Of a stretch of 64,000 nt of DNA, positions 1-64,000 are shown one piece after another. Both the position numbers and the translations under genes were made by a program. The notes beneath the pieces are model-generated. The model ran no database searches. It saw nothing but the letters and a program-made list of their open reading frames with translations, and was not told the origin of the DNA. Each line of letters begins with the position of its first letter. Position 1 is the stretch's first letter. The stretch covers positions 12,958,001-13,022,000 of the forward strand of contig JBHGNT010000015.1 in assembly GCA_043228905.1 (NCBI GenBank), in the 5' to 3' direction. This stretch comes from Azolla caroliniana (taxonomy: Eukaryota; Plantae; Polypodiophyta).

Positions 1-97
1 AGTTCGGGATCGTGACCTTGTTCACCAGTTGCAAATCTTGAATAAACTGGAGTGACCCATTCTTCTTCGGAACCGTAAACCATCAATTTAAGTACAG

Positions 98-772
98 TGT
101 CGTGAAGATTCCGGGCCATGGTGAGAAACCGGGGGATATCGGAAGAATCGGCGGAGTGCACCATGTGCATTTACCCTTGTAAAACGTGTGAATAGTAGGA
201 TTCAAGTCGGGATAGAGAATCCCATGTAAGTTGGGATTTATCCCACATTGTAACGCATCCCTCTCCTTGTTCTATAAAACGAAGGGATGATCCTTTGTAG
301 ATGGGTTGCCCATTTTGACTTAGGAGGGTATACCACTTAGGTCTAGGGTTTGGTAGAGTTCTTCCTGTTCATCTTATTCTTGTTCCCTTAGGGTTTGTAG
401 TTTGGTCTTCGCTCTACTTCGTTTAGGGTTTCGTCTTGTCTTCTTCTTCTTCTGCCCCTTCGTGTCTGTTTAGGGTTTTGCCCGGTGAAGAACTTGTATG
501 TTCTGTGGGGGTTAACTTCGACTCGGCCTCCTGTGCAAGACCCCGCTCGGCACGACGAGCCCGAAAGCTCCCCCAACGGCGGCTTGGCAGCAGACTGTTG
601 TTGCAACATAACCTACCTTGGTCCGGCTCGAAGCCGGGGATGTATTCTTTCCCTTGTAATATACATACTCGTATCTGTTTGTGCATATTGGTGTATTTGG
701 TGGTGTCGGAAACACAACCCCTTGCTTCCTGTGCATAAGTGTCGGTGTCGCACGCATGCTCTCCCTCTCCTT

Positions 773-819
<47 letters not shown>

Positions 820-933
820 TTCGGTTGTATCCGGGTCGTGTCCGGCGTCGGTTTTCTTGGCATCCCTCTTCTCCCTAGTCTGAGACCCATGTGGTCCCGC
901 CCCTTCTACACGTACGCGCGTAATAACGCGACA
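98..933 (+). mobile_element. Solo LTR inserted in the Gypsy RT, 4-bp TSD ACAG
   Basis: Termini TGTCGTG...CGCGACA, ACAG at 94-97 and 934-937. Removing it rejoins the RT frame. Contains CTATAAAA and a (CT)n tract. Confidence 0.85.
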
Positions 934-3186
934 ACAGAGCGTTTGATGGCTTTAGAATCCCCATCGCCACCTTCTCCTTGAGCAAGTCAATGATTTTCGG
1001 AATATGCGCCTGTGGCACTAGAATCGGCTTCAGGTTCCACGGCACATGATCAATCGTGAAGATCACCATCAGCTCCACTATCTTCGGATCAACGCACCCT
1101 ATCTCTCTTGATGTGAATGCAAATGCTTTTCCATGTTGCTCCAACATCTCACGAAACCGTTCTTCTTCATTTTGTGAGAGGAAACCACCTCCACCAATCC
1201 GAAGTTTTTTCCGGGTCTCATCTGTGAAGGCATGTCCGATATCCACAGACTTCTGAAGTGTCGGATCTCCCGAGACTTCTTTCCTCTTTTGTTCGCTATC
1301 GACGGGTAGCGGTCCTGCGGCCAGTTTCACCTTCTTTTCCACGGTCTTATATTTCGTACATACCATTGCTTCTTCTTTGCGGAGCGCATCCGGCCCCATT
1401 TTCGCAATGATCTCGTACATCTCGACCGATTCCATCGGAACTACCCGGTCTCCCTGGCTATTCTCTTCTGCAAGCTCTTCAAGTCGTTGTAGCGTGTTCC
1501 CATAGAACACTTCTTCGACCACTCCCACGATTTCTTCATCTTCTTTTATTATTGATGCAGATTGTAACTCATCTTGCACCTTTCAGAATTCTTCCTTCAT
1601 TACTCCGGTTATGGCCATGTATGTAGATGCCCCATCTGTACCGATTCGTACTTGTTTTGCTCCGTAGTTTTTCTTCTTGTGTGGGGTATCAGAGCTTCTC
1701 AGACTATTACTTCCCCACTCTGCAATAGTTTGCTTTAAAAATACATTTTTGTTTGGGACAATAGCTCTCTATTGTTGCTTTCGTGATTTGATGGCACAGT
1801 TAGGAATTGGACGGTTTTCCCCCCGCTATGGCTCCGAATTCGTGCAAAAGCCACTTTGCTATTGAGCACCTTTGTCTCCATCGTGAAGCCATGATAAAGG
1901 GTTGCCCGAGGATCACAAAGTGTGAGACCTCATCTTGTGCGAAGAAATTTTGGTCAATCTCCACATCTCCGATCTTCATCGTCACATCCGGACAAGCCGT
2001 AAATAAATCTTCCGTTGCTTTAGTGGTTGCCCGGATCTTCCATCCATGATTAGTGTTAATAGGCCACTTCCCCTTTTGGTAGAACTCCTTGGACATCAAA
2101 TTGATCTCTGATCCATGATCAATCAATGCTAGTACGAGCTCTTTGATGTTTCCGATTCGGACCAGAGTCTTCGTAGTTGCGCGTGCCCAATGTGGCCTTG
2201 TGTAGTGGGAGTTCGGAATTTCATCCTCCACTTCGGTATCATTCATTAGAATGGTATTTGCATTCACCCTTGGAGCATTTTCCTTCGTATTTTGTCTTTT
2301 TCTCTTCACGATATCCACAAGAAGATTGTTGAACTCCTTCTTCGCTATTCCGAGTAATTCCCGAAGCGAAAAATCTACCCGGCTATCGAGGATTCTCTCC
2401 TCGAACACCTTTTTTAAGTCCGTCCATTGCTCGATGTCTGAAGCGAGTTTGAATGCCGGAATTGTTTTTCGTTTCCCCTTCCCTTCGGAGTTCCAACTAT
2501 CCGGCGTCTTTGATGGTCCGGCTGCATCATCCGTGCGCCGTCGTTTGTCATCTACATACACCTCATGTAATTGGCATAGGACGTACACCCTATTCTTATT
2601 GATGGGGCACTCCCATCCCGTAGCTTCTCGGATGCCTTTCACGGTGCTTCGGATCTCATTAGAGTCAGTTTTCTCGAGGTTTTCTAGCACTTCCGGCCAA
2701 AAAGACGCCTTTGCTTCGGAGGACTCACCCACACGTATCCCCGCGGTTCTTGCAAAATTTCTTTTCGCCGCTATTTCCTCTTCTAGGACCTTCTTCATGC
2801 CGCCTTTTTGGAAGTTCGGTCGGAGTGGCTTTCGAGAGTCCATTGAATGAATCCGATTTCCCTCGTAGTAGATAAGATCCCGTCGTAGCGCCTCCTTGTG
2901 CTCATCGCAATCCCTCCGATCATGTTCGGTGCTATCGCACCATATGCATCGACAATCCATATACTTGGAACTTGTGGGACGGTTATTCAACTTTTTCAGC
3001 ATTTCCGCCTTGTAATCCCGCAAATATTGCGATACATCCTTCCCGTTGAATTGCCCATTACGTTGCACGAGCCGCTCTACTACCGCCGCAATCTCCGACA
3101 TCGCGTGTTGTTTTCATAGCATCCGCTCGAACATTGCCATCATGTTGTTAGCCTCTTGTTGATTTTCCATCTCCTTGCCACTTGTT

Positions 3187-3204
3187 TTCACGTCGGGTTC
3201 ACCA
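3187..3204 (-). promoter_or_regulatory. Primer-binding site complementary to tRNA-Trp 3' end
   Basis: Minus strand TGGTGAACCCGACGTGAA matches the plant tRNA-Trp(CCA) 3' end as recalled. The same sequence is at 10382-10399. Confidence 0.8.
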
Positions 3205-3767
3205 CTGTGTTGGGCCTTTTGCTCCGGATCGTTAGCATGAGTTGGGTGGGAACCGCTGGGTTTTTGGACTAGGAGAAAGAAGAATATGAGATAAGGTTCG
3301 TTATGAATAGATTGCAAGATGAAGATATGAAACTCGTGAATCCCACGAGTATAGTGTATTAATTGATACTTAGATTGTAAAAGAGAAATAGATGGCAAAA
3401 TCATGAATCCCAAGAATATTTTATATTAATCAACCCTTATAAAAAATCAACGACCCCTATATAGTAAACATTTGGTTAAGTGCACACTTTGATCTGAAGG
3501 GAAAAGTGCGCACTTAACCGAGCCGCACACTTAGGGCTTTTTACACACAAATTTTTTTTCCCCCAATTTTTCTTTTCTCTGCACATTTGAGTAAGCGTAG
3601 CCCCAACCGCCACCGATCAGACCCTCTTTGCACCTTAATCAATCCCACGTAGTTGGTCACAAGGCTGCTGCTTCACCAGGTTGTTGCTCAAGACACTATT
3701 GTGCACCTACAATCTTCTTCGGGTATGTAGAGTTTCTGCGCATTTTCAGGTTTTTTAAGGCCAAATG

Positions 3768-4680
3768 TTTAGGGAATTAAAAAATAATTTCATTGTGGAT
3801 GTATTTGTGCTGTTTTTACTGCTGAATTCGAGTAAATTTGTTGATTAGGTTCATAAATTAGATTGCGGGTTTAGGGAATTAGAAAAAAATTTGATAGTGG
3901 ATGGGTATATGAATGTATTTTGCTGTTTTTACTACTGAATTTGAGTAAATTTGTTGAATAGGTTCATAAATTAGATTGCGGGTTTAGGTAATTAGAAAAA
4001 AAGTTGATAGTGGATGAGTATGTGAATGTATTTTGCTGTTTTTACTGCTGAATTCGAATAAATTTGTTGATTAGGTTCATAAATTAGATTGTGGGTTTAG
4101 GGAATTAGAAAAAAATTTGATAGTGGATGAGTATGTGAATGTATTTTGCTGTTTTTACTGCTGAATTCGAGTAAATTTGTTGATTAGGTTCATAAATTAG
4201 ATTGCGAGTTTAGGGAATTAGAAAAAAAATTGATAATGGATGAGTATGTGAATGTATTTTGTTGTTTTTACTGCTGAATTCGAGTAAATTTGTTGATTAG
4301 GTTCATAAATTAGATTGTGGGTTTAGGGAATTAGAAAAAAAATTGATAGTGGATGAGTATGTGAATGTATTTTGCTGTTTTTACTGCTGAATTCGAGTAA
4401 ATTTGTTGATTAGGTTCATAAATTAGATTACGAGTTTAGGGAATTAGAAAAAAAGTTGATAATGGATGAGTATGTGAATGTATTTTGCTATTTTTACTGC
4501 TGAATTCGAGTACATTTGTTGATTAGGTTCATAAATTAGATTGTGGGTTTAGGGAATTAGAAAATAATTTGATTGTGGATGAGTATGTGAATGTATTTGT
4601 GTTGTTTTTACTGTTGAATTTGAGTACATTTGTTGATTGGGTTCATAAATTAGATTGACGGTTTAGGGAATTAGAAAATA
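3768..4680. repeat. Tandem repeat, ~113-bp unit, ~8 copies, in the pogo 5' UTR
   Basis: GTTTAGGGAATTAGAAAAAAA...GCTGAATTCGAGTAAATTTGTTGATTAGGTTCATAAATTAGATT recurs at ~3869, 3982, 4095, 4208, 4321, 4434, 4547, 4661. Confidence 0.95.
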
Positions 4681-4727
4681 ATAGATATAAGTCAATGTGA
4701 AATTAGCTCATTAGCCTTATTACAGAG

Positions 4728-5368
4728 ATGAATTCAACCCATAAGCGAGGTGCTGGACCTTGTTTGAATGATGAACAAAGGCTACAAATTTTGGAGATAG
4801 TGGAACAACCATTCGCTCCTTCTCTTCGCAACATAGGTAGAAATTTTGGTGTAAGTGAATCAACGATTAGAAGTTTGATCAAGAAGAAGGATGAGATACG
4901 AATGCGTGTCCAATTAAAAGATCATAATACAAGGAAAACAACTTTTAGGGGATCCAAAGGGAAATATCCAGAATTAGAGGAACGCTTGTATGCTTGGATT
5001 GATGCATCTCGTCGATTGTCAATTGCATTGCCTCCATCCGTTATTATGGAGAAGGCTCGACGATTGGCTACACAAATGAATATTTGTGATGATGATTTCA
5101 AAGCAACTTGAGGTTGGTTTAGGAAATTTCGCCATTGCCAATGTTTGAATACTATTAGTTTGTATGGCGAAGGAGGGGCAGTTAATCGAAATGACCCAGA
5201 ATTGTTGGCTTCTTTGGAAAGGTTCTATGCTATAATCAACGAGTATGATGCTAGTTGTGTTTACAATATGGATGAAATAGGCTTATTTTTTCGATTAGTT
5301 CCAAGATATACAGTGCTTTTGCCAAGTGAATATCCTACAACAATTCGAGGTAAGAAAAAATTGCTAGA
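4728..5368 (+). pseudogene. pogo/CENP-B-like transposase, N-terminal part (two HTH domains, first catalytic D)
   Basis: LRNIGRNFGVSESTIR, GKYPELEERLYAWI, AT*GWFRKF (stop at 5109-5111), VYNMDEIGLFF. Cut by insertion at 5369. Confidence 0.9.
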
Positions 5369-5575
5369 TGTTGTATGTTTTAGGGTTAGGGTATGATAAT
5401 GATAAAGATAGGAATAGGGCTAGCAATGATGGTAGATTGATAATGAATGTGTGATGATGAGACAGGGCGTGAAGAACAAGACAACCATTGAGGGGTGGGG
5501 GGTGGTGCCTAGAATGGCTCCACCCCCCCTCCCAAGGGGGCTCAACGTTAAGCGGAGAGAGAGGAAGAGAGATGA

Positions 5576-5635
<60 letters not shown>

Positions 5636-5901
5636 TCATTCATGTTTCATTCATTCCCCATAAGGGGGTTAAATAGTACAAGAGGGGGTAGATACATAGG
5701 GGTGTAAGCCCCCTCGAGCATTCATACTGGACACTCACTCACACCTCCTCGTATCCATCCACATGCACACACGTGTGCATGTGTTCACATACGTATAGAC
5801 TCACAATTACATTTATGCCCCCTACACACACACAACAATCATCATGATAACATTTGACCCTCGCTCATCACATTGACTCTCCGTACATCTCATAAAAAAC
5901 A
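5369..5901. mobile_element. LTR-like segment of an unrelated family (TGTTG...AAACA) with a (GA)n tract
   Basis: Starts right after TSD CTAGA with TG and ends near CA at 5901. Non-coding. No own right-hand TSD visible. Confidence 0.55.
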
Positions 5902-6392
5902 GTGTTAACTCTTAGGGCCGGACAATGGCCTAACACAGGGTGTCTACGGAAGACACTTCACCAAAGGGGTGTTACAGCAAGAGGATTAGGCTCAACGATT
6001 AATCCGACTTAATTAGGTTACTTAGCAAGATCATCCTTAACAATCACACGCGTAAGATATAACAATGAATGCAGAATGGCAATTAACACAGAGAGATAAA
6101 AACACTAAGCTTCATTAATTATCCGCTGCCCATAACATTGTATCCGGGCCTTTAAATAGGTTTCCGGTTTGTAGTACAAAACGGTGCCATCTGCACTTGT
6201 TCGGGATCGGTCCGGATCCGGAACGGCATACCGATTTCAGTCGGTCCGTCCACACTAATAGCTTACTTACAACCATTCCTTAATAATTAAATAACTCCTT
6301 CGTTTCACACTCTGGACTCCTTTGCCGGCCGATAACACATGGCACGCCCGTGGGACAATACCTTGTACGTCGAATCCACCATCCGACCCTTG

Positions 6393-9038
6393 CTATTCTT
6401 CGTCCAAAATATCCAGAATGCTTTGTTCGAGAGTCTCCAATGGTTCATCTGGAATTGGCTGTTGTTGTTGTGGTTGTTGCCGCTCCGTTGATGACTGTTG
6501 CGACCGGTCCTTTGGTAGCTGTTGTGGCTGCTCCTCCGTTTGTTGCTCTGACACCGGCGTTTCCGTCGTTGCTCCCTCCATCGTAGTGGTCTCCGGTTGA
6601 CTGGTTCCGGCCTGGCCCTCGGCCGGCGACGGTTCCTCATCACTAAGGTTAACCGTTGCCGCTTCCCGTGCTTTTTCTTCCTGAACCCGGGACCGCTCGT
6701 AGCTCTCAAACTGGATTTGAGCGTCCAGCCTATCATCGTCTAGCTGAGCTACGAGTTGCCGGACCTGCACCAGCTGTTCATCCGCCATGACTTGGAAGTC
6801 TTTAGCGAGCTCATCCCGTATGGCGGTGAAGTCCTCGGAAGTCAACGTGTAACAATCATCTCCTTCCTTCCGCCGGTTTTCCACGTCTGCCCGTAGCAAT
6901 TGGAGTTCCACCGTATTTTGTGCCCACTTTGTCCACCATCTTACGGAGCTTTCGTCAATCAAGAGTTTTGTCTGATTCAGCCATGCCCGGAGGATGCACT
7001 GAATCCGGCCTGTTCCCATCTGCGATTTGATCTCCGCAGCTTGCCGTTCCTCCTTCAATTGCTTGATGATTTTGACGTTGTCATCCGCCTGCTCCTTGTA
7101 ATGCGTCAATTGCCCTTGATATGTGCTTTGTAATTTTTGCAATACCGTTGTCACTCTCTCCCTTTCTTCCTACTGCTGCCTCTGGAGCTCAATCCGGACC
7201 TTCTCCGCCTCGTCCAACCGTCTTGTATTTTCCGCTCGTTCATCGGCGAGCGCCGTCGCGGCTTGGTCAACTTCCTGCTGGAGCTCAGCCATCCGTTCCT
7301 TATGCTCCGTTTCAAGCCATTTGTAGTCCCGGTGCAGGTGCTCAAAATCATCTGTCTTTCGCTTGAGCCGTACGTTGATCTGTCGACGGGCCCAGTCCTC
7401 GCAGTCCTTCTGCTGGCGGAGCTCCTCCTTTAGCCGTTCAATTTCCGTTTCCGCCGTCTTTAGCAGGTTGTCCTTTTCCTGCAACACTTTGTCTTTTTCC
7501 TCCATTAGCCGGTCGTACGCTTGATGGCATTTCCGGAGGCTCTCCTCTGCCCGGCGGAGGTTCTCAGCAGTCTTCTTTAATTCTGCTTCGGCCGCTGCCT
7601 TCAATTCCCGTTCACGGCTCCTTAGCGCTTCTTGTGTGGCAAGTTCATCTCTCAATTCCGCAAGCTCCTGGGCTTGCGCCACATCTCTCTCTGGAACGGT
7701 TTCCATTGCCGGGGTCTTATTAGTATGTACAGGTTGGTCTGTTTCTTTATTTTGTACACTTACCGGAGTCACCAGTGCTTGGATCTGTGTTGCCGTTAAG
7801 GCCATTTTGGCCATTTCTGCCGTGACCTGATCCAAGTCTTTTTTAAGGCACCGGATTCTGGACCAGGCCGTCTCTAGTTGTTCGGTTGTGACGAGCAACA
7901 GTTCGCTTTGCGCTCTTTCTTACGCCTCAATATACCCCATTGCTCCGGCAATCTGTTCGCCTATCCACCGGAACCACAGGCTATCGGTGCATTGTTGTTG
8001 CGCTTGCACGGAGGTTTGACGGATGGGCTCGCTTGTGGGTGGGTGGTCCCGCCTGATTGTGCCGAGTTGCAATTCCGTTTCTGCCCGTGGACCACCCTAC
8101 TGTCCTGGTTCCCCTTGCGCTTCTTATTGGTTGACTGAGGGAGGCTGCATTGACCTTTCCGGCTCTGGCGGTATGGGTCTTGCCGGTGCTGCTAGTGGTG
8201 CAGGGGCTTCTGATTCCGGTGCCATGCGCACCGGTTCCGGTTCCTCCCTTGGCGTGGGAGTCTCAGTATGGGGAGCCGGTGTTCCCTCCGTCTGAGGGTC
8301 CGAACGTTTCCCGGCTGCCTCAACGGTCCTTGCGGACGACCGTCGCTGGAGGTGCTCCGTGGGCTCCTCCTCTATTTCCTCTTCCTGAGTCCCGACATTG
8401 ATTTTCGCCGCCACGGGGTTCGCTTCTCTATTCACCGGTCGGCAGAGTGTAATCTTTACGGGCCGTACCGGTGGTTCCTCCTGCGCCTCCGTTGGCCGCT
8501 TCCGGTTGGCGCTCTCCTTTCCCGCCTGTTCTGCGTTCGCCGCCTTCCCCTTAGTGGCCTTAGAGGCCAACAACTGTTGTCTTTTGGAAGCAGTCTTTGG
8601 GGTGCCGTCTGCAACTCTTCCCCGCTTCTTGGGCTGGACGGGTGGCACAAGCAAGGTGAGCCACTGTGTTACTGCGTGCCATATCTTCCGTCCGTCTTGG
8701 CCTTCTTTGCCGTCTTTTCCTCTAACGATCTCGATCGCCGCACACAACTCGTCTGCGATCAATACCGGCCAATCCACCTTGATCCCTTCATAGGTAGCGA
8801 TGATCATCCCTGCCCGGTTCTGCGGCATGACAGGGGGTCTAGGGTACATATGGCCGTATTCATGGAGCACACGGACAATCTCGCGGAACAACATATCTCT
8901 GCCGCCCTGTGTCCGGTAGCCCTTGTTGGCTAGGGAGTACTCACCAAAATACTTGATGAGTTGCTTCGAGGTCGGATTGTTGATCGTGAATATGCCTCCC
9001 TCCGGAAGGCCTGTTAACGCACGGATTGCCTCCGCCGT
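6393..9038 (-). pseudogene. Extra ORF of element A, C-terminal ~880 codons (N-terminal part at 16409-16551); transposon-associated domain, low-complexity linker, long coiled coil
   Basis: ORFs 8124-9194, 7170-7898 and 6393-7154 share one frame separated by single stops, and are colinear with the copy at 19869-22089. Confidence 0.8.
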
Positions 9039-10835
9039 TGTCGAGTTGCTACGCGCGTGCGTGGAGAACAAGGTGGGACCACTAGGGTCTTGGACTGAGG
9101 AATAGGTGAGAAAAGAGGGAGAAAGAGAGAGACGCTCACACACGTATAGACAAAGAAGCGCACGGGGACGCGGCCCAATCAACATAGGAGACACGAGTTG
9201 AGAACACTAGCGTATGTATATAGAAAATATGTATCTATGCGGACGACTTGAACGGTTACAGCCGATCAGGTCGGCTGGAAGGATGCTGACACCTGATCAC
9301 CCACGCACACAGGGGAGCAAGATGGAGATTCTGCCGGAAGCACACGGGCGTTCCGCGGAGCAGAATCAGCCTCCGGAGAACCTGCGCAAAAGAAAGCTAT
9401 GGAGAACGACAGAGAAGAAGAGCTCGGTCCCAGTCCGACAGCACTTCGTCCCCTCTAGCGTGCGATACCTTCTCTCCCCATCTCCCTCTCTTTTATAGCT
9501 CAAGGAGGGAGGTTGTTTCACCCGTTTACATCACATTAATTCTCTGTCCTTTCGGACAGAGATACTCCTCGATTCTCCCTATAGAATATTGCTACCTAGG
9601 ATTCGACTTTTGTGCCTACCTATCTACTATACAAGGGGCGTGCCCACGTGTAAATGCCGGTCAAAGCCGATCCGGTCTCGAGCCAGTCTCGGGTCTCTTC
9701 CCTTCGCGTTGGTGGTGTTGGCTCGAGCTTCCTTGCTGCGACAGAGCCCGCCCCTGTCGATCCTTTGTCAACCCATTCCTGCCGTTTGTCGAAACGGCCA
9801 CAAACCCTCTTCACCACGGCCCAGTCGGCCGTCAGCCCATCATCAGTCTCCAATAGGAGGCCTACTTGCTCCCGATCCTGCTCGTCAACTGACTTAACAA
9901 ACAATATGACACGACTTGTGTCCAGAATGGTCCGGTCAAGCACCGAGAGGCGCGCGAAGCGTTCCTCAAACTCCCGGAGGAGCACCGACGCGTTCCTTCC
10001 TTTGTCGGGGGTCTCCACCCACTCCATGAAGTCCCACTTCGAAAGTCGAAGCGCATCTTCAAGCCGACCTTCGAACTCCTCCCTGGTCCGGCTCTCGGCC
10101 CGTACCTCGAGCACCTCCGTATGGATGCCCGACATCGCCACTCAAGGGAATCCGGCTAGGCGCCTCTCTTCCGGAATGTCCCTCATTACCATCTCAGCCC
10201 GGTAGGACGCCAAGTAGCTCGTGGCATCCTTCCCACTAAACCGGCCGATCGTACCGACAATCGCCTCGATAGCCCTATCAAGGGCGCCGGTGCCTTCGCG
10301 CGCACTCACTATACAGTCCACAGTCGAAGCCATGGCTTCTACGAGGTCCGACCCCCTCATCTTCTACTCCTCTGCCACCTGTTCACGTCGGGTTCACCAA
10401 AAGATGTCGAGTTGCTACGCGCGTGCGTGGAGAACAAGGCGGGACCACTAGGGTCTTGGACTGAGGAATAGGTGAGAAAAGAGGGAGAAAGAGAGAGACG
10501 CTCACACACATATAGACAAAGAAGCGCACGGGGACGCGGCCCAATCAACATAGGAGACACGAGTTGAGAACACTAGCGTATGTATATAGAAAATATGTAT
10601 CTATGCGGACGACTTGAACGGTTACAGCCGATCAGGTCGGCTGGAAGGATGCTGACGCCTGATCACCCACGCACACAGGGGAGCAAGATGGAGATTCTGC
10701 CGGAAGCACACGGGCGTTCCGCGGAGCATAATCAGCCTCCTGAGAACCTGCGCAAAAGAAAGCTATGGAGAACGACAGAGAAGAAGAGCTCGGTCCCAGT
10801 CCGACAGCACTTCGTCCCCTCTAGCGTGCGATACC

Positions 10836-13800
10836 TGTTCGGATTTCGGTCCCTCCGGATGGGATGTCCCCGGAGATAAATGACGGCAAGCCCGGTTGCG
10901 GTTACGGAGCCGGATGATGAAGACCCCGGTTACGGAGCCGGATGCTGAATGTACCCGGAGAGAGATCCGGATGCGGGGACATATTTGTGAATATGTTTGC
11001 TAAGAGCCCTTGAGGCTATATTTGTAAATAGCCCGAAAGTCATATGTGTATAAATATGACTTAGGGCAAAAAGTTTATGTCGTTGCTCATTTTTTTTATG
11101 TTTTCAGCCGAGAGAGAGAGAAAAGTGAGTAGCCGAGAGAGAGAGAGAGAGAGAGAGACGAAGAGGTCGTTGCCTCTGTGTACTGCCGCCGCCTATGGCG
11201 AAGACAGTGAGCTCAAGGTTGTTGCCTTGTAGCTTCACCATTGTACATCTCTGTCTATAGTGATAGTTGGAGTTTGAGGACTCCCGTGGTTTTTCCCCAG
11301 TTAGGGTTTTCCACATAAAACATCCCGTGTACTCTTCTCTCTATTGTACTTCGTGCATTTTGTATTTCCTGTTTTCTGAAAGTTGATCCTATTCCTCGGT
11401 TGTGGCCGAGCACTGTTTTACTACAAATTGGTATCAGAGCACGGTTAACACAGAAAATGGAAGGCGGCGGTAGTGGGCCTCCGGGCATGATGGTGTTGAA
11501 CTCACATAACTACGCCGACTGGAAGATAAAGATGGAAGACCTTCTCATCGTTCGAGACCTGTATGAACCGATCGACAATGCCGAGATACCCAAGGGGGTA
11601 ATAGAGTCGGAGTGGAAGCTCCTGAACCGGAAAGCCGTAGCGACGATCCGGTAATATGTCGATGTAAGCGTTCTACAACATGTGGCGAATGACACCAACG
11701 CATATGAGATGTGGAAGAAGCTGTCGGGCCTCTACGAGAGGAAGAATGCGTTGAACCGGACCTCCCTGATGAGGAAGATAGTGAACCTCAAGTACCGGGA
11801 CGGCGAGAATATGGTTGAACACGTGAGCACGTTCATGGGATTCGTGAACCAGCTTGCGGCGATCAAGTTCCCGTTGGAGGATGCAATGCAAGCCATCATT
11901 CTGATGTGTACATTACCGGAAAGCTGGGAGAACTTGGTGGTGACTCTCAGCACCTCCTGCACCGAAGATAACTTGTCTCTACAAACGGTAAAGACAAGCA
12001 TTTTGAACGAAGAAGCGCGTCGGAGAGATAAAGAACCGGTTTCCGATCCGAAGATGCTGCTTACCGAATCGGAACGGGGAAGACAATGGAACTGGAGTCC
12101 GCAAAGACGGGAGAAGTCGGGGACCCGGTCGCAGTCAAGAGGAAGACCCACATGCTTCCACTGTGGGAAGCCGGGGCACTTCCGGAAGAATTGTCGGCAT
12201 TACCGAAAGGACAACGGAGCCGACGACACCGATTCGAAGAAGTCACCGGAGAGAAACGGTGCATACCGAGGAACCACGGACCGGAGAGGTCCGGATCGGC
12301 GAGGGCAGGACCGGAAAGGAACGACGGCACTCGCGGCAAGTGAGGAAGAAATCATGCTCATCACCGAAGAAGGTGAACTAAACATTGCCGGCGATGAGAC
12401 GACCTGGGTGGTCGATTCCGGAGCATCGTTCCACCTGACCCCGGAGAGAAGATACTTCTCATTCTACACAGCCGGTGAGCATGGCTGTGTTCGGATGGGA
12501 AATGAAGGTACGTGCCGCATTGCCGGCATAGGAGATGTGTGGTTGACAACCTCGACCGGATGCAAAATGCTGCTGAAGGATGTTCGACACGTTCCGGAGG
12601 TTCGATTGAACCTGATTTCGGCCGGGAGGCTAGACGATGAAGGCTACACGGGTAGCATCCGGAACGGTGTCATGAAGTTCAGCAAAGGGAGCCTGATAGT
12701 GGCTCGGGCCCGGAAGATCAACACACTGTACCTGATGAATTCCCGGCTATGTCCGGAGGAGCTGAACGTGGCAGCTGACACTGCCGGTGAGCTATGGCAC
12801 AAGAGACTGTGCCACATGAGCGAGAAGGGGATGAAGAGGCTTGCCGAAGACAACCTGATACCGGTAAAGCATGTACACTTGGGGAAGTGTATCGACTGTC
12901 TGGCCGGTAAGCAAAACCGGACCTCCTTCCACTCAAGGCCACCGACGAGACGTAGCGCACCATTGGAGTTGGTGCACACTGACGTGTGTCAGGTAGAAAC
13001 GAAGTCACATGGCGGAGCCCAGTACTTTGTAACATTCATAGATGACCATAGCCGGAAGCTGTGGACGGCACCGTTGAAGACAAAGGACCAAGTATTGTCC
13101 GTCTTCAAAGAACTCCACGCGAGAGTGGAAAGGGAATCCGGCAGGGAGCTGAAAGCGATACGAGCGGATAACGGAGGGGAATACCGGGGGCAGTTCGAGG
13201 AGTACTGTCGCTCGAAGGGAATCCGGCTCGAGTTTACTGTGCCGAAGACGCCGGAACTGAACGGGCTGGCCGAGAGGATGAACCGGACCATAATGGAGAG
13301 GGTCCGGAGTATGCTGGCACATGCGGAATTACACAAGGGGTTTTGGGCTGAGGCGATGTCGACGGCGACATACGTGTTAAACAGATAACCCTCAGTACCT
13401 TTGGACGGAGACACGCGGCAGAGAGTGTGGACCGGTAGGGAAGTATCCTACCGGCATCTGAAGGTGTTCGAGTGTCTCGCATATGTGCATGTGGCAAAGG
13501 ACCGGAGAGGAAAGCTAGACCCAAAGACCCGGCCATGCATATTCCTCGGTTACGGCGACGACGAGTTCGGCTACCGAGTATGGGACCCGGTCGACAAGAA
13601 GATATTCAGGAGTCGAGATATCATCTTCATGGAGGACAAGACACTCGCCGACTGGGAGTCGGAGAAGAAGACGAAGAGCTCCAAGTCAACCGGTGAGGAT
13701 CAACTCTATGAAGAGCAGTCCCGACCGGCAAGGGACCGGTTAGCACTCGAGGATCCGGCCGAAGACGGTGAAGAAACAGAACCAGCCGAGGAAGATGTAA

Positions 13801-16158
13801 CAGATACCTGAACCGGCCCCGATCCTGAAATGGATTCGGATGAAGAGGAAACGGAGGAGCCGGTTACCGAAGCTCCGGAACGGAGATATCCTCTAAGAGA
13901 GAGAAGGGCCCCCCGGAGATTTCCGGAACCAGAGCACGTGCTGCTAACCGACGAGGGGGAGCCGGAAAGTTTTGAAGAAGCAAAGCTTGACAACCATAGC
14001 CGCATGTGGTTAAGTGCCATGCAGGAGGAGATGGATTCCCTGCATGAGAACCACACATATGAACTTGTGGAGTTGCCGAAAGGTAAGCGGGCACTTCGAA
14101 ACAAGTGGGTGTTCAAGCTGAAACCGGGAGATGCCAGAAACCCCCCGAGATACAAAGCCAGGATCGTAGTGAAGGGGTTCCAGCAGAAGAAGGGCGTCGA
14201 CTTCGACGAGATATTTGCCCCGGTAGTGAAGATGACCTCCATCCGGACGGTGCTGAGCATAGCGGCAAGCATGGACCTCGAGGTAGAACAGATGGACGTG
14301 AAGACGGCATTCCTTCACGGTGACCTCGAAGAAGAGATCTACATGCAGCAACCGGAAGGATTCGAGAAGAAAGGGAAGGAGCACCTGGTATGCCGGTTGA
14401 AGAAGAGCCTTTACGGACTGAAGCAGGCTCCCCGGCAATGGTACCGGAAGTTCGACTCCTTCATGACCGACGAAGGGTACCACAAAACGCAGTCCGATCA
14501 CTGCGTGTTTGTGAAGAAGTTCGAAGGAGGAGACTCTCTAATACTCCTCTTGTACGTGGACGACATGTTGATCGTCGGACGGGACCAGGGCAAGATACGG
14601 ATGCTGAAGAAAGCACTTCACCGAACCTTCTCAATGAAGGACCTGGGTCCGGCGAGGCAAATACTAGGGATGCACATCATCCGAGACCGGAAGAAGAAGC
14701 AGTTGTGGCTGTCACAGGAGAAGTACGTAACAAAGGTGCTTCACCGGTTCAACATGTCGGAAGCAAGACCTGTCGGATCAATCCTCCCGGCAAACTGCAA
14801 GCTGTCCAGCAAGCAAAGCCCCAAGACAAAGGCTGAGAAAGAGGACATGATGAAAGTACCATATGCCTCTGCCGTCGGAAGCTTGATGTACGCAATGGTG
14901 TGTACAAGACCGGACATAGGATATGCAGTCGGAGTGGTGAGCCGGTACATGAGCAATCCCGGCAAAGAACACTGGAACGCGGTCAAGTGGAGACTGCGAT
15001 ACCTGAAGGGCACGACAAACGTATGCCTCCGATTCGGCTCCGGTAAGCCCGAACTCGACGGCTTTACCGATTCGGATATGTCGGTTGATGCAGATACCAG
15101 CCGGTCCACATCAGGGTATGTGATGACGTATGCAGGGGGAGCTGTTTCGTGGCAGTCGAGGCTGCAGAAGACGGTTGCGTTGTCAACCACGGAGGCGGAG
15201 TACATGGCGGCTGTTGAAGCCGGCAAGGAAATGATATGGATGAAGGACTTCATTAGAGAGCTCGGTATCCGGCAGGAGGAGTACCGACTCTACTGTGACA
15301 GTCAGAGTGCCATCCACCTTGCGAAGAACGCGGCCTATCACTCCCGGACGAAGCACATCCAGCGAAGATATCACTGGATCCGGGAAAGGATAGAAGACCA
15401 GGAGTTCGTGCTGATGAAGATCCACACGGACGAGAACGGCTCAGATATGCTGACCAAAGTGCTCACACCCGACAAGTTGGAAGCATGCCGGAAGAGGATT
15501 GGATTGGAGAGACATCCCATGCCGAAGTGAAGGGGGAGTTTGTTGGGATTTCGGTCCCTCCGGATGGGATGTCCCCGGAGATAAATGACGGCAAGCCCGG
15601 TTGCGGTTACGGAGCCGGATGATGAAGACCCCGGTTACGGAGCCGGATGATGAAGACCCCGGTTACGGAGCCGGATGCTGAATGTACTCGGAGAGAGATC
15701 CGGATGCGGGGACATATTTGTGAATATGTTTGCTAAGAGCCCTTGAGGCCATATTTGTAAATAGCCCGAAAGTCATATGTGTATAAATATGACTTAGGGC
15801 AAACAGTTTATGTCGTTGCTCATTTTTTTTATGTTTTCAGCCGAGAGAGAGAGAAAAGTGAGTAGCCGAGAGAGAGAGAGAGAGAGAGAGACGAAGAGGT
15901 CGTTGCCTCTGTGTACTGCCGCCGCCTGTGGCGAAGACAGTGAGCTCAAGGTTGTTGCCTTGTAGCTTCACCATTGTACATCTCTGTCTATAGTGATAGT
16001 TGGAGTTTGAGGACTCCCATGGTTTTTCCCCAGTTAGGGTTTTCCACGTAAAACATCCCGTGTACTCTTCTCTCTATTGTACTTCGTGCATTTTGTATTT
16101 CCTGTTTTCTGAAAGTTGATCCTATTCCTCGGTTGTGGCCGAGCACTGTTTTACTACA
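10836..16158 (+). mobile_element. Full-length Ty1/Copia (Tnt1/Tork-like) element 'D' inserted in the LTR of C
   Basis: LTRs 10836-11425 and 15541-16158, TSD ATACC, PBS TGGTATCAGAGC (iMet) 11429-11440, PPT GAAGGGGGAG before 15541. Confidence 0.97.
11457..15530 (+). pseudogene. Copia gag-pol polyprotein (gag, PR, INT, RT, RNase H) with three in-frame stops
   Basis: CFHCGKPGHFRKNC, WVVDSGASFH, LELVHTDVC/RADNGGEY, LLYVDDML, RTKHIQRRYH. Stops end at 11654, 13388 and 13811. Confidence 0.95.
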
Positions 16159-16880
16159 ATACCTTCTCTCCCCATCTCCCTCTCTTTTATAGCTCAAGGA
16201 GGGAGGTTGTTTCACCCGTTTACATCACATTAATTCTCTGTCCTTTCGGACAGAGATACTCCTCGATTCTCCCTATAGAATATTGCTACCTAGGATTCGA
16301 CTTTTGTGCCTACCTATCTACTATACAACAAGGGGCGTGCCCACGTGTAAGGGCCGGTTCACACACGCTATACACGGTTTGCGCCTGGGGACGGTTTTCT
16401 TCACGACATCGTTATGACCTCTGTGTCGATTTCTTTGATCACCTTGTCGGCTTCTTTGTGTGGCGGTGCCTCCATAATCATCAAGAAGCCCTCGAGCCCG
16501 TGTTGCTTTAGCCATTTCTTGGCGGCTTCCGACAGTGTTTGCGGGTCCATGTCTGTGTCGAGGTCGGATTGTGGTGGCGAGGTTGGATGGTGATGAGAGT
16601 GAGAGTGAGAGAGAGAGAGTTCAGAAAGCGGGGGTTCTCTGTGCATAGGTTCTCGTCTGGTGATCTGCCAACGCCTTGGTGCTTCTGTGCTCCTGGGTTC
16701 GCGAAAGTAGAAGGTCTCCATGCGCTGTGGTTTTTCTTTGTGCATTCTGGCGCCTTTTTCGAGCGTGTGCATGTCGTGTCCTAAAATAAAAAGCGAAGTA
16801 ATCCTGCAAAAGCGAGGTATGAACGGACGAGAGAACGAGGAGTGAAAAGGTACGTAGTCGGCATTTAAGCGCCGCCACAG

Positions 16881-19509
16881 GACTACCGGAAACTCAATGC
16901 GGCTATGGTAACGGATGCGTTTCCACTTTCGTTCACAGATGGAGTGTTGGATGCCGTCGCCGGCCATGAGGCCTATAGCTTTCTAGAAGAATTCAGCGGG
17001 TATAATCAGATCCGGATGCACCCTGACGACCAAGAGAAAACGGCTTTCGTCACCGAATGGGGGGTGTTTGTGGCCGTGGTGATGATGTTCGGGTCCTCAA
17101 AACGGCACCGGCAACATTCCAACGAATCATCATGGAAATCTTTGGTGAATATATCCCGACTTTTATGCAGGTTTTCCTTGACAATTTCGCCATCTATAGC
17201 CGGGAAGAGGACCATTTTCAGCACCTCCGTCTTTGTCTAGAAAAGTGTAGAGCGTACCGGCTAAGCTTGAATCCGGCGAAGTGTGTATTTGGCGTGTCCA
17301 GTGGAACCCTACTAGGACATATTGTGAGCAAGGAAGGCATTGCAGTTGACCCGAACAAAGTGAAAGCCATATTAGAAGCACTGGCGCCGGCAATGGCAAA
17401 GGCATTGAGTCGGTTCTTAGGCCAGATCCGGTGGCACAACCGGATGCTCCGATACTTGGCCGACCTGGCTACACCGTTGCATGCCGCGGTACATCGAACA
17501 CCATTTCAGTGGACCGACACCGAGGATAGGGCATATACGGCCCTCAAGGTACTATTGTCGCAAGCACCGGTAGTGCAGCCTCCGGATTGGAGTAAAGAAT
17601 TTCATGTGTTCGTGGACGCCTCCGACATCGCAATCAGAAGCGCACTGATGCAGCTTACAGAGCCAAAGTGGTACCGGCCAGTGTACTATGCCAGCCGAAA
17701 GCTATCCCAAGCGGAATGGAACTACTCTACCACGGAACGGGAAGCTCTAGGGATGATCTACAGTGTGACAAAGTTTTGGCATTATTTATTGGGAAGGAAG
17801 TTTTCCTTCCATGTAGATCATTCGGCACTCCTCTACCTGGTGTCCAAGGCGTCACTCACCGGTAAGTTGGCCCGGTGGACCTTACTGTTACAGGAATTCG
17901 AGTTCGAAATATTCCACCGACCCGGTATACAGCATGCCGTAGCGGATTATTTAAGCCGATTAGAGTTCGGAGAGACGGGCGACGGAGTAGCGGACGAGTT
18001 TCCGGATGTGGAGTTGTTTCAAGTCACTACGGAAACGGCAGAAGATGAAACAGTGGCACAGGAAGACAAGTGGCTCACAAATATGCACCAGTTTTTGAGC
18101 ACAGGACTGCCTCCAGAGGAGATGAACCGGGACGAAAGGAAACGCCTGGCGGTGCAAAGTTGACATTTTTGCTTACTGCGAGACACAATTTACCACAAGG
18201 GCGCGGATGGCATATGGAGACGGGTTGTGCGCAGCGATGAAAAGGACCTCATACTGAGGGAAGCCCACTGCGGAGTTGCCGGAGGTCACTATGCCGGAGA
18301 TGTGACGGCCAGGAAAATATGGCAAAGTGGCCTATGGTGGCCAACTACATTAAGAGATGTTGTACGGTACGCAAAAGAATGTGACCTATGCTAGCGAATG
18401 GGCCAGCCAACGGAGCAAGCTCGGATGCCACACCAGCCTGTACTACCACTCGAACCATTCCAGAAGTGGGGGTTGGACTTTGTTGGACCGTTCAAACCAC
18501 CGGCAATGAGAACAGGTAATCGGTACGTCATCGTCGCGACGGATTACTGCACGAAATGGGTGGAGGCCAAAGCCTTAAGAGACAACACCGTTGCGTCAAC
18601 GGCAAAATTTCTATACGAATACATCTGGTGCCGTTACGGATGCCCAATCGAATTAATAAGCGACCAAGGGGGCACTTTCTCGGCCAAGTAGTTGAAAGCC
18701 TGACGACATTCTATGCCGTTGTCCATAAACGGAGCACACCGTACTATCCGCAAGCAAACGGGTTAGCTGAGTCGACGAACAAAACACTCCAGACTATCCT
18801 CCGGAAGATCGTCAACGAAAACCGAACGGATTGGGATACCAAGCTACATAGCGCGCTTTGGGCATACCGGACAACATACAAAACGAGCATCCGAACAACA
18901 CCGTTCCGGTTAGCGTTCGGACTAGAGGCGGTCATGCCGGTGGAATTCCAAGTGCCAAGCTTACGGATCCAGCTACGGGAACGGCTGAATGAGAAGGAGT
19001 CGGAGGCAATACGGTTAACAGCGCTGTGTGAACTCGAGGAACAACGACTGGCAAGCATCCTGCACTTAGAATTGGAACAACGGCGACGGAAAGCATTTGT
19101 CGACCGGCACAGAAAAGGAAATGAAAAAATGTTCGAAATCGGCAAGCCGGTGTTAGTATTTCAGACCCGGATGGGCAAGATGCCGGGTAAACTACGGTTT
19201 AGATGGACCGGCCCGTATTGGCTGACACGTGACTATAATGGGTCCTACCAGTTAGGGACACTTGCCGGCGAAGTGCTAGGCAAATGGGTCAACGGATTCA
19301 GATTGAAGCCATATAGAGGACCGATGCCCAAGAACCCATTTGAGCAAAGGACCGACACCGGATTGGGAACCGGTGCGGAAATGACAACCTGTGAGGGAAA
19401 CGGCAACCGCCAAGACGGAGGAGACGGCAAGCCAGTAATTGGGGAGAATGAGGCGACGACAAACTGTAATGAGGCCGGTAAGGGTCCGATAGGACCAATG
19501 GACAAGTAA
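16881..19509 (+). pseudogene. Gypsy pol (RT, RNase H, integrase with GPY/F motif; no chromodomain or second RNase H seen), frameshifted
   Basis: DYRKLNA, SGYNQIRMHPDDQEKTAF, VFLDNFAIY, VFVDASD, YSTTEREAL, WGLDFVGPF, LISDQG, YPQANGLAE, WTGPY...RLKPY. Confidence 0.93.
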
Positions 19510-19868
19510 CCTCACACTACATTAAAAATTAAAAAAAAAAAAAAGAAAAAAAAAAAAAGCGAAGTAATCATGCAAAAGCGAGTGAAAAGGTACGTAGTGG
19601 GCATTTAAGCGCCGCCACAGGACATAATGCTATTTTAGGACACGACGTGCACACGCTCGAAAAAGGTGCCAGAATGCACAAAGAAAAATCACAGCGCATG
19701 GAGACCTTCTACTTTCGCGAACCCAGGAGCACAGAAGCACCAAGGCGTTGGCAGATCACCAGACGAGAACCTACGCACAGAGAACCCCCGCTTTCTGAAC
19801 TCTCTCTCTCTCACTCTCACTCTCATCACCATCCAACCTCGCCACCACAATCCGACCTCAACACAGAC

Positions 19869-22089
19869 ATGGACCCGCAAACGCTGTCGGAAGCCGCCAA
19901 GAAATGGCTAAAGCAACACGGGCTCGAGGGCTTCTTGACGATTATGGAGGCACCACCACACAAAGAAGCCGACAAGGTGATCAAGGAAATCGACACAGAG
20001 GTCATAACGGCGGAGGCGATCCGTGCGTTACCAGGCCTTCCGGAGGGAGGCATATTCACAATCGACAATCCGACCTCGGAGCAACTCATCAAGTATTTTG
20101 GTGAGTACTCCCTAGCCAGCAAGGGCTACCGGACACAGGGTGGCAGAGATATGTTGTTTCGTGAGATTGCCCGTGTGCTCCACGAATACGGCCATGTGTA
20201 CCTTAGACCCCCTGTCATGCCGCAGAACCGACCAGGGATGATCATCGCCACCTATGAAGGGATCAAGGTGGATTGGCCGGTGTTGATCGCAAACGGGTTG
20301 TGTGTGGCGATCGAGATCGTCAAAGGAAAAGACGGCACAGAAGGCCGAGACGGACGGAGGATATGGCACGCAGTAACGTAGTGGCTCACCTTGCTTGTGC
20401 CACCTGTCCAGCCCGTCCAACCCAAGAAGCGGGGAAGAGTGGCGGACGGCACCCCAAAGACTGCTTCCAAAAGACAACAACTGTTGGCCTCTAAGGCCAC
20501 TAAGGGGAAGGCGGCGGACGCAGAACAAGCGGGAAAGGAGAGCGCCAGCCGGAAGCGGCCAACGGAGGCGCAAGAGGAACCACCAATACGGCCCGTAAAG
20601 ATTACACTCCGCCGACCGGTGAATAGACTTGGATCAGGTCACGACAGAAATGGCCAAAATGGCCTTAACGGCAACACATATCCAAGCACCGGTGACTCCG
20701 GTAAGTGTACAGGATAAAGAAGCAGACCAACCTGTACATACTAATAAGACCCCGGCAACGGAGACCGTTCCAGAGAGAGATGCGGCGCAAGCCCAGGAGC
20801 TTGCGGAATTGAGAGATGAACTTACCGCACAAGAAGCGCTAAGGAGCCGTGAACGGGAATTGAAGACAGCGGCCGAAGCAGAATTAAAGAAGACTGTTGA
20901 GAACCTCCGCCGGGCAGAGGAGAGCCTCTGGAAAGGCCATCAAGCTTACGACCGGCTATGGGAGGAAAAAGACAAAGTGCTACAAGAAAAGGACAAGTTG
21001 CGGAAGATGGCGGAAATGGAAATTGAACGGCTAAAGGGGGAGCCCCGCCAGCAGAAGGACCGCGAGGATCGGGCCCGTCGACAGATCAACGTACGGCTCA
21101 AGCAAAAGACAGATGATTTTGAGCACCTGCACCAGGACTACAAACGACTGGAAATGGAGCATAAGGAACGGATGGCCGAGCTCCGGCAGGAAGTTGATCA
21201 GGCCGCGACGGCGCTTGCCGACGAACGAGCGGAAAATACAAGACGGTTGGACGAGGCGGAGAAGGTCCGGATGGAGCTCCAGAGGCAGCAACAGGAAGAA
21301 AGGGAGAGAGCGACAACGGTATTGCAAAAATTACAAAGCACATATCAAGGGCAATTGATGCATTACAAGGAGCAGGCGGACGGCAACGTCAAAATCATCA
21401 AGCAATTGCAGGTGTAACGGCAAGCTGCGGAGATCAAATCGCAGATGGGAACGAGCCGGATTCAGTGCATCCTCCGGGCATGGCTGAATCAGACAAAACG
21501 CTTGATTGACGAAAGCTCCGTAAGATGGTGGACAAAGTGGGCACAAAATACGGCGGAACTCCAATTGCTACGGGAAGACGTGGAAAACTGGCGGAAGGAA
21601 GGAGATGATTGTTACACGTTGACTTCCGAGGACTTCATTGCCATACGGGACGAGCTGGCTGAAGACTTCCAAGTCCTGGCGGATGAACAGCTGGTGCAGG
21701 TCCGACAACTCGTAGCTCAGCTAGATGATGATAGGCTGGACGCTCAAATCCAGTTTGAGAGCTACGAGTGGTCCCGAGTTCAGGAAGAAAAACCACGAGA
21801 AGCGGCAACGGTTAACCTTAGTGATGAGGAACCGTCGTCGGCCGAGGGCCAGGCCAGAACCAGTCAATCGGAGACCACTACGACGGAGGGAGCAACGACG
21901 GAAACGCCGGTGTCAGAGCAACAAACGGAGGAGCAGCCGCAGCAGCCACCAAAGGACCAGTCGCAACAGCCATCAACGAAGCAGCAACAGTAGCAGCAAC
22001 AACCACAACAACAACAACAACAACCAATTCCAGATGAACCATTGGAGACTCTCGAACAAAGCATTCTGGATATCTTGGACGAAGAATAG
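19869..22089 (+). pseudogene. Extra ORF of copy B, same sense as pol, with stops and an internal deletion near 20625
   Basis: ORFs 19647-20381, 20391-20717, 20629-21417 and 21445-21993 match the A extra ORF nearly residue for residue. Confidence 0.8.
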
Positions 22090-22578
22090 CAAGGGTCGGA
22101 TGGTGGATTCGACGTACAAGGTACTGTCCCACGGGCGTGCCATGTGTTACCGGCCGGCAAAGGAGTCCAGAGTGTGAAGCGAAGGAGTTATTTAATTATT
22201 AAGGAATGGTTGTGAGTAAGCTATTAGTGTGGACGGACAGACCGGAATCGGTATGCGTTCCAGATCCGGACCGATCCCGAACAGGTGCGGATGGCACCGT
22301 TTTGTACTACAAACCGGAAACCTATTTAAAGGCCCGGATACAATGTAATGGGCAACAGATAATTAATGAAGCTTAGTGTTTTTATCTCTCTGTGTTAATT
22401 GTTGTTCTGGATTCATTGTTATATCTTACGCGTGTGATTATTAAGGACGATCTTGCTAAGCAACCTAATTAAGTCGGATTAATCGTTGAGCCTAATCCTC
22501 TTGCCGTAACACCCCTTTAGTGAAGTGTCTTCCGTAGACACCCTGTGTTAGGCCATTGTCCGGCCCTAAGAGTTAACA

Positions 22579-24890
22579 GGCACGAGCTGTAGGAGTCTTC
22601 CTAGTGGCAGCGTAATCTGGCATTCTTGCAACGCCTGCCATGTCTCGTTTTGGGAGTGTCTGTCGCCGGCAAGCCCTACAGTGTTCTCTTTTTGCCGCTC
22701 TAAGTCTGTTACGTTTTGCTCGTTTGCTTTCTTCACCCATTCCGTTGCTTGCTTCCGGATGGTCTCCTGCATCTCCCATTCCTTGGCCATGCCCTTCGAC
22801 CTTGTGGTCACCTGCTGCAGATCTGCCACTTCAGGGACTACCATATTTACAACCGGTCGTTTGTCATAGCTCTTCGCCGGGCATTGATTACTATAATGGC
22901 CTTCCTATCGGCAGTAGTAGTAGTAGGCTTTCCGGGTATTGCTAGATTCGGCATTGTTTGTTGTACCCAGGGCAGGTCTTGTGGTAAGCGCGGGGTTTTG
23001 GGCCGGTTGGCTGCTTGAAGCTCCTTGTTCCAAATCCCGTGGGTGGCCGCCGTTTTTGAAATGCCGTTTTTTGTTATAGTTCTTCTTATTGCGGTACTCT
23101 TGACGAGGTTGGTCATTATATTTGCCGTATTCCTCCCGTTGTTGACGATACCCGGGGGAGTGCTCCCAGTTGTAATGTTCGTATCGTCTATTGTAATCCC
23201 GATACCGATCATATCTATCGTACCGGTCGTAGTTATCCCGCCGATCACCGTACCAAACATCATTCTCCCGTCGATCGCCATACCGGACATCTTGTGCCGG
23301 TCGGTCGTGGTCCATTAGCCGCCAGCGTTCCTCTTCTTCATCCCGGCTGCTACGTGGCTCTATTTGTCGGACGGGCGGTGCTTGCCGGTTCAATAGATTA
23401 TACTCGCACCTATCCGTCGTATGGCCCTTGGATTGACAGATTACACATTGCGTCCTCATAGTGCATTCTAGTGCCGAGTGTCCAGAATTCAAGCAGGTTG
23501 TGCACTGTATTGCTTGCCAAAACCGGAGGTCTTCATCAGATGGTAACGCCCGTTGGAGTGCTCCCAGTGTGAGCCAGGAGCTTGTCTTTTCCATCTCTCT
23601 CACCCGGTCAATGACCTGGTCGATGGTACTTGCGCGGAAGTCAATTACCGTGCAAACCGTGCGTAGGGGTTCCCGGAGCGCATTTAGGAATATAGTCCGT
23701 AATTCCTCCTCCGGGGGTGCGTGGGCAAGCTGACTATGCATCCGTTGAAACCGGATGACAAACTGGGGAATGCTCTCCCCTGCCTCCTGTCGGATGGTAT
23801 AAAACAAGCCCACCATTACTGTCTGGTCCACCTCCTTGTGGAAAAAATGCAAGAATTTAGCTTTAAAATCTACGAAGGTGGTGATGGTAGACGGGTCCTG
23901 CATCCGACGCCATCTTGCTGCCGGTCCCTCCAATGTGATGCCAAATTCTGCTATCTTAGAGCGTTCCTCTTCCTCCGGGGTCAATCGCTGGGACACATGG
24001 TTTGCTTCCCATGTCTGTTCAAAGGCGTGAACATGAGCTTCCGCGTCCGGATCCTCTCTATACTTGGAGTACTGGAACGGCATGTCGTCGTCCGATATCG
24101 GTGAGCGGGTTGGTGGTGTTGGTGGTCGTTCCTGGTTTTTCTCCGGCTTCGGTGGTCTTTCCTGATTTGTCTCCGGTCCGTCCGTCCACACTAATAGCTT
24201 ACTTACAACCTTCGGTCGCTCTTCCTCTGCTTCTGGTTCCGGAGGTTCCAGCCTTAGCACTTCCGGTTCCGGTGTCGGTAAGGTGTCTGATCCTTCGTCC
24301 TCCGGTCCGCTCGGGGTTTCGTTGCTGCTACGGTAGTTCGTGTGCACGCTGTATCCCCCTTCGGAATCTGATTCATACGCTGAAAAGGCTTCTGCTTCGC
24401 CTTCTTCGCTTGCCAACGCCTGGAGAAGGGATTCGGTTTCCCGGAGGCTGCTTAGGCTACTGCCGTCGTCCGGGTGCGATGTTTGCTGTAACCAGAGGGA
24501 CTCCTCTGCTACTCTCCAGAAGAGAGTAGTTGTAAGAGAGGAAGAAGACTGATGAGAGAGGTTTTCTTTGCGTGTAATGAAATAGAAGCTTTTGGTTTTG
24601 CTCTAGAGGTAAGCCTCCTTCCCCCTTCCTTTTCTGTCTTGAGCACATTAAATGATCCGGCACATCATGATCTGTTTTGCACAAAGAAGAGCCCGAGCGC
24701 CTTCGTAACAATAACCACACGCTCTGATACGATGTAAAGAATGAGAGGCGTAGATGGTGTTGGAAAACGAGCGATCCGCTCTAATTTCCTGCGCCGCTTC
24801 CTGGAAAGCCTCACGTCTCCTTTGCCTTTCGGCAAGGCGTCGAGTTCGATCTGTAACCAGGTCGTGCGTTGATCTAGTCATCCATTCATG
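22579..24890 (-). pseudogene. gag of element A (capsid-like domain, two CCHC knuckles) and start of pol
   Basis: TLEGPAARW, QEAGESIPQFVIRF, CTTCLNSGHSALEC and CVICQSKGHTTDRC; downstream QVTTRSK...ITLPLGRLLQLVP is cut by LTR B. Confidence 0.88.
24518..24710 (+). mobile_element. 3' fragment of a Copia LTR (family of 27779-28181) embedded in the 5' part of A's gag
   Basis: Colinear with 27991-28181 (AGAAGAGAGTAGTTGT...GAAATAGAAGCTTTTGGTTTTG...TAACA). Confidence 0.8.
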
Positions 24891-25374
24891 CTGTCGTTCG
24901 CTGCAAAAATAGGAATCATGGTTGCCAAAAACTATGTTAACTCTTAGGGCCGGACAATGGCCTAACACAGGGTGTCTATGGAAGACACTTCACCAAAGGG
25001 GTGTTACGGCAAGAGGATTAGGTTCAACGATTAATCCGACTTAATTAGGTTACTTAGCAAGATCATCCTTAATAATCACACGCGTAAGATATAACAATGA
25101 ATGCAGAACGGCAATTAACACAGAGAGATAAAAACACTAAGCTTCATTAATTATCCGTTGCCCATTACATTGTATCCGGGCCTTTAAATAGGTTTCCGGT
25201 TTGTAGTACAAAACGGTGCCATCTGCACCTGTTCGGGATCGGTCCGGATCCGGAACAACATACCGATTCTGGTCCATCCGTCCACACTAATAGATTACTT
25301 ACAACCATTCCTTAATAATTAAATAACTCCTTCGTTTCACACTCTGGACTCCTTTGTCGGCCGGTAACACTAGA

Positions 25375-26481
25375 TAGAGTTACCTTAGTTGTTTGTTGTA
25401 ATGCGTCTGGAACTGAAAAAGTTCCCATTACAATGATTGGAAAGGCTAAGGAACCAGCTTGTATTGTTGGATTTCTTGGCCATTACCCTATTTAGCACAA
25501 AAAAATGCTTGGATTGATATCCCTACTTTTAATAAGTGGTTTGATCATGTGTTTGTACCTTTTGTTCGTTCTCGAACTAATCACAAAGTGCTTCTAATCC
25601 TTGATAATGCTCCTAGTCATGCCGAAACATTTGAGCGTGATGTTATCAAAGTGATTTTTTTCCCAGCCAATGTCACATCATGGAAGCAACCAATGGATAT
25701 GGGAATTATTGCAGCATTGAAAAAGAGGTACAATTATCATTTGATAAGAGAAATTTTGACATATCATGATAGTTCAGAAAATGTTAAGATTCGTTTGGAG
25801 GATGTTGCTAAACGAATGAGAAGAGGTTCTATTGGTTTAACTTTTGGAAAGTCGGCACATTTGCTAGATGCTGCCAATCTCATTGTTAGTGCTTGGAATG
25901 AGATCAAGCAAGAAACACTTTTTAATTGCTATAGAAAGGCAGATATTATTCCATCATTCCGCATTAATGATGTTGAAGTTGTTGAAATGGAAGATCAATG
26001 CCTTGATGATCTTGTTTCTTTGTTATGTAACTGCAGTTTGCTTGAGAATGCACATAATGTAGAAGAAATTCGAGAGGAAATCATGGAATGTGTCAATGCA
26101 GATGCAAATGAATCAGAAAAACTAAATCAAAATCTCCTTGAAGAGATTGATGAAGTTATAGCGCAAGCATCCAACACCAATGAACCACTTGCATATGATG
26201 AAAATGATTCAGATTCTGAGTTTGTTGAGATGCAAGATATGCATGGATGCTTAAAGCAAGAAGATGTGATTATTCCTGAAGTATTGCAAAATATTGTTGA
26301 TACCGAACTCATGCTCAACTCGATAATGACAACAACTTATTTGAGTTCCGAGAAAGCAAAGCAAGTAAAATCAGCTTTATTGAGTGCTTGTAGAATTATT
26401 CAAGAAGCAAATTTTGCCATTGTTTCTAAGAGTATCGCTAAAAGTAGGCAAATGACCTTGCATGATTTTGGTATGAAATAA
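25375..26481 (+). pseudogene. pogo transposase, C-terminal DDE_1 domain
   Basis: Resumes after TSD CTAGA as DRVTLVVCCNASGTEK, with a frameshift near 25475, then QKNAWID, LLILDNAPSH, FFPANVTSWKQPMDMGII and C-terminal RQMTLHDF. Confidence 0.92.
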
Positions 26482-27196
26482 CGAAAGACATAGAAATCCT
26501 ATTTTTGTTCAATTTTTGCCATTTTTTGTAAGTTCTCGCTAAAAGTAGGCAAATGACCGAACATGATGTTGGTAGGAAATTGTGAAAGAACTTAGAAATC
26601 TGATTTTTATTGATGATTTTGTTGTTTTTTGAATTTTTGGAACATAGTTTCCATTTGGTTCAATGTATTTTGTCATAAAACAATGTAATTTTTTTGAACA
26701 GGATTTTGACATCTATAAAAAGTGCACTTAATAGAAATAGCACACTTAATTGGACTTGCACTTAACCGAATGGTTACTGTACATCTTTCTCTCTTCCTTA
26801 TATAGTGATGGAAGAGTCTAAGTTTATCACATGTAAGCATCATGCTTTTTCTAACTTTAGTTTTCATGCACACTACATGTGCATGATTAGCTTTCTATCA
26901 CATCTTTTCTTTTAACTCGAGTGTGTATGCATGAATAACTTTTTCTATCATGCTTATCTAGAATATTTACATGGGATAAAGTTTAGGATAACTTTAACTC
27001 TCATAATATGCTAGTATAGTGGTAAGGCTTAAAATCGTTAACATGGAGGTACATGGTTCAAATCTTGCCCTATACTTGTAGGAATCTTACCCTATACATG
27101 TAACATAATTATTGTAGTATTTCTCCTATTTCTTTATACTTAGTCAATCGGGTACTCCACACATATTTTACGTAGTGTACAAAGTACACCACGACA

Positions 27197-27719
27197 ACGG
27201 TGCTAAGCCGTTGAGGCATATTTGCACCATTTTGTCATCGTTGATGATGACATTCATGAGGGCATCGCACAACTCCTTGATTTTCAAGGTATAGTTGGTG
27301 ATCGACATATCCCTCTGTTGCATGTTGTTTGGCTCTTGTCGAAGTTGAAGCTGTCGTGCGGCCGTATTGGCCGAAAAAATCTTCTTAAGATTTCCCCAAG
27401 CTTCTTTCGGCGTTTTCGAATCTTGAATATAGCCAAGCATGTGGTTATAAACGCATGACACAAGGTAGTACAACACACGACTTGCAACTTGCTCCCACGC
27501 TGGGTAGTTGGCGTGTGTCGGGTTGGGTTGTGTTTCGTGAGCTCCCTCAATGTAACTCCAGTAACCTTGTTCGACAAGGTACTGATGCATCTTGTACTCC
27601 CACGATGTGAAGTTTGTCCTGTCGAGCTTCTCAGTAGGAAGATCGCTTCCCATCTGAGTATTCATGATGATTTCTTCTCTGTTTTTGAACTGGTTATGTT
27701 GTTCGTCGGTGTGTAGCAC
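27197..27719 (-). pseudogene. Copia gag fragment
   Basis: LPTEKLDRTNFTSWEYKMHQYL...TPKEAWGNLKKIF...CLNGLAP, homologous to 28313-29090. Confidence 0.8.
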
Positions 27720-27778
27720 AACATAGTCGATTCAGTTTGATTGGATAACTATTGAGAAACAAGCTCAACAAAAGCATA

Positions 27779-29100
27779 TGGTGCGTATTGGTAAGTGAGA
27801 TCTTCTATAGTAGCTATTGGGAAATTAGCTACTAGTGGACATGTAGGTAAAACAACTATTTAGCTAGTCACAACTAATTAGCTATTCACAACTATTTAGC
27901 TACTCATAGCTAATTAGCTACTCACAGCTAATTAGTTGAATATGTAAGTCACTTATATACTTAGGTAAAGAAGTAAGAGTGAGATGTAGTAGAAGAGAGT
28001 AGTTGTCAGAGAAGAAGAAGACTGACGAGAGAGGTTTTCTCTGCATGTAATGAAATAGAAGCTTTTGGTTTTGATCTAGAGGTAAGTCTCCTTCCTCCTT
28101 CCTTTTCTATCTTGAGCACATTAACGATCCAACACATCATGATCCGATGTGCACAAAGAAGAGCCAAAGCGCTTTCATAACATGGTATCAAAGCAGAGTT
28201 GCTCATAAAGGGGAACAATACAAATCTGAGAAGTTTGGTTCTGGTTGTTGGTCTGAATCCGAGAGTTGTTTGTGAAGTTATTCGTAGCAAAAGCCCTAAT
28301 TTGAAAGAGAGAATGGTTGCTGAGAATGGAAGCCAAATAGTCACAGAAAAGTTGGACAAAAACAATTTACCTGCGTGGAAATTCAGAATGACAAATTTCC
28401 TGATGGGAAAAGGATACTGGGATTACATTGAAGGAGACCTAGAAGAGGCTCCAGAGATCCTTGAAGAAAATGCAACTGCTACACAGATTAAAGAATTTAA
28501 GGAATGGAATCAAGGGGCAAGGAAAGTATCGCATTGGTTGTCACTTAGCATCTCAAATTGGATGCTTGGACACATACAAGATTCTTTTCTTCCAAAAGAA
28601 GCTTGGGACAGTTTAGTAAAACTATTTGCAGTAAACACAAAGGCTAGAAAGCTTCAGTTGAAGATTGAGCTAAATACTTTGGAAAAAGGTAAGATGAAAG
28701 TTAATGAGTATGCTCTGAAAATAAAGAGCATATGTGAGTCACTTGCTTCTATTAATGTAAAGGTAGAAGATGATGATAAGGTGGAAATATGCTTAAGAGG
28801 CTTAGGACCTCAATATAAAAGCTTCAAAACATCTATTCTCACAAGGGATAACATCCCAAGTTTTCCAGATCTAGTTTCAATGCTTGTGGTGGAAGAAAGA
28901 AGTCAGATGGATGATGTCAACAAAGGAAACTATGAGACTGAGGGGCAAGCCCTCTACAATAGTGCTAGAAGAGGCCGAGGAAGATTTGGTTCAGCTAGAA
29001 CCAACAATAATTATCAAGGAAGAGGACAACAAGCTACAAGTGGAAGAAACAACATCAAAGGCAAGGGGAGCAATCGAGGTAGAGGTAAGCAATATTCATA
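27779..29100 (+). mobile_element. Truncated Copia 'E': 5' LTR (~27779-28181), PBS, gag
   Basis: LTR ends ATAACA then TGGTATCAAAGC; gag MVAENGSQIVTEKLDKNN...PKEAWDSLVKLF...RGRGR. LTR start is approximate. Confidence 0.8.
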
Positions 29101-29708
29101 CATTCTCAAAAGTGTGTTCACACACAAGTCTAGGTTGAGCTTGATTATCAACATGCCCCCTCAAGCTCAACTTGGATCGGCTTCTTTCGGTTGATGTCTG
29201 CTTCGGTTGGTACTCAATTCAGACGGTATTAGGTTCTCTCTTGTCGGTATCTGGTTCCGTTACCGTCGAATTGATCGTCTTCATATTCCGGCATTTTGGC
29301 CTTGCTTTTGGACATCTTTGGACTTAGCCAAGATGTGCTCTCGTCACTTGGGAGCTCTTGTGGCCCACTCAGCTTGGACATGATCAGACTTTCTTTGAAC
29401 ATATGCCTCAGTTGATCTTCGTCTTCTATCTCTTGGTTAGCCAAGTTGAGGTTGACTGGAGTCGGCTCATGTTCGTACCATGATGCCAATTTGGGTTTAG
29501 GGTTTAGGGTTCGTACCAAAGATGACATCCCGACTTACACAAACCTTTCAAGTAGAGGGGTTGAAGGACTTGTACCCATTTTGCTCCAGTGAGTACCCTA
29601 CGAGGATACACTTCTCTGGCTTGGGATCTAGTTTTTGCCGCTTTTCGTCGGGGATGTGCACGTATGCAAGTGAGCCGAATATCCTAACATGGGATAGATC
29701 TGGCTTCT
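29101..29708 (-). pseudogene. Copia integrase C-terminus/linker fragment
   Basis: KKPDLSHVRIFGSLAYVHIPDEKRQKLDPKPEKCILVGYS. Confidence 0.8.
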
Positions 29709-32700
29709 TGTCAAATACGAGTGTATAATGGCCGTATTCACATTGTTCCTTTGGACATCCCAAGTTTGGGCTATTTCTGTAAATAGCATAAAGGGCAGTT
29801 GCCCTAGGATAGTCACTATATAAAGTGACTTTGTAACCTTTAGAAAAAGTTGGTTGTCATTCTTTGTAACTGTTGCTATTGGGAAAACGTTTTCTTTGTG
29901 CCTATCTCTCTCTGGACAAGACTCTTGCCGACTAGGATTCGGAGAAGAAGATAATGAACTCCGATGAGATTCAGATTCGGACACACCCGGCTAAGAGCCG
30001 GTTGACACTCGAGGAACCAGCTGGTTACGGTGAGGATACCGAACCGGCAGAAGAAGAAGTAGAGGAAGCTGAAATCGGAACCGGCCACGACCCCGAATCG
30101 GATTCGGATGAAGAACAAATAGTGGAGCCGGTTGCCGAAGGCCAATTTCGGAGATATCCTCTCAAAGAGAGAAGGCCCCCCGAGAGATTTCCGGATGCAG
30201 AGCATTTGCTGCTGACTGATGAGGGAGAGCCGTAAAGCTTCGAAGAAGCGAAGGATGACACCCACAGCCGCAAATGGTTAAGTGCCATGCAAGATGAGAT
30301 GGATTCCCTGCATGAGAACCATACGTACGAATTGGTGGAGTTGCCGAAAGAAAAGCGGGCACTCCGAAATAAGTGGGCGTACAAGTTGAAAACGGGAGAT
30401 GCCGGCAACCCCCCGAGATACAAAGCCAGGATCGTGGTGAAGGGGTTCCAGCAAAAGAAGGTCGTGGACTTCGACGAGATATTTGCCCCGGTAGTAAAGA
30501 TGACCTCCATCCGGACGGTGCTGAGTATAGCGGCAAGCATGGACCTCGAGGTAGAGCAGCTAGACGTGAAGACGGCATTCCTTCACGGTGACCTCGAAGA
30601 AGAGATCTACATGCAACAACCGGAAGGATTCATGGAGAAAGGGAAGGAGCACCTGGTTTGCCGGTTAAAGAAGAGCCTGTATGGACTAAAGTAGGCTCCC
30701 TGACAGTGGTACCGGAAATTCGACTCCTTCATGACCGATCAAGGGTACCACAAGAAACAGGCCGATCACTGCATGTTTGTGAAGAAGTTCGAAGGAGGTG
30801 ACTTCCTGATACTCCTTCTGTACGTGGATAACATGTTGATCGTCGGACGGGACCAAGCCAAAATACGGATGCTGAAGAAGGCTCTCAACTGAACTTTTGC
30901 AATGAAAGACTTGGGTCCGGCAAGACAGATACTAGGGATGCACATCATCCGGCACCGGTCAAAGAAGCAATTGTGGTTGTCACAGGAGAAATACGTGACA
31001 AAGGTGCTTCAGCGGTTCAACATGTTAGAAACAAAACCGGTCGGATCGACACTCCCGGAAAACTACAGACTATCCGGTAAGCAAAGCCCGAAGAAGAAAG
31101 CAGAGAAAGCTGATATGATGAAGGTTCCATATGCCTCTGCCATCGGGAGCTTGATGTACGCAATGGTGTGTACTCGACCGGATATTGGATACGCAGTCAG
31201 AGTGGTGAGCCGGTTTATGAGCAATCCCGACAAGGAGCACTGGAACGCGGTCAAATGGATACTCCGGTACCTGAAGGGCACTTCAAATATGTATCTCTGA
31301 TTCGGCTCCGGTAAACCTCAACTTGATGGTTTTACCGATTCGGACATGTCGGCCGATGTGAATACCAGCCGGTCTACATCCAGGTATGTAATGACATATG
31401 CAGGGGGAGTTGTTTCATGGCAGTCGAGGTTGCAGAAGACAGTTGTGTTGTCAACCACGGAGGCGGAGTACATGGCGGCTTTGGAAGCCGGCAAGGAAAT
31501 ATTATGGATGAAGGACTTCATCGGTGAGCTCGGTATCCAGCAAGATGAATACCAGCTCTATTGCGATAGTCAAAGTGCCATCCACCTTGCTAAGAACGCA
31601 GCGTACCATTCCAGGATGAAGCACATCCAGCGTAGGTATCATTGGATCCGGGAGCGAGTAGAAGATCGAGAGTTCGCACTGACGAAGATCCACACGGCCG
31701 AGAACGAGTCAGATATGCTGACCAAAGTACTGATACCCGACAAGTTGGATGCATGTCAGAAGCGGATCGGACTAGTAAGACATCCCATGCCGGAGTGAAG
31801 GGGGAGTTTGTTAGGAAACAGGTCTCTCCATATGGGAAGTGAGAAGAATAGTGTTGATGAGCAAACTCGACTGAGGCCGAAACCGGATGTGGAGGACCCG
31901 GCAACAGAAGACCCGGTCCGGTGAGAACCGGATGTGGAGTACCCGGCTATGGAAGACCCAGTGAGAACCGAATGACGAGTACCCAGCAAGAGCCGGATGG
32001 TGAATGCCCGGTGAGAAGTGCTCACCGGATGAAGGGACATATTCGTAAATATGTTTTCTGAGAGTCCATCGGGGCTATATTTGTAAATAGCCGAAAAGTC
32101 ATATTAGTATAAATATGACTTAGGGCAAACTTAGTGGTAGAGGAGTTGTCATTCTTGTTGGTGCAAGATTTGAGTGCGTAACTATGTATAGAGAGAGAGA
32201 GAGGAAGAGGTCGTTGCCTCTGTTGTAACTGCCGCCTGTGGCAAAGATAGCAAGCTCGAGGTCGTTGCCTCGGTGCTTTTCTATTGTATATTGTGATATA
32301 GTGATAGTTTGTAGTCTGTGGGCTGCCGTGGTTTTTCCCTGGTTTGGGTTTTCCACGTTAACATCCTATGTACTCTTCTCTTTACTATGCCGTGCGTTCA
32401 TTACCCGTTTTCTGTGTTTGATCCTAGGCTCGGTAGTGGTCGAGCGTTGTTCATCGGGAGCGTGTATTCCTGTCAAAAAGAGAGGGAGAAGTGAGACCAA
32501 AGATATCGCGTCAGGGTGTTGTTGCTTTGTCAAAGAATCCGGTTCACCACAACGTCTCCAAGCATATCGACGTTCGATATCACTTCGTTCGGGACTGCGT
32601 TATTTCAGGGAAAATCGGTCTAGAGAAGATATCCACAACCAATAATGCGTAGATGGAATGACCAAGTGTCTTTCGGCGGATCGTTTCCGGTCCCTTCGGC

Positions 32701-33139
32701 ACCGGATGGGCGTAACGAAAAATTGGTCTGGTTAAAGTCAAACACACATTATAGGACGGTTTCGGACAACAGACATCGGTTCTCTGTCTTCGGATCTTGT
32801 CGACTCTAACAAAACCGATCTGTTCGATAAACCTTGTATATACCTGTAATTTTTTAGATAACCCATGTATACGCCCATTATGGGGGAGTGTCAAATACGA
32901 GTGTATAATGGCCGTATTCACACTGTCCCTTTGGACATTCCAAGTTTGGGCTATTTCTGTAAATAGCATAAAGGGCAGTTGCCCTAGGATAGTCACTATA
33001 TAAAGTGACTTTGTAACCTTTAGAAAAGGTTGGTTGTGATTCTTTGTAACTGTTGCTATTGGAAAAACGTTTTCTTTGTGCCTATCTCTCTCTCTCTCTG
33101 TGTCCATCTTGCTTATGCGCATACACAGGTTCTTCATCA
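29709..33139 (+). mobile_element. Deleted LTR element 'F' (partial LTR 29709-29912; 3' region, PPT and LTR 32889-33139)
   Basis: TGTCAAATACGAGTGTATAATGG... repeated at 29709 and 32889; TGGGGGAG PPT before 32889; ends CATCA. No matching TSD seen. Confidence 0.7.
29913..32475 (+). mobile_element. 3' half of Tork-like Copia 'G' (RT-RNase H with stops, PPT, 3' LTR 31809-32475)
   Basis: RYKARIVVKGF, LYVDNML, RMKHIQRRYH; GAAGGGGGAGTT-TGTT; LTR ends CCTGTCA. Confidence 0.92.
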
Positions 33140-33282
33140 CGAATGTTGCTTGCACTTCCGCATTGACGGCCTTGTCTTTGTGTCTTCAAGCAATCAGCCA
33201 TGATTTTGAGTAGACATGAAATAAAAATAATACTTGTCTATGTGCATTCAAGCAATCATCATCTATATTAGGTTAGGGTTAA

Positions 33283-33910
33283 TTGTGTAGAGTGCCCACA
33301 TGCAGTAGAATCCATACAACACGCTCTGTGGGACTGCCCAACATCTCATCGAATATGGCAAGGGGTTGGCCACTTGTTGCAATTATGCCAGGTGCAAGGT
33401 TCAACCAAGTGGGGAAATATATGTTGGCTATCATGGCAGGCTACAATTGGCCGATACGAGCATCAAGAGGAGGGGATGACTTTGGTGATAAAAGCACAAG
33501 AGGTCCTTTTCTCCTCTAGCGGCAATGTTCACTCTATTCCTCTTAATGACAAATCTCAAGAGGTGTTGGAATTGGTTAGCCCAATAACCCTTTGGATTCT
33601 ATGGAAACAACGATGTAGGTGAGTCTTCTCCAACCAAACTACCCATCCAACAAGGTTAGTGCAAGAGATATGGAGTGAAATTGTAGCCACTCTAAAGAGC
33701 CAATATAATGGCCTTAAGGGCGGCTCCGAGGGAGTTGAAAGACAACGCATAGCCTTCATCCAACAATGGTCGTCCTCTCCCTTTCTTGAGTCAGTGGGCA
33801 TCCACATAAGATGGAACTATCGCGTCCCTTTAGGGATTTGTACATAATCGCCTCATTTGTAAAATTTTATAACTAATGGAAGGAGTTTTTTTTTTGGAAA
33901 AAAAAAGAAT
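33283..33910 (+). mobile_element. Probable 3' remnant of an L1-like LINE ORF2
   Basis: ITLWILWKQRCR*VFSNQ resembles the W-x-IW-x-x-R-[CN]-x-x-VF motif of plant L1 ORF2 ends; T/A-rich tail near 33885-33907. Confidence 0.5.
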
Positions 33911-34540
33911 GTGCCCTCTATGTATATATATTACAAAAACTAAAATAAAAACTGCAAGTAGCATTCATGAATTTTAAATTATTGACATTGATATGTTAGA
34001 ATTTGTTAAGATTGATCTATTTTTTTAAATCATTGACAATTTTTGTCCATTCCAAAATCCTTAACACTAATGTATTGTGTAGAAACAATAGGATAGATTC
34101 AAGTATTCTTGAATTTAAAGACAAACATATGGTGATGTTTTGGACTCTACCAATTATTAAGGAAACATTAAAGGCATTTATGTAAAAGTGAAAATCAAGC
34201 ATAACATAAGAATATGCACATTTATTACAAGCCATGAACACATGAAACCCATATTATGGGTAACGAAAAATGTATATTGGTTCTAGGTAAACAAGTGTCA
34301 ATATATAAGATCAACATATTTAGTCTTATAAATGGGGTTTAATCATGTTTCCATTGTGCCTACGATGCATATAAGGCTCAAATACCCAATGGAGTGTACA
34401 TCCACAAAAAAATGTGTGGCAATACATTTGTGAGAACATAGACAACTTGTGTATATGTCTCATGATTGCTTCAAATATGATGTCCAAATATGATCGTAGA
34501 TCCATTGGTGGTTTTTGAAGATGGCATGTGTTTTGTACAG

Positions 34541-36164
34541 ATGACTAGTCGGTCCAAGACCTTCATAGACTTTGATGCGGATTGGGGTGAAACAATACCC
34601 TATGAAGGGAGGTATGGCATGAATCATTTCACAACTTTATATTGTGTATAAATAGTGATGTTTGTGTGCTAACTTGAATGATGGTTTAGGGTTTTTGTAA
34701 GAAAGGGTGCTAGGTGCCCCAAATCCAACAATATGGATGTTGAAAACATCATTACTGAAGACTCGAACATGGATACGAACCCCATACATGACGTGGGGCC
34801 AGGTGTTGAAGATATCAGTGTAAATGGTCAGTTGATGTACATTCTTATAATCATTATTGAAGTAAGTATATATTGGGTTTTTCTAATGCAAATGTCACAC
34901 CATTGTTGTACTGAACCCCATGTCCCTCTTCAAGGTGGGAAGAGACTTGACAGGTATCAAATGCCGCACATGTATAGTTGGAGATTCATGTAGAAAAGAG
35001 GTACGATAGTTTCGCAGAAAAGTTGATATGGAGGCTCACTTACATAAGGCACATGGCATCCGTGTAGTACTGCCTCGGGGGCTAAAGATAGAAGAAGAAG
35101 AGCAATCGACCTCCATGAGGAGTACGGCCACGTCATTCTTTAGCCACTATGAAAGACAACGATCAATAAAGCGTTTTTTGGATCCGGAGCTAAAGTACAA
35201 CAGATCACGCCAATCACACATGAGGAAGTTGAGGACAAGAGCGATTAAGATCTTCAAAGCCACTCCGGACGCACTTCGAACATCCAAGGAGGCCGATTTC
35301 ATTGCCCAATTCGTCAGCCAACAGATGGCCAGGTATGACGAGGGAAAGGAGCATAGGATGGAAAAATTGAAGTTGAAGATTGCGGTTGTGTTTGAAGCTT
35401 ATGTAAGTAAGGTTTATGATTATCTGTGCATCTTATGTGAGTCTAAATCTAGTGTGTGAATCTTATGTATGAATTTTAGAGTAAGAATCATGGAATCCCC
35501 ATGCCAGAAGATTACACACATGTCGAGATCGATGGTGGTCAAGACCAACTGTCAGAATCGACAACCCAACAACCAAGGAGGCCTAAAATCCAAATCCGCA
35601 AGGAAAAAGTGGACCCTAGTAAATTGTCGTTCATTACATCATTTGACACAGATGAGGGTGCAGACATTGGGATTGTCTTTGTTGGTCCTGAGACAATCAC
35701 AAAAACATGGGATAACACAACAAGAAATAAGTTCACTAGGTATGTCGTTATGGTGGGGGCATGAGATCAATAGTTAACTTCATGTTTTTTTTGTAGTTAC
35801 TAATCTGGCCTCATAAACAGGTTTCAGGTGGCTTGTCGACTATTAGATCTAGCGGTCTTTTTTACGGAGGTAGAACTATGTTCGTTGTGCATTGTAGGGG
35901 AGATGGCATCCACATGGATGATGACCCTCTTCCACTTATCCCAACCCAACCTAATGGGATGGATTGTGGGTATTACATGATGCAAACCATTCAAATGTTG
36001 GTCGAGGAGTTCATTCAAGGATTTGAGTTCGATCAATTTGTAAGTATTTATGAGAATTGAATTTGGGCTTAGGTTGATGGCATCTTGTGGTGTAGGGTAA
36101 GGAGCAATGGTTTGGATTTGAAGACGTGCAGCTCCTTCGGAAAATCATGGCAAAATGGATATGA
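34541..36164 (+). pseudogene. Spliced transposon-associated gene: C2H2-like zinc finger plus Ulp1/C48 protease-like C-terminal motif
   Basis: KCRTC...R*FRRKVDMEAHLHKAH (34959-35054, in-frame stop); PTQPNGMDCGYYMMQTI (35941-35991); several short GT-AG introns. Exon bounds approximate. Confidence 0.6.
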
Positions 36165-36289
36165 AGGACTCTGGGCATAGGGTTATTTTAATCACTAGCA
36201 TGTTGTACTTTGTAACATCAAACATATTATCTCGATTTACTATCTCATGCGGATTGCCAACTTTTTTGTAATATCTGGTAAATAGTTGG

Positions 36290-36480
36290 ATCTCATTTTG
36301 GTTGTATATGACTCAATTTGATGTACATTCTGGTTGTGAGTCTTATTGTGTGAATTTCATTCTAGTTGTATATGACTCAATTTGATGTTCATTCTGGTTG
36401 TATATGACTCAATTTGATGTTCATTCTGGTTGTGCGTCATATTATTTGAATCTCATTCTGGTTATATATGACTCAATTTG
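36290..36480. repeat. Degenerate ~33-bp tandem repeat
   Basis: GGTTGTATATGACTCAATTTGATGTTCATTCT repeated 4-5 times. Confidence 0.75.
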
Positions 36481-37292
36481 ACGCAATGAGTTTTACCTCC
36501 AAACAAGAGCTGAACTTGCAAAAACGGAATGCATGCACTTTTGTTGGATGTGGAAAGCGATTTGGATCTCATAAATACTTGTTGCAACATCGACGTGTTC
36601 ATGTGTGGATGAAAGACCCTTGAAATGTCCATGGAATGGTTGCCAAATGACATTCAAATGGAACTGGCCATGGGAAACAACAAATTAATTGAATCAAGTG
36701 CTTGCAAAAAATTACATGGTTCTTACATTGCTGAGTCAAGTGTCAAATTAATTTCATTGACAGCCTACATAGGAAGATGGTCTCATGAGGAGTACAGCCA
36801 CATCATTTTTCAGCGAATACGAAAGACAACGATCATTAAATCGTTTTTTGGATCCGGAGCTCAAGTACAACAGATCACGCTAATAACACATGAGGAAGTT
36901 GAGGACAAGAGCGATAAAGATCTTCAAAGCCACTCCGGACACACTTCGAACATGCGGAAAATTATGTTGTACTTTGTAACATCAAACATGTGGATTGGAA
37001 ACTTTTTTGTAATATCAAATCAATATTTGAATCTCATTTTGGTTGTATATGACTCAATGTGGACTCTATCTGAAAATCATTTTGTAATATCAAATCAATA
37101 TTTGAATCTCATTTTGAATCTCATTTTTGGTTGTATATTTGAATTGTATTTCTCTCCTAGGAATTGTTTTGGGTGTCAAAAGAATAAAACTAATAGCTTA
37201 TTGACAAGTAGTCAAGGCAATGGTTTTTGAGAAAGGCCAAGAAAGAGTAAGTATATAGAAAGAGTGCTTCGGTCCTTGTTGTAAACAATACA

Positions 37293-37432
37293 AAAGACAT
37301 AACAAGATTCAATGTCAATCTTATTCAAAGACATAACAAGACTCAATGTCAATCTTCTTCAAAGACATAACAAGACTCAATGTCAATCTTCTTCAAAGAC
37401 ATAACAAGACTCAATGTGAATCTTATTCAAAA
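37293..37432. repeat. 34-bp tandem repeat, 4 copies
   Basis: CAAAGACATAACAAGACTCAATGTCAATCTT[A/C]TT. Confidence 0.9.
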
Positions 37433-39216
37433 GGGAGCCCGACTGATTAATGTGGAGCCCGACTCATTCATGTTCATTAAAAAAGGGAGCCCTACTCATC
37501 AAAAAAGGGAGCCCAACTCTGGTAAAAAGGGAGCTCGACTCATTCATGTTCATTAAAAAAGGGAGCCCCACTCATTAATGTGGAGCCCGACTCATTAAAA
37601 AAGGGAGCCTAACACAGTAATAGGGAAGTGCCCAACTATGTGTAATGATGGCGTCTCAACAGTCATATTAACAACTACAGTAAATTAATTCACCAAATTC
37701 AGTAGCATGCACTAAGAGTCTTCCCATCATTCCCAATTAACCCATTCCCTTCCTTAACAGTCTATTAATCACTTGCACTCATATCATTCATTCACTCTCA
37801 TTCTCGATCATTAATCTACTCCATTCATGTGATTTATTTGAATTCATTCACTTGAATTCATTTGATTTCATTCACTTCATTCACCTCAATCACTAGCATT
37901 CTTGATCATATTGTATTTGCTATGGAGAGCACAATGCATCATGGTGTCTTCGCCATGTCGGAAGATGAATTGGAGGATACGTCATGGTCATCCAATGCAT
38001 CCGAGGATGAATTGGAGGATCCTTTTGAGTCATCAGATTCCGATCGTGAGAATGAGGCGGTCGATCCCTTCATGTATTGTTCCCCCAGGTATTTTGCATT
38101 TTCAAGAGGTACGTATAATTTGATGATTAAAGATTTATTGGGACAAGTTAAGGTAACATTGGAAACATTACGTGATGTCGCGAGGGGAGCACCTCTTTCA
38201 CTTCATGCATGGAGGCGCATGAAGAGTCGTCTCATACTCGGGAATGAGAGTGCAATTTACCTTAAAGCATCACCTAATCTTCAAGTCTTATACGTCGAGA
38301 AATGGAGGGAAGTAGTATTAGCGTCACATGGTGACACATCCCATCACACGTTTTCAAAGACTCTTAAAGAGGTAAAACTAGTTTATGCGACTGATGTACG
38401 TGATTATGGCATCCCACCGGAGTACGTGAAAGCACTCATTACAAGTTGTGGTTGCCAAACGGTATCGAAGGTCGTCTCGATAGAAGGTTTGGGATCAAGC
38501 ATGGCCAAATATAACAAGACCCTACCCATAGAAGTGATCAAGGTAGAAACCCACCAATTAGATGATGCGCTCACGGATTTGCAAACCAAGTACCACACAC
38601 ATTTAAGGAAAGGAGTCAAGAAGGGTATGCGTGTGACTAGGTATAGTTGCCATCGTGCTGGGACATCTCGACTTGCGTCTAATTCCACTCGGCGACGCAG
38701 GTGCACACCCCGATGTGGGTGCACATTCCATGTGGACATTAGAATCAATGACGATTTTGACATTGAGACACTTGCCATTTCCATATATGGACCTCATAGT
38801 GGTCATGTACCATGTAGTAGGTCAGATGTTTACCATTTGCCAGTACACCCCAATGTCATAAGTTGTTGCAAAGATGACCTATTTGATGTTGGGTGTGCAA
38901 GGCATGTGGCATGAATGAGCATGCATAAGGAAGCATATCATAAGTCCAAGGCTAGTCCATTAGAGCTTGTTACCTATCGGTTCTTTATGATACCAAAGGA
39001 GGTCCATAACATGGAAAATAGGTTAAAAATCGGGAGTGCCATGACTAAGGTTGATTGCGCTTTGATGATGCAAGATGCCTATGCACTCCGAGATCTTGGG
39101 AAAGTGGCTCATGTTCAACCCTACCTGCCTGGTGAACCAGGATCTCCCGCCATACAACCATTTATCTTGATACTTCAAGATCAATGGATGTTGGAAATGT
39201 GTGAGTGGTTGACCCC

Positions 39217-39532
39217 TGTTGAGATATCAAGCTCAACTAGTTTAATCTAGTTAGTCAACACATGTAACTTAGTAGTTACCTAGATCGAATCTAGTTAATG
39301 TGTTGACCTTAAGCCTTTAAATAGGACCTTGTACTTAAGTGGGATATTCTAGATCCTCCACTCCTTAGTACATTTAATGTAGGACTTACACATAAGTACC
39401 TATGTTCTACCCACACATGTGCACCTTTGCACATGGGTTGTATATATACCTCATTGTGGGTATTTTTGTATGTTGATGACACTTTTCAATATAGTCAATC
39501 ATCCCCCATTTATCTTTGTGTTCAAGTGTAAC

Positions 39533-39572
<40 letters not shown>

Positions 39573-39675
39573 TCTCACACACTCTCACGTGCATATCATA
39601 CTAATCTTCCGCTGCTTAACATAACCATATAATTAGTCTCTAATTAACCCTAGTTAATTACCTAATTACTTAACA
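39217..39675 (+). mobile_element. Solo LTR, TSD ACCCC
   Basis: TGTTGAG...CTTAACA flanked by ACCCC (39212-39216, 39676-39680). Confidence 0.9.
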
Positions 39676-40246
39676 ACCCCACACAACTCTTGGGTAATCG
39701 ACTCGACATTTAAGACAAACCAATTCGGGCTACCATTATATGCAGCAGTTGCCCCCAACTCCATGGGAATTGGGATCCCATTATGGTACATGCTTTGTAG
39801 TTCTGATAAGGGGTCAAACCATGAGCAAGTGGCATTAGAAACTTGTTTGAGAGTCATATTCGCAAGGATGCCCACGGTGAGGCCAAATGAGATATTGATC
39901 GATAAATATTGGACATCATATAATGCCATAACTAATGTGGTTGCAACAGACCATCAATCTTGGATTGTTGTAAATGGGCAACGGTCCCAAACACATTGTC
40001 GACTTTTGTTGTGTTAGTTTCACGCCAAAAAGTCATGGGTGGACAACTTGTTGCCAAAAGTAAATGGATGTTGGAAATGTGTGAGTGGTTGACCCCAAAC
40101 AACTCTTCGGTAATCGAATCGACATTTAAAACAAACCAATTCGGGCTACCATTATATGCAACAGTTGCTCCCAACGCCATGGGAATTGGGATCCCATTAT
40201 GGTACATGCTTTGTAGTTCTGATAAGGGTTCAAACCATGAGCAAGT

Positions 40247-43200
40247 TGACGGGAACTCAACGCTCCCTATACGCAACGCTCGGCCACAACCGAGCTTAGG
40301 ATCATACACAGAAAACGGGAAATAAAACACGACAAAGAAGAAGAGGGAGATACACAGGAGGTTTACGTGGAAAACCCCAAACTAGGGGAAAAAACCACGG
40401 CAGCCCACAGGTTGCAAACTATCACTATGTAAGAATATACAAACAGTGAGTTCACGGAGGCAACGACCTCGTGCTCACGATCTTCGCCACAGGCGGCGGT
40501 TACAACAGAGGCAACGACCTCGTTCTCTCTCTCTCTCTCAACCTGTACACTTTTACACGCTCTCTCTTCTTGCACCAACAAGAAAATGACAACAACAACT
40601 AAAAGTTTGCCCTAAGTCATATTTATACTAATATGACTTTTCGGCTATTTACAAATATAGTCTCGATGGACTCTCAGAAACATATTTACGAATATGTCTC
40701 TTCATCCGGTTCTCACCGGGTCTATACCATCCGGCTCTCCGTAGCCGGGTACTCCTCATCTGGTTCATATAGGGTCTGCACCATCCGGCTCTCCGTAGCC
40801 GGGTATTCCTCATCCGGTTCATACCGGGTCTGCACCATTCGACTCTCCGTAGCCGGGTACTCCTCATACGGTTTCGGCCTCAGCCGAGATTGGTCGTCGG
40901 CACGGTTCTTCTCCCTTCCCATCCGGAGGGACCTGTCTCCCAACAAACTCCCCCTTCACTCCGGCATGGGGTGTCTTATCAGTCCGATCCGCTTCCGGCA
41001 TGCATCCAGCTTGTCGGGTATCAGAACTTTGGTCAGCATATCTGACCCGTTCTCGGCGGTGTGGATCTTCATCAGCGCGAACTCCTGGTCATCTACTCTT
41101 TCCCGGATCCAGTGATATCTTTGCTAGATATGCTTCGTCCGAGAATGGTAGGCCGCATTCTTAGCAAGGTGGATGGCACTTTGACTATCACAATAGAGCC
41201 GGTATTCATCTTGCCGGATACCGAGCTCTCCGATGAAGTCCTTCATCCATAATATTTCCTTGTCGGCTTCCATAGTCGCCATGTACTCCGCCTCTGTGGT
41301 TGACAACACAATCGTCTTCTGCAACCTCGACTGCCATGAAACAACTCCCCCTGCTTATGTCATTACATACCCGGATGTAGACCGGCTGGTATCCACATCA
41401 ACCAACATGTCCGAATCGGTAAAACCGTCAAGTTGAGGTTTTCCGGAGCTGAATCAAAGACACATATTTGAAGTGCCCTTCAAGTACCAGAGTATCCATT
41501 TGACCGCGTTCCAGTGCTCCTTGCCGGGATTGCTCATGAACCGGCTCAGCACTCCGACTGCGTATCCTATATCCGGTCGGGTACAAACCATTGCGTACAT
41601 CAAGCTCCCGACGGCAGAGGCATATGGAATCTTCATCATATCCGCCTTCTCTGCTTTCGTCTTCGGGCTTTGCTTACCAGATAGCTTGCAGTTTGCCGAA
41701 AGTGTCGATCCGACCGGTTTTGCTTCTGACATGTTGAACCGGTGAAGCACCTTTGTCACGTACTTCTCCTATGATAGCCATAATTGCTTCATTGACCAGT
41801 CCCGAATGATATGCATCCCCAACATCTGTCTTGCCGGACCCAAGTCTTTCATTGAGAAGGTCCGGTTGAGAGCCTTCTTCAGCATCCGTATTTTGACTTG
41901 GTCACGTCCGACGATCAACATGTCATCCACGTACAGAAGGAGTATCAAGAAGTCACCTCCTTCGAATTTCTTCACAAACACGCAGTGATCGGCCTGCGTC
42001 TTGTGGTACCCTTGATCGGTCATGAAGGAATCGAACTTCCGGTACCATTGTCGGGGAGCCTGCTTTAGTCCATACAGGCTCTTTTTCAGCCGGCATACCA
42101 GGTGCTCCTTCCCTTTCTCCACAAATCCTTCAGGTTGCTGCATGTAGATCTCCTCTTCGAGGTCGCCGTGAAGGAATGCCGTCTTCATGTCCAGCTGCTC
42201 TACCTCAAGGTCCATGCTTGCCGCTATACTCAGCACCGTCCGGATGGAGGTCATCTTTACTACCGGGGCAAATATCTCGTCGAAGTCCACGCCCTTCTTT
42301 TGCTGGAACCCCTTCACCACGATCCTGGCTTTGTATCTCGGGGGGTTGCCGGCATCTCCTGGTTTCAACTTGTACACCCACTTGTTTCGGAGTGCCCGTT
42401 TTCCTTTGGCAGCTCCACCAATTCGTACGTATGGTTCTCATGCAGGGAATCCATCTCATCCTGCATGGCACTTAACCATTTTCGGCTGTGGGTGTCTTCC
42501 TTCGCTTCTTCGAAGCTTTCCGGCTCCCCCTCATAGGTCAGCAGAACATGCTCTGCATCCGGAAATCTCCGGGGGGGCCTTCTCTCTCTAAGAGGATATC
42601 TCCGTCTTTGGGCTTCGGTAGCCGGCTCCTCCATTTGCTCTTCATCCGAATCCGATTCGGGGTCTAGGCCGGTTCCGGTCTCAGCTTCCTCTACTTCTTC
42701 TTCTACCAGTTCGGTATCCTCACCGTATCCAGCTGGTTCTTCGAGTGCTAATCGGTTGGGTCTGCTCATCGTAGAGTTGATCCTTACCTGTCGACTCGGA
42801 GTTCATTATCTTCTTCTCCGACTCCCAGTCGGCGAGCGTCTTGTCCTCCATGAAGATAATATCTCGACTCCGGAATACCTTCTTGTCGACCGGGTCCCAC
42901 ACTCGGTAGCCGAACTCATCGTCACCGTAACCGAGGAATATGCATGGCCGGGTCTTTGGATCTAACTTTCCTCTCCGGTCCTTTGCTACATGCACGTACG
43001 CGAGACACCCGAACACCTTCAGATGCCGGTAGGATACTTCCTTACCGGTCCACACTCTCTGCGGCGTGTCTCCGTCCAAGGGTACTAAGGGTGATCTATT
43101 TATCACATATGTCGTCGTCAACAGTGCCTCAGCCCAAAACTTCTTGGGTAGTTTTGCATGTGCTAGCATACTCCGGACCCTCTCCATTATGGTCCGGTTC

Positions 43201-45440
43201 ATCCTCTCGGCCAGTCCGTTTAGTTCCGGCGTCTTCGGCACAGTAAATTCGAGCCGGATTCCCTTCGAGCGGCAGTACTCCTCGAACTGCCCCCGGTATT
43301 CTCCTCCGTTATCTGCTCGAACCGCCTTCAGCTTCCGGCCGGTTTCTCTTTCCACTCTCGCGTGGAGCTCTTTGAAGACGGATAACGCCTGATCCTTCGT
43401 CTTCAACGGTGTGGCCCACAACTTCCGGCTGTGGTCATCTATAAACGTCACGAAGTACTGCGCTCCGGCATGTGACTTCGTGTCTACTTGACACACATCT
43501 GTATGCACCAACTCCAGTGGTGCATTACGTCTCATCGGTGGCCTTGGTCGGAAGGAGGTCCGGTTCTGCTTACCGGCCAGACAATCAGTGCACTTCTCTA
43601 AGTGCACGTTCTTCACTGGAATGAGGTTGTCATCTGCAAGCCTCTTCATACCCTTCTTGCTCATATGACATAGCCTCTCGTGCCACAGCTCACCGGCAGT
43701 GTCGGATGCCACGTTCACTTCTTCCGAGCATAACTTGGCATTCATCAAGTACAGTGTGTTGACCTTCCCGGCCCGAGCCACAATCAGGCTGCCTTTGCTG
43801 AACTTCATGACACCATTCCGGATGCTACCCGTGTAGCCTTCATCATCTAGCCGACCGGCTGATATTAGGTTCAGACGAACCTCCGGAACGTGTCAGACAT
43901 CCTTCAGCAGCAACTTGCATCCGGTTGGTGTCGACAGCCACACGTCTCCTATGCCGACAATTTGGCATGTCCCTTCATTCCCCATCCGGACACAGTCGTG
44001 ATCACCGGCTGAGTAGGATGAGAAGCATTTATGGTCCGGGGTAAGGTGGAACGACGCTCCGGAGTCTACCACCCAGGTCATCTCGTCGCCGGCAAGGTTT
44101 ATCTCACTCTCCTCGGTGATGAACATCAACTCTTCTTCACTTGCCGCGATTGCCGTCGTTCCCTTCTGGTCCGTTCCCCTCCGGTCTTTACCGTTCCGGT
44201 CCGGGGTCTGCTTCGAATCGGTACCGTTGGTTTCCTTGTCTTTACGGAAATGCCGATAGTTCTTCTGGAAGTGTCCCGGCTTGCCGCAATAGAAGCAAGT
44301 GGGCCTCCCCCTTGACTTTGACCGTGTCCCCAACTTCTCCCGGTTCTGGGGACTACGGTTTCTATGTCTTCCGCGTTCCGATTCGGTAATGAGCACTTTG
44401 GAGTCGGAGCTCGTATCTTTATCTTTCCGACGCGCCTCCTCATCTAACAAGCTCGACTTTACTCTTGCTAGGGATAATCGTTTTCCTTCCGGCCCGGCTT
44501 TGCCCAAAGTGACAACCAACGTCTCCCAGCTATCCGTTGTCTTCATGTGTATCACCTCCCATATCACGACGTCGATTTTGTCCGGTCTCTTGTCCCCGAA
44601 CTGAACCGGCAGCCAGAGGTCTTTAACCACGAGCATGTCCCTCATCTTCGACTTCCATACCGAATAGTTGGAGCCGGTGAGCTTGAACATGCCGCCAAAC
44701 GATTCGTCCATATTTCTGTGTCGTTTCGCTCTGATACCACTTGACGGGAACTCAACGCTCCCTATATGCAACACTCGGCCACAACCGAGCTTAGGATCAT
44801 ACACAGAAAACGGGAAATAAAACACGACAAAGAAGAAGAGGGAGATACACAGGAGGTTTACGTGGAAAACCCCAAACTAGGGGAAAAAACCACGGCAACC
44901 CACAGGCTGCAAACTATCACTATGTAAGAATATACAAACAGTGAGTTCACGGAGGCAACAACCTCGTGCTCACGATCTTCGCCACAGGCGGCGGTTACAA
45001 CAGAGGCAACGACCTCGTTCTCTCTCTCTCTCTCAACCTGTACACTGTTACACGCTCTCTCTTCTTGCACCAACAAGAAAATGACAACAACAACTAAAAG
45101 TTTGCCCTAAGTCATATTTATACTAATATGACTTTTCGGCTATTTACAAATATAGTCTCGATGGACTCTCAGAAACATATTTACGAATATGTCTCTTCAT
45201 TCGGTTCTCACCGGGTCTGTACCATCCGGCTCTCCGTAGCCGGGTACTCCTCATCCGGTTCATACCGGGTCTGCACCATCCGGCTCTCCGTAGCCGGGTA
45301 CTCCTCATCCGGTTCATACCGAGTCTGCTCTATCCGGCTCTCCGTAGCCGGGTACTCCTCATACGGTTTCGGCCTCGACCGAGATTGTTCGTCGGCACTG
45401 TTCTTCTCCCTTCCCATCTGGAGGGACCTGTCTCCCAACA
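40247..45440 (-). mobile_element. Full-length but defective Tork-like Copia 'H'
   Basis: LTRs 40247-40945 and 44742-45440, TSD CAAGT, PBS-iMet 44728-44739, PPT after 40945; gag deletion (HMKTT|DSWETL), stops and frameshifts. Confidence 0.96.
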
Positions 45441-45823
45441 CAAGTGGCATTAGAAACTTGTTTGAGAGTCATATTCGCAAGGATGCCCACAGTGAGGCCA
45501 AATGCGATAGTGATCGATAAATGTTGGACATCATATAATGCCATAACTAATGTGGTTGCAACAGACCATCAATCTTGGATTGTTGTAAATGGGCAACAGT
45601 CCCAAACACATTGTCGACTTTTGTTGTGTTAGTTTCACGCCAAAAAGTCATGGGTGGACAACTTGTTGCCAAAAGTAAATGCAAATGAGAGAAGCCATCT
45701 TTATCAACGAATGTGCCAACTGATGCAATGCATTACTGAATCATCATTCAATGCAATGCGTGAGGAGTTAAAGGTATAATATGCGGACAAGCTCGGTGTT
45801 TGGCAATTTATAGAAGGAGGATG

Positions 45824-48800
45824 TGTTGGGATTACGATCCCTTCGGATGGGATGGTCGGATGTCGGAGATGAATGCCGACGAGCCCGGTTTCGGTTTCGG
45901 ATCCGGATGCTGAAGACCCCGGCTTCGGTGCCGGATGACGAATGTACCCGGAGAGCGATCCGGATGCAGGGACATATCCGTGAATATGTTCCCTATGGGC
46001 CCCTGAGGCTATAGTTGTAAATAGCCCCAAAGTCATATATGTATAAATATGACTTAGGGCAAACAGTTTTGGTGTTGCTAATCATTTTTCTGTTTTTCCA
46101 CTCAAGAGGAGTGAAGAGGGAGCAGTCGTGAGAGAGAGAGAGAGAGATAGAGCGTGAGAGAGGAAGAGGACGACGCCTCTTTGTATTTCCGCCTCCTGTG
46201 GCGAGGACAGCGAGCTCAAGGTCGTCGCCTTGCAGCTCGCCATTGTATACTTCTCTGTATAGTGTTGGTTTGGAGTCTTGTACTCCCGTGGTTTTTCCCG
46301 TCTAGGGTTTTCCACGTTAATCCCTGTGTGTTCGCGTTTTGTTTCTCTTTGTGGTTCCTATTTTCTGCTCCATTGATTTGCGCTTACTCGGTTGTGGCCG
46401 AGTGGTGAAGGTGAATCTAAGAGTCGATTCCCAACAATCTGGTATCAGAGCGAGCTGTTGCAGAAAATGGAAGGCGGCGGCAGCGGGCAGCCGGGGATGA
46501 TGGTGCTGAACGCTCAGAATTACGCCGACTGGAAGATCAAGATGGAGGATCTTCTGATTGTTCGGGACCTGTACGAACCGATTGACAGGTCGGAAATACC
46601 GAAGGGGGTACTTGAGTCGGAGTGGAAGCTCCTGAACCGGAAAGCCGTAGCGACGATCCGACAATATGTCGATGTAAGCGTCCTACAACATGTGGCGAAC
46701 GACACCTATGCATATGAGATGTGGCGGAAGCTGTCGGGCCTCTATGAGAGGAAGAATGCATTGAACCGGACCTCCCTGATGAGGAAGATAGTGAATCTCA
46801 AGTACCGGGATGGCGAGAGTATGGTGGAACACGTAAGCACGTTCATGGGATTCGTGAACCAGCTTGCGGCGATCAAGTTCCCGTTGGAGGATGCAATGCA
46901 AGCCATCATCCTGATGTGTACATTGCCGGACAGCTGGGAGAACTTGGTGGTGACTCTCAGCACCTCCTGCACCGAAGATAACTTGTCCCTACAAACGGTA
47001 AAGACAAGTATTTTGAACGAAGAAGCGCGTCGGAGAGACAAAGAACCGGCCTCCGACTCGAAGGCGCTGCTTACCGAATCGGATCGGGGAAGACAATGGA
47101 ACCGGAGTCCGCAAAGACGGGAGAAGTCGGGGATCCGGTCGCAGTCAAGAGGAAGGCCCACATGCTTCCACTGTGGGAAGCCGGGGCACTTCCGAAAGAA
47201 TTGTCGGCATTACCGAAAAGACAACGGAGCCGACGACACCGATTCGAAGAAGTCACCGGAGAGAAACGGTGCATACCGGGGAGCCACGGACCGGAGAGGT
47301 TCGGATCGGCGAGGGCAAGACCGGAAAGGAACGACGGCACTCGCGGCAAGTGAGGAAGAAATCATGCTCATCACCGAAGAAGGTGAACTAAACATTGCCG
47401 GCGATGAGACGACCTGGGTGGTCGATTCCGGAGCATCGTTCCACCTGACCCCGGAGAGAAGATACTTCTCATCCTACACAGCCGGTGAGCATGGCTGTGT
47501 TCGGATGGGAAATGAAGGTACGTGCCGGATTGCCGGCATCGGAGACGTGTGGTTGACAACCCCGACCGGATGCAAAATGCTGCTGAAGGATGTCCGACAC
47601 GTTCCGGAGGTTCGATTGAACCTGATTTCGGCCGGGAGGCTAGACGATGAAGGCTACACAGGTAGCATCCGGAACGGCGTAATGAAGTTCAGCAAGGGGA
47701 GCCTGATAGTGGCTCGGGCCCGGAAAGACAACACACTGTACCTGATGAATGCCCGGTTATGTCCGGAAGAGCTGAATGTGGCAGCCGACACTGCCGGTGA
47801 GCTGTGGCACAAAAGACTGTGCCACATGAGTGAGAAGGGGATGAAGAGGCTTGCAGAAGACAACCTTATTCCAGTGAAGCATGTGCACCTGGAGAAGTGC
47901 ACCGATTGCCTGGCCGGTAAGCAGAACCGAACCTCCTTCCACTCAAGGCCACCGACGAGACGTAGCGCACCATTGGAGTTGGTGCACACTGATGTGTGTC
48001 AGGTAGAAACGAAGTCACATGGCGGAACCCAGTACTTCGTAACATTCATTGATGATCACAGCCGGAAGCTGTGGACGGCACCGTTGAAGACAAAGGACCA
48101 AGTGTTGTGCGTCTTCAAAGAACTCCACGCGAGAGTGGAAAGGGAATCCGGCAAGAAGCTGAAAGCGATACGAGCGGATAACGGAGGGGAATACCGGGGG
48201 CAGTTCCAGGAGTACTGTCGCTCGAAGGGAATCCGACTCGAGTTTACTGTGCCGAAGACGCCGGAACTGAACGGGCTGGCCGAGAGAATGAACCGGACCA
48301 TAATGGAGAGGGTCCGGAGTATGCTGGCACATGCGAAATTACCCAAGGGGTTTTGGGCTGAGGCAATGTCGACGGCGACATACGTGATAAACAGATCACC
48401 CTCAGTACCTTTGGACGGAGACACGCCGCAGAGAGTGTGGACCGGTAAGGAAGTATCCTACCGGCATCTGAAGGTGTTCGGGTGTCTCGCATACGTGCAT
48501 GTGGCAAAGGACCGGAGAGGAAAGCTAGATCCAAAGACCCGGCCATGCATATTCCTCGGTTACGGCGACGATGAGTTCGGCTACCGAGTATGGGACCCGG
48601 TCGACAAGAAGATATTCAGGAGTCGAGACATCATCTTCATGGAGGACAAGACACTCGCCGACTGGGAGTCGGAGAAGAAGATGAAGAGCTCCAAGTCGAC
48701 CGGTGAGGATCAACTCTACAAGGAGCAGTCCCGACCGGCAAGGGACCGGTTAGCACTCGAGGATCCGGCCGAAGACGGTGAAGAAACAGAACCGGCCGAA

Positions 48801-51163
48801 GAAGATGAAAATGATACCGGAACCGGCCCCGATCCCGAAATGGATTCGGATGAAGAAGAATCGGAAGAACCGGTTACCGAAGCTCCGGAACGGAGATATC
48901 CTCTAAGAGAGAGAAGAGCCCCCCGGAGATTTCCGGAACCAGAGCACGTGCTGCTAACCGACGAGGGGGAGCCGGAGAGCTTTGAAGAAGCAAAGCACGA
49001 CACCCAGAGCCGCAGGTGGTTGAGTGCCATGCAGGACGAGATGGATTCCCTGCATGAGAACCACACATATGAACTTGTGGAGTTGCCGAAAGGAAAGCGG
49101 GCACTTCGAAACAAGTGGGTGTTCAAGCTGAAACCGGGAGATGCCGGAAACCCCCCGAGATACAAAGCCAAGATCGTGGTGAAGGGGTTTCAGCAGAAGA
49201 AGGGCGTCGACTTCGACGAGATATTTGCCCCGGTAGTGAAGATGACCTCCATCCGGACGGTGCTGAGCATAGCGGCAAGCATGGACCTCGAGGTAGAACA
49301 GATGGACGTGAAGACGGCATTCCTTCACGGTGACCTCGATGAAGAGATCTACATGCAGCAACCGGAAGGATTCGAGAAGAAAGGGAAGGAGCACCTGGTA
49401 TGCCGGTTGAAGAAGAGCCTTTACGGACTGAAGCAGGCTCCCCGGCAATGGTACCGGAAGTTCGACTCCTTCATGACCGACGAAGGGTATCTCAAAACGC
49501 AGTCCGACCACTGCGTGTTTGTGAAGAAGTTCGATGGAGGAGACTTTCTAATACTCCTCCTGTACGTGGACGACATGTTGATCGTCGGACGGGACCAGGT
49601 CAAGATACGGATGCTGAAGAAGGCTCTTCACCGAACCTTCTCAATGAAGGACTTGGGTCCGGCGAGACAAATACTAGGGATGCACATCATCCGGGACCGG
49701 AGCAAGAAGCAGTTGTGGCTGTCACAGGAGAAGTACGTGACAAAGGTGCTTAAACGGTTCAACATGTCGGAAGCAAGACCGGTCGGATCGACCCTCCCGG
49801 CAAACTGCAAGCTGTCCAGCAAGCAAAGTCCCAAGACAAAGGCTGAAAAGGAGGATATGATGAAAGTGCCGTATGCCTCAGCCGTCGGGAGCTTGATGTA
49901 CGCCATGGTGTGTACGAGACCGGACATCGGATATGCAGTCGGAGTGGTGAGCCGGTACATGAGCAATCCCGGCAAAGAGCATTGGAACGCGGCCAAGTGG
50001 ATACTCCGATACCTGAAGGGCACGGCAAACGTGTGCCTCCGATTCGGCTCCGGTAAGCCCGAACTCGACGGCTTCACCGATTCGGATATGTCGGCTGATG
50101 CAGATACCAGCCGGTCCACATCAGGGTATGTGATGACGTATGCAGGGGGAGCCGTTTCATGGCAGTCGAGGCTGCAGAAGACGGTTGCGTTGTCAACCAC
50201 GGAGGCGGAGTACATGGCGGCTGTTGAAGCCGGCAAGGAAATAATATGGATGAAGGACTTCATTAGAGAGCTCGGTATCCGGCAGGAGGAGTACCGACTC
50301 TACTGCGACAGTCAGAGTGCAATCCACCTTGCGAAGAACGCGGCCTATCACTCCCGGACGAAGCACATCCAGCGAAGATATCACTGGATCCGGGAAAGGA
50401 TAGAAGACAAGGAGTTCGTGCTGACAAAGATCCACACGGACGAGAACGGGTCGGATATGCTGACCAAGGTCCTCACACCCGACAAGCTGGAAGCATGCCG
50501 GAAGAGGATCGGATTGGAAAGACATCCCATGCCGAAGTGAAGGGGGAGTTTGTTGGGATTACGATCCCTTCGGATGGGATGGTCGGATGTCGGAGATGAA
50601 TGCCGACGAGCCCGGTTTCGGTTTCGGATCCGGATGCTGAAGACCCCGGCTTCGGTGCCGGATGACGAATGTACCCGGAGAGCGATCCGGATGCAGGGAC
50701 ATATCCGTGAATATGTTCCCTATGGGCCCCTGAGGCTATAGTTGTAAATAGCCCCAAAGTCATATATGTATAAATATGACTTAGGGCAAACAGTTTTGGT
50801 GTTGCTAATCATTTTTCTGTTTTTCCACTCAAGAGGAGTGAAGAGGGAGCAACCGTGAGAGAGAGAGAGAGAGATAGAGCGTGAGAGAGGAAGAGGACGA
50901 CGCCTCTTTGTATTTCCGCCTCCTGTGGCGAGGACAGCGAGCTCAAGGTCGTCGCCTTGCAGCTCGCCATTGTATACTTCTCTGTATAGTGTTGGTTTGG
51001 AGTCTTGTACTCCCGTGGTTTTTCCCGTCTAGGGTTTTCCACGTTAATCCCTGTGTGTTCGCGTTTTGTTTCTCTTTGTGGTTCCTATTTTCTGCTCCAT
51101 TGATTTGCGCTTACTCGGTTGTGGCCGAGTGGTGAAGGTGAATCTAAGAGTCGATTCCCAACA
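45824..51163 (+). mobile_element. Intact young Tork/Tnt1-like Copia 'I'
   Basis: 613-bp LTRs 45824-46436 and 50551-51163, nearly identical; TSD GGATG; PBS 46440-46451; PPT before 50551. Confidence 0.98.
46467..50540 (+). CDS. Copia gag-pol polyprotein, uninterrupted, 1357 aa
   Basis: Single ORF from MEGGGSG with gag CCHC, DSGAS protease, HHCC/DDE integrase, YVDD RT and RNase H. Confidence 0.97.
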   Translation: MEGGGSGQPGMMVLNAQNYADWKIKMEDLLIVRDLYEPIDRSEIPKGVLESEWKLLNRKAVATIRQYVDVSVLQHVANDTYAYEMWRKLSGLYERKNALNRTSLMRKIVNLKYRDGESMVEHVSTFMGFVNQLAAIKFPLEDAMQAIILMCTLPDSWENLVVTLSTSCTEDNLSLQTVKTSILNEEARRRDKEPASDSKALLTESDRGRQWNRSPQRREKSGIRSQSRGRPTCFHCGKPGHFRKNCRHYRKDNGADDTDSKKSPERNGAYRGATDRRGSDRRGQDRKGTTALAASEEEIMLITEEGELNIAGDETTWVVDSGASFHLTPERRYFSSYTAGEHGCVRMGNEGTCRIAGIGDVWLTTPTGCKMLLKDVRHVPEVRLNLISAGRLDDEGYTGSIRNGVMKFSKGSLIVARARKDNTLYLMNARLCPEELNVAADTAGELWHKRLCHMSEKGMKRLAEDNLIPVKHVHLEKCTDCLAGKQNRTSFHSRPPTRRSAPLELVHTDVCQVETKSHGGTQYFVTFIDDHSRKLWTAPLKTKDQVLCVFKELHARVERESGKKLKAIRADNGGEYRGQFQEYCRSKGIRLEFTVPKTPELNGLAERMNRTIMERVRSMLAHAKLPKGFWAEAMSTATYVINRSPSVPLDGDTPQRVWTGKEVSYRHLKVFGCLAYVHVAKDRRGKLDPKTRPCIFLGYGDDEFGYRVWDPVDKKIFRSRDIIFMEDKTLADWESEKKMKSSKSTGEDQLYKEQSRPARDRLALEDPAEDGEETEPAEEDENDTGTGPDPEMDSDEEESEEPVTEAPERRYPLRERRAPRRFPEPEHVLLTDEGEPESFEEAKHDTQSRRWLSAMQDEMDSLHENHTYELVELPKGKRALRNKWVFKLKPGDAGNPPRYKAKIVVKGFQQKKGVDFDEIFAPVVKMTSIRTVLSIAASMDLEVEQMDVKTAFLHGDLDEEIYMQQPEGFEKKGKEHLVCRLKKSLYGLKQAPRQWYRKFDSFMTDEGYLKTQSDHCVFVKKFDGGDFLILLLYVDDMLIVGRDQVKIRMLKKALHRTFSMKDLGPARQILGMHIIRDRSKKQLWLSQEKYVTKVLKRFNMSEARPVGSTLPANCKLSSKQSPKTKAEKEDMMKVPYASAVGSLMYAMVCTRPDIGYAVGVVSRYMSNPGKEHWNAAKWILRYLKGTANVCLRFGSGKPELDGFTDSDMSADADTSRSTSGYVMTYAGGAVSWQSRLQKTVALSTTEAEYMAAVEAGKEIIWMKDFIRELGIRQEEYRLYCDSQSAIHLAKNAAYHSRTKHIQRRYHWIRERIEDKEFVLTKIHTDENGSDMLTKVLTPDKLEACRKRIGLERHPMPK

Positions 51164-52228
51164 GGATGGTGTGGTTTGACATGTGTGTGGAGGAAACTTT
51201 GGCACAAGTTTGGTAGAATGTTCAACTATGGACACGTTGACACTACCAATATTGTGGAAAGACATTGGCAGTTTATCAAGTATACTGCCTTGAGGGGAAG
51301 AATAAACCGATCAATTACCGACCTTCTGCATGTCTTAATTGGGGACAGTGAAACTGGCACTTGCATAGGAGGAACGATAATAGAGTGGTACAAGAAACGA
51401 CAAGAAATATGTGAGAGTGATCAGTTTGCACCCCGTGCGAATTGTAGGGATCAAAGGTCCCGACTTAAAGAAGTGGAGAGAATATTGGAAAGGTATGTCG
51501 ACAATACTTCCACAATTGAAATTGTCGACGAGGCCCGATATTGTTTTAGAATCTTGAGCATGACGACTCCCACTCTATGGTATAATGTCTCACTCCAATG
51601 CTCATATTGTGATTGCCAAGACATTGTGAGTAAATGTAAGCATTTACTCGGTATCCGAATGATTATTAAGAGGCATATGCCACATTTATGTGGCTCATTG
51701 CCTTTTATAGATCACGTGACCCAAATGCGAATGGACCATAATACAGAAATAGAAGTGGAGGCAGAGGTAGAGCAAGTAGAGGAGACAAACCCCACAACAT
51801 TCGAGATTGAATCATTCAAGTCCAAAATACAAACGTTTGTGAAAGCACTTCAATGTCTCGAGCAAGGATTAGGAACCTTCGATCGTGCAACTATTGTCGA
51901 AGGTATACAAACATTGGAAGATGTGGCTAAGAAGGTGTATCACGTTGGTGCACCAAAATCAACCAATGAAGAAGATGGTAGATCAATAAGTCGTAACCAA
52001 CAAATCGGTGCCAAAAGAAGTCCAATAATAAACATCTCGCAAGAACTTATTGGCAGCTCCCCAAACACTTCCAAATCCCACTCCGGAAAACTACAAAGAG
52101 GTGCTAGTCGGGCTAGGAGGAGATTGCCATTGGTTGACCATGAGAAGGTTCGGAGTTTGCGTTGCGATGGCTTAACCTTGACTTCAAGGGACTCAAATGT
52201 TACATGCTGTAAAAATTGTGGTTGCATC

Positions 52229-52836
52229 TAGCAATGGGCCCGGTTCGGTTTAGTTTCGGTGCCTTGAAACCAAACCAAACCAAACCAAACCCTTTATATA
52301 AAACAAAAACCAAACCAAACCGTTTATAAACATTCGAACATTTAAACCAAACCATTTAAAAAAAAAGGTAAACTAAACCATTTAAACCAAAACCGTTTAG
52401 GGAAAAGTTAAAACCAAATCGAACCATTTAATAAAAAGTTTAAACCTAACCACATTTAAGCCAAGCTAATTAAAAAATTAAATAAATAAAAATATACAAA
52501 ATTAAATAAGCATTTATGTTTAAATTAATAAATAAGATTAATTGAGCCATTAGATTAAATAAACAATTAAGTTAAGTGAATTAAACCAATGAAAAACATT
52601 AATTAAATCATTAAATTACATAAACATTTAATGGATAGAAAAAGATAGCCCAAAAACCTATAAACCTATAAACCAAACCTATAAACCCTATTTTGAAAAC
52701 CAAACCAAACTGAAACCGAACCGTTTATTATTAATTAAAACCAAACAAAACCATTTAATTATTTTGGAACTTATAAACCTTTAAACCATGGTTTAACTGT
52801 TCGGTTCGGTTAAAGCCGAAACCGGGCCCATTGCTA
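52229..52836. mobile_element. hAT-type MITE
   Basis: 17-bp TIR TAGCAATGGGCCCGGTT / AACCGGGCCCATTGCTA, 8-bp TSD GTTGCATC, AT-rich interior with many AAACC repeats. Confidence 0.93.
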
Positions 52837-53332
52837 GTTGCATCTTGCAATCATCCCAACATGAGCCATAATCTTAATATGTAATGTGTATATTCATATT
52901 TCATTTTAGGGTTGTCAACATTTGACATTTTAATATTTTATGTAAGACTTGTTATTTGAATCTTTAGGTTTTTTTGAGAAATTTTATGATCAGTTTCATG
53001 GCAAATATTTGTTGTACACTTACAATTTTGTGGAGTTTTTGATGTTTGTTGCTACAGAGTCGGGCTCCTTCTTACTAATGTGGTCTAACAGCGGCGGGGC
53101 TCCTTCTGACAGAGTCGGGCTCCCTCTTGCAGAGGCTGTCTGACAGCGGGGCTCCTTTTGATAGAGTTGGCCGAGCTCCCTTTCGCAGAGTCGGGCTCCT
53201 TATGACAGACGTTGTCAGCTTTTTATCCATCTTGGACGGTGGAGATCGAACGCGCCATCAGCAGTGCGACCTGCACCGTCCCTCTCCGCGATTCCCTCAC
53301 TTGCCCTCTTTAATATTTGGTAGCAGTTAGTC

Positions 53333-53432
53333 ACATACATACATACATTATACATACATACATACATACATACATACATTATACATACATACATACATAC
53401 ATACATTATACATACATACATACATACATACA
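53333..53432. repeat. (TACA)n microsatellite, followed by (CTT)n in the 5' UTR region
   Basis: Directly visible. Confidence 0.95.
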
Positions 53433-53519
53433 TGAATGACATGACATAGTTTCTTCCTGCATCCCATCCCATCCCCATCTTCTTCTTCTTCTTCTTCTTC
53501 TTCTTCGGAACAGGAGGAG

Positions 53520-56500
53520 ATGATTTCTCCTGCACATTTCCATAGCTTGCTGCCCATCTCCTCTCCTCCTTCTTCTTCATCGTCTTCTTCATCGTCTTCT
53601 TCTTCTTCTTCTTCTTCCCTTGCCCTTGCTCATGGCAACTCCAATGGATCCCTCTGCCTCCCTCGCCTCCGAGCTCTCGCCGAACCATCCTTTCATCTCT
53701 CGCTCTCATCCCCGTCCTCCTCCTCCCCTGCATCGTCTTCAGGTTCTGCCTCCGTTTCCTCTGCGAGGGAGCGCAGGAAGCAGAAGAATGAGCGCAGGGA
53801 GCAACGGAAGGCGGAGGAAGGATCGTCTTGGAAGGAGGTCATTGATGAGCGCCTAACAGAGAAGAAGAAGGGAGGATCACCGAAGCCAGGGTTGCAGTAC
53901 GAGCTGGACATGACGAGCAGGCTGACCACCAGAGGTATGCAGTGGTGGATGGTCCTCGTTTCTGCCAGATTTGAGCTCGAAATGGCCGATTCCATAACTA
54001 AAGCCCTCAAGCTCGAGTTTCCCGAGAACGAATTTGAGGTACCCGAGATCAAATGTCATGTCTATACATAAATGATTCCCGGTTCTTCTTTCCTTCCCCC
54101 CCTCCGTCCATTCTTGTCTTAGTTTTTCTTTTCCTACATCTTCTTTTCATCTTTTTCACCATCTTCGTAGTGTTTTCTCTGGCCTGCAAATGCCAAAGAC
54201 ACGAAATGTTCTCAAAAAGTGTCATTACTTACTTTTGGAGCTCAATTCATATGGAGGGCAGCATTAAATGATTGAATATCTAGCGTAGAGAACAGAATCA
54301 GTGCTGATACACGAATCTCACATTTTATTTGGCATTACTGATGTTAGTCAGGATGCCATAGCATCTGTCCATGCGATGCAGGAAGTAGTCGATAAGCTCT
54401 ACAAGCTTATTTATAGATAGAACCTGTGTGAAATGTAGATTTACATGCATTTGTAAAAACATATTTCTATTCAGGTTTTTGATATGCCAAATTTTATGTG
54501 TATGCGAACAAAACTTTTAGGAGTAATCTCTTCAAATTCTTGTGATCTCTAGCATCTAGATCACATAGATATGCACATAGCATAAATACAAATACTTTGG
54601 ATATCATTAATGATAATTGTGTTTCCATTCTGTTTGATTTTCGTCATTCTTTTCTAGGTTTTTGTGCCAGTTGTTCCGTCAAAGAGAAAAATGAAGGATG
54701 GTAGCATTTCTCCATCTACAAAGGTGCTTCATTCAGGTTGCGTGTTCCTTCGTACTGTAATGTCTAGAAGAGTACACGATATCGTCAAAAAAGTTCCAAG
54801 GTGCAGGGGTTTTTTTGGGAAAAAAGTTGGATACCTGTAAGTTTCTGGTCCCCATTAAAATTTCTGATTGCATTTGAACAATCAGAAACAGGTTCAGCTG
54901 GATTAGGGCCATTGTTTTTTTGCCTGCACTAAAAATTAGATAAGATCTTATGTTATTATAATATTGTTTCACGTTGGACAAAGAACAAAGAAATGGTCAA
55001 ATTAAAGAATACAAATGATAACATCCATACAATAAAAAAAGCAATGAGTGCAAATGTAACTTCAGGGTAGCCATTTATGTCAGATGGAAAAACCTCTTAT
55101 AACTTGGGAGATAACGAAATTGTGAACTTGAAAAAGGTCAAATGCTAAAGGAGTGTCAACACAGTGAATAGTACCAATATCCTATACTTGAAGTGTAACA
55201 GCAAGAAAATTTTGTGAGCTCTGCCCCACCATTTATTTGATCAAATTGTAATCGGCCAAATGGTAAAAGGACCTGTGATGATCTATAGTGAGTGGCAAGA
55301 TTGCATATTGAACCAATCTCTAAGTTGTAGACAGTTCTGGTGTGGGCTTGAGCAATATTTGGTGCTGACATGAAAGACGAACTGTGAGAACATTTTATCA
55401 GCCCCACCTCACTGTTGACTCTATTACATTGAAGTTTTATGTTGATAACCAGGCTAGCCAGCCATACCACCCCCACTTAAACTTAAAAGTATCAAGTCAG
55501 TTTTTTATAGAGAGCAATCAAGCTTTACATGATAGAAGAGGTAAGTATCACTTACCTCTTGATACTACCATTGTGCTTTCTTAGCTCATCCTTTTTAATG
55601 AGACTAGGGGTTCCTATGAACATAGGACTATTAAAATTTTGGAATTTAGCTATAAGTCTGGAGATCCCATGGCCAGATTTGTGAGGTGGCAATGAAGGGG
55701 AAGTTGAATAAGCTTTACATGATAGAAGAGCTAAGTATCACTTATCTCTTGATTCTACCATTGCCCTTTCTTAGCACATCCTTTCTAATGAGACCAGGGG
55801 TTCCCATGAATATAAGAGTATTAAAATGTTGGAATTTAGCTATTAGTCTGAAGATTCCATGGCTAGATTTGTGCGGTGGCAATGAAGGGGAAGTTGAATA
55901 AGCTTTACATAATAGAGATCTAAGTATCACTTACTTCGTGATACTACCATTGCCCTTTCTTAGCGCATCGTTTTTAATGAGACCAGGGGTTCCCATGAAC
56001 ATAGGAGTATTAAAATGTTGGAATTAGCTATAAGTCTGGAGATCCCATGGCCAGATTTATGAGGTGGCAATGAAGGGGAAGTTGAATATATTACATGAGA
56101 AAGATCTTCAAGAATTACAATTCATTGGATTGCGCATATTTAGGAAGTCACTGGATTAATTTTGCAAGTCATTTTTTTTATAGAGAGCTATCAAACCTTA
56201 TATAATAGAAGACCTAAGTATCACTTACCTCTTGTACACTACCATTGCCCTTGGCACATCCTTTTTAATGAGTCCAGGGGTTCCCATGAACATAGGAATA
56301 TTAAAATGTTGGAATCTACCTATAAGTTGGGAGATCCGGGGTCAGATTGTTAGTCGGCAATGAAGGGAAGATTGAATATATTCCTCGAGAAAGGAGATCT
56401 TCAGGCATTACAATTCACTGGACTATGCACATTTAGGAACTTTGTAGAGTTAGTAAAAGAGAAATAAAAAACTGTATTGACCCATAAGTCATTTGGTATG

Positions 56501-58252
56501 ATGGCATAAGATTGACTATTACATGCCTGCAGGGCTAGCATCCGCAATGATATGTCATTGCATTATATGACAGTGGTGAGCTGGACTAAATGCCCAAAGA
56601 AATGATCAGAGAGACTAATAGTGTCATGGGGTTCAAATAAGACTTTTACTCTTTAATTTTTGTCTTTGGTCTGTATATATTGATGAGATACATTAGTAAA
56701 TTACAGGATGAAAGGCGAACTCCATAAGTGTCACAATCAAGTTTTAGGAAATGGAGATGATGAGGCTCATAATCAAAACCTCGGACTCTCTAATGAGACT
56801 GCCAATCAAACCTTGGGAAAACCGAGGCCATCATCTTTCACAAATTTAAGTGGGTGTTTAAGAAAGATTGTGATCACTTAGGCTGCTGATAAGTGGAGAC
56901 ACCGTATCTTCTTTTGTAAATCTACTAGCAGGCAGTGCTATTTTTCTATGAAACAAGCAGCATGAATCAGGTTACGCGAGCATATGCAACCCGTTAAATA
57001 GTGAAGGCAATATCTGAAGCTCTCTTCTAGGAGCCACGATGTCTTCCACTAATTTGGGTCCGAAACCTTAGCCTATGCTTGGTCATTAATGCTACATAGA
57101 GACCTCATAGTCTGATGATTTCCTTATTTGCAGCAAACCTTAAATTCAATGCAGGATCCTTGAAACTGAGGTACTGTTATATCCATGTTATTGGAGGCTC
57201 TCTACTAGACTCTACAAGCACTTCATATGAACCTCTTCGACATGATTATGTTTGATTCTTAGAGTCTGTCAGCAAGAGTAACAGAGTAGAAGACCTTGTT
57301 TGCAAATGTGATCGGGGACTTGGTTGGATCGACAAATATCATTTATGGAATCAATTTGAGGATATACTTATGATACATTCTACTATTTTGCCTTCTGTTG
57401 AAGCATTGAACTGACACATGTATGCTTTGCAATTTTTCATGTATTGTTTTGCTGTCAGTGAACAGGTAACAATGCCAACTCCCATCCCTCCTGAGGATAT
57501 GGAGGGGATGCTCAAAAAAGTTAGAGAGGAAGAAGAGGACTTTGAGAGGTTAAAGAATATAGCCAAGCAAGAGAGAGAGATGATGCGGGCTGCAAAAGAA
57601 GCGGAAAAAGCTAAGGAGGCACATGTTGCAGTTGCCACTGTTGGCTCAAATGTACGAATTCGTAATGGACCTTATGTGAACTTTGAGGGTTTCATCAGTG
57701 ATCTAACCGATGATAAAAAGGTGCATTTCCTTAATCACTTTCTCTGTAGCTTAATTTTCACATCTTTAAAGTGAAGTTTTATATGCTACCTGTTTCATGC
57801 TATGCCACATTAATTTTTGGTATTATTAAGCATCAGTTCCTGAGGCTCTGATCATCGAAAGCTCACATAATAGATCTTGACATTATGTTTCAAAGCTAGT
57901 AATCAATTAGTAGACATCGGTATAGATTCTTTTTTTATGCTGGATGTTCTTCGATGTCCTGTGTTGCATCTGTCACCTGGTGAAACATGATAACCCTGAT
58001 GCTTGTGTGTCTTATTTCCTTTTTGTTAGAAAATCACATCATGTTCTATTTTCACATCCAGAGAAGATACAGTTGCATCTCTAATTTCTCATATGAATCA
58101 TTTGAACAACACGCAATTTATAGTAGCCCTTACTATTGTGTGTGACTCATTTGTTATGTATTTGTTTACAGGTTGAAGTTTCATTTTCAGCATTTGGTGA
58201 CATTCAAAAGGTGTCTCTGACTTTAGAAGATCTAGAGCTTACCTCTTCATAG
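53520..58252 (+). CDS. PTAC13: Plastid NusG-like transcription factor (pTAC13 homologue), ~346 aa; exons 53520-54038, 54658-54836, 57459-57720, 58172-58252
   Basis: Ser-rich transit peptide; NGN domain (QWWMVLVS...VFVPVV...SGCVFLR...RGFFGKKVG...PTPIPPEDM); KOW motif (VGSNVRIRNGPYVNFEGFI...VEVSFSAFG); phase-compatible GT-AG introns. Confidence 0.9.
55490..56440. repeat. ~190-bp tandem repeat, ~4 copies, in intron 2
   Basis: AGCTTTACATGATAGAAG...GAGACCAGGGGTTCCCATGAACATAGG...GGCAATGAAGGGGAAGTTGAATA at ~55521, 55711, 55901 and ~56192. Confidence 0.9.
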
Positions 58253-59759
58253 ACAAACTTGCAGCAGCTCACAGGAAAAATTCTTGAGGCAAGATTGAGC
58301 CTTTGTAAATTATACATAGGTATTAGAATGCCTAAAATGTAATGGTGGTGATTTTAGTTTGGTTTTGCAAGCATCATTGTTCTTGCTAAATACCAGTCTT
58401 CTTAGATGTCAATATAGAGCTTATCAACGGTACCACAACCATTGTAATCCAGTTAATTTCTGAGTTTGAGATGTTGAATGGATCTTTTTATGAACATATT
58501 GGAGAGGCATCTCAAACGCAATATTGGTTTTGGTTGAAAAAGACGCGTTTTGGAAGCGAAGAAGATTCCCACTCATGATTGAATTTTGTAATCCACAACT
58601 TCATCTTCGTATGGGTAATGTCTAAGCTTGTTTATGTAAAATTATTTTTGTTAAAATGATTGATAAACTAAAATATTGGAATGCTTGATCTAATACTTGG
58701 TATAGATACGATGGCAAGGCCCATATTTAAGCATTAGTATTAGTGATTATGTTCAGGTGATGAATTTAAAACATTGCTAAGATACATGGAAGTTCCAATT
58801 GTAAAATTTCATAGATCTACAAAAGAATGTGTTTAGACAATATAGGATAGCTTGAATATATGATGTAAGTGTTAATCATGTACATTGTTAAGGTATCGTG
58901 TGCATGCATTGTCATGAGTGTAAGCAAGGGTTTGTAAGATGGAAAGTGTTAATTGTTGAAAATACACAACTATCCTATCACGTGGGAGTAAAATATTTGA
59001 TAATACAGGTGATGATTGTACCATTCAAGGTTGTGATGCAAAGTTTAATTTTAGCATTGGATATGTGTGTGCAATCCAACATCATGATAATTGATGTGTC
59101 AACTTAACATGAACAACTTCTTGTTGAGGCATGTGTGAGCCATATGGACATACAGGATATGTTCTTGTATGCAAAAGATTAGCCCAAATGAGACAAACTT
59201 GTAGTGGGGATCTCATATCCATCAAAGTTTTAAAAGACTAATGGTGACATTGACTATGAGCTGTAATTCATAGGTCTAGTGCATATGTTGCAAATTGTTT
59301 CTTATTTAGAGAAAGTGGGTTGGAATTGAAATATAGCATGTATTTTTATCTAGATCTTCCATTCTCTTACTAATCATTGTAGAATTACCTCAGTCAACCA
59401 ACATTGTTTATTAAGCTTAGACTATTGTTCAATGAAATCAGACGCTATTGTAAGAATGATGTTCATCTTTACTCCAATAAAATTGTAGCCATTCATTGAA
59501 ACATTTATTAGTAGAAATATGAAATCCTTTTTAACAAGTTGTGGAGCTATCATTTAGTAAATAATTATATATACATATATTTTTGATTATTACCACATGC
59601 ATCCATCATTTCACAATGAGAGGGTATGTTGAAACAAAATTGAAGTACATGATGATTCCATAGACTCATAATCATGTTTGGGTATAGACCAATACCTATT
59701 ATAAGTTGTTAGAAGTTATAATTAACTACTTATCATAAAGTGAGTAACTACTTAGTTAG

Positions 59760-60240
59760 TTACCAAATATAACCCCACACCACAAGTTATTATTAGTAAA
59801 CAATTTTTATGCTAGTTGTAATTCAAAAATCCTACACTTCCTCATGGCTGGGAACCTGATTGTAGTATTCTCTACAATATGCTCTCCTCATCCTTGCATT
59901 TCCTACCTCTTATTATTAAGTAGTTGTAATACTAACTTGCTAGTTTTAATATATTAAGTTCCTTGTTGTTCCTCAGCTTCTACATGTTACTATCTTGTAC
60001 CTTGTGTCACAATCCTTACATGATCATACATACATACTTAGTTTTCAAATATAACCCCACACCACCAGTTATGATTAGTAACAAGTTTTCATGTAAGTTG
60101 TAATTCAAAAAGCCTACCTCATGTTTTCCTCAACTTCCTCTGTAGCTATATAAAGATGAAGTTGGGGAACTTGATTGTAGTGTTCTGCTCTCCACATCCT
60201 TGCATCTCCTAGCTCTTATTATTAAGTAGTTGTACTACTA
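59760..60240. repeat. ~190-bp imperfect direct duplication (59760-59935 / 60045-60240)
   Basis: CAAATATAACCCCACACCAC...CTCTTATTATTAAGTAGTTGTA in both. Confidence 0.75.
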
Positions 60241-60244
60241 GATT

Positions 60245-60623
60245 TGTTGAGTGACAAGCTCAACATGGGCCGGATTGGCTGAAAAAGATGAGAACCGAAT
60301 CGGATGAAGCTCGATTGGCTAGGACCAGATTGGCTAAAGATGCCAAGAGCTGGATTGGCAGGAAGCCAACGGCCAATATTCCTATTCATAGTAATAGTAG
60401 TAAATTTGGGAGTTAGTGTCAGACTCAGTTAATGAGCATTCATGCACTTGTCAGGCCTCTATCAGGGCTTGTATAAAAACTGCTCTGTGAGCACAGTTGT
60501 ATGCACAAAGTTATTTTTTGTAATAGAGATCATTGCTTGCTCACTCTGTCTCTCCCACTCTACCTCTGTGTTTACCTAACTGCTTATTTTCGAATAACCA
60601 ACTGTGTACTTTGTGCTCCGCAT
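60245..60623 (+). mobile_element. Probable LTR fragment interrupted by Copia J
   Basis: Starts TGTTGAG, short GGATTGGCT repeats, GTATAAAA box. Other end not in window. Confidence 0.45.
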
Positions 60624-63600
60624 TGTTGGGAGACCGGTCCCTTTGGATGGGATCTAGATGAGAACCGAACGAGCCGGATCGGAGGAAGTCGGAGGAAGAA
60701 ACAGGACCGGATGGATCCGGAAGGTATCCGACCGGATCTGATGTGAACCAGAAAATAAGGACATATTGGTAAATATGTTTCCTATGTGCCTGTTGAGGCT
60801 ATACTTGTAAATAGCTCAAAAGTTATATGAGTATAAATATAACTAGGGCAATAATAGTTTTGTGTGAGTTTTCATTCTTATTATTGTACAGAGAGAGACA
60901 ATGTGTGTGTGAGAGAGAGAGATACAGAAAGCTTTTCTGTTGTAACCGCTGGTTGGCAAAGATAGAGCTCGAGGTCATTGACTCTGAGTCTGATATTGTA
61001 GTACTTCTTCTCTATAGTGATCCTGTTCGAAGCCAATGAACTCTCGTGGTTTTGCCTCTCGAGGTTAATATCCTGGGTCGACTCATTACTATGTAAGTGC
61101 ATTAATCTCCTATTCTATTTATTTGTTTCTTCCATCGTCGTGAGGTTGTAACTCGGTTGTGGCCGGGAGCGATTCTTATCAAACTGGTATTAGAGCTTGT
61201 GTTATAAGCTTCAACAGAAGAAAGAAAATGGAAGGGTCAGTGGCATGTTCAAGCGCATTGGGTCTAACTACGCAATGTGGAAGTCGAAGATGAGGGACAT
61301 GCTAGTGGTTAAAGATCTTTGGTTGCTGGTATAATTTGGAGACAAAAGACTAGACAAGATCAATGCCGCAACCTGGGAAGTAATGCATATGAAGATGATG
61401 ACATACATAAGATGCTTCATCAACATGTGCCTGTACAATAACTTTAATGAAGAGAACAACGCCAATGAGCTCTAGGAGATGATTGGCACAATGTTGGAGA
61501 ACAAGAATGTCGTAAATCGAGTCTCAGTATTTCGGAAGATAGTGAGGCTCAGATATCAAGATGAATCCAACATGGTAGAGCATATGAATTCTTTCCGGGG
61601 TTTAATAAACCAAACGACCTCACTAGAAGTCCCTTTGGCCGACGAGGTACATGCACTATTGCTACTCGGATCCCTTCCGGATAGTTGGGAGACACTAATT
61701 GTCACGTTGGGCAACGCCAGACCGGAAGGAAAGAACTTATCCCTAGCGAGAGTGAAGTAAAGTTTGCTAAACAAAGAAACTCTTCGGAAGGACAAGGAGT
61801 CTAGAACCAACCCGAAAGCCTTAGTCATAGAAGACGACACAAACCGGGGAAGAGGTCGAAACAGAAGTCCTCAGAATTGGGACAAGTCGGGGACGAGGTT
61901 GAAGTCAAGGGGGAAGCCTACCTGTTTCTATTGCGGAAAACCGGGCCATTTCCAAAAGAATTGCCGACACTTTTGGAAAGCAAAAGGGGGAGTCGACGGT
62001 CCGGAACCGAAGAAGATTTTGGAGAGAAGAGGAACGTCAACAATCACGACAAGTGAAGAGGAATTGTTGCTAATTACCAAAGAGAGTGAGCTGCACCTTG
62101 TCAACGATGAATCAACTTGGGTGGTCGACTCCGGAGCGTCGTTCCATCTAACCCCAGACCGGAAGTGCTTCATGTCTTATAGAGCCAAAGATCACGGTTT
62201 TATAAGGATGGGGAATGAAGGAGCATGCCAAATTGTTGGCATAGGAGATGTGTGGTTGACAACGTCAACCGGGTGCAAGTTGGTGTTGAAAGATGTCTAA
62301 CACATTCCGAAGGTTCAACTAAACCTGATATCAGCCGGTCGGCTAGATGATGAAGGCTACACGGGTAGCATCTAGAATGACACAATGAAGTTTCGCAAAG
62401 GAAGCCTGATCGTGACCCGAGCACGGAAGATCAACACGTTATATATGATGCATGCCCGGATATGCCGGGAGGAAGTGAACGTGGCATTCGACGTTGCCGG
62501 TGAGCTGTGGCACAAGAGGTTGTGGTACATGAGCCAGAAAGGAATGAGAAGACTTGCCGAAGACAACCTCATTCCGGAGGTGAAAAATGTGCAGCTTGAG
62601 AAGTGCATTGATTGCTTGGATGACAAGCTAAACCCTAAACCCTAAACCTCTTTCCGGTCGAGGGCACCGATGAGACGGAAGGCACCACTTGAACTCGTGC
62701 ATACCAACGTATGCTCCGTGGACACGACCTCACATGCCGGATCGCAGTACTTCGTGACATTGACAGGTGACCACAACTAGAAGCTATGGGTATTCACACT
62801 AAAGACAAAGGACCAGGTATTATCCGTCTTCAAGGAGTTCCATGCAAGAGTAGAAAGAGAAACTGGCCGGAAGTTGAAGGTGGTTCGAGCGGATAATGGA
62901 GACGAATATCGGGGGCAGTTCGAGGAGTATTGCCGGTCGAAGGGAATCCGGCTCCAATTCACCGTGCCAAAGACACCAGAGCTGAATGGACTTGCCGAGG
63001 GAATGAGCCAGATCGTAATGGAGAGAGTACAGAGTATGCTTGCACATGCGAAGTTGTCTAAGATGTTCTGGGCTGAAGCGTTGATGATAACGACGTGCGT
63101 GATAAACAGATCACCCTCAGCACCCTTGGACGGAGACACACCACTGAGTAAAAATGTATCTTATCGGCATTTAAAAGTCTTTGGCTATCTCGCCTACATA
63201 CACATAGCAAAGGATAAACAGGGAAAACTGGACCTGAAAACTCGGCCATGTATATTCCTTGGATACAGTAATGATGAATTCGATTACCGACTATGGGGCC
63301 TAGCTGAAAAGTAATCCGGGGTCAGGACATAGTCTTTATGGAAGACAAGACCATCGTCGACTGGGAATTGGAGAAGAAGATAGTGTTCTTCGGGTCAACT
63401 GATAGAGATCAGTTGGAAGATGCAAGGATCTATCCGGTCGGAAGCTGGATGTAAGCCGAAGACCATGTTGAACCGGCCGGATTCGAACAAAGAGCCGAAT
63501 TGACCGAAGAAGGATCCGACACCGGAACCAGACAAGACCCCGAATCGGATTCAGATGAACAACTGATTGAAGAATCGGTGGACGAAAACCAAGGAAGACG

Positions 63601-64000
63601 ATATCCTCTTAGAGAGAAAAGCCCCCTGGAGATTTCCGAATAAAGAGCTAGTACTGTTAATTGATGAGGGGGAGCCAAAAAGCCTTGAGGAAGCAAAGAG
63701 GGACACCCATAGCCGCAAGTGGTTAAGTGCCATGCAGGATGAGATGGATTCCCTACATGAGAACCACACATATGAACTGTCGAAGCTGCCGAAAGGAAAG
63801 AGAGCGCTCTGGAAGAAGTGTGTGTATAAATTGAAACCGGGAGATGCCGGAAATCCACTAAGGTACAAAGCCCGCATTGTGGTGAAGGGTTTTCAGCAGA
63901 AGAAAGGAGTGGATTTCAATGAGATCTTTGCCTCAGTAGTGAAAATGACTTCCATCCGGACTGTGTTGAGCATAGTGGTAAGCATGGACCTCAAGGTAGA
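60624..64000 (+). mobile_element. Degenerate Tork-like Copia 'J' (5' LTR 60624-61181, PBS, gag-PR-INT-RT start); runs off right edge
   Basis: TGTTGGGAG...CTTATCA, TGGTATTAGAGC, CFYCGKPGHFQKNC, WVVDSGASFH, RADNGDEY; many stops. Confidence 0.93.

Follow-up and report, generated by a model that had tools for sequence, protein, structure and literature searches.

An Athila-like Ty3/gypsy clade in Azolla caroliniana with a conserved tRNA-Arg(UCU) site in place of the polypurine tract and a putative tRNA-primed plus strand

Introduction

Second-strand priming from a polypurine tract (PPT) is presented as a general rule for retroviruses and LTR retrotransposons in excerpts of the literature (PMC5371799, PMC13332604, PMC6317226). 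There the PPT is given as the plus-strand primer of Ty3 (PMC5371799) and HIV-1 (PMC13332604), and an excerpt of PMC11963269 names it as standard at the 3' end of Tat/Ogre/Retand elements; tRNA, half-tRNA and self-priming are listed for the first strand only in the excerpted text of Neumann et al. 2019 (PMC6317226).

The window analysed here, a stretch of 64,000 nucleotides of Azolla caroliniana DNA, raises the question of what primes the plus strand of an element whose 3' LTR is preceded by the end of a tRNA. The original prediction, made from the sequence alone, described two copies (A and B) of a gypsy family with a tRNA-Arg primer site where the PPT should be, and proposed either that plus-strand synthesis is tRNA-primed, with two tRNA primers and no PPT, or that the packaged genome is antisense to gag-pol.

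Results

The tRNA-Arg(UCU) site in the window

In both copies the 3' LTR was indeed preceded by a non-purine motif followed by TG. Host tRNA-Arg(UCU) genes terminate GATTGTGGGTTCGA-GTCCCACCGGGCGTG, and they agreed with the proposed match, 17/18 with one gap and 2 nt off the LTR, to the 3' end of this tRNA. The 17-mer is GTCCCACGGGCGTGCCA in copy B (22126-22142) and TGGCACGCCCGTGGGAC in copy A (6340-6356), where it again stands 2 nt (TG) off the LTR. The T-arm-like 14-mer expected 13 nt further in was present at 22099-22112 and 6370-6383, and a TATA-like box lay in the copy B LTR in gag-pol orientation, as had been proposed. Since RT/RNase H and integrase lie upstream on the plus strand, the copy B site occupies the PPT position in gag-pol sense. 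The first reading had overlooked an ordinary sense primer binding site (PBS) after the 5' LTR, which is decayed in the window (24915-24927). The features are as follows.

Copy B
16880..19558, plus strand: pol remnant (RT, RNase H, integrase), frames broken
17027-18160, plus strand: RT/RNase H
18520-19506, plus strand: integrase
19533..21993, plus strand: extra sense ORF, broken and partly deleted
22099..22112, plus strand: T-arm match, tRNA-Arg(UCU) positions 45-58 (T arm, 5' side)
22113..22125, plus strand: 13-nt insert with 4-bp hairpin GTAC-AAG-GTAC, exactly at the tRNA 58/59 boundary
22126..22142, plus strand: 17-nt copy of tRNA-Arg(UCU) 59-76, CCA included, without C66; PPT position, predicted plus-strand primer site on minus-strand DNA
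22143..22144, plus strand: spacer TG, 2 nt, from CCA to the TG of the LTR
22145..22578, plus strand: 3' LTR, TG...CA, 434 bp
22321-22332, gag-pol sense: TATA-like CCTATTTAAAGG of the LTR

Copy A
5903..6337, minus strand: 3' LTR
6338..6383, minus strand: whole tRNA-Arg(UCU) site (spacer 6338-6339, 17-mer 6340-6356, hairpin 6357-6369, T-arm match 6370-6383)
6384..9039, minus strand: extra-ORF region, resuming at 16410-16788 past nested copia insertions

Fragment C, a family member
24935..25369, minus strand: 5' LTR
24928-24934, minus strand: T-rich spacer
24915-24927, minus strand: decayed ordinary PBS, tRNA-Arg(UCG), 11/13 matching
22579..24602, minus strand: gag, truncated where the LTR end of copy B meets it

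The window holds rearranged fragments, one with 5' LTR and gag (25369 to 22579, minus strand), one running from RT to the 3' LTR (16880-22578, plus strand) and a third from the extra ORF to the 3' LTR (16788 to 5903, minus strand), interrupted by copia insertions; the structure of the family was therefore read from other copies.

Window positions 12859-41785 have a near-identical duplicate about 45.9 kb upstream (G000:C15:12925000-12953924; L058, L060, L059), with an identity of 99.95-100% over the 26 kb compared, which points either to a tandem duplication of very recent date or to an artefact of the assembly. Nested copia elements lie at 10836-16052, 29914-32476, 40246-45440, 45813-51163 and 60759-64000, and in one of them the frame is intact (1387 aa, 46377-50540) and the two LTRs agree at 99%. 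Other repeats (3692-4682; 25450-26481; 4700-5390) comprise a 113-bp tandem array and two DDE_1 (pogo/Tc1-like) transposase remnants, one detected by Pfam at 25450-26478 and the second by eye only.

Anatomy of intact copies

Intact copies run in the order LTR, spacer CAGTTT(T), TGGCGACCACGAT, gag-pol, extra sense ORF, tRNA site, TG and LTR. The polyprotein is a single 1955-aa frame with the Pfam domains GAG-RT-RH-INT, and active-site motifs were found for protease, RT, RNase H and integrase, the protease by motif only. With its GAG-PR-RT-RH-INT order, TG...CA LTRs and target duplication the element is of Ty3/gypsy type. Pfam gave no chromodomain hit in the polyprotein, and neither there, over its full length, nor in one sister pol did it detect a second (archaeal-type) RNase H (aRH), which speaks against the Tat lineage hinted at in the first reading. 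The extra sense ORF, of about 960 aa in young copies (e.g. L100:1066-3933), was coiled-coil-like by eye and had no Pfam hit; it closes with a conserved ILDILDEE-like tail directly before the tRNA site.

The 5' PBS was a 13-nt match to host tRNA-Arg(UCG) in 16/17 copies, the tRNA-Arg(UCG) genes having been located in the host genome with a loosened pattern. In sister families (58-70% RT identity) the PBS runs in the normal direction and matches Arg-UCU perfectly over 18 nt. At one host locus (L040/L041, G000:C4:3774065-3777808) a single intact tRNA-Arg(UCG) gene is clustered with a tRNA-Gln gene and with several degenerate copies of tRNA-Arg(UCG) type.

Perfect target duplications of 5 bp were present in 8/10 copies chosen by integrase similarity and long open frames, and in 6/7 older copies with both ends recovered. 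Intact copies with such duplications ruled out a nested, inverted foreign element behind the picture in the window. The LTR pairs of seven young copies differ at only 0-4 of 415 bases, and elements carrying the tRNA-site junction have therefore moved recently. The family numbers 3422 candidate 3' ends (40 scored), and the clade has well over a thousand copies, very young insertions included.

Conservation of the 3' tRNA site and absence of a PPT

The 3' internal end of intact copies is a 46-nt stretch made up of the 3' part of tRNA-Arg(UCU) with a small inserted hairpin, followed by 2 nt and the LTR. This site was found at the 3' LTR in 20/20 copies picked by DNA and 10/10 picked by integrase. 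Exact matches to the 17/18-mer numbered 1374 in the own genome against 0 for the reversed control. Patterns in which any base was allowed across the 19 nt from hairpin to LTR matched the genome 1257 and 459 times, their controls 0 times and once, and 100/100 among the matches listed for each were tRNA-like by eye. No PPT lay directly before the 3' LTR: the longest purine run in the last 40 nt was 4 nt in 8/8 own-genome copies checked, compared with 11 and 7 nt in two PPT controls. Thus intact members were without a normal PPT, the motif was conserved and a host tRNA with the matching 3' end exists. Two purine runs of 13-14 nt inside the extra ORF, 300-500 nt upstream and too distant to set the LTR end, may act as minor plus-strand primers.

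Sister families have the same inverted site beside the 3' LTR. Other core variants gave 503 matches, from which 30 loci were fetched and fell into 19 LTR clusters, most with an extra ORF upstream in sense, and the tRNA site is kept in families with unrelated LTRs. The full site was also recovered, with new hairpin types, in 5/80 metagenome loci (L119, L127, L135, L147, L157), most of the 80 being too short to reach the 3' junction, and a distant relative (L163, integrase 65% over 202 aa; one decayed copy) retained 14/15 tRNA bases at the same offset. Because the 3' site stays Arg-UCU whichever tRNA the 5' PBS uses (Arg-UCG or Arg-UCU), it does not serve for pairing with the PBS.

The 4-bp hairpin covaries: across 14 chosen junctions 96% of its cells were paired, with 8 double changes, a level reached in 0/500 shuffles, which ignore relatedness. 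Changes common to the members of an LTR cluster comprise 7 that preserve G.U/G.T pairing between tRNA and minus-strand DNA, no pair-breaking transition and 1 transversion; the count, from 90 instances (1 spurious), is small and non-independent, from loci partly chosen by motif. In the cofold the two strands form a three-way junction: tRNA 49-76 is paired, C66 forms a bulge and the hairpin is extruded at 58/59, the cofold and duplex energies being those of RNA-RNA parameters applied to an RNA-DNA pair.

Placement of the clade and its PPT-bearing relatives

In an integrase tree of 113 rows, from which rows with fewer than 200 aligned integrase residues had been dropped and in which long-branch warnings concern outgroups, 7/7 rows labelled with the tRNA site fell into one clade (support 97/90) and the PPT-bearing rows lay outside it. 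This clade comprises 51 rows, with the 3' junction known for a minority only. Outside it, L167, L189 and 4/9 own-genome copies from the nearest clade tested combined an Asp PBS with a purine or G-rich tract, the other 5/9 of these copies giving no LTR pair. In these relatives the PBS lies at the same end as the 5' PBS of the tRNA-site clade, and the purine tract lies where the tRNA site does. PPT-bearing Athila-like relatives (L258-L275, e.g. G000:C13:9501000-9510999; L189, L167) also have a small hairpin, which directly precedes the purine tract and lies some 17 nt from the LTR, much as the hairpin of the tRNA site does; its presence suggests that the hairpin predates the tRNA match. Named relatives by RT-RH came from Riccia, Marchantia, Adiantum and pine (47-52% identity), and scans of viral contigs found no relatives of the element.

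tRNA-LTR fusion relics

A tRNA that primes the plus strand and now and then escapes removal is expected to be copied by RT onto the U3 end, in a sequence that agrees with the tRNA where tRNA and element differ. In the genome the perfect 18-mer occurred 7 times at a distance of 2 nt from an LTR start; three of these matches are one tandemly repeated C2 event and two are one C16 event, each counted once, and two belong to another LTR family.

The C2 relic (G000:C2:12.00-12.02 Mb) matches 57/57 nt of the tRNA gene L038, positions 20-76, with CCA and C66 and without hairpin. It runs from host DNA through the tRNA copy and TG into a member of the window's family (5' LTR, PBS and gag), lacks a target duplication and carries Arg-UCU at U3 although the first primer of this family is Arg-UCG. 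Insertion into a tRNA gene was rejected as its origin, since tRNA positions 1-19 are absent, CCA is present and there is no target duplication.

The C16 relic (G000:C16:17.527 Mb) is an LTR-LTR junction reading U5, PBS spacer, T, tRNA 59-76, AG and U3, inside an element with a 5-bp target duplication, and differs at 3 positions from the internal site of that element. The tRNA copy stops exactly at position 59; m1A58 halts RT. Taken alone this relic is compatible with template jumping, because both primers of the C16 family are Arg-UCU. A third relic, C6 (G000:C6:16.78 Mb), consists of tRNA 14-76, GG and a clade LTR start.

A pattern for any tRNA at a U3 start, requiring an intact T loop and a TGTT start, gave 9 matches (control 2), namely 3 non-tRNA sequences and 6 of Arg-UCU: the C2 event (3), C6 (1), an uncertain C9 match (1) and a set-aside LTR family (1). 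No other tRNA was found at U3 starts with this pattern, which 18-nt relics of other tRNAs would escape through its need for the T loop and TGTT. The tally is three clear events, one uncertain (L255, whose LTR could not be assigned) and one junction with CCA only; L246, L254, L256 and L257 were rejected as chance matches.

Also set aside were L228, L229 and L252, with perfect or near-perfect 18-mers 2 nt from another LTR type; these are probably ordinary PBSs rather than second-strand sites, because a copy of their family has a 4-nt spacer. This LTR family, which includes L214, has a perfect tRNA-Arg(UCU) 18-mer 2-4 nt off the LTR and an anticodon-arm-like stretch, and an LTR start similar to it lies at 5488-5605 of the window.

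Three matches to LTR-LTR junctions of the window's family included two real ones, the first with 18 nt of Arg-UCG followed by a clean U3 start and the second reading TGG-CCA-TG. Relics of the first primer occur at U5 ends, with Arg-UCG in the window's family (L042, L046) and Arg-UCU in others (L049, L242, L243, L244); read-through relics of the 5' PBS primer are L042, L046 and L247. In L046 (G000:C597:1-1613) and L042 head-to-head LTR fusions are bridged by tRNA-Arg(UCG) copies, one fusion being a palindrome with 18-nt and 41-nt tRNA copies. C/T variants of the 18-nt PBS of sister families were dropped as tRNA isoforms, because the base lies in a CpG and the T form occurs only in relics, not in tRNA genes.

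Discussion

The clade carries two inverted tRNA sites and no PPT, the arrangement is conserved, and tRNA copies are fused to LTRs at both ends. The sequence comparisons point to an Athila-like Ty3/gypsy clade in which a second host tRNA, tRNA-Arg(UCU), serves as the plus-strand primer, a reading to which we give a probability of about 0.8. Its strongest support is the relics, at least three independent faulty insertions with a true tRNA-Arg(UCU) copy at the U3 end. The first of the two original proposals, two tRNA primers and no PPT, is well supported, among other things by these fused tRNA copies, and the antisense genome is disfavoured.

In the proposed mechanism the gag-sense RNA would be primed at the ordinary PBS after the 5' LTR, a site that is observed and whose use the relics suggest, by tRNA-Arg(UCG) in the window's family and by tRNA-Arg(UCU) in several sister families. 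RNase H is then predicted to remove the RNA, and the exposed minus-strand DNA to pair with tRNA-Arg(UCU) 49-76, with C66 bulged and the 4-bp DNA hairpin looped out at 58/59. As the relics indicate, RT would extend the CCA end of the tRNA through the 2-nt spacer into U3, giving the same DNA end as a PPT, and integrase would then make the observed 5-bp target duplication. RNase H would usually remove the tRNA primer; where it failed, the minus strand would copy the tRNA to the m1A58 stop or further, leaving fused tRNA copies in the genome.

The alternative that survives best, though we hold it unlikely, is priming by the element's own RNA, with the tRNA-like stretch acting as an unusual RNase H-resistant PPT and the tRNA copies at U3 arising when RT jumps to packaged tRNA. 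RT template jumping occurs in other retroelements, and jumping onto packaged tRNA could yield the same product as the relics; the LTR-LTR junction with CCA only fits either source. A hairpin precedes the true PPT of relatives too, so that part of the site predates the tRNA match, and the primer would still be a piece of the genome that resists RNase H, as in the standard scheme set out in an excerpt of PMC5371799. However, an own-RNA primer gives no ground for tRNA identity on both sides of the hairpin or for wobble-keeping changes, and the T stem of the sense strand is broken in the young subfamily and others. Nor does it sit well with Arg-UCU, alone among tRNAs in the any-tRNA search, at the U3 of a family first primed by Arg-UCG.

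Far less probable is a packaged genome antisense to gag-pol, in which the Arg-UCU site would be the first-strand PBS and the Arg-UCG site would prime the second strand, two tRNAs again being used but in reversed order. Because the sites mirror each other and relics occur at both ends, the relics alone give no priming order, and in the window's family the 3' site matches its tRNA over more bases (17 + 14 nt) than the 5' site does (13 nt). The comparison with relatives speaks against it: the 5' site resembles their PBS in its position at the same end and in its variable, Athila-like T-rich spacer, whereas the 3' site resembles their PPT, its spacer being 2 nt in 90/90 instances, by construction of the search. 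In sister families, moreover, the sense PBS is a perfect 18 nt while the 3' site retains bulge and hairpin, and gag-pol, extra ORF and TATA-like box all lie in sense.

Least probable of all is that the site, as the remnant of a captured tRNA or PBS, has a different role or none (strand-transfer aid, small-RNA target) and that plus-strand priming takes place elsewhere. A tRNA-like stretch near the HIV-1 3' end, reportedly aiding minus-strand transfer, speaks for this. Against it, the site in sense RNA is identical and not complementary to the tRNA and so cannot bind it, and CCA ends 2 nt before the LTR across unrelated LTRs, with no PPT and with tRNA copies fused at that base.

Returning to a tRNA-primed plus strand, we consider it likely that an old clade swapped its PPT for a second, inverted tRNA site, that both strands came to be primed by host tRNAs, that a hairpin already present before the ancestral PPT was the nucleus of the site and that unremoved primers were kept as tRNA-LTR fusions.

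In structure the element appears to be an Athila-type Ty3/gypsy element and does not fit Tat, Phygy or Selgy. As in the Athila elements described in excerpts of PMC6317226, a single ORF encodes GAG-PR-RT-RH-INT, aRH and a chromodomain hit are absent, the target duplication is 5 bp, an extra ORF lies 3' of pol and the tRNA PBS follows a T-rich spacer; in contrast, the dominant Athila PBS there is Asp/Asn/Ala, whereas here it is Arg-UCG or Arg-UCU, and angiosperm Athila-like proteins took a separate branch in our integrase tree, which was built without REXdb references and has weak deep forks. Athila-like relatives with an Asp PBS have purine tracts where the studied clade has the tRNA site. Tat/Ogre/Retand elements share tRNA-Arg PBS types, the 5-bp duplication and extra ORFs between pol and the 3' LTR but carry aRH, which was not found here (excerpts of PMC6317226). 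Phygy and Selgy, likewise non-chromoviruses without aRH from non-seed plants, are given there a 4-bp duplication, a Trp/Thr or Ala PBS and no extra ORF, in contrast to the 5-bp duplication, Arg PBS and extra ORF of this element.

Excerpts on Ty3 (PMC5371799) and HIV-1 (PMC13332604) describe a tRNA-primed minus strand, an RNA-primed plus strand that fixes the U3 end and LTR-LTR junctions that record DNA ends, in all of which the systems are alike. Their plus-strand primer is their own purine-rich RNA, whereas here a host tRNA on minus-strand DNA is predicted. The bipartite PBS of Ty1/Ty3 involves split tRNA contacts, as here, but in the Ty3 RNA genome the 3' part of the PBS is the complement of the tRNA (PMC5371799, in excerpt), and in the RNA genome of this clade the site has the sequence of the tRNA itself.

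The original prediction knew of no described example, and our search of the open literature likewise turned up no account of a tRNA site lying where the PPT should be; Repbase, subscription papers and bioRxiv supplements, which lie outside that search, may bear on novelty. The tRNA site is real and conserved and is probably functional, which would give an already known class of elements a new route of priming. Annotation tools based on PBS and PPT would be expected to mis-orient or overlook such elements, and tRNA 3' fragments could hit both priming steps. A successful clade that is apparently tRNA-primed instead of PPT-primed would mean that the PPT rule can be broken, and may offer a natural system for how RT and RNase H select and remove plus-strand primers and how a tRNA anneals to new single-stranded DNA.
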